NCBI GenBank assembly: GCA_964566925.1
Contig: CAZMIZ010000001.1
Span: 71,248 to 135,247, forward strand
DNA length: 64,000 nucleotides
Source: an uncultured Gammaproteobacteria bacterium
Lineage (GTDB): Bacteria > Patescibacteriota > Microgenomatia > PFEM01 > DATLAM01
Direction: 5' to 3'
Shown here piece by piece: positions 1 to 64,000 of the stretch; position 1 is the stretch's first letter; every line of letters starts with the position of its first letter. Under the pieces are notes generated by a model. It saw nothing but the letters and a program-made list of their open reading frames with translations, did not search any database and was not told the DNA's origin. Both the position numbers and the translations under genes were made by a program.

Positions 1-339
1 AACTTTAATTCTATCTCCAGGTTTAAAAACATCGCCTGCTTTGACCAGATCACCAACTTTTAATTGGGTCTCTTGGTCAAGCCGAACCTCTCTCAAAAAA
101 CGGGGAGCCATTTTTAGCTTGGCTCCCTTGATGTGTCCTTTAAGCGGTTTTCCAATCTTAGTAAGTTTCTTCTCGCCCCACCCAAGTTGAATTGCATCAT
201 AGCCGTCCTTGTCGAGAGTTTTAACCTGGACTACCGGACAAGGCCCGGCCACAACTCGGGTCACAGGAATATCCTTCCCGTCCTGGGTGTACTTTCGGGA
301 AATCCCTAATTTAGTACCAAGAATCACTTTTACCATCTT
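1..339 (-). CDS. rplC: Ribosomal protein L3, 5' portion; the gene continues past the left window edge
   Basis: Reverse translation from 339 gives MVKVILGTKLGISRKYTQDGKDIPVTRVVAGPCPVVQVKT…, an L3 N-terminus. It sits downstream of rpsJ in S10-operon order. Confidence 0.8.
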
Positions 340-435
340 TGCCACGAAAAAAAGTGCCGGAGGCACTCTTAGCTTCCTTAACCGCTAAGCTAAAATTATT
401 TCAATTAGGTGTTAGCCTCACCTCCATTGCCTATT

Positions 436-464
436 ATTATAGAAAAAATCAGCTAAAAATGCAA
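436..464 (-). promoter_or_regulatory. Sigma70-like promoter reading toward rplC: -35 TTGCAT, 17-nt spacer, -10 TATAAT
   Basis: Minus-strand read: TTGCAT (comp. 459-464), ttttagctgattttttc, TATAAT (comp. 436-441), about 95 nt upstream of the rplC ATG. The -35 lies inside the 18-bp repeat. Confidence 0.5.
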
Positions 465-468
465 ATTT
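451..468. repeat. Left copy of perfect 18-bp direct repeat agctaaaaatgcaaattt (island boundary)
   Basis: Identical 18-mer at 4658-4675. The two copies bracket the block of non-ribosomal genes between rplC and rpsJ. Confidence 0.75.
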
Positions 469-492
469 AGGAGAAATTGTGGATAACTAAAC

Positions 493-978
493 TTATGTTT
501 TGCTTCCTGCGTCGCTAACTCCCCATAAAGATTTTAATTCGTTGGCAAAAGGGGCAGATTCCTTAATCCTTCCACCTTCCCCTGGCTCTATCTGCTCAAG
601 GATCCAGTTGCGGGCATCCCTGACTGCTACTCCAGCCTGATCCAAACCTCTAGCTGAAAAGCCCCAATCAGTGGCTAAAAATGAAGCCAGGTCTCCTCCA
701 ACTCTCTTTTGTAAAGGAGAAAGAATTTTAGTCTCATATTCTTCTTTGGCCTTCTCTTCTATATCAAGCCCCTCACTTTTCTCTCCCCATTCCCTCTCAG
801 CTGTGGTTATCAACCAAGAAGTGGCTTGTTTAGGAGACCAGTAAGCTTCTGATAGTCTCCCTTTTTCCTTGAGACCATTAACAATTAACCGAACTAAAGC
901 CAAATTTATGTATGCCTTAATTGCTTTCTGCTCTTTCCCGGCTGTTTCGGCTAGTTCTTTTAAATTTCCCTCAGTCAT
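493..978 (-). CDS. Hypothetical soluble protein (161 aa), no recognised family
   Basis: Long ORF on the rplC strand inside the island. No TM segment and no motif I recognise. Confidence 0.45.
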   Translation of the reverse strand: MTEGNLKELAETAGKEQKAIKAYINLALVRLIVNGLKEKGRLSEAYWSPKQATSWLITTAEREWGEKSEGLDIEEKAKEEYETKILSPLQKRVGGDLASFLATDWGFSARGLDQAGVAVRDARNWILEQIEPGEGGRIKESAPFANELKSLWGVSDAGSKT

Positions 979-1178
979 TTTTATATCTGACTAAAATAAA
1001 TTATTAAGTTCTCTACTTTTAATTTTAATCAGGATTCTTCCTATAGTCAAATTCCTAAAAAGAATAGTCAACTCCCAACATGGTTGCTTGACAGATAACC
1101 TCTCAAGAGCTTACTCTAATAGAGAGGTGGTCTGCCCTAAGTGCCAAAAACCCAATTGAGGAGATTTAATAGACAAAA

Positions 1179-1694
1179 GTGATAAACAAGACTGAAGTTA
1201 TTTATGAAATTATAAATTTCGGCCAGGTTCCTGTGGGCCAAGTATTAAGAGAGGACTTCTTCACCCTTCTCATCGCCACTTCCCTCCTTCTTATCGGGAA
1301 TCTCGTTGGATCAGGGAAAAAAGGCATCAAAAAGTTCTTCTCTTCAAAAAAGTGGGCTCTATTTAATTTCCTCTTTTGTCTCAGCTGCATAATTATTTTA
1401 TTCGTGTCTATGGGCTATTTTAGTTATTTGAGAGATATTATTGAGGGTTATCCTACTAAGGAGGTGGAGGGTTGGGTGACTGGAAAAACAATTACAGTTT
1501 GTGGTTCTGTCAATTGCGGCGGAGACTGGGTCACAGTTAATGGTCAAAAAATTCGTATTAAAGATAAAGAGTTATTTGAAAAGATCAATTGTGGTGATAG
1601 GCTTTATGTAAAATATACTAAATACTTTAAAGCCCCAGTAAAAATTATTCGCCTTGGAAAATCTAATAATGAAATAGAAGGGGCTTGTCAATGA
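1179..1694 (+). CDS. Hypothetical membrane protein: two TM helices plus a Cys-containing C-terminal soluble domain
   Basis: The ORF is the first of seven tightly packed plus-strand genes. Hydrophobic stretches LLIATSLLLIGNLVG and FNFLFCLSCIIILFVSMGYF, with CGSVNCGGDW…CGD at the C-terminus. Confidence 0.45.
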   Translation: MINKTEVIYEIINFGQVPVGQVLREDFFTLLIATSLLLIGNLVGSGKKGIKKFFSSKKWALFNFLFCLSCIIILFVSMGYFSYLRDIIEGYPTKEVEGWVTGKTITVCGSVNCGGDWVTVNGQKIRIKDKELFEKINCGDRLYVKYTKYFKAPVKIIRLGKSNNEIEGACQ

Positions 1695-1695
1695 A

Positions 1696-2151
1696 ATGTC
1701 CAAGCTTAATTTAAAATCTCTTCTTCAGAAAAAGGGGGTGTGGGCAGGAATTATTCTTTTGTCTTTCATTTTGTTTGGGGGCGGAATTATTACTACTTTG
1801 CTGTTTCTCGTCGCCATCCTCTTTCTTTCTCCTTTCGTCAGGAAAATGTTTTTCAACCCCCTTAACCTATTAATCCTACCTTATGGAATTCTCCTAATAA
1901 GATCTCTTTACAGACAAAATTCAGTCTTGGTTTTTATGAATATTAGAAATGCTGTCTTTTCGATATCGATAGTTTTTCTATTAATAGAAGGAATAATTTT
2001 ATTGCTGATGAAAAGTAAAATAAAAGAAAACCATCTGTCTCACTCTGGGGTAATTTTTCTTGGTAGACTGATCTTTTTAACAATACTGGTAATTGTTTTC
2101 ACCAATTATTCTTGGGCAATGACAATTCTCTTGGCAAACCTTTGCAAATAA
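1696..2151 (+). CDS. Hypothetical polytopic membrane protein (151 aa)
   Basis: Starts 2 nt after the previous stop; about four hydrophobic helices. Confidence 0.45.
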   Translation: MSKLNLKSLLQKKGVWAGIILLSFILFGGGIITTLLFLVAILFLSPFVRKMFFNPLNLLILPYGILLIRSLYRQNSVLVFMNIRNAVFSISIVFLLIEGIILLLMKSKIKENHLSHSGVIFLGRLIFLTILVIVFTNYSWAMTILLANLCK

Positions 2152-2231
2152 TACGATAGAGTTTATACTTTGAGATAAAATAACCAAGGTCGGTGTGATA
2201 AAATTGTGGGAATAGTGGTAATCAGAAAAAA

Positions 2232-2663
2232 ATGAAGAACAAAACAAAAAAGGAAAGAATCCGGGCAATCATCCTCTTCTCCCTCATTATTATAATTCCC
2301 TCAATCGTTACAAAAAACATCATCGGATATCCCCATTCAACTTTTGAATGCCCAGAGGGATGGATTTGTGATCCTGTTTTAATAAGTCCTTCGGTCTACG
2401 CTCTTGCTTCTGCCCCTGCCTTGCTCAAACTTCAGGTTTTTTTCTCGTTCTTGGCAGGTTTTCTCCTCCTGAAACTTATAACAGAAGCTAAATTAAAAGA
2501 CGTGATTGGCACAATCATCCTGGGTGTTGTCTTCACTTTTATCACTGATCTTGTTGACTATCTTTTATACCTTACCGTCGCCCTTATAATTTGTATTCCC
2601 TTTGGCTTTATGGGAGGGTACCTCGGGAGGAAGATGAGAGGGGGTGAAAGCACAGTAAAATGA
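2232..2663 (+). CDS. Hypothetical membrane protein (143 aa)
   Basis: ORF with an N-terminal TM and two further hydrophobic helices; the Cys pair CPEGWIC sits in the first loop. Confidence 0.45.
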   Translation: MKNKTKKERIRAIILFSLIIIIPSIVTKNIIGYPHSTFECPEGWICDPVLISPSVYALASAPALLKLQVFFSFLAGFLLLKLITEAKLKDVIGTIILGVVFTFITDLVDYLLYLTVALIICIPFGFMGGYLGRKMRGGESTVK

Positions 2664-2866
2664 AATTTTTCAAAAAATTAGATACGGTTCGACGCCTCTA
2701 TCTATTCATCCTTATCGCGGGAATAATCGTAGGATTAGACGGATTTTTGCAGTTTTCTGGAGTTGGTTCTCTAGGAATTTTGAGGCTTTTGGCTAATCTG
2801 GCTTGGCCAATCATGTTAATTTTGGGATTTTTTGCTTTAGTTTTACAGAAAAGAAAGAAAGCCTAA
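2660..2866 (+). CDS. Small hypothetical membrane protein (68 aa)
   Basis: 4-nt start/stop overlap with the upstream gene; two predicted TM helices. Confidence 0.35.
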   Translation: MKFFKKLDTVRRLYLFILIAGIIVGLDGFLQFSGVGSLGILRLLANLAWPIMLILGFFALVLQKRKKA

Positions 2867-2893
2867 CGTGCTCAAGGAAGTTTAAAGACAATA

Positions 2894-3172
2894 TTGCAGG
2901 AAGATGATTTTGTTAAGGAAATGACAAATTTAAGAGATTATTTCCTTTTCTGGTTAATAGCTGTTTTCTTTCTTTTAGCGCCATTTATCTTGGCTTCCGC
3001 AATTCTTTGGATGAGAAGCAAGGTCTTCAAGAAAACCAATCCCAGCCAACAACAGATAATTAAACTGGGACTAACTATTCTCCTTGTCTATATTTTATAT
3101 GCTCTTTGGAAAGTTTTTGGAGGTTTTAAATTTTTGGATGGATTAAGATCAACCCCACCACATTGGCCTTAA
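2894..3172 (+). CDS. Small hypothetical membrane protein (92 aa)
   Basis: ORF with two hydrophobic helices. Confidence 0.35.
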   Translation: MQEDDFVKEMTNLRDYFLFWLIAVFFLLAPFILASAILWMRSKVFKKTNPSQQQIIKLGLTILLVYILYALWKVFGGFKFLDGLRSTPPHWP

Positions 3173-3244
3173 AAAGGCTTATAAAATAACCTTTTTAATC
3201 TGAGGGGGAACACGAAGAGAAAAATTATTATATAATAAAAGTCA

Positions 3245-3910
3245 ATGAAAATAGTCGATTATTTCCGCCAGGGATTCAAGCTCGCTAATCGTAACTTGAT
3301 CATTCTTATAATCAGCGTGTTTGGCCTGATACCCAGTCTTTTTAATTCCCTCTTAGAAAGATTTAGTCTTGGTGGAAATCCAATATTAATGTTGCTTGAA
3401 ATAATCATTTATGGGTTGTTAATAATTTTCACCATTGGCTATCTAGGAGTGCCCATCGCCTTTTTAAGAGACTCCCTCGTCAATGGGAAGTTTGAATGGG
3501 CAAATCTTCAAGCTTATTTTAGACGTTTCTCTTGGCCAATTTTTACTCTTTTAATCGCAGCCGCTCTTCTCTATTTAATTCTTAGTCTGCCTTTCCTTGC
3601 TCTAAATCTTCTCCCGCTCGGCAATTCCCTGTTAGCACCAATAATGATGTTTATGCCGATAATTATCGTTCTAGAGGAGGTAGGTCTAAAAGAAGCGCTT
3701 GGCAAGTTTCTAAAATTCATCAGTTTTTCCAAAAAAGATTTTCTTTTTTTCTATTTAATCCAGGCTGGATATTTCCTTTTGTTTTGGATCATCCAGCCAA
3801 GGTTTCCAGAAACTATTATTTTCCTTAGGATTATCAGCTTCTATATTGGCTTTATCTTTTTAGCAACCGGAATAGTTTTTTACAACGATTATTTAAAAGA
3901 GGGGGTATAA
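3245..3910 (+). CDS. Hypothetical polytopic membrane protein (221 aa, ~6 TM)
   Basis: Continuous ORF that is highly hydrophobic throughout. Confidence 0.45.
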   Translation: MKIVDYFRQGFKLANRNLIILIISVFGLIPSLFNSLLERFSLGGNPILMLLEIIIYGLLIIFTIGYLGVPIAFLRDSLVNGKFEWANLQAYFRRFSWPIFTLLIAAALLYLILSLPFLALNLLPLGNSLLAPIMMFMPIIIVLEEVGLKEALGKFLKFISFSKKDFLFFYLIQAGYFLLFWIIQPRFPETIIFLRIISFYIGFIFLATGIVFYNDYLKEGV

Positions 3911-3942
3911 TTAACCTGCTCAAGAAAATTTGGAAGATTAAA

Positions 3943-4593
3943 ATGATAAGTACGCCAAATCTCGACACTCAAAAGGTTGATCAAGAAAACGAAAAGAAGC
4001 CCAAAAAATGGGCCACTCTTGTCTTGTTAATAGCCCTAACTATTTCTTTGGGGATAAACGGTCTTTTTGCCTATCAAAACAGCCAGCTCCAAAAAGAAAA
4101 CAAAATATCAAGTTTAAATGTAGCGGAACTTGAGCAAAAAGTTAATGAATTGAAAGAAAAAAATGGCTTGTTAGGAATAGATATCGCCCGACCCTACAAT
4201 CCTATAAATAACCGCTTCTTCGGTTCTAGCCAAGAGCCGAAAACGACGGGCGATTACAACATCTGGGTAGGAGAAATAGAGATAGGAGATTTCTGTGCGG
4301 TAAAAATTTATGTAAAAAATAAAGGGGATGGAATATTAACAATCAATGCGAATGATTTTTATATGATTGCTGATGGCAATCAGGTAGAACAGGCTTCTAA
4401 CGCCACTGCACCTCGGTTTCCCAATGAAAAAGTTGAACTTTACCCAGGATATGAGATGCAAGGATACCTCACTTTCAAAATAGAGGCTTCACCAGAAATA
4501 CTTGAATTAAAATTCCAACCTGACGATTTAAACTTAGAATCAGTCATTCTCGAGGTATATGACTCGAGTAAAATCCCTGAGGCTGGAGAATAG
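3943..4593 (+). CDS. Membrane-anchored protein with a DUF4352-like extracytoplasmic beta-domain
   Basis: An N-terminal TM and a coiled-coil stretch are followed by …VKIYVKNKGDGILTINANDFYMIADGNQVEQ…, which resembles the DUF4352 pattern (recalled from memory). A short hairpin gtctct…agagac follows the stop (4597-4618). Confidence 0.45.
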   Translation: MISTPNLDTQKVDQENEKKPKKWATLVLLIALTISLGINGLFAYQNSQLQKENKISSLNVAELEQKVNELKEKNGLLGIDIARPYNPINNRFFGSSQEPKTTGDYNIWVGEIEIGDFCAVKIYVKNKGDGILTINANDFYMIADGNQVEQASNATAPRFPNEKVELYPGYEMQGYLTFKIEASPEILELKFQPDDLNLESVILEVYDSSKIPEAGE

Positions 4594-4657
4594 TCGTCTC
4601 TGAAGTATCCGAGAGACTTCTAGGTCAAATAATTTAGCCCTCCAAATAACTTCTAGG

Positions 4658-4675
4658 AGCTAAAAATGCAAATTT
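4658..4675. repeat. Right copy of the 18-bp direct repeat agctaaaaatgcaaattt
   Basis: Exact match to 451-468. Confidence 0.75.
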
Positions 4676-4719
4676 TTGATTCTTTGAAGGGTATCGCCTT
4701 AATATAGCCAAAAAGAGGT

Positions 4720-4750
4720 TTACATCTTAATCTCAATGTCCACACCGGCC
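4720..4750 (-). pseudogene. Relic of the rpsJ 3' end (encodes …AGVDIEIKM-stop), duplicated ~90 bp downstream of the intact rpsJ stop
   Basis: Minus strand ggccggtgtggacattgagattaagatgtaa versus genuine rpsJ end gccggcgttgacattgaaattaaaatgtag, about 27/32 identical with the same peptide. It overlaps the track ORF 4653..4859, which is therefore not a real gene. Confidence 0.55.
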
Positions 4751-4836
4751 CCAGTATAGTCTTCCCACTCGCCTTTTCAGTATTATCCATACACGGCTCG
4801 TGGCGCGACCTTACGGGGCAATCGGCGTTGATGATT

Positions 4837-5145
4837 CTACATTTTAATTTCAATGTCAACGCCGGCTGGAAGCTCGAGGTGCATCAGAGAGTCAATCGTC
4901 TTCTCAGTTGGCTCTAAGATATCAATTAAACGCTTATGGGTTAAAATTTGAAAGTGCTCTCGGGCGTTTTTATCTACATGAGGAGAAGTGGTGACGGCAA
5001 TCAACTTTCTTCTGGTAGGTAAGGGCACGGGACCAACTACTTTAGCTCCAGTTACTAAAGCTGTTTCTAAAATCTTTTCGCAACTCTCATCAATAATCCG
5101 ATGATCGTATGATTTTAAACGTACTCTTATTCTACCCTTCGGCAT
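4837..5145 (-). CDS. rpsJ: Ribosomal protein S10
   Basis: [21 protein letters not shown]…; 102 aa; immediately downstream of tuf. Confidence 0.9.
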
Positions 5146-5147
5146 CT

Positions 5148-6338
5148 TTATGCCTTAATTTTAGAGATCGCTCCCGCGCCGACGGTATGGCCCCCTTCTC
5201 GAATAGCAAAACGCAATCCCTCTTCGAGAGCCACCGGTTGAATAAGCTTGACGGCCATCTTGGCATTATCGCCAGGCATAACCATCTCCACTCCCTTAGG
5301 CAGAGTGACCTCGCCGGTTACGTCCGTGGTTTGGATATAAAACTGGGGTTTATATCCAGAGAAAAAGGGAGTGTGGCGCCCGCCTTCTTCCTTAGTCAAA
5401 ATATAAACCTCGGCCTCAAACTCCGTGTGAGCGGTGACCGAACCAGGCTTAGCTAAAACCTGGCCTCTCTCCACGTCGGTCTTTTCAACTCCGCGAAGGA
5501 GAACGCCAATATTATCACCGGCTTGACCCTCATCTAGGGTTTTGCGGAACATCTCCACCCCGGTAACGACTGTTTTTTTAGACTCCTTAAGGCCGACAAT
5601 CTCCACCGTGTCGTTAACTTTGACTTTACCCCGGGTAATCCGGCCGGTAACCACCGTCCCTCGGCCCTTGATTGAGAAAACATCCTCAACCGGCATCAGG
5701 AAAGGTTTATCAATATCCCTCTTAGGTGTGGGAACATATTCATCCACTTTATCCATTAGCTCTAAAATCGCCTTTTCCGCTTCCTTATCGCCCTCCAAAG
5801 CTTTGAGAGCGGAGCCGCGGATAACCGGGATTTTATCCCCTGGGAACTTATATTTGGTCAAAAGCTCCCTGATTTCCACCTCAACCAGGTCAATTAATTC
5901 CTTATCGGCAACCGCGTCAACTTTGTTGATAAAGACGACAATCGCCGGGACGTTCACCTGACGGGCTAAAAGAATGTGCTCGCGGGTTTGCGGCATTGGC
6001 CCGTCATCCGCTGCCACTACTAAGATTGCCCCATCCATTTGGGCCGCCCCGGTAATCATGTTTTTGATATAGTCCTTATGACCCGGACAGTCAATGTGGG
6101 CATAGTGGCGCTTCTTTGTTTCGTATTCAATATGAGTAATCGCAATCGTTAGCCCGCGCTCTTTTTCTTCTGGAGCGTTGTCGATCTCTTCGAATTTATA
6201 AAACTTCTCGCTGGTACCAGCGTCGGTAAGCACTTTGGTGATGGCGCTACTCAGCGTTGTTTTACCGTGATCAACATGGCCAATGGTGCCAATGTTAACG
6301 TGAGGTTTAGTTCTTTTAAAAACTTTTTTGTCTGCCAT
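5148..6338 (-). CDS. tuf: Elongation factor Tu
   Basis: [15 protein letters not shown] and NKVD motifs; 396 aa. Confidence 0.95.
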
Positions 6339-6397
6339 AATGTCCTCCTTTTGGCTGGCTTAAACTCTACCTATTTTAATCGAAAGTTGTCAAGATT

Positions 6398-8500
6398 TCA
6401 AGCCCTAGTCTTTTTGCCGGTCCGGCTAGCAATTTTTTCAGCAATATTGACCGGCACTTCTTCATAATGAGAGGGCTCCATATAAAAACTAGCTCGCCCC
6501 TGACTAATACTCCGGAGAGTGGTCGCATAACCAGGAATTTCGGCTAAAGGAACTAGGGCGGTAATTACCCTGACTTTACCCCGCATCTCGCTTCCTAAAA
6601 TTTGGGATCTTTTGGAAGAAAGGTCACCAATAATGTCCCCCATAAACTCTTCCGGGGTCGTCACCTCAATCTTCATAATTGGCTCCAAAAGCGTGGGGGT
6701 CGCCTTCTTAACCGCCTCTTGAAGGGCGGCACTCCCAGCAATTTTAAAAGCAATATCTGAAGAATCTACTTCGTGGAAAGTCCCATCATAAACCGCTACT
6801 TTCATGTCCACTAAAGGATAGCCGGCCAAAACTCCGTTCTCCATTGCTTCCTTGACTCCTTTTTCAATGGCCGGAATATATTCAGAGGGAATCGCCCCTC
6901 CTCTAATTTCAGAGACAAATTCAAAACCTTCTCCTCTAGGTTTGGGCTCAACCCTCAAGAAACAGTGGCCATACTGACCCCGGCCGCCAGACTGACGGAT
7001 ATATTTTCCCTCAGCCGTGGTCGTCCCTTTAATCGTCTCTTTATAAGCTACTTGAGGCTGGCCAGTGCTGGCCTGAACATTGAACTCCCGCTTCATCCGA
7101 TCAGCTAAAATCTCTAAATGAAGCTCGCCCATACCGGAGATAATTGTTTGACCGGTTTCCGGATTGGATTTGATTTTAAAGGTCGGGTCCTCTTCAGAAA
7201 GTTTATGAAGAGCCGCTCCTAATTTTTCTTGATCGGCTCGAGTCTTGGGTTCAATCGCTAAGGAAATCACCGGGTCGGGAAAGGTAATTGATTCAAGAAT
7301 GATAGGGCGATCTTTGTCGCAAAGGGTATCACCAGTAGTCGTTCCTTTTAAGCCAACAACGGCGACAATCTCGCCGGCAACCGCCTCTTTAATTTCTTCT
7401 CTTTTATCAGCATGCATCAGGAGTAATCGACCAGCTCTTTCCGGCTTTTTTCGGGTGGCATTATAGAGAGTCTCGCCTGATTTAAGAACACCTGAGTAAA
7501 CCCGGATATAAGTTAGTCGGCCCACATGAGGATCGGTTTGGATTTTAAACGCTAGAGAGGCAAAGGGTTCTTTAGGATCAGTCTTTCGCTCTTCCTCTTG
7601 GCCAGTTTTCGGATTAACACCCTTGATTGGTGGCAAATCAAGCGGATGGGGTAAATAGTCTACAACCGCATCAAGAATTAGATCGACAATGGCTGTCCGG
7701 TTGTCACCTGCCAAAATCGGGAAAAATTTACCAGTAATCGTCCCTGCCCGAATAGCTCTTTTGATTTCCTCCTCGGACAGCTCACCGTCGCCAAGATATT
7801 TCTCTAAGGTTTGATCATCAAATTCGGCCACTTTTTCAATCAACTCTTCTCGATATTTTTTGACATCTTTTTCCATCTCTTTAGGAATTGGCGCTTCTTT
7901 GAGTTTTTTTCCTTCCTTATCGCTGTAAACATAGGCTTTACGCGTAACTAAATCCACGGTTCCTTTCAGATCGTATTCATTCCCGATTGGAAGTTGGATA
8001 GGAACAGCGTTTGGGCTCAGGCGTTCCTGAACCGATTTAAGACTACCAAAAAAGTCACCGCCAATAAGGTTCAGCTTATTAAAACTACAAATTCGAGGCA
8101 CATGGTAACGATCGGCTTGATGCCAAACCGTTTCTGATTGAGCCTCAACACCAGTCCTGCCATCAAAAACCATCACCGCACCATCAAGAACGCGCAATGA
8201 TCGCTCGACTTCCGCCGTGAAATCAATATGACCTGGTGTGTCAATGATATTAATCCGATGCTTCTTCCAAAAAGCAGTAATGGCTGCCGAAACAATCGTA
8301 ATCCCCCGCTCTCTTTCCTGCTCCATCCAGTCAGTTACCGTTGTTCCCTCATCCACGGTGCCGATTTTGTAGGTTTTTCCGGTTTCAAAAAGCATCCGCT
8401 CGGTGGTGGTTGTTTTCCCGGCATCAATATGGGCAATAATGCCGATGTTGCGGACTTTCTCAATCGGAACTTCTCGTTCAGTTTTAGTTTTTTCTGCCAT
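6398..8500 (-). CDS. fusA: Elongation factor G
   Basis: [12 protein letters not shown] and DTPGHIDF motifs; 700 aa. Confidence 0.95.
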
Positions 8501-8600
8501 ATTTTTATTCTACCAATTTTAGACAAAACAAAAAACCGCCTCTGTCAAGAAGCAGCTTGCTTCAGGAACAATTTTACCAAAACCTCCTCGACAATTCAAA

Positions 8601-9080
8601 CTACCACCTAAAGTGGGCAAAAGCTTTGTTCGCTTCGGCCATCCGCTGAGTATCTTCTTTTTTCTTGATCGCTCCGCCTGTGTTCTGGGAGGCATCCAAA
8701 AGTTCCGCCGCCAGTTTTTCTGCAAAGGTGCGGTATTCCTTGTTTGACCTGGCTTTGGCGGCAAAGATCAACCAGCGAATTGCTAAAGATTCCCGACGAT
8801 CCCCTTTAACTGGCATAGGGACTTGATAAGAGGCCCCTCCAACCCGCCGAGGCCGAACTTCCATGCCTGGCTTAATATTCTCCACTGCCTGACGAAAGAC
8901 TTCTAGGGGCTCTTTGTTTGTCTTCTCTTTAATCAGCTCAAAAGATTGATAAACCTGTTTTTGGGCAACCTTTTTCTTGCCTCGCTGCATCACCCGATTA
9001 ATCAAGCGGGCAACCAACTGATCTTGATAAACTGGATCAGGTAATAAAATTCTTTTTTTAACTCTGCCTGCTCTGGGCAT
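8601..9080 (-). CDS. rpsG: Ribosomal protein S7
   Basis: S7-like N-terminus [31 protein letters not shown]…, adjacent to rpsL. Confidence 0.9.
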
Positions 9081-9590
9081 TTATTTTTTCTCCTCAGATT
9101 CTTTCTTGGGCTCTTTTTCGGCTTCTGTTTCTGTTTTTGTCTCTTTTCCCTCAGTTACCACTCCAGCTGCTGGAGCAGCGACGCCGCCCTTCTTGGTCCC
9201 ATATTTAGAGCGGGAACTCTTTCTCCCGCCCACACCAGTAGTATCGTAGCGTCCCCGAACAATCGTATATTTAATTCCTGGTAAATCCTTAACTCTTCCC
9301 CCGCGAACAAGAACAATTGCGTGTTCCGCTAATTCGTGGCCTTCGCCGGGAATATAAGCGGTTACTTCCTGCTTGTTTGAAAGCCTTACCCTGGCTACTT
9401 TTCGCAGGGCTGAATTAGGCTTTTTAGGAGGAATTGTTTTAACTACCGTGACCACACCCCGTTTTAAGGGATTAATCGTTTTCATCATCCGTCGCGTCCG
9501 ACTATTAAAACTCCGGCGTAACGCCGCCACCTTAACTCTTTTTTTCGGCCTCTTTCGGCCTTTTCTGACTAATTGAGAAATCCTTGGCAT
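9081..9590 (-). CDS. rpsL: Ribosomal protein S12 with a ~40-aa Lys/Glu/Thr-rich C-terminal extension
   Basis: S12 core …[10 protein letters not shown]…[12 protein letters not shown]…, then tail [35 protein letters not shown]. Confidence 0.9.
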
Positions 9591-9656
9591 ATCCGTTTGA
9601 TTTTATCAAAATTAAGCCTATTCCACAAGAAACAAAGTTCTCGCGAAGCGAGGTTT

Positions 9657-12600
9657 TTACTCTTCAATCCTGGCTCTTTCTGGGGAAACAGGAATTAAGC
9701 GACCAATAATAACGTTTTCTTTTAAGCCTAGCAACCGGTCTTCTTTCCCTGCCGTCGCCGCATCAGTTAGAATATTAGTTGTCTCTTGGAATGAAGCAGC
9801 CGAAAGCCATGATTCAGTATAAAGAGAGGCTCTGGTAATCCCTAAAATCACAATCTGAGCGCTGGCTGGCTCTCCCCCCTCAGCTAAAACCCGCGCATTT
9901 TCATCCTCAAAATGGATTTTATCAACCAACTCTCCGGGCAACAAAGAGGTGTCTCCTGTTGTCTCAATCTTCACTTTATCGCTCATCTTTCGAACAATTA
10001 CCTCAAAATGCTTATCGTTTATCGGAATTCCCTGAGACTCGTAAACCCGCTGGATTTCTTCAATTAAATATTCTTGGGCGGCCCGAAGACCTCTGATTTC
10101 CAGAACCTCTTTAATGTCCAGAGCCCCTGAAGCTAGTTGAGCCCCAGCCTCAATCAACTGACCTTCTTTGATCCGAAGGGTGCTGACCGCAGGGATAAGG
10201 TATTCTCTCTCTTCAGCTGGCTTAATACCCACACTCCTAAGGCGAATTTTATAGCCTTCGTCTGTCTCGACTACCTTCGCTTTTCCGGCAATTTCGGCTA
10301 AAGGAGAAAGGACTTTAGGCGTTCGCGCTTCAAAAAGTTCTTCTACTCGAGGTAGTCCTTGGGTCACATCAGAAACAACGATGCCGCCAAAATGCCTGAC
10401 TCGCATTGTTAATTGAGTTCCTGGCTCGCCAATGGATTGGGCGGCAATAATCCCTACTGGTGTCCCGACTTCAACCATTCCTTTAGTCGAAAAGTCCCAA
10501 CCATAACAGGTAGCGCACATGCCATAATGGGCCTCACAAGTCAAAGGAGAACGAATGACCACCCGATCCACCCCTTTCTTTTCCAAGAGGCCAATATTTT
10601 CCCCAGTAATCATTTCACCCTTCTTTAAGAGAACCTTTTTCGTCTTTTTATCAATCACCTCTTTGGCGAGAATTCTGCCTAAAATCCGGTTTAAGAATGA
10701 CTTCTTTCTTTGGCCGGACCGACTAATTTCCACTCCCTCTTTTGTTTGGCAATCTTCTTGGCGAACAATAACGTCATGGGCAACATCAACCAAACGACGA
10801 GTGAGATAACCGGCATCAGCAGTTTTAATGGCTGAATCGGTCAAACCTTTTCTTGAACCTCTAGTACTGGTCACATACTCAAAGATAGAAAGTCCTTCGC
10901 GGAAATTTGATTTTGTCGGCAGCTCTACGATTTTCCCTAAAGGATCAACCACTAAGCCACGCATTGCCGCCAATTGTTTCACCTGATCTCGGGAAGCCCT
11001 GGTCCCTCCGGAATCAATGATCACCCGAACACTATTCTCTGGCGAGAAATTCTCCCAGGTGAGATCGGCGATTTCTTCGGTGGTTTCCATCCAAATGTCT
11101 TGAGTCAGCCGTCGACGTTCCTGATCGGTAATCAAACCCCGAATAAAATTTTTCTCTACTTGGGCCACCTTTTCATTAGCGGTTTCAATAATTTTCCCTT
11201 TTTCTGGAATCACCTCATTATCCCATAAACCCACCGAGACTCCGGAGGAGGTGGCCGCCCAAAAACCCAAATCTTTAAGATCGTCTATTAGTTTTACTAT
11301 CTCCTCTTTTTCACAAACCTGGAGAGCGCGGGTAATCAAAGCCTTGATTGTCCCCTGACGGACACCATCATTTACAAAGCGTAGTGATTGAGGCAATATC
11401 TCGTTAAAAAGAAGTCGCCCAACGGTCGTCTCCACTATTTTTTCCTCGAGACGAACTTTGATCCTCTGACGAAGCTTTATTTTTTTCTCTTGGAAGGCTA
11501 AGATTGCCTCATGTTGATGGGTAAAAATCGTCGGGTGTGGTTTCAGCCGAGAATCAGTTGAGGTTAAATAGTAACATCCCAAAGCCATCTCTTTGTTGGG
11601 GATAGTAATTGGAGAACCGTCTGCTGGCTTCAGAAGGTTGTTTTCGGGAGTCATTAATTCTTTTGACTCTTCACGAGCTTTTTTCCCGAGGGGGATATGA
11701 ACAGCCATTTGATCGCCGTCAAAATCAGCGTTGTAACCGGCACAAACACATGGATGAATCCTGATTGCGTTACCTTCAATTAAGATGGGATAAAAGGCTT
11801 GAATCCCCAGTTTATGAAGGGTGGGCGCTCGATTGAGTAAAACTGGATGCTCTCGGGTAATTTTTTCTAAGATATCGAAAACCTCAGGGGGGCGATGTTC
11901 AAGAGCGTACTTGGCGCTTTTAACGTTAGGGGCAATCCCTGAAAGGATTAATTCCCGAAGAACAAAGGGCTTAAACATCTCTAAGGCCATCTCTTTAGGT
12001 AACCCACATTGATTAAGTTTTAGTTCAGGACCGACAATGATCACTGACCGGCCAGAGTAATCAACTCTCTTTCCCAACAGATTTTGTCTAAATCGGCCCT
12101 GCTTCCCTCTTAACATGTCTGATAAAGAGCGTAAAGGTTGGGTGCGACGACGAAAGCGCTTCGTTGGCCGGCGAGAAATATCAATTAGACTATCAACCGC
12201 TTCTTGAAGCATTCTTTTTTCATTCCGCAAAATAATCTCAGGGGCACCAAGCTCTACCAAGTGCTTAAGTCGATTATTACGATTAATCACTCGCCGATAA
12301 AGGTCGTTCAGATCGCTCGTAGCAAACCTTCCTCCTGAAAGTTGAACCATCGGGCGTAAATCTGGGGGAATAACCGGGAGAATTCGCAAAATCATCCAAG
12401 AGGGGTTAACTTCTGATTTTTTCAGTTCCTCAACTAGACGAAGACGTTTGGTGACCTTGATCCGCTTTGCCCCTCGCGCCTGACGAGCTTCCTTCCTCAA
12501 GTCAGTAATTAAATCCTGAAGTTTGATCTTTTTAATAACTTCCAGGAGTCCATCTGCCCCCATCCTTACCTTGAAGAAATTAGTCACCTTATACTCGCCC

Positions 12601-13355
12601 AGTTTAAGATATTCATCTTCAGTGAGTAAGCTCAGCTCTCGGAGGCTTCTAACCTTTTCGCCAAGATTCCGGTAAATTTCCTCTATTTGCTCTTGTTCAA
12701 GAAGATGCTCATCTCGGAGAGCTTGAATTTTTTGTTTAATTTTCAATTTCGTTTCGGCGACAACCAAGCTTTGCCGCTCTTTATTTTTGATCTTTTTCGC
12801 CACGGCCTTTTCTTCCTTCGCTCCTTCTTTTTTAATTTTTCTGATCTCCTTGTCAAAATCTTGGCGAAGTTTTTTCTTCTTTTTTGCCAATTCGTCTTCC
12901 AATAGGGCTAAGGCTTTCTTTTTTTTCTTTAGATCAATTTCGCTAATCAAATATTGAGCAAAATAAGTCACCGCCTCCAAGTCTCGGGAAGACATATTTA
13001 AAAGAAGCGAAAGTTTAGAAGGAGCACCTTTAAAAAACCAAATATGGACTACAGGAGAAGCGAGATTAATATGCCCCATTCGGTCGCGCCTCACCCGCGA
13101 TTGGGTTACCTCCACACCACATTTATCACAAACAATTCCTCGATAACGCACCCGTTTATATTTTCCACAATAACACTCCCAATCTTTAGTGGGACCGAAA
13201 ATTCTTTCACAAAAGAGGCCATCTTTTTCTGACTTTAAAGTTCGATAATTAATTGTTTCTGGCTTAGTCACTTCTCCATGAGACCAAGATTTGATCTCTT
13301 GCGGTGAAGCAAGTTTTATTTTGAGACCAGCAAAATCAACTACTTCTCTTTTCAT
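9657..13355 (-). CDS. rpoC: RNA polymerase beta' subunit
   Basis: Zinc-binding CYCGKYKRV…CDKCGV and NADFDGD motifs. Contains a lineage-specific Lys/Glu-rich insertion (~residues 140-240). Confidence 0.95.
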   Translation of the reverse strand: MKREVVDFAGLKIKLASPQEIKSWSHGEVTKPETINYRTLKSEKDGLFCERIFGPTKDWECYCGKYKRVRYRGIVCDKCGVEVTQSRVRRDRMGHINLASPVVHIWFFKGAPSKLSLLLNMSSRDLEAVTYFAQYLISEIDLKKKKKALALLEDELAKKKKKLRQDFDKEIRKIKKEGAKEEKAVAKKIKNKERQSLVVAETKLKIKQKIQALRDEHLLEQEQIEEIYRNLGEKVRSLRELSLLTEDEYLKLGEYKVTNFFKVRMGADGLLEVIKKIKLQDLITDLRKEARQARGAKRIKVTKRLRLVEELKKSEVNPSWMILRILPVIPPDLRPMVQLSGGRFATSDLNDLYRRVINRNNRLKHLVELGAPEIILRNEKRMLQEAVDSLIDISRRPTKRFRRRTQPLRSLSDMLRGKQGRFRQNLLGKRVDYSGRSVIIVGPELKLNQCGLPKEMALEMFKPFVLRELILSGIAPNVKSAKYALEHRPPEVFDILEKITREHPVLLNRAPTLHKLGIQAFYPILIEGNAIRIHPCVCAGYNADFDGDQMAVHIPLGKKAREESKELMTPENNLLKPADGSPITIPNKEMALGCYYLTSTDSRLKPHPTIFTHQHEAILAFQEKKIKLRQRIKVRLEEKIVETTVGRLLFNEILPQSLRFVNDGVRQGTIKALITRALQVCEKEEIVKLIDDLKDLGFWAATSSGVSVGLWDNEVIPEKGKIIETANEKVAQVEKNFIRGLITDQERRRLTQDIWMETTEEIADLTWENFSPENSVRVIIDSGGTRASRDQVKQLAAMRGLVVDPLGKIVELPTKSNFREGLSIFEYVTSTRGSRKGLTDSAIKTADAGYLTRRLVDVAHDVIVRQEDCQTKEGVEISRSGQRKKSFLNRILGRILAKEVIDKKTKKVLLKKGEMITGENIGLLEKKGVDRVVIRSPLTCEAHYGMCATCYGWDFSTKGMVEVGTPVGIIAAQSIGEPGTQLTMRVRHFGGIVVSDVTQGLPRVEELFEARTPKVLSPLAEIAGKAKVVETDEGYKIRLRSVGIKPAEEREYLIPAVSTLRIKEGQLIEAGAQLASGALDIKEVLEIRGLRAAQEYLIEEIQRVYESQGIPINDKHFEVIVRKMSDKVKIETTGDTSLLPGELVDKIHFEDENARVLAEGGEPASAQIVILGITRASLYTESWLSAASFQETTNILTDAATAGKEDRLLGLKENVIIGRLIPVSPERARIEE

Positions 13356-16300
13356 TTTTTAACCTCCGTCGTCCCCCCTCCGGCGACTACTTCTGCGCCA
13401 GCGGCTTGGGAAAGCTCCTTAGCCTCTTTCTCTACTTTTTCTTCTCCTTCTTCTATTTCTGCTTTCTTTTCACTAACAACGTCGGTAGGAATCACATTTA
13501 AGCCTAGGCTGTTCAATTCTTTAACTAAAACTTTAAACGATTCGGGAACCGTCGCCTCAGGAATATCTGTCCCTTTAACGATAGCTTCAAAAGTTTTGGC
13601 TCGACCGACAACATCATCAGATTTAATGGTCAACATCTCTTGGAGAGTCCGCGCCGCCCGATGGCCTTCTAAGGCCCAAACTTCCATCTCACCTAAGCGC
13701 TGGCCTCCCATTTGGGCTTTTCCTCCTAAAGGTTGCTGGGTCACCAAAGAATATGGCCCGGTTGAGCGCGCGTGAGTCTTATCTTCCACCATATGAATCA
13801 ATTTCAAAATATAAGCAATCCCAACGGCACTTTTTTCCTCAAATTTGTCTCCACTTCGACCGTCAAAGAGCCTCACTTTTCCATCCACGGGTAAACCAGC
13901 TTTTTTGAGTTCTTGACTAATCCTTCTCTCAGAAAGCTTTTCGAAAACAGGGATAGCGACTTTATGGCCGAGTTTCTGCATGGCCCAGCCAAGATGGGCT
14001 TCGAGAAGCTGGCCTAGATTCATCCGTGCCAAAACCGAAAGGGGAGAAATAATAATATCGACTGGTGTCCCATCTGGAAGATAGGGCATGTCAGCCACCG
14101 GGACAATCTCAGAAATAACTCCTTTATTCCCATGACGACCGGCTAATTTGTCTCCAACCGACACTTTTCTGATCTGAGCAACAGAAACCTTGATTTTTTT
14201 GATCGTTCCTGGCTCAAGCTCATCTTTCTCATCTCGATCAAGAATGGAAACATCCACTACCGTTCCTTTTTCCCCGTGGGGCATCCGCAACGAGGTATCC
14301 CGAACCTCCCTTGCCTTTTCTCCAAAGATGGCTCTTAAGAGCCTTTCTTCAGCTGTTAATTCTGTTTCTCCTTTAGGGGCAATCTTGCCAACCAAAATGT
14401 CATTTGGTCCCACTTCGCTCCCGACAACCACAATTCCGTCTTCGGCCAAATTGGCTAAGTCGGTTTCGCTTACGTTGGGAATGTCTCGGGTCAACTCTTC
14501 AGGACCCAATTTCGTTTCGACTAGTGGAGTCTCATATTCTTCAATATGAATCGAGGTTAAGATGTCTTCTTTCACTAGTCGATCGGAAATAATAACCGCA
14601 TCTTCATAGCCTAATCCGTCTAAAGAACAATAAGCAATAATTAGATTTTGGCCTAAACCCAATTCCCCTTTTTCACAAGAAGGTCCATCGATAATTAAAT
14701 CGCCTTTTTTTACTTGATCGCCGATTTCCACTAAGGGTCGCTGAGAATAACAGGTGCTTTGGGCCGAACGGGAAAATTTGACCACTTTGTAAATCTCTTG
14801 ATTCCCTCCAATTCTGATATCCTCGGTGTTTTGCAAAGCCTTTTCCTGCCCAACTTCTTTCATTGATTTTGGATTTAGCTTAACCACTACTTTCTCGGCA
14901 TCAACCCAAATCACTTTCCCTGAATGGCGTGCCCGAACCACTCGCTTCATCGCCTCAGCCACCACCCTCTCCATCCCTGTACCCACAACAGGAGATTGGG
15001 GCTTAACAACCGGAATCGCTTGACACTGCATATGAGTACCCATGAGAGCCCGGTTAGCTTCGTCATGGGCTAAAAAGGGAATTAAAGAGGCAGAAGTACC
15101 AACTACCTGGCGAGGGGTAAGATCAATTAATTCTACCTTCTCTACTGGCGCTTCCAAAAACTCTCCCTGGAAACGAACTGGCACCCAAGCATCGGTAATA
15201 AAACTCCTCCCATCAACATTAACGCCTGCATGAGTAACATAACGTTCCTGTTCTTCATCGGCAGGTAAATAAACAATCTCATCGCTCACCTTCATTCGTA
15301 TTTTTCCGTTTTTCCCTTTTTGTTTTTTTACTTTCCTATAAGGAGTTTCTAAAAAACCATATTCGTTCACCCGAGCATAAAGAGCCATATAAGTCACCAA
15401 ACCGATATTGGGCCCTTCAGGAGAACGAACAGGGCAGATCCGCCCGTATTGAGAGGCGTTTATGTCTCTAATAGAAAAGGAGGCGCGCTCACGGCTGATC
15501 CCGCCTGGCCCCATCACTGAAACCCGGCGCAAATTATCAATCTCAGAAAGAGGATTGGTCTGATCTAAAATGGTCGATAACTGATTGCTCCGAAAAAAAC
15601 TGTTAATTGAAGCAATGATCGGTCGGGCATTGACTAATTGGGTCGGTGTCGCTTTTTCTTCGGTACTCACTAAGCTCATTTTCTCCCGAATCGATCGTTC
15701 GAGACGGAGCAGTCCGATTCGCAAAGCCGTCTCGGCAACTAGTTCGCCAACTCGCCGAATTCGGCGGTTAGCTAAATGGTCAATATCATCAACCCTCCCC
15801 TGCCCACCTTGAAGATTAATAAGATATTTGATCGTTGCCAAGACATCTTCTTTGGTTAAAACCCAACTTTTGGACTCATTAGGAATTTTAAGCCCTAACC
15901 TTTTATTGATCTTAAACCGGCCGGTTTTCCCTAAATTATAGCGGCGATGATGGAAAAACATATTCGCCAAAAGCTCTTGAGCATTCTCTAAAACGGCTGG
16001 TTCTCCAGGGCGCATTTTCTGGTAAATTTCGACCACTGCCTCTTCGGACGTCTTAGTAGGATCTTTTTCCAGGGTAGCCAATAAGAATTTATTTTTTCCT
16101 TTTGCTGCTTTCTCTGCAAAAGCAGTAAAAATATCTTCATCTTGAGAATAACCAAAGGCACGCAGAAGAACGGTGAAAGGAAATTTTCGCCGCCGGTCAA
16201 TTCTGACACTAATAACATCATTTCTATTCACGAAAAATTCAAGCCAAGATCCTCGTAAGGGGCGGATCTCGGCACTATAAAGCATCCTTCCGGAAACCCG

Positions 16301-16741
16301 ATCAATTCCGCCTGAGAAAAAAACGCCCGGAGACCGGACGATTTGGTTAACCACAGCTCGCTGAACACCATTAATAATAAAAAGACCCTTCTCGGTCATC
16401 CGAGGCATATCGCCCAAAAAAACCTCTTTCTTGGTTTCTCGACCAGTTTTTTTGTTCAATAATTTCGCTTGGACTCGAAGAGGGAAATCATAGGAAACTC
16501 CCTTTCGAATCGCCTCTGAGGGATTGTATTTTGATTCTCCAAAGGAATGATTACCAAAAGAGAGTTCCCAATTTTTACCAGTAAAATCTTCTATAGGGGA
16601 GATTTCGGCCAATCCTTCAGCGATTCCTTGTTTTAGAAACCAATCATAAGATTCTCGCTGAACGGCGAGGAGGTCAAATAACGGCAGGCTTTTATGGGTG
16701 GCGCCCCAATAGAGGCGACCAGATCTAGTTCGAGAGGCCAT
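13352..16741 (-). CDS. rpoB: RNA polymerase beta subunit
   Basis: Beta-subunit motifs throughout. The track start at 16786 is a TTG; the ATG at 16741 (MASRTRSG…) is more plausible. Four-nt overlap (ATGA) with rpoC. Confidence 0.9.
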   Translation of the reverse strand: MASRTRSGRLYWGATHKSLPLFDLLAVQRESYDWFLKQGIAEGLAEISPIEDFTGKNWELSFGNHSFGESKYNPSEAIRKGVSYDFPLRVQAKLLNKKTGRETKKEVFLGDMPRMTEKGLFIINGVQRAVVNQIVRSPGVFFSGGIDRVSGRMLYSAEIRPLRGSWLEFFVNRNDVISVRIDRRRKFPFTVLLRAFGYSQDEDIFTAFAEKAAKGKNKFLLATLEKDPTKTSEEAVVEIYQKMRPGEPAVLENAQELLANMFFHHRRYNLGKTGRFKINKRLGLKIPNESKSWVLTKEDVLATIKYLINLQGGQGRVDDIDHLANRRIRRVGELVAETALRIGLLRLERSIREKMSLVSTEEKATPTQLVNARPIIASINSFFRSNQLSTILDQTNPLSEIDNLRRVSVMGPGGISRERASFSIRDINASQYGRICPVRSPEGPNIGLVTYMALYARVNEYGFLETPYRKVKKQKGKNGKIRMKVSDEIVYLPADEEQERYVTHAGVNVDGRSFITDAWVPVRFQGEFLEAPVEKVELIDLTPRQVVGTSASLIPFLAHDEANRALMGTHMQCQAIPVVKPQSPVVGTGMERVVAEAMKRVVRARHSGKVIWVDAEKVVVKLNPKSMKEVGQEKALQNTEDIRIGGNQEIYKVVKFSRSAQSTCYSQRPLVEIGDQVKKGDLIIDGPSCEKGELGLGQNLIIAYCSLDGLGYEDAVIISDRLVKEDILTSIHIEEYETPLVETKLGPEELTRDIPNVSETDLANLAEDGIVVVGSEVGPNDILVGKIAPKGETELTAEERLLRAIFGEKAREVRDTSLRMPHGEKGTVVDVSILDRDEKDELEPGTIKKIKVSVAQIRKVSVGDKLAGRHGNKGVISEIVPVADMPYLPDGTPVDIIISPLSVLARMNLGQLLEAHLGWAMQKLGHKVAIPVFEKLSERRISQELKKAGLPVDGKVRLFDGRSGDKFEEKSAVGIAYILKLIHMVEDKTHARSTGPYSLVTQQPLGGKAQMGGQRLGEMEVWALEGHRAARTLQEMLTIKSDDVVGRAKTFEAIVKGTDIPEATVPESFKVLVKELNSLGLNVIPTDVVSEKKAEIEEGEEKVEKEAKELSQAAGAEVVAGGGTTEVKK

Positions 16742-16875
16742 CAGGTAACCAGATAAAAAAATATGTCCAATTTTTGGACGACACAAAAACCAGACCTACT
16801 GGTCTTTATGAAAGCTTTATTTAATTGAATTGAATTATAGCTAATCTTGCCAAACCTGTCAAGCTTTGAAACACT

Positions 16876-17895
16876 TTATTTTAGATATTGATTGACGTTC
16901 TGATTATGTTCTGCGGCAGTTTGGGCATAATGGACAATCCCTGAGGAGTCAGATAAATAGAACCAGTACTCGCTTTCTCGAAAATCAATCACAGCCTTAA
17001 TCGAGGCTAGGCCCGGATTACAAATTGGGTTTGGAGGTAAACCCTTATGTTCGTAAGTATTAAAAGGCGACTCAATTCTAAGATTCTCTCTGGTTAAATT
17101 TTTTGGCCACCAGTCAAAATCCATTAACTGATCAAGGCTTAAATTGGTTGCCTTTTGATCGGCTAACGCATATTGAATCGTCGCATCAGTTTGAAGAGGC
17201 CAATCGTTCCGCCACCTTTTGATCAAAATTCCAGCTACCAAAGGCCTGTCTTGATCGCTCTTCACTTCTCTTTCTACAATTGAGGCCAGAATCAGAACCT
17301 GCTTCTTGGTTAAGCTTTTATTATTGGCCTGTTTCTCCAGCTCAGAAGAGAATTTTTTTTCAAAATTGCGGCTAAAAATTCCAATTACCGCCGAAGGGCT
17401 CGCTTCAACTGGAATCAGATAGGTATCAGGAAAAAGAGATCCTTCAAAATCGGCCGTTCGCTCTAAAAATTCTTGATAACTAAATTCTTCGAGATTGCTG
17501 GCCAGTCGGCGGCTAAATTCTTCTCGCCGCCAACCCTCAGGAAAGGTCAACCAAATATCAAGCGTCCCATGAGTAAGGACATAAACCACCTCTTCGGTAG
17601 TTAGAGAAGGCCTTAAGCGAAAATCGCCTGCCTGGATACTTCCAGCTAAACCTCTACTTAAAACTAAAATTCTGAAAGCAAGCGAGCTTCTAATCAAGCC
17701 TTCTTCCCTTAACCGACTGGCCACCAAGGTTAAACTTTCACCTTTTTCAACGACAAGAACTTTAGGAGGGGCCGGCTGGAGACTGCTCACTGGCTGGGTT
17801 GCCCATTGCCACCAAAAAAGGACCAGCCCTAAAAAAAATAACGCTGTTGTCAGCGCTAAAACAGGAAAAAGGAACTTTTTCTTCCTCATCAACAT
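16876..17895 (-). CDS. mltG: Endolytic murein transglycosylase, MltG/YceG family
   Basis: N-terminal TM and YceG-like core; lies in the conserved alaS–ruvX–mltG neighbourhood. Confidence 0.7.
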   Translation of the reverse strand: MLMRKKKFLFPVLALTTALFFLGLVLFWWQWATQPVSSLQPAPPKVLVVEKGESLTLVASRLREEGLIRSSLAFRILVLSRGLAGSIQAGDFRLRPSLTTEEVVYVLTHGTLDIWLTFPEGWRREEFSRRLASNLEEFSYQEFLERTADFEGSLFPDTYLIPVEASPSAVIGIFSRNFEKKFSSELEKQANNKSLTKKQVLILASIVEREVKSDQDRPLVAGILIKRWRNDWPLQTDATIQYALADQKATNLSLDQLMDFDWWPKNLTRENLRIESPFNTYEHKGLPPNPICNPGLASIKAVIDFRESEYWFYLSDSSGIVHYAQTAAEHNQNVNQYLK

Positions 17896-17907
17896 TTCTT
17901 TGCGCCT

Positions 17908-18108
17908 TTAAACCTCTTCGAACAGAGCCCGACGGTATTTTTTGGTTTTAGGATTGTAGATGAAAATCCGGCCACACTTACAGATCACTTTCTCGGTTCC
18001 ATCTTTACGTTTTTCCTTTTTGCCCTTCTGAAGGGGCATGCCACATCCCACACACTGCCCCCGAGAAAGGAGCCAAGCCTGAACCGGAGCAATAATATTT
18101 TTAAACAT
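17908..18108 (-). CDS. Small zinc-ribbon protein (66 aa)
   Basis: CVGC…CKCG four-Cys arrangement; overlaps the ruvX stop by 8 nt. Confidence 0.4.
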   Translation of the reverse strand: MFKNIIAPVQAWLLSRGQCVGCGMPLQKGKKEKRKDGTEKVICKCGRIFIYNPKTKKYRRALFEEV

Positions 18109-18490
18109 CTGTCTTTAAACGCTCCAAAAATCCTTGCAAAATAATGGCCGCTGCGAAAGCGTCTTCTTTTTCTTGACGAAACTTTTTCTTCTTTCCAGCT
18201 TCTATCATTTTAGCAACTGCCTCTTTACTGGTCAAGCTTTCATCTTGAAATTCAACGGGGAGACCAGTTGATTTCTCCACTTTATGGGCGAATCCCCTAA
18301 TTCTTTCTGCTATTTTGCCTTCAGAAAAACCGAGCACAATTCTTTCTATCTGGTTCGTTTGACAGAGATTATTAATCTTCCCAATTAAGTGAAGGTCATT
18401 CTTAATTACTCCCAGCGGTTGAGGTAAACCGTCTTCGGCTAGAGCCAAGCCTATTTTTTTCAACCCAAAATCTATTCCTAAAAGCCTCAT
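18101..18490 (-). CDS. ruvX: Putative Holliday-junction resolvase / pre-16S nuclease, YqgF/RuvX family
   Basis: MRLLGIDFGLKKIGLALAED… N-terminus typical of YqgF; 129 aa. Confidence 0.75.
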   Translation of the reverse strand: MRLLGIDFGLKKIGLALAEDGLPQPLGVIKNDLHLIGKINNLCQTNQIERIVLGFSEGKIAERIRGFAHKVEKSTGLPVEFQDESLTSKEAVAKMIEAGKKKKFRQEKEDAFAAAIILQGFLERLKTDV

Positions 18491-18520
18491 TAGCTTTATT
18501 TTAGCACACCATTATGGGGG

Positions 18521-19255
18521 TCAAATTTCTACCAACTTCGCTCGGACGATAAGACGTTTTAAGTAAGTTCCCGGAGGAACACAAGTAATAAGACTTAAAT
18601 ATTCGGCGTCGTAGTGCTGTTCTAAAGCCGAAATGTCTTCTGGTCCTACCTCAACCATTTGGATAACTCGATAGCGATAAGAGATTCCATCAAAGTCAAT
18701 AAAAATCTCGTCTCCGCCTTCAAGGGTCGGCAGGGTCGAAAAGATAGTTTTGTAATTTTTGGGGCTAAAAAACTGGGGTAAAACTGAATGGCCAAAAATA
18801 ACGACATTGCCATAATCCCCAGGAAGAGCTGTTCCTGGATAATGAACCAGGCTTTGTTTTAAATCTTCGCCGCCAATTTCAACCACGGCGTCAATAATCT
18901 TCAGTTCAGGAATAGAAAGAGTGTAATGAGTAATTTTGCTGGGCCTGGTGGCTGGTTTTTCGGCTGAAGGAAACCAATTGTCAGGTTTTGTGTAGTCTAC
19001 CTCGGGAATTTTTTCTCCTAAAATCTGTGTTTTCGACTCAGTCGTGGTTCGCTCAGACACAGGCTTAATGAGCTCTTGCTTAAACCTAAAGCTGGTTATC
19101 AATTCATAGGAAATAATTGGTAGAGCAGCATTGGCGAGCAGGAAAAATCCAGCCAAGATCAAGAAAAAAGGGAAGATTTTCCCCGCCCTGATTAAAAGAA
19201 GTTTTTCTCTTGTTTCAACAGGGTTAACAGCTTTAACGTAACGATAAAGTGCCAT
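18521..19255 (-). CDS. Sortase-family transpeptidase
   Basis: N-terminal TM, His motif VVIFGHS and catalytic Cys motif LSLITCVPPGT (TLxTC). Confidence 0.6.
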   Translation of the reverse strand: MALYRYVKAVNPVETREKLLLIRAGKIFPFFLILAGFFLLANAALPIISYELITSFRFKQELIKPVSERTTTESKTQILGEKIPEVDYTKPDNWFPSAEKPATRPSKITHYTLSIPELKIIDAVVEIGGEDLKQSLVHYPGTALPGDYGNVVIFGHSVLPQFFSPKNYKTIFSTLPTLEGGDEIFIDFDGISYRYRVIQMVEVGPEDISALEQHYDAEYLSLITCVPPGTYLKRLIVRAKLVEI

Positions 19256-19259
19256 TGGA

Positions 19260-21521
19260 TTATTTAAGCTTTGTTCCTATTTGAATATTTCTGGCGAGCC
19301 GGGGAAAGGTTTCCAGTCGACGAGGAAAGTGGGGGGTAATCTTCGCTTCAAAACCAACCACGTTAGGAAGATTATCTAAATAGAGTTCACCCAGTTCAGG
19401 ATATTTGCCTGCCAAATTTTTCTTAATTTCCTCTAGGTCGAGCTTGGGGAGAAGATTTGCTTTAAGGAGGGATGTAAATCGGGCACTACCGTCTTCTTCG
19501 ACATCAATCAGTTCAAAACTAATTTCGCTCTCTTCTCTTTTAAATTCAAAACCGGAAGGAACTGTTTCCCGGATTTGGTCTTCAATTAAGTTTTTAAAAT
19601 CCTCTTCTTTATAAGCAAGAGCGGAAATCTTCGAGCTTAAAGAAAGGGTCAGTTGGTCCGCTTCTTTATCTACTTCTTGAGAATAACTTTTTTTAACCAC
19701 CAAAACTTCAAGAGATTCTTCTAAAAGTTTCGTGTCCGGTAATAGTTTTTGGCTAAGCTCACCAGCCGCTTTTTGTTTTAATTCCTCGGTTAAAGCTGAA
19801 AGGAGATTTTCCTGGTCCTCTTCAGAAACCACCGCTACTTCACGGCTCGTTCCGCCGGTAAAGGCGCTTTCATTCTTAGCAATGTAGTCAGCCGTGGAAA
19901 AATCGGCAATTGAAAATTCTGAATCGGCGGCCAAATTCCCCTCAGTGCCGATTTCAACAGCTGTCACGGCCACCGTCGCTTTCCCTGGGATTTTAGTGTA
20001 ATCTGGCCCGGCACTCTCAGAAGCAACAGTGACATCATCATTAAAACTGAAATCTAAATCTCCTGGTCCACTAATCATCGTTCCGGCCGTGAATTTTTTA
20101 GAACCTTCAGTCCGATTAAAAATGGTCACTTCTCCTTTAGAGGGGTCGCCAATCAATTTAGTTCCGGTAGTATCAATTGTTTTTTCTCCATCAATCTCGG
20201 CCTCAACTAAATCAGCTGGTAGGGCAAGGTTCGCTGGTTCAGCCGTGGAAAGTTCGGGATCAAGTTTGATTTCGAATTCTTTTTCTAAAACCTTGGGCTC
20301 AACAAAAAGGACTACCTCCGCCCGAGGAAGATACCAATAAGCGGCGATAACCACCCCGCCAACGACAAAAAGTAAACCAAGAATTAAGCCGATTACTAGC
20401 GGCGTCCTTTCTTTAAACCGAGAGAGAGAAAGAAGAGTCGCTAATTTAGAAAAATTAATCTTAGGAAAAGCTAATTTCGAGAAATCTATCTTCGGCATTC
20501 TTAAGGCAAATAAACGCTTCCCCGGAAAAGAAGGAGGGGCGCCCTCTTCTTCAGGCGGTGGTGCTACTCCTGGTTTTTCTTCAGCGGGGGGAATCTCGAC
20601 TGTCGGTTCTGGTTTAGTTTCGGGCAATTCTTCCTCAACCACATCCTTCCCTCTAACGAATCCAAAATCGGCCTTTTCTTTTTTCCCCGGTTCTTCTTCC
20701 GAAGAAGGGGTTTCTTTTTCCTCTTCCTTCTCATTTTTGGGCTCTGGTTCAAGAACTTTGATCCCTGCCGCTTTAGCCACTTCTCTTCCTCCTGAAAGAG
20801 CCACTGCCTGAATATCAAAATCGGCTGGCAAAATTTCGATTTTAGGTAGATGAACAAAAAAGGAAGGCCAGGAATAAGCAAGAAGCTGCTCCTTGGCTTT
20901 GTTTAAATCTTCTCCGGCGTTATAAAGGAAGATCCTGGCTGGAAAAGAATCTTCTTCCCTTAGGCGCGATAAGCCTTCGGCAACATCTGCTCCTAAATCT
21001 TGGCTTCTTTTAACCAAAGTCGTGGCCCCAATTTTTCCTAGATTAACTAAGCTAATTCGAGCCTCCTTTTTCTCTAGGCCTAAGAGAATGGCGGTGGGAG
21101 GAATCCCCTCGTTAATTTTTAGTTGATGGGTAATCGCCTCAGTGATAACCACAAAGCCAACCGGCTTTAAATCTAGTTTCTGAGAAACCTTTTTTAAGAC
21201 TCCCAGTTTATCAGGGGCAATTCTTTCTTCTTCGACCCAGCTTTCAGGTAAGCCAAAGATAACCTTATTAGGCTCCTTTGTTTCCCCTTCTGGAGGAGAA
21301 AAGTTTTCGCTGGCACTGGAGAGAGTGGCATCAATCGCCTTCAGAAGATCTACCTCTTCTTCCCATAACTCAGCGGCACCAGTGGCGACGACTTTCGTTT
21401 TCTCTTTTTCTACTGTCCAAATCGCCCCCCTCACTTTTTCGGAAGAAATCACTAAAGCAAAGAAGTATTCTTCTTTCTCTTCTTTTTTGCCGATTTTAGA
21501 AATGATATCTTTGACTTCCAT
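19260..21521 (-). CDS. Large bitopic protein: cytoplasmic FtsA/PilM-like actin-fold N-domain(?), Pro/Glu-rich linker, one TM, ~350-aa extracytoplasmic domain
   Basis: YFFALVISSEKVRGAIW… and …ARISLVNLGKIGATTLV resemble actin-like ATPase phosphate loops. TM is TPLVIGLILGLLFVVGGVVIAAYWYL. No LPxxG signal at the C-terminus. Confidence 0.4.
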   Translation of the reverse strand: MEVKDIISKIGKKEEKEEYFFALVISSEKVRGAIWTVEKEKTKVVATGAAELWEEEVDLLKAIDATLSSASENFSPPEGETKEPNKVIFGLPESWVEEERIAPDKLGVLKKVSQKLDLKPVGFVVITEAITHQLKINEGIPPTAILLGLEKKEARISLVNLGKIGATTLVKRSQDLGADVAEGLSRLREEDSFPARIFLYNAGEDLNKAKEQLLAYSWPSFFVHLPKIEILPADFDIQAVALSGGREVAKAAGIKVLEPEPKNEKEEEKETPSSEEEPGKKEKADFGFVRGKDVVEEELPETKPEPTVEIPPAEEKPGVAPPPEEEGAPPSFPGKRLFALRMPKIDFSKLAFPKINFSKLATLLSLSRFKERTPLVIGLILGLLFVVGGVVIAAYWYLPRAEVVLFVEPKVLEKEFEIKLDPELSTAEPANLALPADLVEAEIDGEKTIDTTGTKLIGDPSKGEVTIFNRTEGSKKFTAGTMISGPGDLDFSFNDDVTVASESAGPDYTKIPGKATVAVTAVEIGTEGNLAADSEFSIADFSTADYIAKNESAFTGGTSREVAVVSEEDQENLLSALTEELKQKAAGELSQKLLPDTKLLEESLEVLVVKKSYSQEVDKEADQLTLSLSSKISALAYKEEDFKNLIEDQIRETVPSGFEFKREESEISFELIDVEEDGSARFTSLLKANLLPKLDLEEIKKNLAGKYPELGELYLDNLPNVVGFEAKITPHFPRRLETFPRLARNIQIGTKLK

Positions 21522-21523
21522 TG

Positions 21524-23305
21524 TTAGGCAGGCTGAAGGTAAAGCCGGCGCCTGCCGGCCCCTACAGATTCTTCTCTAGTTATTTTAACACGACTAATTT
21601 GGCCAGTAAAAGCGACATGTGGCCCACCACAGACTTCTTTAGAATAATCTCCAATTAAATAAACCTTTACTTTTTCACCGTACTTCTCATCAAAAAAAGC
21701 GAGAGCCCCTTCTTTCTTGGCTTCCTCAAGGGTCATCATTTTCATTTTAACAGGGAGGTTTGCTCTTATCTGTTGATTAATAATCTTTTCAATCTTTCTT
21801 ATTTGTGCTTCAGTCAACTTCTCTGGGTGAGTAAAATCAAACCGTAATCGTTCCGGGGTAATGTTGCTCCCTACCTGCTTGATGTGATCTCCTAAAACAT
21901 CTCGCAAGGCTTGGTGTAAAAGATGAGTAGCGGTGTGTAGCTTAGTTACTTCCTCAGAATGATCCGCCAACCCCCCAACAAATTTCTTTTCCGCTCCTTT
22001 TCTGGAAATCTCTTGATGTTTTTTAAATTCTTTTTCAAAAACTTCTTTTGCAATTTTTTGGCCTCTTTCTTGAGCAATTTCCTCGGTCATCTCTAAAGGA
22101 AATCCATAAGTTTCATAAAGATAAAAAGCAATTTTCCCAGTAATGGTTGGGTACTTCTCAATTTCCTTAAGACCTCTTCCAATGGTCCATCTAATCTTAC
22201 GAATTTCTAAGCTAACCTCCCTCATAATCTCATCAGAATTAATTCCCTGAAAGTAGTCTGGGTAAATACTAATGATAATCTCAACTAACGACTTAAAATC
22301 TTTGCTGTCAAAACTCTTATCGATTGAATATGCCTTGAAGGCAGACCTCCGTAGTAATCTTCTCAAGATATATCCTTGGTCTTTATTGGATGGTTTTACA
22401 TCATCTGAAATTAGAAAGACTGACGCCTTAAGATGATCAGCAATAACCCGAAAGGATCGTAAATCCTTCCAATCAGAGCCGCGATCGTTCTTTAAACAGG
22501 AAAAATTTGAGGCTGGATGTTTTCTTCCAAAAATATCTTTTATCTTTTTTATAATGGAGGCAAACAATTCCGTCTGATAAACATCCTTTTTCCCTTGAAG
22601 AACGGTCATTATTCGCTCCACTCCCATGCCGGTATCAATGTTGCGTTGTTTTAACTTCTCAAGCTTGCCATTCTTTAATTTATTAAACTGCATAAAGACA
22701 TTATTCCAGACCTCAAAATATTTTCCACAACCACATCCGGGGCGGCATTGAGGCCCACACTTTTTCTTACCGGTGTCGTAAAACATCTCCGTGTCTGGGC
22801 CGCAAGGGCCGGTTTCACCAACCGCCCACCAGTTATCCTCTTTGCCTAAAAAATAAATTCTTTCTTTAGGCAAACCTAAAGACTGCCAAATTTTGGCGGT
22901 TTCCTCGTCACGAGGAGTAGCCTTGTCGCCAGCGAAACAGGTAGTGGCAATCCGTTTAGAGTCAAGGTTAAGTTCTTGGGTTAAAAATTCCCAAGACCAA
23001 GAAACCGCCTCCTTTTTCCAATAATCCCCTAGAGACCAATTGCCCAACATCTCAAAAAAGGTGAGGTGAGTAAGATCGCCGACCTCTTCAATATCTTGGG
23101 TGCGCAGACAACGCTGAAGAGAAACCAGTCTTCTTCCTAAGGGATGGGGCTCGCCTAGAAGATAGGGTACCAAGGGATGCATCCCAGAATTAATAAAAAG
23201 AGCCGTTGGGTCATTTTCGGGAATCAAAGAAACATTAGGGAGTTTTTTGTGGCCCCTTTTTTCAAAAAAATCAAGATATTTTTTCTTTAACTGTTTAGCG
23301 ATCAT
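21524..23305 (-). CDS. alaS: Alanyl-tRNA synthetase, short form (catalytic + editing domains, no C-Ala domain)
   Basis: Class-II AlaRS core (…FTNSGM…GDYWK…) and editing HxxxH…CGGxH motifs; 593 aa. Confidence 0.85.
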   Translation of the reverse strand: MIAKQLKKKYLDFFEKRGHKKLPNVSLIPENDPTALFINSGMHPLVPYLLGEPHPLGRRLVSLQRCLRTQDIEEVGDLTHLTFFEMLGNWSLGDYWKKEAVSWSWEFLTQELNLDSKRIATTCFAGDKATPRDEETAKIWQSLGLPKERIYFLGKEDNWWAVGETGPCGPDTEMFYDTGKKKCGPQCRPGCGCGKYFEVWNNVFMQFNKLKNGKLEKLKQRNIDTGMGVERIMTVLQGKKDVYQTELFASIIKKIKDIFGRKHPASNFSCLKNDRGSDWKDLRSFRVIADHLKASVFLISDDVKPSNKDQGYILRRLLRRSAFKAYSIDKSFDSKDFKSLVEIIISIYPDYFQGINSDEIMREVSLEIRKIRWTIGRGLKEIEKYPTITGKIAFYLYETYGFPLEMTEEIAQERGQKIAKEVFEKEFKKHQEISRKGAEKKFVGGLADHSEEVTKLHTATHLLHQALRDVLGDHIKQVGSNITPERLRFDFTHPEKLTEAQIRKIEKIINQQIRANLPVKMKMMTLEEAKKEGALAFFDEKYGEKVKVYLIGDYSKEVCGGPHVAFTGQISRVKITREESVGAGRRRLYLQPA

Positions 23306-23348
23306 TAAAAATCATGATACCTGAAAGTTGGCTTTGAGGCAAGAAAGA

Positions 23349-23702
23349 CTAAGATAATTTTTTGCCGGAGCGGGTGAAAAAACGGCCAGTTGCTTTCCGG
23401 CCGCGTTCACGAAGTTCATCAATGTGGGCTAGTTTCTCTCGAGTTTCTTTGCCAAGCTCGCCACTTTTGGCTGTTTCTTCGAGTTTAACTTTCACTTTCT
23501 GAGCTTTTTGCGAAAACTCCTTTCCTTTTTCTTCAACTTCAGCCACCAGTTCGCCTAAGTTCTCGAGAGTCGCTCTTCCTTTTCTTTTTAGCTTTTTTTT
23601 GGTTTTCTCATCGCTGGCCAAAAAGAAAGCTAAGCCTGCTCCAATTAGGGCTCCAAAAACTAAACCGTTCAAAAAATTATTACCGTGATCGCGTTTTTCC
23701 AT
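23349..23702 (-). CDS. YtxH-like small membrane protein
   Basis: N-terminal TM followed by a charged coiled-coil. Confidence 0.35.
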   Translation of the reverse strand: MEKRDHGNNFLNGLVFGALIGAGLAFFLASDEKTKKKLKRKGRATLENLGELVAEVEEKGKEFSQKAQKVKVKLEETAKSGELGKETREKLAHIDELRERGRKATGRFFTRSGKKLS

Positions 23703-23710
23703 GAAGATCT

Positions 23711-24013
23711 TTATTCTTCTCCAGTGATTTTGGCCGACTTTTTTCTTTTCCGGCTGACCAGCCAGCCAAGAAGGCCGGTAATACCCGAAACCCCCGTAAT
23801 TCCGTCGGAAAGAGAAGCGATTGGCCTAGCAATCGACTCGGAAATGGTGCCCGCATCATCCAACATTTTATTCATTTTTTCAACCGTTCTTTTAAATTCT
23901 CGGAGAATAAAAAAAACCTGAACTCCAATAATAGTTAACAAGATAGTCAAGGTGGTAACGACAACGATAAGAAGAACCTGAGTAGTATCAATCATAATCT
24001 TAGTATCTAACAC
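23711..24013 (-). CDS. DUF948-like small membrane protein
   Basis: TM followed by an amphipathic helix. Confidence 0.35.
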   Translation of the reverse strand: MLDTKIMIDTTQVLLIVVVTTLTILLTIIGVQVFFILREFKRTVEKMNKMLDDAGTISESIARPIASLSDGITGVSGITGLLGWLVSRKRKKSAKITGEE

Positions 24014-24046
24014 CCTTCAAAAAGAAGTCAACCCTAACTTTCTAGT

Positions 24047-24685
24047 TCATTCTATGGCATAAACAGTCCGGCTAATTTCACTCTTCTTCCCTTGCTTATT
24101 GGTCGCTTCGACTACAATCGCGTTCCTGCCACTACTTAACTTCAGTTGATAGCGAAACTCTCCTTCTTCAGAAAGATTAACAATCTGACCGTTAACGGTC
24201 ACGACGGCATCGGCGCTGGTCTTACCCACCACCTCAATCGTTTCGCCAATCACTTTTTCTTCAGGTAAGGGAGCGATTAAAGTAATTCGGGGCGGATTAA
24301 TTAGAGAAAAATACTGATAAAGGAGGTAGCCAAAAAAAAGAACGAAAAAACCCGCCGCTAAAAGAATAATCGTCAGTCTGGGTGACCAAGAAAGGAAGGG
24401 TTTGTCCAGCGGCTTCAAGGCTATTTGGGGAATGACGCGCCCTCGCTTATCTTGGGTAAAATCGCGGCGGAAAATGGCTAACAATGAGGTTGAAGAAAGA
24501 CCTAAAAATTCAGCATAATTTTTAATGAAGCCACGGGCAGAAGTAAGAGAGGGTAATTTTTCATATTCGTCCTCTTCTAGGGCCCGAAGGTTATCAAGAC
24601 GAATCTTGGTGGCTTTCTCTATTTCGGCAAGACTCACCCCTTTTTCTTGACGATTTTTTTTCAAAATCTGGCCAACGGTTTTCAT
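24047..24685 (-). CDS. rodZ: RodZ-like cytoskeletal protein (XRE HTH, TM, C-terminal beta-domain)
   Basis: GVSLAEIEKATKIRLDNLRALE HTH, central TM and C-terminal domain. Confidence 0.5.
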   Translation of the reverse strand: MKTVGQILKKNRQEKGVSLAEIEKATKIRLDNLRALEEDEYEKLPSLTSARGFIKNYAEFLGLSSTSLLAIFRRDFTQDKRGRVIPQIALKPLDKPFLSWSPRLTIILLAAGFFVLFFGYLLYQYFSLINPPRITLIAPLPEEKVIGETIEVVGKTSADAVVTVNGQIVNLSEEGEFRYQLKLSSGRNAIVVEATNKQGKKSEISRTVYAIE

Positions 24686-24695
24686 TAATGAAGCT

Positions 24696-26765
24696 TCAGC
24701 TAGTAGATTGAGAGGCTAAAAATTCTTCGGCATTTTTAACTAAGACTTCCCGTGGCTTTGAAGCATCAGCGGGTCCGACAATTCCGGAGCGCTCGAGCTG
24801 GTCAAGAATCCGAGCCGCCCGGGCATAACCGATTTTCAGGCGCCGTTGCAGAAGAGAGGCTGAAGCTCGATCGTATTGACAAACGGTTCTCACCGCATCA
24901 GCGAAAAACTCATCTCTTTCCGCCTCTTTCCCTGGTTTGACCATCATGCTGGGCATCTGAGTTACTTCTTCGGTATAAACCGGAGGGACACCGCTTTTTT
25001 TGAGAAAACCTATCAATTTTTGGATTTCCGGTTCGGAAACATAGGCGCCTTGAATCCGAGTCGGCTTAGCTTGATCGGGGGGAATATAGAGCATGTCGCC
25101 TCTCCCTAAGAGTTTTTCTGCCCCAGCCGTATCGAGAATGACCCTAGAATCAACTTGAGAAGAAACAGCAAAGGCAATCCGGCAAGGAACATTGGCTTTG
25201 ATCAAACCGGTGATGACATCAACTGAGGGGCGTTGGGTGGAAATCACTAAATGAATTCCAGTCGCTCGGGCCATCTGAGCAATCCGACAGATCGTGTCCT
25301 CAACTTCGGCCGGGGCAAAGAGAATAATATCGGCCAACTCATCAACAATAATAACGATGAAAGGAAGAGCAGCAAAGCCAGAAAGTTCATTATAAGACTC
25401 AATGTTCCTCACCCCTGTTTCGGCAAAAAGCTTGTAACGCCGGTCCATTTCGCTAATGGCCCACTTCAAAGCAGAAACAACTTTGTCTGGTTCAACAATC
25501 ACTGGGGTCAAAAGGTGGGGAATACCATTGTATTGAGTTAATTCCACTCTTTTGGGATCAACAAGAATAAATTTCACTTCAGAAGGCGAGGCTCGGAAAA
25601 GAATCGAGGCAATAAAAGAATTCAGACAAACCGTTTTCCCTGAACCTGTAGTCCCGGCGATTAAAACGTGCGGCATCCGACTTAAATCGGCTACCACCGG
25701 CTGGCCAGAGACATTCAATCCTAAAGAAACAGTTAATTTTGACTTAGCTTTTTTCATTGTTTCGCCAGTCAGAATCTTCTTTAAAGTTACAAATTCAAGG
25801 GAGCGATTAGGAATTTCAATCCCTACTAAAGAACGACCTGGAATTGGGGCTTCAATTCGAATTTGACCTGTCGGCGCGGCCAAAGCCAAAGCCAAGTCGC
25901 TTCCTAAGGCAGTAATTTTACTCAACTTTGTTCCTAGGGCAATCTCTAAAGCATACTGGGTGACGGCTGGCCCAAGATTGACCTCGGCTACCCGAGCCGC
26001 AATACCAAAAGATTCCAAAGTCTTCTCAATTACGGCCGCATTAGCCTTAATATCGCCCCGATCAGCTTTTCCAGAGACGGCGTCGGCTAAAACCGAAAGA
26101 GGGGGATATTCCCAAATTTGATCTTCAACCGGAACGCTGGTAACCAGTTGAGTTCCTAATTCAAGAGAGGGTTTTTCTTTCGACTCCTTCTTTTTTTCTT
26201 CTTTCGCCTCTTCTATTCCCCGAACGGTCATCGGCGCTTTTTTGATCGTTGCCGGCCGGGAAACACCCTTTCTGATGAGCGAAACACCATTTTGAAGAGA
26301 AGAAAACACTTTCCCGACAAAAAGAAGAACTTCTTCTAGTGAAGTGTTAAAAGTAATCACGAAACCAATAAAACTAATTCCTAGAAGAACTAAAAAGGCG
26401 CCAAAGCCGGTAATGAGAACCGTCAAGTTTTGCCAAATTTCCAACCCAATTAATCCTGACCGAGTTAAACTAATAGCGGCCACAAGGAGAATGCTTGCGC
26501 CCACAAAAACATTGGGGCGGGTAATTTGCCAGCGTAAACGAGAAAGCATTAAGCCGGCCACAATAAATAAAAAAGGTAAAAAAAGAACTCCCCAGCCAAA
26601 AAGTTGAGAAAGAAAAGTGAAAAGTTGAGAAAGGAGTGGCCCTTGACGAGAAAAAGAAAGAATAATCACCACCCCAATGGCGATCAGCAAAACGCTTGAA
26701 AGAGTATAAAAGGTTGCCTTCTTAAGTTTTAATTGAAATGGTTTCTTCCTTCTTCCGCGGGCCAT
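24696..26765 (-). CDS. ftsK: DNA translocase FtsK/SpoIIIE
   Basis: N-terminal TMs, Walker A GTTGSGKT, Walker B IVIIVDELAD, and a C-terminal winged-helix gamma domain. Confidence 0.9.
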   Translation of the reverse strand: MARGRRKKPFQLKLKKATFYTLSSVLLIAIGVVIILSFSRQGPLLSQLFTFLSQLFGWGVLFLPFLFIVAGLMLSRLRWQITRPNVFVGASILLVAAISLTRSGLIGLEIWQNLTVLITGFGAFLVLLGISFIGFVITFNTSLEEVLLFVGKVFSSLQNGVSLIRKGVSRPATIKKAPMTVRGIEEAKEEKKKESKEKPSLELGTQLVTSVPVEDQIWEYPPLSVLADAVSGKADRGDIKANAAVIEKTLESFGIAARVAEVNLGPAVTQYALEIALGTKLSKITALGSDLALALAAPTGQIRIEAPIPGRSLVGIEIPNRSLEFVTLKKILTGETMKKAKSKLTVSLGLNVSGQPVVADLSRMPHVLIAGTTGSGKTVCLNSFIASILFRASPSEVKFILVDPKRVELTQYNGIPHLLTPVIVEPDKVVSALKWAISEMDRRYKLFAETGVRNIESYNELSGFAALPFIVIIVDELADIILFAPAEVEDTICRIAQMARATGIHLVISTQRPSVDVITGLIKANVPCRIAFAVSSQVDSRVILDTAGAEKLLGRGDMLYIPPDQAKPTRIQGAYVSEPEIQKLIGFLKKSGVPPVYTEEVTQMPSMMVKPGKEAERDEFFADAVRTVCQYDRASASLLQRRLKIGYARAARILDQLERSGIVGPADASKPREVLVKNAEEFLASQSTS

Positions 26766-26859
26766 AGATAGTTAAATTACGCATCATCCCGGCTTCTATC
26801 GGGATCTCCGATAACCATTTCGATTATAACATGAGTAAAGCCTAGAAGAAAATGAGCTC

Positions 26860-27498
26860 TTACTCGATCAAGCTTAACTGTTTTCCTTTTTTCTCTAATC
26901 CAACTGGCTCTTCTTTTCCAACTGCCAAATCTCCTTTTAAAAGAAGCGAAATTTTCTGAAAGTCTTCTTTCAATTGATGCATAATTTCGCCTCTTCTCAA
27001 AGCTGCCGCTGGATGATACATTGGCAAAACAATGAGCTTTTTCCCCTGCCAATCAACAAAGCGGGCTTGGCCGTGAATTTGGCTAATTTTCTCATCTGGT
27101 AAAAATTTAGCCATTGAAAAGCGGCCAAGAGTAACAATTATTTTAGGATTAATAACTCTGATTTGTTCATCTAAGAACGGTCGGCAAGCTTCTATTTCTT
27201 CAGGTAGAGGATCACGATTGCCTGGAGGGCGGTGTTTAATCACATTGCCGATAAAAACCTGACTTCTTTTAAGCTTAATTGAGGCTAACAGTTTGTCTAA
27301 AAGCTTGCCGGCGGCACCCACAAAAGGTAATCCTTGTTGATCTTCGTGATAGCCTGGCCCTTCGCCAATAAACATCACTTCCGCTTCAGAATTACCAGCG
27401 CCAGGGACCGCCCTGTTGGCCCCTCTATAAAGTACACAGCGGGTGCATTTTCCCACCCGCGCCGTAATCTTTTTAAGTCTTTCTTCTTTACTTTCCAT
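26860..27498 (-). CDS. Uracil-DNA glycosylase, family 4
   Basis: CxxC…GEGPG…FVGAAG…HPAAAL motifs. Confidence 0.8.
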   Translation of the reverse strand: MESKEERLKKITARVGKCTRCVLYRGANRAVPGAGNSEAEVMFIGEGPGYHEDQQGLPFVGAAGKLLDKLLASIKLKRSQVFIGNVIKHRPPGNRDPLPEEIEACRPFLDEQIRVINPKIIVTLGRFSMAKFLPDEKISQIHGQARFVDWQGKKLIVLPMYHPAAALRRGEIMHQLKEDFQKISLLLKGDLAVGKEEPVGLEKKGKQLSLIE

Positions 27499-27504
27499 TA
27501 AAAG

Positions 27505-28629
27505 TCACCAGGTTGGCAGGAATTCTTTCATGTTCTCAACAGTTATATGAGAAGTTCTCTCTTTCCCTTCCACAATGAGCTTAGCCACTTTACGGCAAAT
27601 GCCATTAATTGTTCTTTGCAGGGTTCGGACGCCAGCATCATAACCGAGAGGTCTAACGATTTTGGGCCAAACATTATCATCAATCTTAATCGCCTCTTTG
27701 TCTAGCCCCGACTCTTTCATCATTCGGGGTAAAACATAATCCCGGCCAATGGCAATTTTCTCCTCGTCGGTGTAAGAAGGCATCTGCATCGGCTCCAGTC
27801 GATCTAAAACAGCGGTGGCAATTGAGGTTGTATTGTTGGCAGTAGCAATAAAAAGAACTTCGGAAAGATCAAAAGGAAAGTCAATAAAATGATCCCGAAA
27901 AGCCATATTTTGTTCGGGATCTAAAAGTTCCACCAGAACCCCCATAATACTGGCCCGGCCCTCGTCGGTGACTCGGTCAAGCTCATCAAGTAAAATCACT
28001 GGGTTTTTAGTTCCACAGCGCCTTAAAGCCTTCATTACCAACCCTACTTCTGCGTCCGGGTGAATCCGGGATTGACCCCGGAGATCAAGGGGATCACCCA
28101 TCCCGCCGAAAGGAATTCGGGCAAATTTTCTTCCCATCGCCTCGGCGATTGAATAAGCAATTGTTGTTTTACCGGTCCCCACTAAACCAACAAAGCAAAG
28201 AATTGGGGCTCTCATAAATTTCAGAATTCCCTCTCTCTTCTCCGACTTATTGTCCGCCGAAGTGTCAGTGAAGGCGGAATCTTTAGTGGAAGAAGCCCCT
28301 TCTCTTTTCAGTTTAAGAACAGCTAAATACTCCAAAACCCGCTCTTTAATTTCCGCCAAGCCATAATGGTTTTGGTCAAGGATTTCCCGAACGTGGTTAA
28401 GGTCAAGAATATCTTCGCTTCGCTTGTTCCAGGGAAGATTAGTCGCCCAATCAATGTAGGTAGCAACCCGCTCATATTCCAAAGAATACTCCCCAGAACG
28501 AGCCATTCGCCCTAAGCGCCGAAGCATTGTTAGACTTTTTTCTCTTAATTCTGGCGGCAAGGAAGCGGCGTCAACTTTCTTTTCGAGTTCGGCTACCTCA
28601 TGAAAGGAATCGGCAGTTTTCTCAGCCAT
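27505..28629 (-). CDS. Lon-type AAA+ ATPase module without Lon N-domain or S16 peptidase domain
   Basis: Aligns by eye to E. coli Lon ~res 280-580: YIDW..N.PW…ILD.DHYGL…KERILEYLAV; Walker A GLVGTGKTT; Walker B ILLDELD; …LLDRLE…. It stops exactly where the protease domain should start. Confidence 0.65.
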   Translation of the reverse strand: MAEKTADSFHEVAELEKKVDAASLPPELREKSLTMLRRLGRMARSGEYSLEYERVATYIDWATNLPWNKRSEDILDLNHVREILDQNHYGLAEIKERVLEYLAVLKLKREGASSTKDSAFTDTSADNKSEKREGILKFMRAPILCFVGLVGTGKTTIAYSIAEAMGRKFARIPFGGMGDPLDLRGQSRIHPDAEVGLVMKALRRCGTKNPVILLDELDRVTDEGRASIMGVLVELLDPEQNMAFRDHFIDFPFDLSEVLFIATANNTTSIATAVLDRLEPMQMPSYTDEEKIAIGRDYVLPRMMKESGLDKEAIKIDDNVWPKIVRPLGYDAGVRTLQRTINGICRKVAKLIVEGKERTSHITVENMKEFLPTW

Positions 28630-28672
28630 TCTAAGAAAAGGTTAACACAAAGCTTAAGGGCAAACAAGTTGT

Positions 28673-30841
28673 TCAGCGGGAAAAGCGCCGGCGGGAAAGA
28701 GGGTGATGACGAGAATTCCTTACCGGTTTCCGCTGGCGTGGTTTGGGGGCTCGTTTGGCATCTTCACCAAAAAGCATGGAAAGATTAATCCGACCCATAT
28801 CATCAATTTCTCTTACTCTAACCTTAACCTTTTGACCTATCTTGACAACATCGTTGGGATCAGAAACATACTGGGTTGACATTTGAGAAACATGAACTAG
28901 CCCTTCTTTTCCTGGGGCAATCTCGACAAAAGCGCCAAAAGGTTGAATTCGCTTAACTGTTCCTTCAAAAACTTCGCCAGCTTCTACTTCTTTGATTAAA
29001 CCTTCAATCCAGGCAACCGCCTGATCAACTGATTGTTTACCAGCACCAGAAATATTAACCGTCCCGTCATCTTCGACATCAACCGCCGCTCCAGTCTTGC
29101 TAATAATTTCTCTAATAATTCTACCTCCCGGGCCAATCACTTCCCCAATTTTTTCCACCGGGACATGCAAGATTGAAACTTTAGGAGCAAACTTTGATAG
29201 TTGGGCTCGGGAAGCTGGTAAAACTTTAAGCATCTCTTCTAAAATGTAAACCCGCCCCTCTCGAGCTTGAGCCATCGCTTTTTTAATTATCTCAAGAGTT
29301 AGATGGTGAGTTTTAACATCCAGCTGAAGAGCCGTGACTCCTTCTTTAGTTCCAGCGACTTTAAAATCCATATCACCATTAAAATCTTCCATCCCTAAAA
29401 TATCAGAGAGAATAACCGCTTTTCCTTTTTCCGAAATTAAACCCATCGCAATCCCGGCCACCGGTGCTTTAATGGGAACCCCCGCATCCATTAGAGAAAG
29501 AGTAGAGCCACAGACGGCGGCCATTGAAGTTGAACCATTGGAAGACATTATTTCTGACACCAAACGGATAGTATAGGGAAACTTTTCTTCGGAAGGAATC
29601 ATCGGCGCTAGGGCTTTTTCTGCCAGAGCGCCATGGCCAATTTCTCGACGACTTGGCCAGCCCAAACGTCCGGTTTCACCGACTGAAAAGGGAGGCATAT
29701 AGTAATGGTGAATATAGCGCTTGGTCTCCTCACCGGTCATCCCTTCAATTAACTGCTCTAATGAAGGCGACCCAAGCGTGGTGACAGTTAAAGCCTGAGT
29801 TTGTCCTCGGGCAAACATCGCCGAACCGTGGGTGCGCGGTAAGATGCCAACTTCAATCTCTAAGGGTCTTATTTGGTCTGGCCGACGACCATCGGGCCTC
29901 TTACCACTCTTTAAAGTTGAGGCCCGAATTTTCTTTTTCATCAGTTCATCAACAATTTTGGCAATAGTTATTCTTTTCTCTTCATCATATTTCTCAACTA
30001 AGGCCGCCCTCAATTCTTCAAGGGTTTTGCCCGAATCTTTTTTAGTGGCCATCTGAACAATTAAGCTGTCCAGGTCTTTACCAATCTCTTTTTCTATTCT
30101 TTTAACCAACGAGGCCTTCACTTTTTCTTCTCTAAGGACCTGTTTTTTCTGACCAACAGTTTTTTGTAATAGTTTAATTAATTGAACTATTTTGGCCGCT
30201 TCTTTTTGGGCGAATTCCAGTCCTTTGAGAATAGTCTCCTCGGGAATCCCTTTAGCCTCTCCATCAATCATCGCCATCGTTTCTTGGGTGGCAGCAATCA
30301 CTAAATCCATTTCAGAATACTCCAGATCCTGATAGGTAGGATTAGCAATAAAGGTTTCCTCTCCGTTCTGAGGAACATAACCTACCCGGACGGCTCCAAC
30401 CGGTCCCTCCCAAGGGATGCTAGAAATAGCCAAAGCGGCGCTGGCAGCACAAATCGCAGGAATATCTGGATCGTTTTCGCTATCAACCGAAAGCACAGTG
30501 ATGATCACCTGAACTTCGTTCCGATATGCCTTTGGGAAAAATGGTCGAATAGAACGATCAATTAGCCGAGCCGTTCGAGTCGCTTCGTCTGAGGGACGAC
30601 CTTCTCTTTTAACCCAGCGTGAACCCTTGATTCTTCCACCGGCATAAAGACGTTCTATATACTCCACATAGAGAGGGAAATAATCTAAATCCTCTCGGGG
30701 AGAAGACGAAACAACCGTCGCTAAAACCATGGTGTCACCATAGCGGGCAATTACCGAAGCGTCTGCTTGACCACCAAAGCGACCGACTTCGAGAAAAATC
30801 TCTTTACCCCCAATTTCTGTTTTTTTGGAAACAATTTTCAT
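28673..30841 (-). CDS. pnp: Polynucleotide phosphorylase
   Basis: Two RNase-PH domains, KH and S1 domains, and a basic C-terminal tail; 722 aa. Confidence 0.95.
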   Translation of the reverse strand: MKIVSKKTEIGGKEIFLEVGRFGGQADASVIARYGDTMVLATVVSSSPREDLDYFPLYVEYIERLYAGGRIKGSRWVKREGRPSDEATRTARLIDRSIRPFFPKAYRNEVQVIITVLSVDSENDPDIPAICAASAALAISSIPWEGPVGAVRVGYVPQNGEETFIANPTYQDLEYSEMDLVIAATQETMAMIDGEAKGIPEETILKGLEFAQKEAAKIVQLIKLLQKTVGQKKQVLREEKVKASLVKRIEKEIGKDLDSLIVQMATKKDSGKTLEELRAALVEKYDEEKRITIAKIVDELMKKKIRASTLKSGKRPDGRRPDQIRPLEIEVGILPRTHGSAMFARGQTQALTVTTLGSPSLEQLIEGMTGEETKRYIHHYYMPPFSVGETGRLGWPSRREIGHGALAEKALAPMIPSEEKFPYTIRLVSEIMSSNGSTSMAAVCGSTLSLMDAGVPIKAPVAGIAMGLISEKGKAVILSDILGMEDFNGDMDFKVAGTKEGVTALQLDVKTHHLTLEIIKKAMAQAREGRVYILEEMLKVLPASRAQLSKFAPKVSILHVPVEKIGEVIGPGGRIIREIISKTGAAVDVEDDGTVNISGAGKQSVDQAVAWIEGLIKEVEAGEVFEGTVKRIQPFGAFVEIAPGKEGLVHVSQMSTQYVSDPNDVVKIGQKVKVRVREIDDMGRINLSMLFGEDAKRAPKPRQRKPVRNSRHHPLSRRRFSR

Positions 30842-30874
30842 AGTTTAGTTAATTAAATTAATACTCCTATCTGT

Positions 30875-31144
30875 TTATTTAGAGAGATTCAATTTTTTAA
30901 TAATGGCTTTATAACGTTCCTCTTCCTTTTTTATTAAATAATTAAGTAGCCGGCGCCGCTTAGAAACCATAGAAAGAAGACCGCGTCGACTATGAATATC
31001 CTTTTTATGCTCTTTAAGATGTTTTGTCAACTTTTTAATTTTGGCTGTCAAAAGAGCAATCTGCACCTCGGGAGAACCGGTATCTTCTTTGGTGGTAGCA
31101 AACTTGGAAATTGTCTTCTTTTTTTCGTCAGTTGTTAAAGCCAT
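30875..31144 (-). CDS. rpsO: Ribosomal protein S15
   Basis: [15 protein letters not shown]…[15 protein letters not shown]; 89 aa. Confidence 0.9.
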
Positions 31145-31189
31145 TTAGAAATATTTTAGCAAACGAGGATTTTTTTAACAAGAGGCTGA

Positions 31190-32086
31190 TTATACCCTGG
31201 TGGAACCTTTAAAAATTTTTGGTTCAAACCAATCTGCAGCGGGCTTTTCTTCTTTTTCCTCTTTTAAGGGAGCTTTTTTCGCCGAAACGCCAGAAGGCAT
31301 TGGCGAAAGGGTGGAGCCGGAGGACGTCGCTTTTTTAGGTCGAGGTTCAGGGGACACCCTCCTTCTGCGGGCACCGGCCCGGAGGCAAAAAGCAGTCAGT
31401 TCAAAAGTAGAAGCAGATGTTTTAGGCGAAGTAAACCCCTGCGTCATCTTCTCAATCCCTAGAAAAAGATTGGTGGCAATATCCTGATCAATGGGCATCC
31501 TGAGAGCAGAGATAAGACCAGCGACTAACTCCGAACAGGAAGAAACGGTCGGGACAGTCAGATTGATTTTCCCAAATTGGGTATTTTTCGGATCAACATC
31601 GAGGTTAACCACTGAACTCTGTTGATAAAGTTGTTTCTCCTGGGAATAAAGATTGCCTAAGTCCTCCAATTTTTGAGCCCCGACCACAAAAATAAGATCG
31701 GCGCCGCCAGAACTAGAATAGTTAACCTTATCAGTCGATAAAGGCGGAAAACCGGCTTTAGGTTGAATGAGAAGATTAAACTTATTATTTTCAATGTTAT
31801 AACTAACTTTTTCAATTGAATCCTCAATATAATCAAAGGAGATGACTAGATTTTTCCCTCCCAGTTTTTGGCCAATCTTATCTACCCCTACAAGAGAGGA
31901 AAGCTCAACTGTCATTTCGTCGGGACAAACAATTGTTACTGTTTTGCCTGTTTTTTTTAAAGAAAGGAAAAGGGCTAGGGCAGCTGCAATTTTGTCCAGA
32001 CTTGGCATCTTTGGGGCGATAATAAAAGCAGTTTGGGAATTAGTAAGAGCTTGTTGAACAGGACCAAAGTTGAGTTGATGGTTCAT
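31190..32086 (-). CDS. NrnA-like DHH/DHHA1-fold protein with degenerate catalytic motifs
   Basis: Aligns to B. subtilis NrnA, but the DHH motif reads DVD (…VNLDVDPKNTQFG vs KIDHHPNEDPYG) and the N-terminal DxD is absent. A basic low-complexity tail follows. Same position as nrnA near infB/rbfA in other bacteria. Confidence 0.4.
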   Translation of the reverse strand: MNHQLNFGPVQQALTNSQTAFIIAPKMPSLDKIAAALALFLSLKKTGKTVTIVCPDEMTVELSSLVGVDKIGQKLGGKNLVISFDYIEDSIEKVSYNIENNKFNLLIQPKAGFPPLSTDKVNYSSSGGADLIFVVGAQKLEDLGNLYSQEKQLYQQSSVVNLDVDPKNTQFGKINLTVPTVSSCSELVAGLISALRMPIDQDIATNLFLGIEKMTQGFTSPKTSASTFELTAFCLRAGARRRRVSPEPRPKKATSSGSTLSPMPSGVSAKKAPLKEEKEEKPAADWFEPKIFKGSTRV

Positions 32087-33552
32087 GATGTTTCTTTCAG
32101 TTTACGGAAAGATATTAGCATATCCCCTAGTTTGAAGTCAAGGGATGGACTTAAGACAACCCCAAACTCGTCTCCCTTTTTAGCTTTATCGATATCCTTC
32201 CTGCCTTGCTTCATTGATTTAATCCGGCAATCGCTGATCAGCTCTTCACCCCTCTTAAGGTGGAGCTTATCAGCTTTGGCAATTCTTCCTTCTTTGGCTT
32301 CACAACCAGCAATCCGCTCCTTCTCAATTTTAAATTCCGCCACCACTTCGGCTTGACCAAGAATCTCTTCATCAATCGTCGGCTCAAGCATTTTTAAAAC
32401 CCGTTTTTCTATTTCCTCTAAAAGCTCATAGATAACATTATAGGTTATAATCTTCACCTTATCTACCTGGGCCAGTTTTTTAATTGATGCGGGAATTTTA
32501 ACATTAAAACCTAAAAGTAAACTGTTGGTAGTTGAAGCCAAAAGGACATCTGATTCATTGACATCGCCCACTCCTGAATGAATCACTTCGACTTCTTTGG
32601 GGAGACTAGCCAAAATCGCTTCTAAGGTGCCGACTACATCGGCTTTAAAAATTACCTTTAATTTTTTCTTTTCCTCTTCTTCAGAGGTTATCTTTTTGAT
32701 TAGTTTTGGCTCTTCGGCTTTTTCCCCGACTATTTTAGCTTTTTTTACTTTACTTCCTACTCGGGGAAGGTCTTTGAAACCTAAAACTTCAACTGGCTTG
32801 CTCGGTCCTGCTTTTTTAACGGCTTTCCTATTTTCATCCAACATCGCCTTTACTTTTGCCCCAACTTTATCAGCCATAATCTCGTCCCTTAATCTCAAAG
32901 TGCCATCTTTAACTAAGAGAGTGGCCACCGGTCCTTGAGATCGGTCAAGTTTTGACTCAATAACCACCGCCTTAAGGGAAGCCTGTGGATCAGCGCGAAG
33001 ATCGGCCATCTCGGCAAGGAGAAGGACCATCTCCAGAAGTTCATCAATCCCCTGACCGCTTTTGGCAGAGACCGGTACAACGACAATATCACCACCATAA
33101 TCTTCAATCTGAATATCATTTTTAAACAACTCTTCCTTAACTTTTTCCACGGCTATATTAGGAAGATCAATCTTGTTAATGGCCACCAGGTAAGGAATTT
33201 TGGCAGTTTTAATATGTTTAAGGCTTTCCAGGGTTTGGGGTTTTATTCCTTCGTCAGCCGCCACCACTAAAACGACAAAATCGGTTACTTCGGCTCCCCG
33301 GGCTCTCATCTCAACGAAGGCGGCATGACCGGGGGTATCAATAAAAGTAATTGTTTTTCCCTGATGAACTACTTGATAAGCACCAATGTGTTGGGTAATA
33401 CCGCCAGCTTCCTTTGTCGCTAGATCGGTTTTTCTGATTTTGTCAAGAAGACTGGTTTTACCATGATCAACGTGACCGAGAATGGCCACTACTGGAGGGC
33501 AAGATTGAAGTTTTTCTTTGTTGACGGTCCTTTTTGGTTTCTTCTTGGCCAT
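32083..33552 (-). CDS. infB: Translation initiation factor IF-2 (short form)
   Basis: G-domain [17 protein letters not shown] and NKID motifs; 489 aa. The start may be internal, given the ~86-nt overlap with ylxR. Confidence 0.9.
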   Translation of the reverse strand: MAKKKPKRTVNKEKLQSCPPVVAILGHVDHGKTSLLDKIRKTDLATKEAGGITQHIGAYQVVHQGKTITFIDTPGHAAFVEMRARGAEVTDFVVLVVAADEGIKPQTLESLKHIKTAKIPYLVAINKIDLPNIAVEKVKEELFKNDIQIEDYGGDIVVVPVSAKSGQGIDELLEMVLLLAEMADLRADPQASLKAVVIESKLDRSQGPVATLLVKDGTLRLRDEIMADKVGAKVKAMLDENRKAVKKAGPSKPVEVLGFKDLPRVGSKVKKAKIVGEKAEEPKLIKKITSEEEEKKKLKVIFKADVVGTLEAILASLPKEVEVIHSGVGDVNESDVLLASTTNSLLLGFNVKIPASIKKLAQVDKVKIITYNVIYELLEEIEKRVLKMLEPTIDEEILGQAEVVAEFKIEKERIAGCEAKEGRIAKADKLHLKRGEELISDCRIKSMKQGRKDIDKAKKGDEFGVVLSPSLDFKLGDMLISFRKLKETS

Positions 33553-33802
33553 ATTTAAGCAATAAACTTTTAATTTTCAGATTCTTTCTAAAGGTTCGTT
33601 CAAGAACTTTCTTTTCCATCGCTTTCCTAAAACAGGCTTTTTTAAAACCCCTCTTAGTTCTGCACAAGTAGGCACCACGACCTGGAATCTTCCCTGAAAG
33701 ATCGGCGATCACCTGATCGCCATCAATCGTCAGCCGAATAAGTTTTTCTTTTGGTTGTTTAGTTAAACAGCCAACACAGGTGCGCTGTGGGATCTTTTTC
33801 AC
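33467..33802 (-). CDS. ylxR: YlxR/DUF448 nucleic-acid-binding protein
   Basis: R(T)C.GC…GRGAYLC motif; canonical nusA–ylxR–infB order. Confidence 0.6.
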   Translation of the reverse strand: MKKIPQRTCVGCLTKQPKEKLIRLTIDGDQVIADLSGKIPGRGAYLCRTKRGFKKACFRKAMEKKVLERTFRKNLKIKSLLLKYGQEETKKDRQQRKTSILPSSSGHSRSR

Positions 33803-34971
33803 TTAAGAATTTTTGCGATTTCCTTGAGCGCCTTTGGGCCCAAACCTTTAATTTTAGCTAACTCCCTTTCTGGCTTCTTTTTTAACTCTTCAAGGGTTTC
33901 TATTCCTGCTTCTTCTAGAATATTAGCTATTCTTTTGGAAAGGCCGGCTTTGACAAGTTTAGACTCCTCTTTGGCCGTTTTTTTAGTCGCCTTCTTAGCC
34001 GTTTTTTTAGCGCCCTTAATGTCGATTTTATAACCAGTTAACTTAGCTGCCAAGCGGACGTTCTGACCTTCTCTACCGATTGCTAAGGAGAGTTGATCGT
34101 CAGGCATGGCGACGACAGCGGATTTTTTCTTCTCATTAACTTCAACTTTAATTCCTTCAGCAGGAGAAAGGGCGGCGGTAATAAATTTAACCGGATCCTC
34201 GCTATAAGCAATAACGTCAATTTTCTCGCCGTTCAACTCATTGATCACCGCTTGAACTCGAACCCCTTTTTGACCAACACAAGACCCGACTGGGTCAACT
34301 CCTACTTGATCGGAGAAAACGGCTACTTTTGTTCGGCTTCCTGCCTCTCGAGCAATCGCTCTAATCTTAACGGCGCCGCTAGAAACCTCTGGTACTTCCC
34401 GACGGAAAAGTCCTTCGACTAAACCTGAATGGGCGCGAGAAACAACAATCTCTTGACCCCTGGTTGATTCGCTAATTCCTTCAATATAAAAAGTGAGACG
34501 CTGATTAAGCTGATATTTTTCTCCTCTAGCTTGTTCTTGAGGGGGCATTAACCCCTCAGTTTTACCAATATCCATAATGATATTAGGACCATCGAAGCGC
34601 AAAACCATACCGTTAATGAGGGTGCCCACTTTTTCTGAATATTCAGCGATCACCGCCGATTTTTCGGCTTCTCGAATCTTCTGTAAAATTACCTGCTTGG
34701 CAGTTTGGGCAGCAATCCGACCAAAGCCAGGAGGAGTCATTTCCTTTTTTTCTTTCTTTTTACCTTCCGGCCAAAGATAGATCTTGGCTCCGCCGGTGTT
34801 CGAATCAAGCTCAACTTCGTACTCAAAATCCTCCTTAAAGCCATAATCCTTTCGATAGGCCGCCAAAATAGCGGCCTTAATCGTTTCTAAGACCACCTCA
34901 GGCTCCACACCTCGTTCAAGACAAACTTGATTGAGGGCAGAGGCAAATTCTGTTCTTGCTTTGATATTCAT
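33799..34971 (-). CDS. nusA: Transcription termination/antitermination factor NusA
   Basis: N-terminal domain, S1 and two KH domains; 390 aa, without C-terminal AR repeats. Confidence 0.9.
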   Translation of the reverse strand: MNIKARTEFASALNQVCLERGVEPEVVLETIKAAILAAYRKDYGFKEDFEYEVELDSNTGGAKIYLWPEGKKKEKKEMTPPGFGRIAAQTAKQVILQKIREAEKSAVIAEYSEKVGTLINGMVLRFDGPNIIMDIGKTEGLMPPQEQARGEKYQLNQRLTFYIEGISESTRGQEIVVSRAHSGLVEGLFRREVPEVSSGAVKIRAIAREAGSRTKVAVFSDQVGVDPVGSCVGQKGVRVQAVINELNGEKIDVIAYSEDPVKFITAALSPAEGIKVEVNEKKKSAVVAMPDDQLSLAIGREGQNVRLAAKLTGYKIDIKGAKKTAKKATKKTAKEESKLVKAGLSKRIANILEEAGIETLEELKKKPERELAKIKGLGPKALKEIAKILK

Positions 34972-34984
34972 CTTACCCCTTAGT

Positions 34985-35008
34985 AAAAAAGGTGGGAAAC
35001 CCCACCTC
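34985..35008 (-). terminator. Rho-independent terminator downstream of dnaJ
   Basis: Minus-strand AGGTGGG-gttt-CCCACCT followed by TTTTTT; about 60 nt after the dnaJ stop. Confidence 0.55.
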
Positions 35009-35067
35009 TAAACCTGCTTACCTGGTAAAAATTTTATCAAGAAAATAGAAGGAAGTCAAATGAAGTT

Positions 35068-35961
35068 TTACTTCTCAAACTTCTTGAGTGCTTCTCTCTG
35101 TTCGCGGGTCAGTTTTTCCGGAATTTTAACCTGAAGGCGAACGTATTGGTTGCCGCGGCCAAAACCGCGAAGGTTTCTGATCCCTCTTCCCCGGAGGCGA
35201 ACCATAGTTCCCGGTTGAGTCCCCGACCTTACCCTTAATTTAACTTTACCATCAATTGTCGGCACTTCGGTTGTTCCGCCTAAAATGGCCATTGACAAAG
35301 GAATCTTATGATTAACAAAAACGTCAGGACCATCTCGCTGAAAAGTTTTATCAGGCTGGACATCAATGGTGACATCAAAATCGGCAAATCTAATTCTTGA
35401 ACCATCATCCACTCCAGCCGGAACTTTGATTGTTTTCTTTCTGCCATTAAGGTTAACAGCTTTTTCACAACCTTTAGCAGCCTCCATAAAAGAAAGGCTT
35501 AAGCCATAGCGGGGCTTAGCTTCTTGCCGACCAAAAGGCGAACCACCGCCAAAAAATTGCTCAAAAATCTCAAAAGGATCAGAAAAACCACCAAAATCGA
35601 ATCCCCCTCTTGGGCTCCCCCTATAGGTGGTGTAAGTATAAGTGAAAGGGCCTTGGCGATAAGTTCGGGTTTGGCCACCACCGAAAGGGCTGCCCCGAAA
35701 ACCGCCTGGCCCAGGACCAGCCCCGCCATAACGAGGATCGAAAGCAGCGTGGCCGAATTGATCATAGGTCTGCTTTTTTTTGGGGTCGGACAAAACCTCG
35801 TAAGCCTCATTTATTTCTTTGAATTTCTCGCTCGCATCTGAAGACTTATTCCGATCCGGATGATGCTCTAAGGCCAGCTTACGGTAGGCCTTTTTTATTT
35901 CTTCTTTGGAAGCCTTTTTGGAAACACCAAGGATGTCATAATAATCACGTTTGGTTGGCAT
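35068..35961 (-). CDS. dnaJ: DnaJ-family co-chaperone, type II (J-domain + G/F region + CTD, no zinc finger)
   Basis: [13 protein letters not shown]…HPD J-domain and a Gly/Phe-rich linker, with no CxxCxGxG repeats. Confidence 0.8.
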
Positions 35962-36016
35962 ACCACCACTATTTCGAGTTTACGAGAAACAAGGTTCTGC
36001 ACGCAAGTGCAGGTTC

Positions 36017-37954
36017 TTATTCTACCACTTCTCCTTCTTCGGCTTCCTCTTTACCTGCCGAAGCTTTAGATTTCTTCCCTTTCTTTTTCTTGCCCTCCGA
36101 AGCCTTGGCGGAGGAGGGTTCACCGCTAGGTGGAGTTTGTTGGCCTTGCTGTTGAGCCTGGTACATGGCCGCCCCCACCTTTTGGAGTTCTTCAGAAAGC
36201 TTCTTGGAAGCTTCGTCGAATTGGTCTTTGGTAGTGTCTTCTTTGCCCAGAAGCTCTTTAACTTTCTTAATTTCTTCCTCAACCTTTTCTTTATCCTCTT
36301 TTTTAACTTTATCACCAGCCTCTTTTAAGGTCTTTTCAGCGGTAAAAACCAAACCATCAGCCTGGTTTCTGGCTTCAATTGCCTCCTTTTTCTTTTGATC
36401 TTCATCAGCGTGTTTTTCGGCTTCTGCTTGCGCCTGCTTAATCTCGTCATCTGTAAGACCAACGGCGCCCTTAATCACAATTGACTGGGATTTATTGGTC
36501 GCCTTATCAACGGCCTTAACGTTCAAGATCCCGTTGGCGTCAATATCAAAAGTAACCTCAATTTGGGGTACACCTCTCGGTGCCGGCGGAATTCCGGCTA
36601 AAATGAATTTACCCAAGGATTTATTATCCGCAGCCATTGGCCTTTCCCCTTGGAGAACATTGATTTCTACCTGGGTCTGATTGTCAGCCGCAGTAGAGAA
36701 AATCTGAGATTTAGAGGTCGGTACGGTCGTATTACGGTCGATCAAGGGCGTCCGGACGGCTCCTAAGGTTTCAATGCCTAAGGTTAAAGGGGTAACGTCC
36801 AATAAAAGGACATCTTTAACCTCGCCACCCAAAACTCCACCTTGAATCGCCGCCCCAACGGCCACTACCTCATCAGGGTTAACCGATTTGTTTGGCTCTT
36901 TACCAAAGAACTTCTTAACGGTTTCATAAACTTTGGGCATCCGGGTCATGCCACCTACAAGAATAATCTCATTGATATCTTTGGTCTCAATCTTGGCGTC
37001 TTTGAAACAAGCCTTAACCGGACCCATCGTTTTTTCAATCAGATCATCAACCAGCTGTTCTAATTTTGACCGGGTTAGCTTCATCGTTAGATGTAAAGGT
37101 TGACCTTCTTTGCCCTGGGTAATGAAGGGTTGATTAATTTCTGTTTCTTGAGATGAAGAGAGTTCAATCTTCGCTTTTTCAGCGGCGTCTCGAACCCGTT
37201 GTAAGGCCTGCTTGTCTTCTCTTAAATCAATGCCGTTTTCTTTTTTAAACTCATCGGCGATCCAATCAAGAATTCGCTGATCAAAATCATCACCACCAAG
37301 ATGGGTGTCGCCGTTAGTGGCTTTAACTTCAAAAACGCCGTCACCAATTTCTAAAATGGAGATATCGAAAGTGCCGCCTCCTAAGTCATAAATAGCAATT
37401 GTCTCACCGCCTTTTTTCTCTAAACCGTAAGCCAAAGAAGCAGCGGTTGGTTCATTAATGATTCGTTCCACTTTCAAGCCGGCAATCTCCCCGGCCTGTT
37501 TAGTTGCCTGACGTTGGGAGTCATCAAAATAGGCTGGCACCGTAATTACCGCCCGCTCAACTTTTTCACCTAAATAGGCCTCAGCATCAGCTTTACACTT
37601 TCTTAAAACCTTCGCCGAAATCTCTTGGGGGGTAAATTCTTTACCACCAACTTCAACGACGGCCATCCCGTCCTTGCCGCTCTTAACCTTGTAGGGAACC
37701 ATCTTCTGAGTCTTTTTAACCTCACTATCGGTGAAACGCCGACCCATTAACCGTTTAATGGAATAAATGGTGTTATCCGGATTTAAAATCATCTGACGTT
37801 TGGCGACTTCGCCCACGAGATTCTTCACTGGCTCGACCACCGAAGGAATCGTGTTTCTCCCTTCAGCCGAGGGAATCACTTTTGGCTTACCAGCTTCCAT
37901 CACCGCCACGCAAGAGTTGGTGGTCCCTAAATCAATCCCAATAATCTTACTCAT
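36017..37954 (-). CDS. dnaK: Chaperone DnaK (Hsp70)
   Basis: [14 protein letters not shown] and DLGGGTFD motifs; 645 aa. Confidence 0.95.
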
Positions 37955-38396
37955 GCTTTTTGCCTCCTTTGCCTACCCGAACTTTAGCCGGGCGCAAAAC
38001 TTTATCAGCTAATTTGTAACCTTTTTGACAAACTTCAACTACCACATTTTCCGGTCCTTGACAAATTTCAATACAATCCATTGTTTCTGGGTTAAACTGC
38101 TCATTTAAAGCCTTAATTTCCTCAACTTCTTCAGTTTTCAAAACCTGGCGAAGTTGATTAACGGCCATCGTCAAACCCTTGTCTTTTAAATGCTCTTCTG
38201 CCCGCTCCAAATCATCTAAAACCGCCAAGAGTTTATCAATTAATGAAGCGTTGGCGAACTTGACTAAATCCGCCTTGCCTCTTTCAATTCTTTTTTCAAG
38301 GTTCCTATAATCAGCGGCTGCCCGTTTCCATTTATTTTCTAAATCAACTAACTTCTCTTCCAATCTAGACTTAGTTAACTTCTTATCCTTGGCCAT
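37947..38396 (-). CDS. grpE: Nucleotide exchange factor GrpE
   Basis: Coiled-coil N-terminus and GrpE core; overlaps the dnaK start. Confidence 0.85.
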
Positions 38397-38397
38397 T

Positions 38398-39129
38398 TTA
38401 GAAACCCTTGGCTAATTCTTCAATCAGATTGCCGAAATACCTGACCGTCGGAATAACCCGAGGATAATAAAGCCGTGAAGGACCAATTACGCCAACAGAA
38501 CCGCTTCTTTTCGGCCCGGCTTCAAAATCAGTGAAAACCATCCCACAGGGTTCTAAAAATTCGTAACCCAAATCTTCACCTAAAAGGAGATGGGTTGGTT
38601 CTTCACCAAACGATTTTCCAAAAAGATTGAGAAGGCTTTGAGCTTCATCAAGAATTGAGAGAACAGTCCTGGTAACATCAATGTCATAAAACTCAGGGGC
38701 TTCAAGGATATTGGCATAACCAGCATGATAGACATCACCTGCTTTGGTGGCGGCCACCGCCAGAGCCCGGGTCTGGGCCGCCAAAGCCCGAGTTGCTTCC
38801 TGCATCAATCTGTCAAAGTCGTGCCGGGAATCCCAAACCTTTTCTTTGGCTGCCACTTCTTCAGCTACCGAAAGCTTTTCCTCTTTCATTAATTGGGAAA
38901 CGTAAAATTTAAAGGCTTTAGGGGTGGGGGTTCGGCCAGCTGACGTGTGGAACTGTTTCAGATATTCTTCCTTAGTTAATTGAGCCATCTCGTTCCGGAT
39001 CGTAGCCGGAGAAACCCCAAGTTCATACTTTTTCTCTAATGTCTCTGAGCCCACCGGCTCAGCGGTCTTCATGTATTCTTCAATCAGCGCCTTAAGAATT
39101 TTAGTTTGTCGATCAGTTAAATCAGGCAT
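38398..39129 (-). CDS. hrcA: Heat-inducible repressor HrcA (short form)
   Basis: wHTH …LIEEYMKTAEPVGSETL…. The track start at 39171 is a TTG inside the CIRCE element; the ATG at 39129 is preferred. Confidence 0.75.
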   Translation of the reverse strand: MPDLTDRQTKILKALIEEYMKTAEPVGSETLEKKYELGVSPATIRNEMAQLTKEEYLKQFHTSAGRTPTPKAFKFYVSQLMKEEKLSVAEEVAAKEKVWDSRHDFDRLMQEATRALAAQTRALAVAATKAGDVYHAGYANILEAPEFYDIDVTRTVLSILDEAQSLLNLFGKSFGEEPTHLLLGEDLGYEFLEPCGMVFTDFEAGPKRSGSVGVIGPSRLYYPRVIPTVRYFGNLIEELAKGF

Positions 39130-39151
39130 TTTCAAACCGCGTCCAACGCGG

Positions 39152-39178
39152 TTAGCACTCTTATAACACAACTGCTAA
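39152..39178. promoter_or_regulatory. CIRCE-like HrcA operator: TTAGCACTC-N9-AACTGCTAA
   Basis: Nine of nine left-arm and seven of nine right-arm matches to TTAGCACTC-N9-GAGTGCTAA, 23 nt upstream of the hrcA ATG. Confidence 0.6.
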
Positions 39179-39188
39179 TATTTGTCAA
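39160..39188 (-). promoter_or_regulatory. Sigma70-like promoter for hrcA operon: -35 TTGACA, 17-nt spacer, -10 TATAAG, overlapping CIRCE
   Basis: Minus-strand read: TTGACA (comp. 39183-39188), aatattagcagttgtgt, TATAAG (comp. 39160-39165). Confidence 0.45.
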
Positions 39189-40942
39189 GAGGGGGTTTGA
39201 CAATGAAATTTGAAATACGTAAGATAAATCCAGTGAGAGAAAAAATACTAGCTCTCCTTAGTTTAATCGCTCTTCTGATTGTTTTACCTTTAGCCATTTT
39301 TTTGACTCAACGGCAACAAACTTATCAAAGTCAAGCTTTAATCATTGATCAAGCCCCATATGGAATGAATACCAGCCTCTTTTGGAGCAGCCTCTTTCCA
39401 GAAAATAAATGGGAAACAGCTATTGAGAAAATGGCTCAAGCCGGAGTAAAATTTAATCGAACGACTATTATCTGGTCATTAATTCAGCCGAATGAAGGAG
39501 AATGGAATTGGGAGAAACATGATCGGCTCATTGACCTCCTCACTAGCAAAGGCATTTCTCCTTTAGGTTATTTTTATTTTACTCCCAGCTGGGCTTGGAA
39601 ATACCCTGATTGTGACCAAGCCCGTTGGAGGGGTCGAATTTGTGCTCCTCGATCTGATGCTTGGAGAAATTTCGTCAAAAAAACAGTTGAGCGCTATGGT
39701 TGTGGGCCTGGCGGTAAATGCCAAATCAAATACTGGGAAATTTGGAACGAGCCCAATAACAACAAAACTAACAGCGAAGATTGTAGTGGCGGCGGTATCA
39801 GTCTTTGTGGCACCCTGGACGACTACTTCAGAATGCTTCGCGTAGCTTATAAAGCCATCAAAACAGCCGATCCTAACGCCACGGTGGTCATGGGAGGTCT
39901 GGGGCAATTAAGCACATTAGAAAATAAATTTTTAGATCAGCTTCTAGCAAAAAAATACCAGAATAAACCTTGTGGTGATTTTTTTGATGTCTTTAATATT
40001 CACCATTATTATCAGCCTGGGAACCCCCAATCTGTTTTGAATGGACTGGAAAGAGTTCAACAATTAAAACAAAAATATGGCCTTACTGGTAAACCAGTTT
40101 GGGTCACCGAGTTAAATAGAGCAAGAAATAACTGCACTCCTTTGGCTGAGGCCGCTCAAGATCAAAAAAAAGCGATCACTCTTCTTCTTGAAAATGGAGC
40201 TGCTAAGGTTTTCTGGTTCAAACTTGAAAGCACAGCCGAAGAAGAATGCGGTTATCCAGGGATTCTTCAAAGTAATAGTTATACTAAACTTCAACCACTC
40301 TACCGGGCTTATCAGGCCATTGCTGGAGTTACCCCTATACCGACGTTAATGCCGCCAGGGAGTCTAACCGCCACGCCAACCGCTACACCTTCACCAACAC
40401 CTTCACCAACGCCAACATCAACACCCACGCCCTTACCGACCACCACACCGACAACGACGCCGACTCAAACCCCAAGCACAGCCAATTTAAATTTTCAGAT
40501 AAGGTTGCAGGGAATTGGTCAACAGAGACTAGATAAAACCGTAAAAATTACTCTGAAAAAAGATGACACCCTGGTTGATGTTTATGAAAACGTGGGCATC
40601 AGTTCGGACCAGGATGGTATCTATAGTGGTCGATTAATGAATATTCAGCCAGATACCTATGATATCTACATTAAAGGCTGGGTTCACTTGCAGAAAAAGT
40701 TCGAAAATATTACCCTGGTAGAAGGAGAAAACAGTCAAGACTTTTCCGACGTTATTCTTTTAGCCGGAGATATTGACAACATAGGGAATAACCGGGTCGA
40801 TGCCGTGGATATAGCGATTGTTATTGATCATTATTTTCCAGACACACCCGTAGATAGCCCGGCTGATCTAAATCTTGATGGTAAAGTCAATGCGATTGAT
40901 ATCGGCCTCATGATTGAAAACTATCTTAAACAGGGAGGTTAA
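39182..40942 (+). CDS. Secreted GH5-like (clan GH-A) glycoside hydrolase with Thr/Pro linker and C-terminal type-I dockerin
   Basis: Catalytic acid/base in EIWNEPN and nucleophile in VWVTELN; linker TPTATPSPTPSPTPTSTPTP…; dockerin repeats GDIDNIGNNRVDAVDIAIVI and DLNLDGKVNAIDIGLMIENYL. The track start is a TTG; the ATG at 39203 (MKFEIRK…) with an upstream SD is more plausible. Confidence 0.7.
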   Translation: MSRGGLTMKFEIRKINPVREKILALLSLIALLIVLPLAIFLTQRQQTYQSQALIIDQAPYGMNTSLFWSSLFPENKWETAIEKMAQAGVKFNRTTIIWSLIQPNEGEWNWEKHDRLIDLLTSKGISPLGYFYFTPSWAWKYPDCDQARWRGRICAPRSDAWRNFVKKTVERYGCGPGGKCQIKYWEIWNEPNNNKTNSEDCSGGGISLCGTLDDYFRMLRVAYKAIKTADPNATVVMGGLGQLSTLENKFLDQLLAKKYQNKPCGDFFDVFNIHHYYQPGNPQSVLNGLERVQQLKQKYGLTGKPVWVTELNRARNNCTPLAEAAQDQKKAITLLLENGAAKVFWFKLESTAEEECGYPGILQSNSYTKLQPLYRAYQAIAGVTPIPTLMPPGSLTATPTATPSPTPSPTPTSTPTPLPTTTPTTTPTQTPSTANLNFQIRLQGIGQQRLDKTVKITLKKDDTLVDVYENVGISSDQDGIYSGRLMNIQPDTYDIYIKGWVHLQKKFENITLVEGENSQDFSDVILLAGDIDNIGNNRVDAVDIAIVIDHYFPDTPVDSPADLNLDGKVNAIDIGLMIENYLKQGG

Positions 40943-41511
40943 TGAAAGAAAAAATAAAAATAGCTATTCTCATCTTTCTAGGTTTAATCCTGGCGCTCGG
41001 CTGTATCGCCTGGAGTTTGAAGGGCGAGTGGAAATTAATAAACCAAAACAGGATCGCTGAAATAATTCCCTCGGCTAAAAAAGAAATTCTCCCAGTCGTC
41101 TCCCTCGCCATCGACCCCCAGGAAAAGACCCTCTATCAGGGTGGTGATTTCACGGCTGACATCATGCTTGAAAGTGAAGAGGAACTCTTGGCAGTTGACC
41201 TTTTCCTTTCTTACGATCCCCAAATCCTTAGTCTAGAAAAAATAACACCAGGTAAGTTTTTCCCATCGCCTCAAGAATTTTCCAAAGAAATAAAAGAAGA
41301 GGAAGGGAAAATTTTCTACGCCCTTGGTTCTCTTTCGCCCACTAGTGGTAAAGGGATTCTTGTTTCTTTAACTTTTCAAGGCAAAATGAGCGGCGACCAA
41401 GGAACCGTTGGGCTAACCGAAGAAACTTTAGTCTCAACCAAAGGAGGGGAAGAAGTAAATATCGAGTTGTCGAGAGAGGGCCGATACTCTATACTAGAAC
41501 TAGTGAAATGA
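40942..41511 (+). CDS. N-terminally TM-anchored cohesin-domain protein
   Basis: …GGDFTADIMLESEEELLAVDLFLSYDPQILSLEKITPGKFF… matches the cohesin core (compare CipA …CDFVFRYDPNVLEIIGIDPGDII…). Confidence 0.6.
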   Translation: MKEKIKIAILIFLGLILALGCIAWSLKGEWKLINQNRIAEIIPSAKKEILPVVSLAIDPQEKTLYQGGDFTADIMLESEEELLAVDLFLSYDPQILSLEKITPGKFFPSPQEFSKEIKEEEGKIFYALGSLSPTSGKGILVSLTFQGKMSGDQGTVGLTEETLVSTKGGEEVNIELSREGRYSILELVK

Positions 41512-42317
41512 AGAAAAAAATCTTAGCGGTTGTTATCCTCCTGGTGATGCTGGCCTCTATTCCAGTCGCGGTTTATTTGGTTAAAAAACGACAAGAGATT
41601 CAACTAAGAGCCGCTCCAGCCACTGTTCTTTCTTTAATTCCTGCCGCTGAAGCCTATGACACTGGTGAAACTTTCACCGTTAACGTCTCTATTGATACCG
41701 GAGAAAATCTAGTGGTCAGCGCCGATATAGTTCTAAGCTACGACCCAACCATTTTAGAGGCCCAAAGTGTCGTCTTAGGAAGCTTCCTTCCCAATGCTAA
41801 CGAAATTAATAACATTGTCAATAACGATACCGGGAAAATTACCTACAGCTTCTATACAATGCAAGAAAATGCCCAACAAGGGGAAGGAATCATTGCCTCA
41901 ATCTCTTTTAAGGGTATCGCGGCCGGAACCAGTTCGGTGATTTTCGACGAAACTCAAAGCGCGATTGGCGGCATTAACGAAAGCCAAAACGTCCTGGCCG
42001 ATACCGTCCTTGGCTCTTATCTAATTGCTGAGGCTCAAGCAACGGCCACTGTGACCCCCACTCCCACTATTGAGGGAGATGAAAATGGTGTTGGTGGTGG
42101 AGAAGAGCCTACTGCGACCGCAACTCCAACTCCGACTGAAGAAGATGAAGAAGAGCCAACCGCTACGCCCACCCCAACGACGACTGAAGAAGAAACACCC
42201 ACGCCGACCACTGCTGAAGAACTTCCAGAAGCCGGCATTCCCACCCCCACCTTTTTCCTTTTGATCGGAGGCGGAATCCTACTGATCTTAAGTTTTTTTC
42301 GCCTTCTGTTATACTAG
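41508..42317 (+). CDS. Cohesin-domain protein with Thr/Pro/Glu linker and C-terminal LPEAG sortase-type sorting signal
   Basis: Paralogous cohesin core …VVSADIVLSYDPTILEAQSVVLGSFLP…. C-terminus AEELPEAG (42222-42236), a hydrophobic segment and R-containing tail. Confidence 0.6.
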   Translation: MKKKILAVVILLVMLASIPVAVYLVKKRQEIQLRAAPATVLSLIPAAEAYDTGETFTVNVSIDTGENLVVSADIVLSYDPTILEAQSVVLGSFLPNANEINNIVNNDTGKITYSFYTMQENAQQGEGIIASISFKGIAAGTSSVIFDETQSAIGGINESQNVLADTVLGSYLIAEAQATATVTPTPTIEGDENGVGGGEEPTATATPTPTEEDEEEPTATPTPTTTEEETPTPTTAEELPEAGIPTPTFFLLIGGGILLILSFFRLLLY

Positions 42318-42326
42318 TCTCGGAAA

Positions 42327-43733
42327 ATGAAATCTCGTTTAAACCGAAGACAGTTTGTCTCCTTGATTGGTTTAATTTTTCTTCTCTCACTTCTACCCAA
42401 AACCTTAAACCTCGTCCAAACAGTTCAATATTATTTAAGCGAGGCAACTGGGGTTAAAGCCAACATTGTGGTTGACACCAAGGCAGTTTTAGGACCCATG
42501 GAAAAGCCTTGGCAAGCCTTGGCCCAGGGCGGCGAAGAAAAAGAAGAAATGCTCGAACCGGTGATCAATGAGATTCGTCATCTCTATCCCCGCTACCTTC
42601 GGATTGACCATCTTTACGATTTTTATGATGTTGTTGGCAGGACTGATGGGATGCTTGTTTATAATTGGGTAAGGCTGGACAAGATCGTCGACGACATTCT
42701 TGCGACTGGCGCCGCTCCTTTTTTTTCTCTTTCTTATATGCCCGCTGTAATTTCTTCAAATGACAGCGTCAGCTCACCAATCAGCTGGGAAGAGTGGTCT
42801 CAAGTAGTCGAAGCGACGGTTGAACATTTCTCTGGACGAAAAGAAAAAAACCTCTCCGATGTTTATTATGAAGTCTGGAATGAGCCGGATCTTTTTGGTC
42901 AATGGAAAATTGGTCAAGAACCAAACTATTGTTCTCTCTATCAATACGCTCTCTTGGGAGCTTCTCGGGCAGAAAATGTCAATTCATTCAAAATCGGAGG
43001 GCCAGCCATTACCTCCCTGGACACAGACTGGCTTAATCAATTTCTAGATTGTATTGAGAAGAACAATCTCCGGCTTGATTTTATTTCTTGGCACCGTTAT
43101 ACCCGCCAGTTAGAGGTTTTTGAAAAAGACCTGAAAAGGCTTAACCGTTGGCTCTGGCAACACCCCCGATTTCTTAATTCAGAAAAAATTATCACCGAGT
43201 GGGGGTCCGATCCGGGAAATCATGACAACCACGACTCTTTCTTCGATGCCGTCCATACAATTGCTGTTATCCGCCAGCTTCTAGGTCAAGTTAATCTTGC
43301 CTTCAGCTTTGAAGTTAAAGATGGGCTTGATCCCGAAGGAAGAGAATATTGGGGCAGATGGGGGCTGCTAACCCATGAATCTTTTGGAAAACATAAAAAA
43401 CCCCGCTATTATGCCCTAGAATACCTAAATAAACTGGGAAAGGAGAGACTTTCTCTCTCAGGTGAAGGCACTTGGGTCAGGGGATTGGCCACCAAAGAAG
43501 GAGAGACAATCATTCTTCTTTTAGTTAATTATGACCCTTATTCTCGCCACTACGAAGAGGTTCCTCTTACTCTGGCCAACCTTGAACAAGCCACTTATTC
43601 TTATCAGGAGACCTTTCTTTTGGGAATTAATAAAACTAGTAAAGAAAAAGTTACTGCCCCCGGCCTAATAAAAAAAATTACCCTGCCGCCCAACAGTGCT
43701 GTCTTGATTCAATTAATTAAAGAGCCATTTTAG
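42327..43733 (+). CDS. Membrane-anchored clan GH-A glycoside hydrolase (GH39-like)
   Basis: YYEVWNEPDL acid/base, IITEWGSDPG nucleophile, FISWHRY; N-terminal signal anchor. Confidence 0.55.
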   Translation: MKSRLNRRQFVSLIGLIFLLSLLPKTLNLVQTVQYYLSEATGVKANIVVDTKAVLGPMEKPWQALAQGGEEKEEMLEPVINEIRHLYPRYLRIDHLYDFYDVVGRTDGMLVYNWVRLDKIVDDILATGAAPFFSLSYMPAVISSNDSVSSPISWEEWSQVVEATVEHFSGRKEKNLSDVYYEVWNEPDLFGQWKIGQEPNYCSLYQYALLGASRAENVNSFKIGGPAITSLDTDWLNQFLDCIEKNNLRLDFISWHRYTRQLEVFEKDLKRLNRWLWQHPRFLNSEKIITEWGSDPGNHDNHDSFFDAVHTIAVIRQLLGQVNLAFSFEVKDGLDPEGREYWGRWGLLTHESFGKHKKPRYYALEYLNKLGKERLSLSGEGTWVRGLATKEGETIILLLVNYDPYSRHYEEVPLTLANLEQATYSYQETFLLGINKTSKEKVTAPGLIKKITLPPNSAVLIQLIKEPF

Positions 43734-45424
43734 GCAGCTTCCTCCAGGGGCGGCTCCGAAAGAGGTGGGGTTTTAGTTTCTCTAAGCCTCCATAAAAGTT
43801 TGACTAAAACTTTCAGCTCCTTAACCCTCAGAAGAAAAGTAAAAGTAAGGTAAAAAACTCCCCCTATCAAGGCCACCAAAAAAGTCAGATAGATTAAATT
43901 TAGAGTGTAGCGCGTATCCAAAACAAAACGATCGAAGCTGGTTGGTAAAACTAGCCCAAATCTGCCTAAAAAGGAAAGTTTTTTATCCCAAGCAGCGCGG
44001 TCAAGAATTTTTAAGAAGAAAAACATCGCCCCGCCGGAAACAAGAGAAGAAAAAAGAATTTTACTAAAAGGTAAAATTAGCTCCTTTTTCCCAAAGCCTC
44101 CAACTCGCCGATCAAGAAAGAAAAGGAGGGTTATTGCTTGAAGAACTGAACTTAAAGAAAAGGCAAGGGCTAAGCCCCAAATAGGCCAATGAAAAACCAA
44201 AACAAAGATGAAACCCAAAAAAATATTTAGGAAAATCGAAGCAATGGAAATCCTAACCGGTGTGACGGCGTCATGAAGGGCATAAAAAGCTCGATTAAGA
44301 AGATAAATTGTTGCTTGAGAAAATATTCCTAAAGAAAAAGCGGATAAAGCGTAACCTGTTTGGACAGTTGAAGTCCAGGTGAACCGAGCCGCCCCAAAAG
44401 TCAGCCGGACAATCGGAATTCGTAAAACAGCTAAAAGGACGGCACACGGAACCACTAAAAAAAGGATTTCGTTAAAAGAGGAGAGGAAAGTTTTTTTAAA
44501 TCGAATCAATTTTTTCTCTACCGCCTGATAAGAAAGCGTCGGCAGGGCAGCTTTAGCAATACTAATCCCAAATAGTCCCACTGGCAAAAGTTGAAGAGAA
44601 TCAGCAAAAGTAAAATAAGTATAAGCAGCCGTGGAAATCAATGAGGCTAAGAAAAGCTCAACACTTTTCCCTAGTTGAAGAAAAGAAAGTTCAATTACCC
44701 TCGGGAGAGCTAAGCGGCCAATCTCTTTTACTCCGGGATGAGAGAAATCTAAAACCTTTCGGAACCGAAAACCAAGATGGGAAGCCAAAGGAAGTTGGAT
44801 TAAAAAATGAAGAAAGGCGCCAATCAGGGCTCCAAGGGTAGGAGCGTAAATACCAAAAGAGTTTGAGAAAAAAACTGTCCCTAAAATGATCCCGAGATTA
44901 TAGAGTAAAGGCGCCAGGGCGGGCACAAGAAACCGCTGAAGCGATTCTAAGACTCCGGTTAAAAAATAACTTAAAACAAAAAACCCTTGGGCAAGGAGGA
45001 GAATTCTAGTCAAGGAAACAATTTGTTCCACCTGATCTGGAGTAAAACCGGCAGCGATCAATTGGTAAACCGGTTGAGCAAAAACGAAAACTAGAACGGC
45101 TAAAAGAGCAAAGATTAAGATGGCCAAATTAAGAGCAGCAGCAGCCACATACCAAGCCTCTTTCTTTTTCTTTTGAGAAAGATAACCAGTAAAAGTGGGA
45201 ATAAAAGCTGAAGAAAGAGCGCCAAAAACTAGAACCTCAAAGATGACTTCAGGAAGACGGAAAGCAGCAAAATAAATAGAGAGAGTCTCCACCGAGAAAA
45301 AGTGAGCCAGAACTCGATTGCGAACTAAACCTAAAACTCTCGAAGCAGCGATCATTACCATAATTACCGTCGCTGCTGAGAGAATTGTCGTTTGACGTCG
45401 GGTGAAAAAATTGGAACCAACCAT
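43730..45424 (-). CDS. murJ: Lipid II flippase MurJ/MviN
   Basis: A 14-TM MOP-family protein with a MurJ-like N-terminus (…SRVLGLVRNRVLAHFF…LSSAFIPTF). Confidence 0.75.
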   Translation of the reverse strand: MVGSNFFTRRQTTILSAATVIMVMIAASRVLGLVRNRVLAHFFSVETLSIYFAAFRLPEVIFEVLVFGALSSAFIPTFTGYLSQKKKKEAWYVAAAALNLAILIFALLAVLVFVFAQPVYQLIAAGFTPDQVEQIVSLTRILLLAQGFFVLSYFLTGVLESLQRFLVPALAPLLYNLGIILGTVFFSNSFGIYAPTLGALIGAFLHFLIQLPLASHLGFRFRKVLDFSHPGVKEIGRLALPRVIELSFLQLGKSVELFLASLISTAAYTYFTFADSLQLLPVGLFGISIAKAALPTLSYQAVEKKLIRFKKTFLSSFNEILFLVVPCAVLLAVLRIPIVRLTFGAARFTWTSTVQTGYALSAFSLGIFSQATIYLLNRAFYALHDAVTPVRISIASIFLNIFLGFIFVLVFHWPIWGLALAFSLSSVLQAITLLFFLDRRVGGFGKKELILPFSKILFSSLVSGGAMFFFLKILDRAAWDKKLSFLGRFGLVLPTSFDRFVLDTRYTLNLIYLTFLVALIGGVFYLTFTFLLRVKELKVLVKLLWRLRETKTPPLSEPPLEEAA

Positions 45425-45487
45425 TTTGGTAGTTTACAAGGAGGCTAAATGTGATTCCGGCTCCTTCGGAACTTTCGATAATCGCCC

Positions 45488-45516
45488 TTTACAGGTCGAT
45501 TATACTCTGCTAAAAT
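45488..45516 (+). promoter_or_regulatory. Sigma70-like promoter for rpsT: TTTACA-17-TAAAAT, -10 only ~10 nt from the ATG (near-leaderless)
   Basis: TTTACA 45488-45493, TAAAAT 45511-45516, ATG 45527. Confidence 0.4.
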
Positions 45517-45526
45517 TCTCTCCGCA

Positions 45527-45808
45527 ATGCCTATAACTCTTTCCGCTAAAAAAGCACTTCGCCGCGATCGGCGGAGGGCGATTGTTAATCGGCGCCTTCG
45601 CGACCAATTAAAAAAGGTGCTTAAGCGGGCACGGAAAAATCCTACTGAAAAACTCCTTAATCAAGCAAACAGTCTTCTCGACCAAGCCGCTAGAAAACGG
45701 ATAATCCATCCTAACAAAGCGGCCCGACTGAAATCAAGGTTATCAAATCCTACCCCAAAAAACAAAACAAAAACGACGACAAAAAAGTTAAAGAAAAAAA
45801 CCTCTTAG
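45527..45808 (+). CDS. rpsT: Ribosomal protein S20 with a basic C-terminal extension
   Basis: S20-like N-terminus MPITLSAKKALRRDRRRAIVNRRLR…, plus tail NPTPKNKTKTTTKKLKKKTS. Confidence 0.8.
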   Translation: MPITLSAKKALRRDRRRAIVNRRLRDQLKKVLKRARKNPTEKLLNQANSLLDQAARKRIIHPNKAARLKSRLSNPTPKNKTKTTTKKLKKKTS

Positions 45809-45815
45809 CCCTTCT

Positions 45816-45845
45816 TTGACAAAGCTTTCCTAAACAAGCTATACT
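45816..45845 (+). promoter_or_regulatory. Sigma70-like promoter for pilN: TTGACA-18-TATACT
   Basis: TTGACA 45816-45821, TATACT 45840-45845, ATG 45855; no obvious SD. Confidence 0.35.
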
Positions 45846-45854
45846 GAGTTTAAG

Positions 45855-46409
45855 ATGACTGCCCAAAGGCGGGAGATTGAACTAATCCCTAAAGAAAATT
45901 GGGAGAAAAAACCCATCGGCCGACTCCTTAAGTGGGCTTTAACTATTGGTCGCTATATCGTGATTATTACCGAATTAATTGTTATTTTGGCCTTTCTTTC
46001 TCGTTTTAAACTAGACCGAGATCTAACCAGTCTCTACGAAGAAATTGAACAAAAGCAAGCCATCGTTGATTCTGCCAGCGATCTAGAAAACGACTTCCGT
46101 TTTCTCCAAAAAAGATTAACAACTATCCAGAATTTGGAGAAAAAACAGCTCGAGGCAGCCCAAGTGATGGAAGAAGTAACCTCCCTTACTCCACTGGACG
46201 TCTCGTTCAGTGATTTTTCTTCAACCGCCGAAGGTGTAAATTTCACCGCCACCGCCCTCTCGGAAGCTGGTCTAGCCACCTTCTTGAGTAATCTAAAAAA
46301 TTCTGGTCATTTTGAAGATCTAAATCTAACTCAGGTCTCTTTAAATACCGAGGAGAAGCTGGGTATTCAATTCAGTCTAAGTGCAAAACTATTAAAACCT
46401 ATTCCTTAA
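45855..46409 (+). CDS. pilN: Type IV pilus assembly protein PilN-like
   Basis: An N-terminal IELIP motif (cf. the INLLP PilM-binding motif), a single TM and a periplasmic coiled-coil/ferredoxin-like region. Confidence 0.55.
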   Translation: MTAQRREIELIPKENWEKKPIGRLLKWALTIGRYIVIITELIVILAFLSRFKLDRDLTSLYEEIEQKQAIVDSASDLENDFRFLQKRLTTIQNLEKKQLEAAQVMEEVTSLTPLDVSFSDFSSTAEGVNFTATALSEAGLATFLSNLKNSGHFEDLNLTQVSLNTEEKLGIQFSLSAKLLKPIP

Positions 46410-46412
46410 ACA

Positions 46413-47069
46413 ATGGCTATTAGTCTTGGAAAAGGATACTCTCGCCACCGACATTATCTCGTCAACCTGGGCACGCTTTATAAGAAAAAACAGGTCCGAA
46501 CTTATACTGGATTAATTTTGTCTCTTTTATCCATTGCTTTCTTTGCCCTCTTTGCTATTCGGCCTACCCTAATTACTATCGCTTCGCTGATAAAAGAAAT
46601 CGATAACAAGCAAATGATTGCCGAAAAATTAGAAGAAAAAATTAATGCTCTCTCCCGCGCCCGAAGTGAATACATTGATCTCTCTTCTAGTCTTCCCTTA
46701 ATAGAAGAGGCCCTTCCCCAAGAGGCCAACCTTTCCCTTTTTATTCGCCAGCTGGAAACACTGGCTGTTCAGAACGGAGTTATTCTTCGATCAATCCAAT
46801 TTGGCGAAATTAGTCTCCGCGGAGAAAAAGTATCAAAATCTCTTCCGGTCACGACTAAAGAGATAGAATCGCTCCAAGTTCCTTTTAACCTTTCTGTTTC
46901 TGGAAGTTATAAAAATCTCAAAAACTTTCTCCAATCTTTAGAGGAATTACGCCGATTAACTGTTGTTTCTTCTTTCGTTTTTAAAATGGAAAAAGAGAAG
47001 GAAGGTCGATTTTTAGTCTTAAGCATTACCGGAGGAACCTTTTATCTCAACCAAAATAAAACTCAGTAA
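46413..47069 (+). CDS. pilO: Type IV pilus assembly protein PilO-like
   Basis: Bitopic with a coiled-coil, immediately after pilN. Confidence 0.5.
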   Translation: MAISLGKGYSRHRHYLVNLGTLYKKKQVRTYTGLILSLLSIAFFALFAIRPTLITIASLIKEIDNKQMIAEKLEEKINALSRARSEYIDLSSSLPLIEEALPQEANLSLFIRQLETLAVQNGVILRSIQFGEISLRGEKVSKSLPVTTKEIESLQVPFNLSVSGSYKNLKNFLQSLEELRRLTVVSSFVFKMEKEKEGRFLVLSITGGTFYLNQNKTQ

Positions 47070-47075
47070 TTAACA

Positions 47076-47387
47076 ATGAAAAAAAGATATTGGAACCGAG
47101 ACCTTTTGATCTTATCAATTTTAACCGTTATTACTGTCTTTAGCTGGGTTACTTTCGAGGTCTATCGAGCCCTTACTCAAATCGAAATCCCCGCTGTTCT
47201 CAAACAACAAATTGAACCACTTAACCCTACTGTTCAAACAGAAATCATCCAAGGTTTAAAGTTAAGAAAATCTTTTTCTACCGACGAGTTGGTTTCTCCC
47301 TCTAACTTACCCGGGCCCAGCCTCGAAGAAGAAACCACGGCAGCCACAGAAAGCAGTGAGGGAGAGGAAGTTTCGGTTATTGATTAA
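47076..47387 (+). CDS. Small bitopic protein with acidic C-terminus
   Basis: N-terminal TM; overlaps the next gene by 32 nt. Confidence 0.35.
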   Translation: MKKRYWNRDLLILSILTVITVFSWVTFEVYRALTQIEIPAVLKQQIEPLNPTVQTEIIQGLKLRKSFSTDELVSPSNLPGPSLEEETTAATESSEGEEVSVID

Positions 47388-48780
47388 AACCTTTATTATT
47401 AATAAAGGAGGTTCTTTGTTAAAAATAAGACGATTCCCCACGATTATCGGGCTCTTAATTCTTTTAGCTGGCTTAGGCGGGGGCCTCTTTTTGGTCCAAA
47501 AAGCTCAAACATTTTTTCTAAGAGCCGAACCTGGAAGTGCTCCTAACCAAATAAGAATTACTAACATTACTGATCAAAGTTTTACTGTTTCTTGGACGAC
47601 CGATAAAAAGGTGGCTGGCCTGATTCAGTTTGGAGAAACATCTAGATTGGGTTCCGTTCTCGCTGACGATCGCGATCAGCAAGCCGGAGAGATCAGCTTG
47701 TTCTTCACCCACTACGTCACGATCAAAAATCTCAAGGCAGAGACTGATTATTATTTCAAAATTCGCTCCGGCTCAAAAATTTATGATCAAAACGGCCAGC
47801 CTTATCAAACCACCACTGCTCCTACAATCAGTTTCTCTTCGCCCCCAAACGATCCTGCCTATGGAAAGGTAATTGACCAGAGCGGGCAATCAGCCCAAGG
47901 AGCAATCGTTTATCTTTCCCTCGCCAACACGACCCCCCAATCAGCCCTAGTCCAAGAATCAGGTAATTGGGTCATCTCTCTTAATTCGGCTCGATCAGTT
48001 GACCTCAGTTCTTACGCAACCTATGACAAGGCGGCTTCAATAGAAGAAATCCTTGTTCAAGCCGAACAGGGCCTAACAGCCACAGCGGTCACCACCACTA
48101 AAAACGATAGTCCTGTCCCCACCATCACTCTGGGACAGAATTATAATTTTAGGCAAACCAGTGAAGAGTTAGAAATAACCGATCAAGAGAAAAAGGTTAC
48201 CCAAGAAGCGACCCAAGAAGCAAGCCCAACCCCCACTCCAACTTCAGGTTTTTCAGTGGAGTCACCAGAAGCTACCACGTCCCAAGAGTTAGCCATTATT
48301 AATCCGGATGAAGAGGAAGATGTTAATACCCAAAAACCGGCTATTCTAGGAACGGGACCAGCGGGAATTACGCTGGAAATCACTATTGAGTCTACCTCCA
48401 CCTATACCGGAACGGTGACTATTGATGATCAAGGAAATTGGGAGTGGAGTCCGCCTGTTGATCTAGAACCAGGCGAACATACCGTAACCGCTACCTTCAC
48501 CGATGAAGAAGGTAAGAAACATACCGTCAGTCACACTTTTGTTGTCTTGGCAGCTGGCAAAGATGAAGCTCCAGCTATAGAAGCAACCCCTTCGGCTGAA
48601 GCCAGCCCGTCACCAACCCTCACCCCCACTCCAATTCCCGCCACTAGAACCGCCATTCCTTCTACAGAAGGAGGTGTTCCCGATTCTGGATACTTGACAC
48701 CCACTTTCTTAGTCTTCATAATGGGTTTAGGACTTATTTTGATCGGTTTTGTTATAAAGAAGTTCGCTGCCCATGGATGA
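47356..48780 (+). CDS. Surface protein with N-terminal TM, Fn3-like domain, Ig-like region and C-terminal TM/KK anchor
   Basis: Fn3 signature IRITNITDQSFTVSWTT…YYFKIRS; C-terminus …TEGGVPDSGYLTPTFLVFIMGLGLILIGFVIKKF. Confidence 0.45.
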   Translation: MRERKFRLLIKTFIINKGGSLLKIRRFPTIIGLLILLAGLGGGLFLVQKAQTFFLRAEPGSAPNQIRITNITDQSFTVSWTTDKKVAGLIQFGETSRLGSVLADDRDQQAGEISLFFTHYVTIKNLKAETDYYFKIRSGSKIYDQNGQPYQTTTAPTISFSSPPNDPAYGKVIDQSGQSAQGAIVYLSLANTTPQSALVQESGNWVISLNSARSVDLSSYATYDKAASIEEILVQAEQGLTATAVTTTKNDSPVPTITLGQNYNFRQTSEELEITDQEKKVTQEATQEASPTPTPTSGFSVESPEATTSQELAIINPDEEEDVNTQKPAILGTGPAGITLEITIESTSTYTGTVTIDDQGNWEWSPPVDLEPGEHTVTATFTDEEGKKHTVSHTFVVLAAGKDEAPAIEATPSAEASPSPTLTPTPIPATRTAIPSTEGGVPDSGYLTPTFLVFIMGLGLILIGFVIKKFAAHG

Positions 48781-50413
48781 TCTAAAGTCAACGCCAACCG
48801 ATCTCCCACAAGGAGACCCTTCCAGTCAGACTACTAATAAACCTTTAGGTGAAGGGGCGAGTGTCCCACCCCCTCCACCACCGCCACCGGTTAAACAAAC
48901 ACCACCATCACCTCCTCCTGCTAAATCATCTCTACCAATTCCGCCGAAAAAAGAGAAAGTTGATATTCCTTATCCTCCCCCACCCTCCAAGAGCGGTTCA
49001 AAGAAAAAACTAATGATGGGTCTTTTAACTCTCTTCATCATCATTTTCGGCGGCATCTCTATTATCACCGCTTGGAAATTGAGACAAACGGAAACGGTCA
49101 CTCCAGAAGAGGCTGAGGCGTGGGTAGGTGACCATTGCACAACTGATTGCGAATTTACGGTTGGCCCCGGAAAGTATGGATTTGAGGCGGCAGGAATGGG
49201 CACCAATGCAATCGCTGGCCCAAATGTGACTAAGACGGTTTCCGTTTCCATCCCCAACGGGACGACTCTCCATAGTGCCTATATTTTTTGGTCAGGCGAA
49301 GCTTATCCTCCTAATAATAACGACAGCGAGGTGATTATTAATGGTGTTTCTGTCAACGCCGGAAAGGCTTTCCATTGGTTTAACACCCGGTCTCCAAAAG
49401 ATTGGAAACGATATCATCAGTATGCTAATTTAGCCGAGATCCCCGAAGAAGCAATTAAGCAGACCTCCGGAAATATTACCTTTAAAGTTAAAGGTTTCGA
49501 CCCCTTACAAATGAACTTTGAGGATGAAACTATGAAGGTGCATAATCACGGTTTCGGGATTGTGGTTGTTTATACTGGACCAGAAGTCAGTAACAATAAA
49601 ATTGTTCTTCGTCTTTGGGGGGAATGGCTCTATCTTGCCTGCCCTCCTTTTGACACCCGAGACGAATGTGAAGGGCCTCGTTCAAAGATAATGGACATAG
49701 ATCTGTCGGGCTTAGACTCAACTCAACCTAATCAAAATAAGTTTGCCTTTTTCTTTGGCGAAGGGGAGAGATATCGAGGGCAATGTATCGACGAAGAAAT
49801 AAGGAAGCGCCCCAGCCATCTTTATTATAAAACCACCGGTGATTGGCAAAAGCTGAACGCCAACACGGGTATCAATACTCAACCTTGGCCAGCCTGTCCC
49901 TTACCGGAAAATGAACAACCAGGTGGCTGGTGGACTACTAGAATCACTGGAGTAAATTTAGACCCAATTACCCTGGCTGGAAACAAAATAAGATTTAATG
50001 CTGATTCCGCTTATCTTGCCAATGAAAATCCGACTGATGGTGAATCTTATACTTTTGTTGGTCTGGCGGCTCAATATCCAGTGGCCGGAGAAACACCTAC
50101 TCCCACCCCAGGGCCTCTAACCTGCCTTAGTCTTGAAGGAGAACCGGAATCCTTATCACCTGGCGATGAAATTACCCTAACCTGCACCGGCAGCAGTGAT
50201 CCGGCCCTACCGATTGATCATTTCGAATTTAGGGTCAGCAGTGATTCGGGGACGCCGGTGGAACTACCCTCAGTCTCGGCAACTAAAACTAATGGTGAAT
50301 GGGAAGGCACAACTACTTACGAAATTCCCGACTTTGCTTGTTATGATTTTGAATGTCGGGCTTGTAGAAGCAGTGATTCCTCAGAGTGCACTGAATGGGG
50401 TCAAGCCCAATAG
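48773..50413 (+). CDS. Pro-rich cytoplasmic tail, single TM, large Trp/Cys-rich extracellular domain
   Basis: PPPPPPPPVKQTPPSPPPAK…, TM LLTLFIIIFGGISIITAW, then a ~440-aa domain with paired Cys. Confidence 0.45.
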   Translation: MDDLKSTPTDLPQGDPSSQTTNKPLGEGASVPPPPPPPPVKQTPPSPPPAKSSLPIPPKKEKVDIPYPPPPSKSGSKKKLMMGLLTLFIIIFGGISIITAWKLRQTETVTPEEAEAWVGDHCTTDCEFTVGPGKYGFEAAGMGTNAIAGPNVTKTVSVSIPNGTTLHSAYIFWSGEAYPPNNNDSEVIINGVSVNAGKAFHWFNTRSPKDWKRYHQYANLAEIPEEAIKQTSGNITFKVKGFDPLQMNFEDETMKVHNHGFGIVVVYTGPEVSNNKIVLRLWGEWLYLACPPFDTRDECEGPRSKIMDIDLSGLDSTQPNQNKFAFFFGEGERYRGQCIDEEIRKRPSHLYYKTTGDWQKLNANTGINTQPWPACPLPENEQPGGWWTTRITGVNLDPITLAGNKIRFNADSAYLANENPTDGESYTFVGLAAQYPVAGETPTPTPGPLTCLSLEGEPESLSPGDEITLTCTGSSDPALPIDHFEFRVSSDSGTPVELPSVSATKTNGEWEGTTTYEIPDFACYDFECRACRSSDSSECTEWGQAQ

Positions 50414-50416
50414 TTT

Positions 50417-51034
50417 ATGGAAAATTTAAAGAAAAATTGGCTTTTAATTCTAACTGGGGCAACCACCGTTGTTTTGGGAATGATTGCGGTGGTCACCGCC
50501 ATTAAGCTTTATCAAATCGGAAAAGAACCAGTGGCCCCCACTGCCCCAGCCCCAGCCCCAGCTCAAGAAATAACCCCGACTCCTGAGTTGCCTTGTACCT
50601 ATAGTTTTTGTCTTGCTAGCCCAACCCCCACCGAAACCCCAACCGAAACACCAACCGAGACGCCAACGGAGACGCCAACTTCAACCCCTATTCCTGAATG
50701 TTGGGACACCTGTGAAAATGATGATGACTGTCCTGATGAATTGAGCTGTGAAGAGGTGGAAACAGATGTTTTCCGCTGCGCTAATCCTGATTGTCCTGAA
50801 GAAGAAGACTGTGAATGTCCAACCGAAACACCAACCGAGACGCCGACGGAAACCCCGACAGGAACAGTGACCGAAACCCCAACCGAGACGCCGACAGGAA
50901 CAATAGTGTCGACCGCGACACCCACTTATGTTGCTGAAGCTGAACTGCCTGAAGCGGGTATCAGCTGGCCCACTATCGGTGGCCTACTTGGAGGCGTTCT
51001 CATTCTCGTCATTTCTATTCTCCTTGCCTTCTAA
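50417..51034 (+). CDS. TETPTE-repeat, Cys-rich surface protein with C-terminal LPEAG sorting signal
   Basis: N-terminal TM; (TETP)n repeats flank CWDTCENDDDCPDELSCEE…CPEEEDCEC; C-terminal AELPEAG (50945-50959) with a hydrophobic tail. Confidence 0.55.
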   Translation: MENLKKNWLLILTGATTVVLGMIAVVTAIKLYQIGKEPVAPTAPAPAPAQEITPTPELPCTYSFCLASPTPTETPTETPTETPTETPTSTPIPECWDTCENDDDCPDELSCEEVETDVFRCANPDCPEEEDCECPTETPTETPTETPTGTVTETPTETPTGTIVSTATPTYVAEAELPEAGISWPTIGGLLGGVLILVISILLAF

Positions 51035-51063
51035 AATTAACTCTAAGATGCTAAAATTCAGCC

Positions 51064-52311
51064 ATGAGGGTGGCTATTGTTGGTGGCGGCTTTACTGGTT
51101 TAACGATCGCCTATCGACTTTCACAAAAAAGTCATCAGGTGGTTATCTTTGAAAAGGAAAGTCAAGTTGGCGGTCTAGCTAGCGGGTTTAAAAAGAGGGG
51201 CTGGGAATGGTCACTTGAGAAGTTTTTCCATCACCTTTTTACTTCGGATCAAGCAACCAAAGATTTAATTCAAGATTTAGGGCTTAACAAAAAGCTTTTC
51301 TATCTCCGGCCTAAAACTTCAATTTTCAAAAACGACAAAATTTTTCAGTTCGACTCACCCCTTTCTCTCTTAACTTCTCCTGATCTTTCAGTTTTAGAAA
51401 GAATGAGGGCTGGTTTAGCTCTGGCCTATCTCAAAACAACCCCCTTCTGGCAACCCCTAGAAAAAACGACTGCTTCTGCTTGGCTAACCAGAAACATGGG
51501 CAAAAACGCTTATCAGACCCTTTGGCAACCCCTGCTCCAAGGAAAATTCGGCGAGCTGGCTAACCAAATCCCTGCTTCCTGGTTTTGGGCGAGAATCAAG
51601 AAAAGAAGCACCAAGCTCGGCTATCTTCAGGGCGGCTTTCAGATTTTAATAGATAAACTAGCTGAAAGGGTGGAAAAAAACGGCGGGAAAATCTTCCTCA
51701 ATCATGAAGTTAAAAACCTTGAAGAGCTTAACAATTTTGACCAGATCATTATCACTGTCCCCGAAGAAACATTTTTAAAAATCACTTCTAATTTACCTAA
51801 AGATTATCAAAGCCAGCTGAAAAACTTTAAAATGTTAGGGGCGCTTAACCTGGTCTTAGTTCTAAAGGAAAGGTTTCTAACCGACAAGACCTACTGGCTG
51901 AATATCAACGAAGCGGAATTCCCTTTTGTGGCCGTAGTCGAACACACTAACTTCATTGACCCGAAATATTATGATGGTCAGAGAATCCTTTATGTTGGCG
52001 GCTATTATCCTCAAAATCACCGCTATCTTAACGCGAAAAAGGAACAAATTTTTAAGGAGTGGTTGCCTTATCTCCAAAAAATCAATCCTAAATTTAGCCA
52101 CCGCTCGACTCTCGCTTCTTATCTTTCAGTTAGTTTATTCGCTCAACCGGTTATCCCGATTAACTACTCAAAAACCATTCCTCAATTCAAAACACCTCTC
52201 CCCAATGTTTATCTAGCCAACATGCAAATGGTCTACCCTTGGGATCGGGGAGTCAATTATGCAATCGAGCTCGGAAAGAGGGCAGCTAATGAAATTCTCA
52301 AAGAAATTTAA
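51064..52311 (+). CDS. FAD-dependent enzyme resembling UDP-galactopyranose mutase (Glf); alternatively another member of the amine-oxidase/PPO superfamily
   Basis: VAIVGGGFTGL Rossmann fold; FFHHLFTSD (cf. Glf AHIFHTND); YQTLWQPLLQGKFGELANQIPASWFWARIK (cf. Glf YQALIKGYTEKQWG..ELPAFIIKRIP); YLQGGFQILIDKL (cf. YQGIPVGGYTKLIEKM). Confidence 0.45.
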   Translation: MRVAIVGGGFTGLTIAYRLSQKSHQVVIFEKESQVGGLASGFKKRGWEWSLEKFFHHLFTSDQATKDLIQDLGLNKKLFYLRPKTSIFKNDKIFQFDSPLSLLTSPDLSVLERMRAGLALAYLKTTPFWQPLEKTTASAWLTRNMGKNAYQTLWQPLLQGKFGELANQIPASWFWARIKKRSTKLGYLQGGFQILIDKLAERVEKNGGKIFLNHEVKNLEELNNFDQIIITVPEETFLKITSNLPKDYQSQLKNFKMLGALNLVLVLKERFLTDKTYWLNINEAEFPFVAVVEHTNFIDPKYYDGQRILYVGGYYPQNHRYLNAKKEQIFKEWLPYLQKINPKFSHRSTLASYLSVSLFAQPVIPINYSKTIPQFKTPLPNVYLANMQMVYPWDRGVNYAIELGKRAANEILKEI

Positions 52312-53962
52312 AAAAGGGTTAGCTTTTTTTAAAAAAAATTGGCCCGAGATAGTTCTCATTCTTATCTTCTTTCTTTTCTCTTGGTGGTTAATGTGGCACA
52401 CCTTTAATTATAAAGAGGGAACTATTTACGTTGCCTCAAAAGCTTGGAGCGACTTCGCCGCCAACATTCCTTTAATCCGCTCTTTTTCCTGGGGAAATAA
52501 TTTCCCCCCCGAATACCCTCTTTTCCCAGGCGAGCCAATCCGCTATCACTTTCTTTTCTATCTCTTGGTTGGTTTTCTAGAAAAAGTCCATCTTCCTCTT
52601 AGTTGGGCCTTAAACTTGCCTAGCTTCGTCGGGCTTGGGAGTCTCCTAGCGATGATTTATTTTTTCTCTAAATTTCTTTTTAAAAAACGAGGCGTGGCCT
52701 GCCTATCGGTCTTCTTCTTCCTTTTTAATGGCTCGCTTTCTTTCTTAGAATTCTTTCGTCAGCAACCTCTCTCTCTAGTCACGCCGTTGGAAATAATAGC
52801 CAATAAACAGTTTCCTTCTTTTGGGCCTTACGATGGTAAAATAGTCAGTGCCTTCTGGAACCTTAATATCTTTACTAATCAACGCCATCTAGCCGGTGCC
52901 TATACTCTTACTCTTTTTGTTGTCTATCTTCTGGTTCGCTCAGCCAAAACTAAAAAACGGCTGTCTTCTTGGCAAATTTTGATTTCAGGAATCATCTTTG
53001 GGCTACTTCCCTTTTACCACAAAGCTGTCTTCTTAATGTTGGGGGTAATCATGGTTTGGCTTTCGCTATGCCTTCCTAAATTGCGACCGTCAATCTTTTT
53101 CAGTTTAATGATTGGTGGTATTTTAGCCCTCCCTCAGGTCCTTTATCAGTTAAAGGGTACTCAGTCATTTTTCGTAATCAACCCCGGCTATTTAGTTGAT
53201 CGGCCTTTAACTATTCCTAAATTTCTTACTTATTGGTTTTTCAATCTTGGTTTAGGGATGTTTTTGATCCCGCTTGGTTTTCTTTTTTCAAAAAAAATTG
53301 CCAAAAAAATCCTAGCCGGCTTTTTTCTCCTGTTTCTAATTGGTAATTTATTCCAATTCTCTCCGGAGATGGCGGCTAACCATAAATTTTTCAACCTCTT
53401 TTTGATTGTCGGCAATATGTTCTCTGCTTGGGCGATCTATCATCTTTGGCGAAAAAATATCTTAGGAAAATCCCTGGTACCCATCCTGGTTTTCTTGCTT
53501 ATCTTTTCTGGAATGATTGACTTTTTCCCGATTAAAAACGATTCTCTGATGACCGTGGCTGATGCTCCAAAAAACCCGGATATCTTTTGGATTAAAGAAA
53601 ACACTCCGCCTGATGCTATTTTTTTAAACTCCTCTTATATCTATCATCCAGCCAGTTTGGCTGGCCGAAAAATTTTTCTTGGCTGGCCTTATTTTGCTTG
53701 GTCAGCTGGCTATGATACCTATCAACGGGATAAGCTAATAAAAGAGCTCTTCCAAGGGAAAAGCCAACTGGCCATCTGTTCTCAGCTCTTAGAAAATAAA
53801 ATCGACTACCTCGCTCTGGGGGCGAAAGGGAAAACTGATCTTCCCGTTAATTTTTCCTTTTTTGAAAAAAACTTTATTCCGGTCTATCAAAACCAAGAAA
53901 CCGAGTTAAGGATTTTCTCGGTTAACCAAAGTTGTTATCATTTTTCAAAGCAAGATGAATAA
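52259..53962 (+). CDS. Large polytopic membrane protein, putative GT-C-fold glycosyltransferase
   Basis: 567 aa with more than 10 TMs and a long first extracytoplasmic loop; overlaps the upstream gene. Confidence 0.35.
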   Translation: MQSSSERGQLMKFSKKFKKGLAFFKKNWPEIVLILIFFLFSWWLMWHTFNYKEGTIYVASKAWSDFAANIPLIRSFSWGNNFPPEYPLFPGEPIRYHFLFYLLVGFLEKVHLPLSWALNLPSFVGLGSLLAMIYFFSKFLFKKRGVACLSVFFFLFNGSLSFLEFFRQQPLSLVTPLEIIANKQFPSFGPYDGKIVSAFWNLNIFTNQRHLAGAYTLTLFVVYLLVRSAKTKKRLSSWQILISGIIFGLLPFYHKAVFLMLGVIMVWLSLCLPKLRPSIFFSLMIGGILALPQVLYQLKGTQSFFVINPGYLVDRPLTIPKFLTYWFFNLGLGMFLIPLGFLFSKKIAKKILAGFFLLFLIGNLFQFSPEMAANHKFFNLFLIVGNMFSAWAIYHLWRKNILGKSLVPILVFLLIFSGMIDFFPIKNDSLMTVADAPKNPDIFWIKENTPPDAIFLNSSYIYHPASLAGRKIFLGWPYFAWSAGYDTYQRDKLIKELFQGKSQLAICSQLLENKIDYLALGAKGKTDLPVNFSFFEKNFIPVYQNQETELRIFSVNQSCYHFSKQDE

Positions 53963-55361
53963 ACTCCTTTTCTTTTCTCTTTCGTTCTTCTCGGTTTTAT
54001 TCCTACCTTTCAGAGGAGCGCTTCCTTATTTGGATGGCAACATTGACTTTGTCCAGGTAAACGATTTTTACGCCGGTGGTCTCAGCCAATATTTTCAGAA
54101 CTGGAACACGGTTCATCCCCCTCTCAAACTTATCTTAACCACTGTTTTTTTTCAGTTAACCGGATTAAATCCGTCTAGCTACATTCTGGTCGGCTTTCTT
54201 TTTGGTTTTCTTGGAATCATCGCTCTTTTCGCCTTATCCCGAACCCTTTTTAACTCCCAGGTAGCCGGGCTAAGCGCTTTTTTTCTGGCGACCTCACCTT
54301 TGTTTCTGTCCACCGGAATTTTTAGTTTGCGAGACTATCTTTTAACTGTCCTGATTCTGATTTCTTTGGCTTTTTATTCCCAGAGTAAATTTCTTGGCTG
54401 CGCTTTGACTCTTTCTTTGGCTATCTTAACTAAGGAAACCGGCTTAATTTTAGCAGGGATTATCCTGGCGATCGAAGCTCTTTACTTTATTAAAGCGTTG
54501 ACTAGAACCAAGCGGTTCAATCAAGGTTTTCACCTTTTTCTTTTTTTCATTCCTTTTTTTACTATTTCGGCCTGGCAGTTTTTCTTAAAAGCCAACCAAA
54601 AGACTTCTTGGAGCGAATGGCTTTTTACTGAAACCAGCAGCCAGGGAACCTATCAAACGATCCTTAATAACTTGATTACCTTCCGTTTTTTAAATCAGTA
54701 CGCTTACCAACATTGGCGGCAATTGTTCTTTCTAAATTTTAATTGGGTTTACTGGCTGATCACTTTAGGGGGAATTTTTCTCTTTCTCTTAAATAAAAAT
54801 CGCCGTCAGAGGATCGGAAAAAACCTGATTAAAGGAACCAAAAAAGCCAAAACCCTGCTCGTTATCAGTTTGTTTTTCTTTGGTTATCTTTTGACGGTCT
54901 TGAGTCTCCAAACCTTTACCATTCCCCGATATGCTTTACCTTTAATCCCTTTTCTTTTAATGACCACCGCATTGATGATCAGCCGGCTAATGATTAAGGG
55001 GCCAGTCTTTAAATGTGGTCTTTCCATTTTCCTTAGTCTAATGGTTTTTTTCAGCTTGTTTACTTCGCTTGATCCAGTATCTGTCAGTCTCTGGGGAAAA
55101 ACAGAAATTTTAGGAGAAAAACTTTACGCCCTGAACCATCATTTGGCTGGCAATGACGGTATCACCTATAATGTTCAGTACCTTTTCTTGGTTAAAAAGC
55201 GAACTAGAGAAATTTTAGCAGCTAACGAGCAGGCAAGACCAGTGGTTTCCAAAGAATGCCGTTGGCTTTTCCCAGACCCAAGAAACGATCAAAAAATGAT
55301 AATAATTTTACAACTGAAAAACTTGAACCAAACTAATCTTTGCCTATCAGAAAATGAATAG
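53955..55361 (+). CDS. Polytopic membrane protein, putative GT-C (PMT/ArnT-like) glycosyltransferase
   Basis: 468 aa, ~11 TMs; 8-nt overlaps on both sides. Confidence 0.35.
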   Translation: MNKLLFFSLSFFSVLFLPFRGALPYLDGNIDFVQVNDFYAGGLSQYFQNWNTVHPPLKLILTTVFFQLTGLNPSSYILVGFLFGFLGIIALFALSRTLFNSQVAGLSAFFLATSPLFLSTGIFSLRDYLLTVLILISLAFYSQSKFLGCALTLSLAILTKETGLILAGIILAIEALYFIKALTRTKRFNQGFHLFLFFIPFFTISAWQFFLKANQKTSWSEWLFTETSSQGTYQTILNNLITFRFLNQYAYQHWRQLFFLNFNWVYWLITLGGIFLFLLNKNRRQRIGKNLIKGTKKAKTLLVISLFFFGYLLTVLSLQTFTIPRYALPLIPFLLMTTALMISRLMIKGPVFKCGLSIFLSLMVFFSLFTSLDPVSVSLWGKTEILGEKLYALNHHLAGNDGITYNVQYLFLVKKRTREILAANEQARPVVSKECRWLFPDPRNDQKMIIILQLKNLNQTNLCLSENE

Positions 55362-57378
55362 CGATTTAATGATTGTTTTCTTTTGGTGGTTTTTACTTTT
55401 TATCCTGGGAATGGCTTTCCTTCCCTTAACTTTCCTTATCTTTCAAAAATTTTTAGATAAAGGCTATGCTTTTAGTAAGATCATTGGCCTTCTTTTTATC
55501 TCTTATTTTGTCTGGCTTTTGGGAAGCCTTAAAATCTTCCCCTTTTTCTCAGCCACTGCTTGGTTAATGGTGATTCTCTCCGTCATCGGCAACCTTTTTT
55601 TGCTTCAAAAAAACCGTCGTCTGTTCAGAAAGTTTTTCAGAGAAAGTGCGAAGATCTTCTTTTTTGAAGAAATTCTCTTTCTTTCTGCCTTAACTTTCTG
55701 GGCCTATATTCGCAGTTTCCAACCTAGCATTCAGGGGTTGGAAAAATTCATGGATTTTGGCTTTGTCAATTCTCTTCTCCGGACTCGCTTTTTCCCTCCC
55801 GCCGATATGTGGTTGGCTGGTGAAACCATTAACTATTACTATTTTGGTCATTTAATAAGTGCCGTTCTCACTAAATTATCAGGACTCAACCCCGCTCTTA
55901 CCTATAATCTAATGATCGCCACCCTATTTGCTTTTACCTTCACGGCTGGATTTTCCCTGGGGAGTGCCTTCGCTAGTCAGCTGAAGTTAAAGAAAAAGCG
56001 TCTTTTTCTGAGCGGAATAATGACTGCCCTTCTCCTCTCTTTAGGCGGCAACTTACACCCACTATATTATTGGTTTACTCATCAGGGTTTCGGTGGTTAT
56101 TGGTATCCTGACGCCACTAGATTTATTGTGGAAAAATTTGGGGCCATCGACAATACCATTCATGAATTCCCTTTGTACAGCTTCGTCGTTGCCGATCTGC
56201 ACGGGCATTTGATTAATCTACCCAATGTTCTCTTGATGCTGGCTTTAGCTTTTGTCATCAGTCAAAATCTGGACACCAAGAAAAAAATGATTGAGTTAAA
56301 ACGGGCAATTTTTCTTCTCGCCTTCTGTTTGGCAATCGCTTTCATGACTAATGCCTGGGACTATCCTATTTATCTTTTAGTCGCTGGGGGCGTCATTTTA
56401 CTCTTTAATTGGTTAAAGTGGCCCTGGAGAAAAGCTCTCATTAGGACAACGACCATTGGTTCTTTTTTGGTAGCTGGCAGCATTCTTTTTACCCTCCCTT
56501 TTCACCTTCATTTTAAAAGTATTGCCCAAGGGGTTGGTTTGGTTGATTTCCATTCTCCTCCCTGGATGCTTTTGGTTCTTTGGGGATTCCCTTTAACTAT
56601 CAGCCTAACTTTTTTGGTTTTCCTTTATTGGCAAAAAAGAAAACACCAATCAACTGATTATTTTATCCTCGTTCTTCTGGTTGTTTCCTGGTTTTTAATT
56701 CTCATTCCGGAGTTTGTTTATGTCAAAGATATCTACATTCATTCCCATCAACGAGCTAACACCGTGTTTAAGCTTACCTACCAAGCCTTCGTCATGTTCT
56801 CCTTGGCCGGGGGCTATGTCTTCATTAGAGCTCTCACCAGTCTTCGGCTTAAACTGAGGAGGTTCTTCTTCTTAATCATCTATTCATTCCTTTTGATTCC
56901 CATCTTTATTTATCCCTATTTTGCCATCCGCTCTTACTATAATCTTAAAAACTATCAAGGTCTTTACGGTCTCTCTTATCTTAAAACCAAATATTCCCAT
57001 GATTATCAGGCAATTCTTTGGTTAAATCAAAACGTTAAGGGCCAACCAGTTTTGGTGGAGGCTGTTGGCGAGAGCTACACTGACTTTGCTCGAGTTTCTG
57101 CTAATACTGGTTTGCCTGCGGTTTTGGGCTGGCGGGTTCATGAATGGCTCTGGCGCAGTTCCTTTGATGAACCGGGAAAAAGGACTGAAGAAATCCGCCA
57201 AATCTACGAGTCAGAAAGTTTAGAAGAAACCAAAAATCTCTTAGAAAAATATCAAGTCGAATATCTTTTTCTGGGAAGTTTAGAGAGAGAACAATACCCC
57301 CATCTTATAGAAGAAAAATTTGTCTGGCTGGGTAAGATGGTCTTTTCTTCAGGACCAACAAAAATCTACCAATTCTAG
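55354..57378 (+). CDS. Large polytopic membrane protein (674 aa), GT-C / DUF2298-like
   Basis: More than 12 TMs; loop motif EKFMDFGFVNSLLRTRFFPPADMWLAGETINYYYFGH; C-terminal soluble domain. Confidence 0.35.
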   Translation: MNSDLMIVFFWWFLLFILGMAFLPLTFLIFQKFLDKGYAFSKIIGLLFISYFVWLLGSLKIFPFFSATAWLMVILSVIGNLFLLQKNRRLFRKFFRESAKIFFFEEILFLSALTFWAYIRSFQPSIQGLEKFMDFGFVNSLLRTRFFPPADMWLAGETINYYYFGHLISAVLTKLSGLNPALTYNLMIATLFAFTFTAGFSLGSAFASQLKLKKKRLFLSGIMTALLLSLGGNLHPLYYWFTHQGFGGYWYPDATRFIVEKFGAIDNTIHEFPLYSFVVADLHGHLINLPNVLLMLALAFVISQNLDTKKKMIELKRAIFLLAFCLAIAFMTNAWDYPIYLLVAGGVILLFNWLKWPWRKALIRTTTIGSFLVAGSILFTLPFHLHFKSIAQGVGLVDFHSPPWMLLVLWGFPLTISLTFLVFLYWQKRKHQSTDYFILVLLVVSWFLILIPEFVYVKDIYIHSHQRANTVFKLTYQAFVMFSLAGGYVFIRALTSLRLKLRRFFFLIIYSFLLIPIFIYPYFAIRSYYNLKNYQGLYGLSYLKTKYSHDYQAILWLNQNVKGQPVLVEAVGESYTDFARVSANTGLPAVLGWRVHEWLWRSSFDEPGKRTEEIRQIYESESLEETKNLLEKYQVEYLFLGSLEREQYPHLIEEKFVWLGKMVFSSGPTKIYQF

Positions 57379-58460
57379 AGATCGCCTTTAATCAAGCCTG
57401 CCACAAAATCATGAACTTCTTCCCAGTTTCCACTCCGAGGCACTAAAACCCACTGACCGTCGTATTGATAAACCGGAGGATTAATTAAATAACCTTCTTC
57501 CTCCTCGGTGCCGCCATCTAAAACCTCTGTTCGTAAATTGTCTTGATTGAAACCTAAAATCAATTTAATAAAGCTGCCATATTCTGACTGGCTGATGTCC
57601 GTGTCAAAGCTATCACCAAAAACGTTCACCAGCTCAGCAATCCTTTTGGGGTTTAAGAGGGTTTGACTGGATAAAATTTTGTCTTTTAGAGCCAAAAGGA
57701 GTCTTTGCTGGCGTCGGGAGCGAGCAAAATCGGTTCCCTCATCACCCTCGGCGTTACGGCTCCGAACATACTTTAAGGCTCTTTCTCCATCCATCAATTG
57801 CTTGCCGGCGTCAAAATGAAGATATTCATAGCGGAGCTCTTCTGGTTCAGCCTCTTCCATTCCTGGAATAGGGTATTTATAGTCATCGAAAGTTCTTTCC
57901 ACTTCGATCTCAACCCCACCCAAAAGATCAATTGCCTTTTTAAAACCCTCAAAATTAATGAGAATCGCATAATGAACCGGCTGGTCCAGAATTTCAGAAA
58001 CCGCTCCTTTAGCTAAAACTAAACCGCCTCCTGACCGCTTTTCTTCGCCATAATGATAGGCAGTATTAATTTTGGCTCTCATGGAAGGAATCCAAATATC
58101 ACGGGGAAGCGAAAGCATTAAAGTATCACCTGTCGCCAGGTCAGTAGAAATAAAAATGATCGTGTCGGTTAAGTCAATTCCTTCATGACCAGCGCCCCCT
58201 GCTCCCAATAAAAGAATGTTTGTCCGGCCATCTGCTGAAGCTAAATCATGAGGGCTTTGGGTAAAAAGTGAAATGACAGCCGCTGGACCTTTAACCAAGG
58301 CGCCAAGAAAACGAAAAGCTGGCCGGGCCAATTGATAAAGGCCCATCGCTAAAATCAAGATGACCAAAATGGCTAAAAATCCTCTTATCAGAGGCAGATG
58401 TTTAGCCAACCGGCGCTTTATCTTAGAAAAAAACAAAGATGTTCGAGAATGGCGAACCAT
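57375..58460 (-). CDS. LytR-CpsA-Psr (LCP) family glycopolymer–peptidoglycan ligase
   Basis: N-terminal TM and LCP core …NILLLGAGG…DLTDTIIFIS…; convergent with the GT cluster. Confidence 0.75.
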   Translation of the reverse strand: MVRHSRTSLFFSKIKRRLAKHLPLIRGFLAILVILILAMGLYQLARPAFRFLGALVKGPAAVISLFTQSPHDLASADGRTNILLLGAGGAGHEGIDLTDTIIFISTDLATGDTLMLSLPRDIWIPSMRAKINTAYHYGEEKRSGGGLVLAKGAVSEILDQPVHYAILINFEGFKKAIDLLGGVEIEVERTFDDYKYPIPGMEEAEPEELRYEYLHFDAGKQLMDGERALKYVRSRNAEGDEGTDFARSRRQQRLLLALKDKILSSQTLLNPKRIAELVNVFGDSFDTDISQSEYGSFIKLILGFNQDNLRTEVLDGGTEEEEGYLINPPVYQYDGQWVLVPRSGNWEEVHDFVAGLIKGDL

Positions 58461-58466
58461 GATAGA

Positions 58467-60287
58467 ATGAACCTTGTGCTTGGTATTCTAACTCATCTTA
58501 ACCCTCCCCAGCAAGAAGCGGTGACTCACAAAGAAGGCCCGCTTCTGATTCTAGCTGGGGCTGGTTCAGGTAAAACCCGGGCCTTATCCTACCGGGTAGC
58601 CTATCTTATCAAAAAGGAAAAAATTAATCCAGAAAATATCCTTCTGGTAACTTTCACTAATAAGGCTGCTAACGAAATGAAAGAAAGAGTTAAAAACCTC
58701 GCTGGCCTTGTCCCTCCTTTAACCGGGACCTTTCATTCTTTTTGTGCCAAAATCTTAAGACGAGAGGGAAAACATGTCGGGATCCCCCCGGGTTATTTAA
58801 TTTATGATGAGGCTGATCAGCTAGACACGATTAAGTTGGCTTTTGAGAAGCTGGATATTTCGCCTAAGTATTTTAAACCGGCCTCGGTTCTAACGACCAT
58901 TTCTCAAGCTAAAAACGAGCTTATTTCTTCGACTGAATACCCTCAGTATGCCCAGGGTCATTTTCAAAAAACGGTTGCCAGAGTTTATCTTACTTATCAA
59001 CAGTTTCTCAAGCAATATGAGGCTTTGGATTTTGACGATTTACTCTTCGAAACAGTCAGGCTTTTTCAAAAGGAAGGCCAAGTTTTGGGAAAATACCAAA
59101 ATCGATTCAGATATATTTTGGTTGATGAATATCAGGATACTAACCGAGCCCAATATGTCTTAACCAAACTTTTAGCCAAAAGGTGGCGCAATCTTTGTGT
59201 TGTTGGGGATGCCTCTCAAGCCATTTACGGATGGCGGGGGGCTGATTACCGCAACCTTCTCAATCTTAAAAATGATTTTCGGGATCTAAAAATTGTGAAT
59301 TTAGAGCAAAATTATCGTTCAACTCAGACAATCTTGGATGGAGCCCGGGCCGTCATCTCCCAAAACACCACTCATCCTATCTTAGAGCTTTGGACCAAGA
59401 AAAAAGGCGGCGAAAAAATTGGTCTCTATGAAGCTAAAAGCGAGCTCGACGAAGCCGCTTTCGTCGTTAAAATCATCACGGGGCAAAAATTAACTAAGGG
59501 GACTAAATATTCCGACTTCGCTATTCTTTATCGGACTAACGCCCAATCGCGGGTTTTAGAAGAAGCCTTCTTACACGCCGGCATTCCTTATATTCTCGTC
59601 GGCGGGGTTCGCTTTTATGAAAGAAAGGAAATCAAGGATTGTCTCGCCTATCTTAGGCTTTTAGCTAATCCTAAAGATCAAGTCTCTTATAAGAGAATCG
59701 AAAAACTAGGGAAGGGGCGACTCAAGAAATTCTTAGATTTTGCTAAAAAATTCAATCCTAAAAAGTCTTCGACCATCAAAACCTTAGATAAAGTTCTTAA
59801 GGCCGCTGATTACCTTGATCTTTACGACCCTGAGAACGAAAAGGATTTAGCCCGACTGGAAAATATCAAGGAATTACGGTCGGTGGCCACGGAACTCGCT
59901 GATTTGACCCAGTTTTTAGAAAATGTGGCTTTAGTGGAACAAGAATATTTACCAGAACATCCGGCTAATCTGGCAGTTGGCGGGAAAAAGAAGAAAGAGG
60001 CAGTCACCCTGATGACCGCCCACGGAGCCAAAGGTTTGGAATTTCCCATCATTTTTATGGTGGGTATGGAGGAAGGTTTATTCCCCCACTCAAAGAGTAT
60101 GATGGAAAAGGATGAGCTAGAAGAAGAACGAAGGCTTTGTTATGTCGGGATGACTCGAGCTAAAGATAAACTCTATCTGACCTATGCTCGGCGCCGACTC
60201 TATTTTGGCCAGCGGACTAGTAACCCCATCTCGCGCTTTATTGCTGATATTCCTGAGCGCCTTCTTGAGGCCCACTCTGTAGCTTGA
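58467..60287 (+). CDS. pcrA: UvrD/PcrA-family SF1 DNA helicase (short form)
   Basis: MNLVLGILTHLNPPQQEAV…AGAGSGKT, DEYQDTN, and a VGD..QAIYGWRGA motif. Start moved from the track's 58398 to the ATG at 58467 to avoid overlapping the LCP start (58460). Confidence 0.8.
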   Translation: MNLVLGILTHLNPPQQEAVTHKEGPLLILAGAGSGKTRALSYRVAYLIKKEKINPENILLVTFTNKAANEMKERVKNLAGLVPPLTGTFHSFCAKILRREGKHVGIPPGYLIYDEADQLDTIKLAFEKLDISPKYFKPASVLTTISQAKNELISSTEYPQYAQGHFQKTVARVYLTYQQFLKQYEALDFDDLLFETVRLFQKEGQVLGKYQNRFRYILVDEYQDTNRAQYVLTKLLAKRWRNLCVVGDASQAIYGWRGADYRNLLNLKNDFRDLKIVNLEQNYRSTQTILDGARAVISQNTTHPILELWTKKKGGEKIGLYEAKSELDEAAFVVKIITGQKLTKGTKYSDFAILYRTNAQSRVLEEAFLHAGIPYILVGGVRFYERKEIKDCLAYLRLLANPKDQVSYKRIEKLGKGRLKKFLDFAKKFNPKKSSTIKTLDKVLKAADYLDLYDPENEKDLARLENIKELRSVATELADLTQFLENVALVEQEYLPEHPANLAVGGKKKKEAVTLMTAHGAKGLEFPIIFMVGMEEGLFPHSKSMMEKDELEEERRLCYVGMTRAKDKLYLTYARRRLYFGQRTSNPISRFIADIPERLLEAHSVA

Positions 60288-60885
60288 AACTCTCAACCAT
60301 CTTGTCGTAGCCAGGATGATTGAAATGTTCTCCTGAAGGCGTGGCTACCCTGATCAAATCATCTCTGGTCATTACCAGTTCATAAACCTTATCTTTTTGA
60401 CCGAAAAAGATATAGAGAAGGGGGTTGTTTTTGGCTGTTTCTTTTTGGACGAAGCGAATGGCGGGGATTTCATTGATTGTAAAATTTTCCTCCTGAGGCA
60501 CCTCTTTTAAAATCAGGTCTTCGTGGCGAAACCAGGTCAGCCAGTTTCGGACTGACGTTTGGGATTTATTCTCCCAAATCAAAACCTCAAATTGACCCTC
60601 TTGATCGAAAAATTTAGCTTGGTGCCAGATTGAACCATCGGGCACCCTTTTTAAATTAGCCGCTTCTTGGATATCCCATTCTTCAATCTCCCAATCAGCG
60701 GGATACGAAAGCTGGTAGCCATATTTTTGATTAAAAAACTCCTTCCAACCAGGCTGGGGAGTCAAGGTTGGAGAAATTAACGGTCTAGCCACTAAAAAAA
60801 TTAAAGCCAGGCCTAAAAGAATGCCGATAGGAATAATTTTCTTTTTCACTTCGAGATCGTTCCTAAGAGGGTGATACCCTGACAC
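60238..60885 (-). CDS. Hypothetical membrane-anchored secreted protein (215 aa)
   Basis: ORF with an N-terminal signal anchor. Confidence 0.35.
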   Translation of the reverse strand: MSGYHPLRNDLEVKKKIIPIGILLGLALIFLVARPLISPTLTPQPGWKEFFNQKYGYQLSYPADWEIEEWDIQEAANLKRVPDGSIWHQAKFFDQEGQFEVLIWENKSQTSVRNWLTWFRHEDLILKEVPQEENFTINEIPAIRFVQKETAKNNPLLYIFFGQKDKVYELVMTRDDLIRVATPSGEHFNHPGYDKMVESFKLQSGPQEGAQEYQQ

Positions 60886-61397
60886 TCGCCACTACAACAA
60901 AAAGCTTGAGTGTAAAAAGAACATGGCGGACAAAAAGTCTGACGACAATCTCTTGGTTTTAAGTGGCGGTAGTCTCGTTTTGATTCATAAATTATCAACC
61001 TGGGATCACTGGCCACTACCTCTTTTAAATAGCCTTTAGGACAATCACAGCATTGATCGATCCTGATCGCCAAAAGACAATCACTCTTCGCCTGACAAAA
61101 CGGAAGCGGTTTAAGGTTTAAACTGAAAGGGATTTGAGGCCAAAAAACCAAAAGAAGGGCACCAACAACAGAAATGAAAGCTAAAATCATTTCTACTAAT
61201 AAAAGCGCTTTAATGAGGGGAGTGTGGGGAGCTTTAAGGCTAAAATCAATCGGCAGAAGACGACTATCAAAAGGCAACCAGCTAATGGGTTTCTCTCTCA
61301 TCCTCTTTATGATACCATAAAAAGAGAAATGCTCGTCAGGGAAGTCCAAGAGAAAGAAAAAAAGCGGTTCAATCAGGTGGCGACCCACCCCCTTCAA
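60846..61397 (-). CDS. Hypothetical Cys-rich (9 Cys) membrane-anchored protein; the real start is probably internal (~61190)
   Basis: …CQAKSDC…QCCDCPKG…DCRQTFCPPCSFYTQAFCCSGECQ. The 5' part of the ORF overlaps fem on the other strand. Confidence 0.3.
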   Translation of the reverse strand: MKGVGRHLIEPLFFFLLDFPDEHFSFYGIIKRMREKPISWLPFDSRLLPIDFSLKAPHTPLIKALLLVEMILAFISVVGALLLVFWPQIPFSLNLKPLPFCQAKSDCLLAIRIDQCCDCPKGYLKEVVASDPRLIIYESKRDYRHLKPRDCRQTFCPPCSFYTQAFCCSGECQGITLLGTISK

Positions 61398-62360
61398 TCT
61401 TGGGAGTGGGGCGAATTTCGGGAAAAAACCGGTAAAAAAGTCATTCGGCTAGGCCTCTTTGACGAAACAAAATTAAAAGCAGGCTATCAATTAACCGTCC
61501 ATCCCCTGCCTAAAACTGGCTACAATTTGCTTTATTTCCCTAAAGGCCCTATCCCTAACAAAATCATGCTCGAAACTCTAACTAAAGTGGGCCAGCAAGA
61601 ACAGGCCGTTCTCGTGAAGATGGAGCCCAATGTTGGTCGACCTCTAAGCCAAAGTCCTAGTGCCTTTAAAGAAATCCGAAACTTTCTCCTTGAAAATAGT
61701 TGTCGTCCAGGCCAACCCCTCTTTACCCCTTATACTTTTCGGCTTGATTTAACTAAAAAAGAAGAGGATCTTTTGGCGGCCATGAAGTCTAAAACTCGCT
61801 ACAATCTCCGCCTCTCCCAAAAACACGGGGTAGAAGTGATAGAAGATAATTCTCGAGAAGCCTTTGAAATTTATTTGAAGTTAATGATGGAAACTACCCA
61901 AAGACAAAAATTCTTTGCCCACACTCTAGATTACCACCGAAAAATGTGGGCGACACTTAACCCGGCCGGTATCGCCCATCTTCTTTTGGCTAAATGTAAG
62001 AATAAGGTCCTGGTAGCCTGGATTTTATTTACCTTCAACAAGGTCCTTTATTATCCTTACGGGGCTTCAACCAGAGAGCTTCGGGAAACGATGCCCTCCT
62101 ACGCAATGATGTGGCAAGCAATTAAGTTCGGCCAAAAAATGGGTTGCGAAACCTTTGATCTTTGGGGAACGCCTGGGCCGGACCCGAACCCTAAAGACCC
62201 CTGGTTTGGTTTTCACCGCTTCAAGCTCGGATTTGGGGCCCAGCTGATTGAATTCTTGGGCACTTGGGATCTCGTTATTAACCCCTACTTCTATCCTCTC
62301 TATAATCTGGCTAACAATCTTCGCTGGAAATTCTTGCGCCTGAAGTCTCGATTAATCTAA
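61329..62360 (+). CDS. FemAB/FemX-family peptidoglycan interpeptide-bridge aminoacyltransferase
   Basis: …HPLQSWEWGEFREKTG… N-terminus and a FemAB fold. The track start at 61224 is a GTG; ATG at 61329 is preferred. Confidence 0.6.
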   Translation: MLVREVQEKEKKRFNQVATHPLQSWEWGEFREKTGKKVIRLGLFDETKLKAGYQLTVHPLPKTGYNLLYFPKGPIPNKIMLETLTKVGQQEQAVLVKMEPNVGRPLSQSPSAFKEIRNFLLENSCRPGQPLFTPYTFRLDLTKKEEDLLAAMKSKTRYNLRLSQKHGVEVIEDNSREAFEIYLKLMMETTQRQKFFAHTLDYHRKMWATLNPAGIAHLLLAKCKNKVLVAWILFTFNKVLYYPYGASTRELRETMPSYAMMWQAIKFGQKMGCETFDLWGTPGPDPNPKDPWFGFHRFKLGFGAQLIEFLGTWDLVINPYFYPLYNLANNLRWKFLRLKSRLI

Positions 62361-62361
62361 A

Positions 62362-63183
62362 ATGGTTGATCTCAGACAGTCCCGGGAATACGCTCGCTAT
62401 CTGGCCCTCTTAGGCTGGATTGTCGAAAAGGCCGGCGGAAACTATTTCTATCTTCGCCGAATTCCCTTAACTCCTTTTTCAATTATTAAAGTCCAACGAC
62501 CCAGGAAAATCTCTTCTGAAAAAATTGATCAGCTGGCCAGAAAATATCGCGCTCTTACCGTTTATTTAGAACCAGACGTCAGCAAAACTAAAAATTGGAA
62601 ATTGGAAATTGAAAATTATAACTACCGCCTCGGGAAATCGCCTTTTCTCCCCACCAAAACTATCCAGCTTGATTTAACCCAATCAGAAGAAAAAATCTTG
62701 GCCCAAATGAAAAAAGATGCCAGATACAGCCTTAGGAAAGCAACAAAACTAGACATTAGAATACTAAGATTTAAGGAGATTGGGAAATTTTATCAAGCCT
62801 GGAAAAAATCGGTCAGCTGGCGAAGACATGTGCCCTCCTTAAAATCTCTTCAAGCTTTGAAAAGAGCCTTCGGCCAAAAAGCAATTTTCTTAACCACCGA
62901 TTTCCTGGCTGGCACAGTCGTCTTGATAGCTAATAAAAGCGCCTCCTATTTCTACGCCTTTACCTCAAAAAAGGGGCGGGAAAATTTTGCTCAATATCGG
63001 TTAGTTTGGGAAGCAATCAAGTTAGCTAAGAAACAAAGTTGTCAAATCTTTGATTTTGAGGGCATTTACGACAATCGCTTTCCCCAAAACTCATGGCAAG
63101 GCTTTTCTCATTTCAAAAAAAGTTTTGGAGGGAAAGAAATAAAGTACCCAGGGTGTTTAATAAAATACAGATTCCCTTTTTAA
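62362..63183 (+). CDS. Second FemAB-like transferase (short)
   Basis: Paralogous architecture to the upstream gene, starting 2 nt after its stop. Confidence 0.45.
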   Translation: MVDLRQSREYARYLALLGWIVEKAGGNYFYLRRIPLTPFSIIKVQRPRKISSEKIDQLARKYRALTVYLEPDVSKTKNWKLEIENYNYRLGKSPFLPTKTIQLDLTQSEEKILAQMKKDARYSLRKATKLDIRILRFKEIGKFYQAWKKSVSWRRHVPSLKSLQALKRAFGQKAIFLTTDFLAGTVVLIANKSASYFYAFTSKKGRENFAQYRLVWEAIKLAKKQSCQIFDFEGIYDNRFPQNSWQGFSHFKKSFGGKEIKYPGCLIKYRFPF

Positions 63184-64000
63184 CTCCAGGCTTCGCAAAG
63201 AAGACGGAAATCGCACCAATCGCACCAGATTCCGGGGGTGGGTTCAAACTTGCTTTTTTCAATCTCTTTAGCCTTCTCTGCCAGGTCTTTTTTAGCTTTT
63301 TTAAGTTGTTCTCCTGTTCTTTTGGTTGATTTTTTCTCGCCGGGATCCAAATAATAGAAAGTCAGAACCACCGCCTCTGGATTTTTATTATAAATGCCTG
63401 GGTCAGTCGCCGCTAAAGCATAAACAGTCATTTGCAAGGAATTATCCACTGTTTTCTGATCCATCACTCTGCCGGTTTTATAATCAATAATTTCTAGCTG
63501 GCCGTTTTTTTCATCAACCCGGTCAATTTTCCCGCCAATCCTAAGTTTAGGACTAACCCGGATGATAAAGGGTTGCTCTAAGTCACGAGGAACTACTTTA
63601 GCATCAAATTTTTTATAAAAATCTGAGAGCATTCTTTGGCCTTGTTTTTTCATCCGCTCCTCGTGGGCCTTGCTGGCATAACCTTCTGGTACCCAATTAA
63701 CCTTAAGCAGGCTTAAAAGATCTTTTTTGGTTAATTTTTTTCCCTTGGCACGTGGAGAAACTTTACGTGCTTCAATTAACTCTTGGTAAAAATCTCGCAA
63801 AGTTTTATGGATTGAAGTGCCAAAACTGGCGGCCGCTGAAGGCGGGACCGGAATCCGCTGGAGATAGCGAAAACGATAGCGACGAGGGCAAGTATCAAAG
63901 GTATCAATTTGAGAAAAAGATAGGTAATTAATTGGCTGGCGAATCGCCCCCTCTTGCTCTTTAATCGGCGCTTGCCAAGACAGAAGGGAAAGTTGGTCTT
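63180..64000 (-). CDS. PD-(D/E)XK RecB/Cas4-type nuclease with 4-Cys cluster; reading frame is open to the right window edge (partial)
   Basis: Frame continues upstream of the track TTG: …LSFSQIDTFDTCPRRYRFRYLQ…, IDYKTG, QMTVYALA, C-terminal CDWCDFRLLC. Confidence 0.55.
   Translation of the reverse strand, partial: DQLSLLSWQAPIKEQEGAIRQPINYLSFSQIDTFDTCPRRYRFRYLQRIPVPPSAAASFGTSIHKTLRDFYQELIEARKVSPRAKGKKLTKKDLLSLLKVNWVPEGYASKAHEERMKKQGQRMLSDFYKKFDAKVVPRDLEQPFIIRVSPKLRIGGKIDRVDEKNGQLEIIDYKTGRVMDQKTVDNSLQMTVYALAATDPGIYNKNPEAVVLTFYYLDPGEKKSTKRTGEQLKKAKKDLAEKAKEIEKSKFEPTPGIWCDWCDFRLLCEAWS

Follow-up and report, generated by a model that had tools for sequence, protein, structure and literature searches.

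The region at positions 51064-58460 of the analyzed window, a 64-kb stretch of DNA from a candidate-phylum (CPR) bacterium of the Microgenomates, may encode an extracytoplasmic glycosylation module that uses lipid-linked sugar donors and in which a flavoprotein tailors the donor, a reading to which we assign a probability of about one half. It comprises five open reading frames whose sizes and overlaps are as originally predicted: a flavoprotein (51064-52311, + strand, 415 aa), a DUF2298-like GT-C protein (longest frame 52259-53962, + strand, 567 aa; alternatively 557 aa from the start at 52289 in a public gene call), a PMT_2-type GT-C protein (53955-55361, + strand, 468 aa), a DUF2298 protein (55354-57378, + strand, 674 aa), and an LCP protein (57375-58460, - strand, 361 aa). 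The flavoprotein frame overlaps the second frame by 23 nt with the start at 52289 and by 53 nt with the longest frame, the 557/468-aa and 468/674-aa gene pairs overlap by 8 nt each, and the convergent DUF2298 and LCP genes share 4 nt of their stop codons. On the plus strand, the region forms the downstream end of a long run of genes that reaches from pilN to the DUF2298 gene. The literature searched contained no description of a comparable gene set from CPR bacteria, as the original prediction had assumed.

The 415-aa flavoprotein is a cytoplasmic FAD enzyme of the amine-oxidase/phytoene-desaturase/protoporphyrinogen-oxidase superfamily. Its residues 10-412 match the Pfam family Amino_oxidase (PF01593) over positions 1-443 of the 443-position model (6e-29), and among the NCBIfam models it falls into PRK07233 (NF005560; 436 bits, cutoff 252), an uncharacterized equivalog family of its own to which no function is assigned; the next-best named matches are HpnE, CrtD/CrtI and protoporphyrinogen oxidase. 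A count of hydrophobic segments gave none for the window protein and at most one for its relatives. Foldseek searches with the AF2 model (pLDDT 88) retrieve phytoene desaturase 5mog first (TM 0.81), then protoporphyrinogen oxidases and monoamine oxidases, with E-values of 2e-24 to 1e-22 and TM-scores of 0.77-0.81 for phytoene desaturase and protoporphyrinogen oxidase. The family profile, when compared with the PDB, finds PF1083 (2e-15), PPO (9e-13) and PDS (8e-11), and its alignment with monoamine oxidase B spans the full length of the flavoprotein. Invariant within the family are the polar or charged residues H56, H57, D62, R177, K180, R181, E293 and H294 as well as N296, Y310, Y314, Y315, H319, D394 and R395. 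The original prediction had placed a UDP-galactopyranose mutase (UGM) and hence galactofuranose at the core of the region, and this does not hold: The stretches quoted for it (FFHHLFTSD, YQTLW...GKFG...QIPA...RIK and YLQGGFQ) are indeed present in the flavoprotein but are not UGM signatures, the Pfam family GLF (PF03275) is undetected at E<=0.1, UGM is absent from the top 50 structural matches, and in the family profile UGM is outscored by protoporphyrinogen oxidase, phytoene desaturase and monoamine oxidases, its match being confined to the dinucleotide-binding fold at residues 2-72 (E 4e-6 or weaker). Because the Amino_oxidase match runs end to end while GLF is undetected and the similarity to UGM is limited to this segment, we rejected the assignment as UGM.

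The three membrane proteins, in contrast to the flavoprotein, turned out as predicted: they are GT-C-type glycosyltransferases, paralogous or related to one another, rather than transporters, and all are polytopic, a crude count giving at least 8-9 hydrophobic segments for each. The 674-aa protein matches PF10060 (DUF2298; 2e-106) and TIGR03662 (Chlor_Arch_YYY; 525 bits, cutoff 300), and its AF2 model (pLDDT 80, pTM 0.87) contains about 13-14 long helices; the protein further has a C-terminal extracytoplasmic domain and a conserved loop, LEKFMDFGF...PPADMW...INYYYFGH, with the invariant residues E130 and D134. The best Foldseek match of this model is AftA (8if8; E 7e-5, TM 0.49/0.54), other matches are DPY19, ArnT, AftD, Pmt1/2 and EmbA/B, and transporters reach a probability of <=0.15 only. 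Judged from its sequence, the 468-aa protein is a polytopic GT-C of the PMT_2 type (PF13231, 1.6e-8, 35.4 bits, cutoff 26.1), with weak matches to MptA_B_family (precomputed) and ArnT (5ezm, E 0.29) and with the invariant residues D27, located just past TM1, and R325. The 557/567-aa protein has no sequence match in Pfam, NCBIfam or PDB; hhalign aligns it with DUF2298 at 97.1% (positions 17-554 versus 110-728), with a PMT_2-type alignment at 97.3% and with the PMT/PMT_2 'HPDE' family at 92.5%, and an invariant Asp65 lies in its post-TM1 loop (WSDF...IPLIRSF...PPEYP). It is a divergent DUF2298-like GT-C paralogue.

Downstream of the GT-C genes, the 361-aa protein is, in agreement with the original prediction, assigned as a genuine LCP (LytR-CpsA-Psr) family glycopolymer transferase by its matches to PF03816 (2.4e-29) and TIGR00350 (87 bits, cutoff 62.3), and it carries an N-terminal membrane anchor. 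The convergent DUF2298-LCP arrangement recurs in 32 of 80 related loci, and at one locus (L089) the interval between DUF2298 and UvrD contains no LCP gene. Since the gene order (LCP, TIM, UvrD, FemAB) is largely ancestral synteny, the adjacency is weak evidence that LCP shares a function with its neighbors. Upstream, at 45855-51034 on the + strand, lie the genes for PilN and PilO and for four further proteins, in order one of 103 aa, an FN3/Big_13 surface protein of 474 aa, one of 546 aa and one of 205 aa that is rich in Thr/Pro and has TPTETP repeats; Pfam recognizes PilN, PilO, fn3 and Big_13 among them. These genes are tightly spaced, co-directional with the flavoprotein gene and probably part of one transcription unit with the flavoprotein and GT-C genes; the best promoter-like site is found at 45816-45845, in a promoter scan that overall did not rise above chance. 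The order 474-aa surface protein, (Thr/Pro-rich protein), flavoprotein is retained in 53 of the 80 loci. The upstream surface proteins are candidate glycosylation acceptors, and the GT-C proteins may O-glycosylate those that are rich in Thr/Pro, an alternative offered by the original prediction.

We examined the genomic context of the flavoprotein in these 80 genome loci, for GT-C linkage in 78 Microgenomates loci, and additionally in metagenome loci. A GT-C gene lies <=5 kb from the flavoprotein gene in 68 of the 78, and the linkage is kept in lineages of rearranged order, which have 4-5 PMT_2 genes on the upstream side and GT2/GT4 genes on the downstream side; methyltransferase genes likewise occur as neighbors. 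A UbiA gene adjoins the flavoprotein gene in 7/80 genome loci (in an eighth it is about 8.7 kb away), in three metagenome loci (L082, L084, L118), as well as in a divergent clade of Roizmanbacteria type, where the context is different (L100, L129, L161, L164, L165). These UbiAs match decaprenyl-phosphate phosphoribosyltransferase models with E-values of 1e-52 to 1e-66, two of them above the curated cutoff. In the same clusters, just 5' of DUF2298, HAD-like phosphatases are encoded in 17 loci, alternatively PAP2 phosphatases, and SDR epimerases in 11. One Levybacteria contig with seemingly only the flavoprotein does have, at a distance of about 14 kb, a WecA-like gene and a UbiA of the PPPRS type. 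Moreover, the family occurs as a natural fusion with an MprF-type flippase-like TM domain beside a GT2 gene (P0461, L168) and within an AftD-like/PMT_2/GT2 cluster (L169), which suggests a lipid-linked substrate. Conversely, many close relatives have UbiA, GT-Cs, PAP2 and DUF2298 in the corresponding place but no flavoprotein (L086, L088, L089, L091-L094, L099), and a neighboring UbiA is missing from the majority of flavoprotein loci; therefore, the two are separable modules. The co-occurrence of SDR and flavoprotein is inconsistent, in contrast to DprE1/DprE2. The predicted analogy to arabinogalactan assembly loses its Glf part and survives in altered form, as an arabinan-type donor branch (UbiA-type polyprenyl-phosphate phosphoribosyltransferase, phosphatase, SDR) beside flavoprotein and GT-Cs in sister genomes. 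Because UbiA, GT2, SDR, HAD/PAP2 phosphatase and GtrA-type flippase are absent from the entire 64-kb window, the donor pathway of the host genome itself is unseen.

In the mechanism that we propose, the GT-Cs would take polyprenyl-phosphate-sugar donors at the external face of the membrane and use them to assemble or modify a glycan on the cell surface. The sugars would be accepted by the Thr/Pro-rich surface proteins from the upstream genes or by a wall polymer, which would be attached to peptidoglycan by the LCP enzyme. The flavoprotein would tailor the donor for the GT-Cs by working, on the cytoplasmic side of the membrane, on an intermediate linked to polyprenyl phosphate. Our most specific guess is that it oxidizes or epimerizes polyprenyl-phospho-ribofuranose toward another pentofuranose such as Araf, as a non-homologous counterpart of DprE1; we arrive at it because a decaprenyl-phosphate phosphoribosyltransferase-like UbiA directly follows the flavoprotein gene in sister genomes. 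The GT2 and methyltransferase neighbors are compatible with a more general role. Against donor oxidation speaks the chemistry of the superfamily, which mostly comprises C-C desaturation or isomerization and C-N oxidation and for which alcohol oxidation is atypical.

We regard an alternative as possible yet unlikely: the flavoprotein might leave the sugar untouched and saturate, desaturate or isomerize the polyprenyl phosphate chain, in the manner of phytoene desaturase, CrtISO or RetSat, to give a dolichol-like or otherwise modified carrier preferred by these archaeal/eukaryote-like GT-Cs. The closest structure and the isoprenoid enzymes among the NCBIfam runners-up agree with this, similarity to archaeal Agl23 is seen in one family of GT-C paralogues and the Chlor_Arch_YYY match in DUF2298, and the carrier lipid would be the common element where the flavoprotein is accompanied by varied donor synthases (UbiA, GT2) or none. 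However, the many invariant polar and charged residues would be better suited to binding the head group of a sugar phosphate than to lining a tunnel for a hydrocarbon, no precedent for a bacterial polyprenol reductase of this kind was found, and the flavoprotein is tightly paired with a PPPRS-type UbiA even where the remaining context is unrelated, which fits a pathway-specific role.

It is improbable that the flavoprotein is unrelated to glycosylation and lies beside the GT-Cs only because CPR genomes, which are small, have conserved an ancestral gene order. The same syntenic block does hold unrelated housekeeping genes (TIM, UvrD/PcrA, FemAB), and at a few loci (L032, L041, L049, L058) the flavoprotein has no recognized glycosylation gene nearby, L041 having DHODH/VKOR and YibE_F genes instead; but the linkage to GT-C, GT2 and UbiA survives several rearrangements and clades and is kept in the fusion with a flippase-like membrane domain. 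Very improbable, finally, is a divergent UGM that supplies Galf to GT-Cs extending a galactofuranan/arabinogalactan-like polymer for LCP ligation to peptidoglycan. A remote relationship is detectable with the single sequence (UGM 1i8t, E 4.6e-4, residues 4-214), family member P0076 has a precomputed PF03275 match, an LCP gene is present, and the frequent GT2 neighbors recall M. tuberculosis, where glf adjoins glfT2, Rv3807c, ubiA and aftB. Opposed to this are the domain, profile and structural results described above and the absence of a GalE or GlfT-like gene from the window; the known Galf transferases are, moreover, cytoplasmic GT-A enzymes using UDP-Galf rather than GT-Cs.

With phytoene desaturase, protoporphyrinogen oxidase and monoamine oxidase the flavoprotein shares the fold, the full-length Amino_oxidase match and the N-terminal GxGxxG FAD-binding motif, whereas identity is only 15-17% and its context is glycosylation; a search of the window for genes of carotenoid or haem pathways gave none, and CPR genomes are generally not known to have such pathways. 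The mycobacterial arabinogalactan/LAM arabinan pathway comprises the UbiA Rv3806c, Rv3807c, DprE1/DprE2, a VAO-fold enzyme in the case of DprE1, as well as AftA-D/Emb and Lcp1. Differences are that the GT-Cs here were not found to belong to the Emb/Aft families by sequence, that the TM-scores of the structural matches are only 0.4-0.5, that homologues of Glf/UGM, GlfT and DprE1/E2 were not found, and that the host is a CPR bacterium in whose window mycolate-type envelope genes were not recognized. In common are the structural matches of the DUF2298 protein to AftA, AftD and EmbA/B, the DPPRS-like UbiA and PAP2 genes of relatives, one such UbiA beside a WecA-like initiating transferase, and the adjacent LCP gene. 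Three-component systems for extracytoplasmic pentofuranose addition consist of a PPPRS together with a HAD phosphatase, of a flippase and of a GT-C (GT136), optionally with an epimerase, SDR or DprE1/E2 (Kelly et al. 2024, PMC11127046). Unlike these, the window lacks PPPRS, phosphatase and dedicated flippase, each locus has three to six GT-Cs instead of one, and a flavoprotein of the amine-oxidase/PDS fold, neither DprE1 nor SDR, stands as the accessory redox enzyme; alike are the GT-Cs as final transferases, the clustering of DPPRS-like UbiA, HAD-like/PAP2 phosphatase and SDR epimerase in sister Microgenomates loci, and accessory tailoring genes that come and go as modules. In the arabinosylation of group IV pilin of Pseudomonas aeruginosa, the GT-C TfpW and DPA-pathway genes are encoded beside the pilin gene (bioRxiv 10.1101/2020.04.19.049825). 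While a pilin gene, a TfpW homologue and DprE1/E2 were not identified at the host locus, its GT-C genes likewise lie directly downstream of genes for PilN, PilO and Thr/Pro-rich surface proteins, and its relatives possess a pathway for a lipid-linked pentofuranose donor.

The flavoprotein gene (51064-52311, + strand, 415 aa) opens a compact set of genes that continues on the same strand with three ORFs for large hydrophobic proteins of 567 (52259-53962, longest ORF), 468 (53955-55361) and 674 amino acids (55354-57378), and that is met by a convergent ORF for a 361-aa LCP-family protein (57375-58460, - strand). In the public gene call the second gene starts at 52289 and encodes 557 aa; with this start the overlaps at the junctions amount to 23, 8 and 8 nt, and the convergent stop codons share 4 nt. 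The strand is equally crowded 5' of the flavoprotein gene: pilN (starting at 45855), pilO, a 103-aa ORF, a 474-aa FN3/Big_13 surface protein, a 546-aa protein and a 205-aa TPTETP-repeat protein follow each other in this order, with spacings of at most 30 nt or with overlaps. Because of this same-strand packing from pilN onward, the glycosylation genes are probably the end of a single long transcription unit. The promoter and terminator scan overall did no better than shuffled expectation; its top promoter-like site lies just 5' of pilN. For each of the proteins the closest relatives come from Microgenomates/Patescibacteria MAGs.

The flavoprotein had originally been predicted to be a UDP-galactopyranose mutase (UGM). 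In the Pfam search, PF01593 (Amino_oxidase, E 6e-29) covers it practically end to end (residues 10-412 on model positions 1-443 of 443), whereas PF03275 (GLF) gives no match at E≤0.1. The best NCBIfam model is NF005560 (PRK07233) with 436.4 bits at a cutoff of 252 (residues 1-413 on positions 1-430 of 435), followed by two other unnamed models, HpnE, protoporphyrinogen oxidase (PPO) and CrtD/CrtI; by this score the protein is a member of the PRK07233/NF005560 equivalog, a family without assigned function. Searching PDB sequences with the family profile retrieved PF1083 (2e-15), PPO (9e-13), phytoene desaturase (8e-11) and MAO-A (2e-10), with MAO-B aligned over the full length; UGM chains aligned only at residues 2-72 with E 4e-6 or weaker, so that the reliable UGM alignment is confined to the Rossmann segment, which carries the N-terminal dinucleotide-binding motif VAIVGGGFTG (residues 3-12). 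The AF2 model (pLDDT 88) has rice phytoene desaturase 5mog as its nearest Foldseek match (E 2e-24, TM 0.81; 2ive: TM 0.79), after which come protoporphyrinogen oxidases and two archaeal structural-genomics proteins and then amine oxidases; UGM is absent from the best 50 matches. Full-length domain, motif and predicted fold place the flavoprotein within the amine oxidase/phytoene desaturase/PPO superfamily. The missing GLF match, the Rossmann-only profile match and the absence of UGM from the best 50 structural matches show that the flavoprotein is not a UGM, and the better agreement with PPO and phytoene desaturase is the very outcome that had been named beforehand as contradicting the mutase. 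The sequence stretches that had been quoted as UGM signatures do occur in the protein, but neither Pfam nor the family profile gives a UGM-specific match, and we read them as similarity common to the wider flavoprotein superfamily. A role in carotenoid or haem biosynthesis was set aside because the window holds no other genes of these pathways and the context is consistently one of glycosylation.

The assignment of the three membrane proteins as GT-C enzymes fared better. The 674-aa protein belongs to DUF2298/TIGR03662 according to Pfam and NCBIfam, and its AF2 model (pLDDT 80, pTM 0.87) has a GT-C fold: the top Foldseek matches are AftA, DPY19, ArnT, AftD, Pmt1/2 and EmbA/B with probabilities of 0.94-1.00 at moderate TM scores (0.4-0.54), while transporters appear only at probabilities of at most 0.15. 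The 468-aa protein matches PMT_2 in Pfam with 35.4 bits (cutoff 26.1). The 567-aa protein has no library match by family search; hhalign aligns it at 97.1% to DUF2298 over nearly its whole length and at 97.3% to a PMT_2-type alignment, which is why we take it for a divergent DUF2298 paralogue. In the PDB, neither sequence nor profile searches gave a hit for the 567-aa and 674-aa proteins, whose matches came from fold-level and profile-profile methods. In all three proteins the loop that follows helix 1 of the GT-C module holds invariant acidic positions (D65 in the 567-aa, D27 in the 468-aa and E130/D134 in the 674-aa protein), and the positive-inside rule predicts these loops to lie outside. 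By modelled fold for the largest and by homology for the other two, all three proteins are GT-C enzymes and not transporters. Membership in the GT39 protein O-mannosyltransferases was rejected: among the window proteins PMT_2 alone matched, PF02366 (PMT) and MIR did not, and NF058602 (protein O-mannosyltransferase) stays at 18 bits, far below its cutoff of 800. The convergent gene encodes, as had been proposed, a standard LCP-family protein, with PF03816 (102.9 bits, cutoff 24.6) and TIGR00350 (87 bits, cutoff 62.3) both above their curated cutoffs and a single hydrophobic segment near the N-terminus as predicted membrane anchor.

Turning to the relatives, the flavoprotein family comprises 1,290 clusters at 50% identity (E≤1e-30), and a genome scan yielded 471 loci, the best 80 of which were analysed. 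Linkage of the flavoprotein to GT-C genes recurs: a GT-C gene lies within 5 kb in 68 of 78 loci from this best 80. The commonest order is the FN3/Big_13 surface protein, optionally the Thr/Pro-rich protein, the flavoprotein, one to four GT-Cs, DUF2298, LCP on the opposite strand, optionally TIM, UvrD and FemAB; since TIM, UvrD and FemAB are conserved alongside LCP, the adjacency of the latter may be plain synteny. The linkage of flavoprotein and GT-Cs outlasts rearrangement, as in Woesebacteria-type loci, where four or five PMT_2 genes precede the flavoprotein and GT2/GT4 genes come after it. Natural fusions occur as well: one relative (P0461, L168 2941-5415) joins an N-terminal LPG_synthase_TM domain (MprF flippase-like) to the flavoprotein domain next to a GT2 gene, another (P0388) carries a C-terminal SAM methyltransferase, and a third (P0480, L169 8001-10508), inside an AftD-like/PMT_2/GT2/radical-SAM cluster, has a 400-aa N-terminal extension of no known type. 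A Chloroflexi neighbourhood of the type DUF2298-PMT2-Rossmann-PMT2 is an entry in one published appendix. Many MAGs titled 'uncultured Gammaproteobacteria' (also one Nevskiaceae and one Clostridia), including the records behind L001, L003, L005, L008 and L011, hold loci that share gene order with Microgenomates loci at 50-60% identity, so the taxonomic labels of these MAGs appear to be mistaken.

The window itself contains no UbiA-type polyprenyl-phosphate phosphoribosyltransferase (PPPRS), no HAD or PAP2 phosphatase and no SDR anywhere within its 64 kb, nor a dedicated MATE or GtrA/SMR flippase, MurJ (43730-45424, - strand) being the only such gene nearby. Among the best 80 of the 471 loci, a UbiA gene lies immediately 3' of the flavoprotein gene in seven and about 8.7 kb downstream in an eighth (L054); the top NCBIfam hits of these UbiAs are decaprenyl-phosphate phosphoribosyltransferase models (E 1e-54 to 1e-57). 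The same 80 include 17 loci with a HAD-like protein of about 180 aa (FDLDGI motif) just before DUF2298, 11 with an SDR epimerase and four with a DUF362 protein. A second search, started from the UbiA side, yielded further flavoprotein-UbiA pairs (L082, L084, L118) and two UbiAs above the curated cutoff for decaprenyl-phosphate phosphoribosyltransferase. Roizmanbacteria-type genomes also have a diverged flavoprotein with UbiA behind it, in surroundings that otherwise differ (L100, L129, L161, L164, L165). In this conserved arrangement a minus-strand DUF11/CLIPPER surface protein precedes the pair, a 441-903-aa protein without Pfam match follows it, and a T4SS coupling-protein-like gene adjoins. 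In many close relatives (L089 and others) the flavoprotein is missing and UbiA takes its position, with GT-Cs, a PAP2 phosphatase and DUF2298 behind it; the mycobacterial phosphatase Rv3807c is likewise of the PAP2 family. Two loci of Levybacteria RIFCSPLOWO2_01_FULL_38_21, L036 (flavoprotein, no UbiA) and L104, share 4,307 identical overlapping bases and are thus one contig of 42,934 bp, on which the flavoprotein/GT-C/LCP cluster is preceded, at a distance of about 14 kb, by a string of membrane GT2, PMT_2, WecA-like (PF00953) and PPPRS UbiA genes. In many metagenome loci, most of which have a high GC content and probably belong to other phyla, DUF362 directly follows a PPPRS-like UbiA (L124, L126-L128, L131, L135, L137, L143, L148, L149, L158), and in some Microgenomates loci it takes the place of SDR before the HAD gene; DUF362 may be another lipid-linked-pentose tailoring enzyme.

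The gene set of the relatives matches the logic of extracytoplasmic pentofuranose systems (Kelly et al. 2024, PMC11127046) and of arabinan synthesis, and for this reason we read the window genes, by analogy, as a GT-C glycosylation module depending on lipid-linked donors. The GT-Cs would take polyprenyl-phosphate-linked sugars, and the flavoprotein would serve as an accessory enzyme whose substrate, at the cytoplasmic face, is an intermediate linked to polyprenyl phosphate. Our leading guess, held at a probability of about 0.3, is that it oxidises or epimerises polyprenyl-phospho-ribofuranose as an analogue, not a homologue, of DprE1. This reading has serious weaknesses: the window lacks donor synthase, phosphatase, SDR and dedicated flippase, flavoprotein and UbiA are separable modules across loci, LCP may adjoin through synteny alone, and flavoprotein and SDR do not occur together consistently; because of this last point, a strict two-enzyme model of the DprE1/DprE2 type was downgraded. 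The main rival holds that the flavoprotein performs redox or isomerase chemistry on the isoprenoid chain of the carrier. The phytoene-desaturase-like fold favours this proposal, for which our literature search found no precedent in the form of a phytoene-desaturase-like polyprenol reductase, and we consider it unlikely. Returning to the tailoring of the sugar, it is tentatively conceivable that PRK07233 flavoproteins constitute a new, DprE1-unrelated enzyme class on polyprenyl-phospho-sugars, diversifying the donors for CPR-wide DUF2298/PMT_2-type GT-Cs: polyprenyl-phospho-ribofuranose or a related lipid-linked sugar would be oxidised, epimerised or isomerised, and in Microgenomates this would yield either a surface glycan that is arabinan-like or otherwise contains pentofuranose, or O-glycans of pili or surface proteins.

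With respect to the acceptor, two outputs are suggested side by side. Protein O-glycosylation is suggested because pilus-associated and Thr/Pro-rich surface proteins appear to be co-transcribed with the GT-Cs and because P. aeruginosa TfpW provides a precedent; for decoration of a wall polymer, the grounds are that a locus has several GT-Cs and an LCP gene, that the fold is AftA-like and that one relative has a WecA-UbiA locus. The TPTETP-repeat protein (50417-51034) ends in LPEAG and a hydrophobic tail, and the FN3/Big_13 protein (47356-48780) in VPDSG, a TM segment and KKFAAHG. Since these termini resemble sortase-type sorting signals, both proteins may be wall-anchored.

Other features of the window deserve mention. 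Beyond LCP, at higher coordinates, come a UvrD/PcrA helicase gene (58398-60287; the public gene call makes it 606 aa long and puts its start some 6 nt away from that of LCP, which is divergent) and a tandem pair of FemAB-family genes (61224-63183), an order kept across Microgenomates; the right-end ORF (63180-63800) neighbours the gene at 62362-63183. A cellulosome-like set, here in a CPR genome, spans 39182-43733 and consists of a GH5/GH39-like hydrolase whose C-terminus carries a dockerin (39182-40942), a pair of cohesin-domain proteins (40942-41511; 41508-42317) and, last, a GH39 enzyme (42327-43733). A 753-aa protein (19260-21521, - strand) among housekeeping genes (AlaRS, FtsK) shows a weak Baseplate_J-like match (E 1e-4).

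The components come from known superfamilies, and the PRK07233 and DUF2298 families are without assigned function: literature searches on DUF2298, TIGR03662, PRK07233 and PF10060 found nothing functional, and we came across no account that describes the flavoprotein/GT-C association or reports systems of this kind from CPR bacteria, in line with the original prediction that the set is uncharacterised there. What makes the locus worth attention is the coupling of flavoprotein, PPPRS and GT-Cs rather than the UGM/galactofuranan idea, for which we found no support. To our knowledge, CPR/Patescibacteria envelopes are almost uncharacterised biochemically, and the PPPRS-type route is the only known one to lipid-linked pentofuranoses; the locus type recurs across Microgenomates and joins PRK07233 and DUF2298 to this route. 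In mycobacteria the DprE1 step counts as a validated drug target. Should the flavoprotein tailor lipid-linked sugars, this would be a new enzymatic solution to that step, DUF2298 would gain a function, and the locus would point to a decoration of CPR pili or cell walls that may bear on episymbiotic attachment.

Compared with known systems, the fold of the flavoprotein differs from the FAD_binding_4/VAO fold of DprE1 and the window has no SDR, so that a DprE1-like role would be one by analogy only. The window locus also departs from the three-component pentofuranose system of PPPRS, flippase and GT-C in having no PPPRS, dedicated flippase or phosphoribose phosphatase. The likeness lies with the relatives, whose PPPRS-type UbiA, HAD or PAP2 phosphatase, optional SDR and GT-Cs resemble both mycobacterial arabinan synthesis and the systems of Kelly et al. 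2024, for which synthetic prenyl-phospho-pentofuranose substrates are already in use (PMC11127046).
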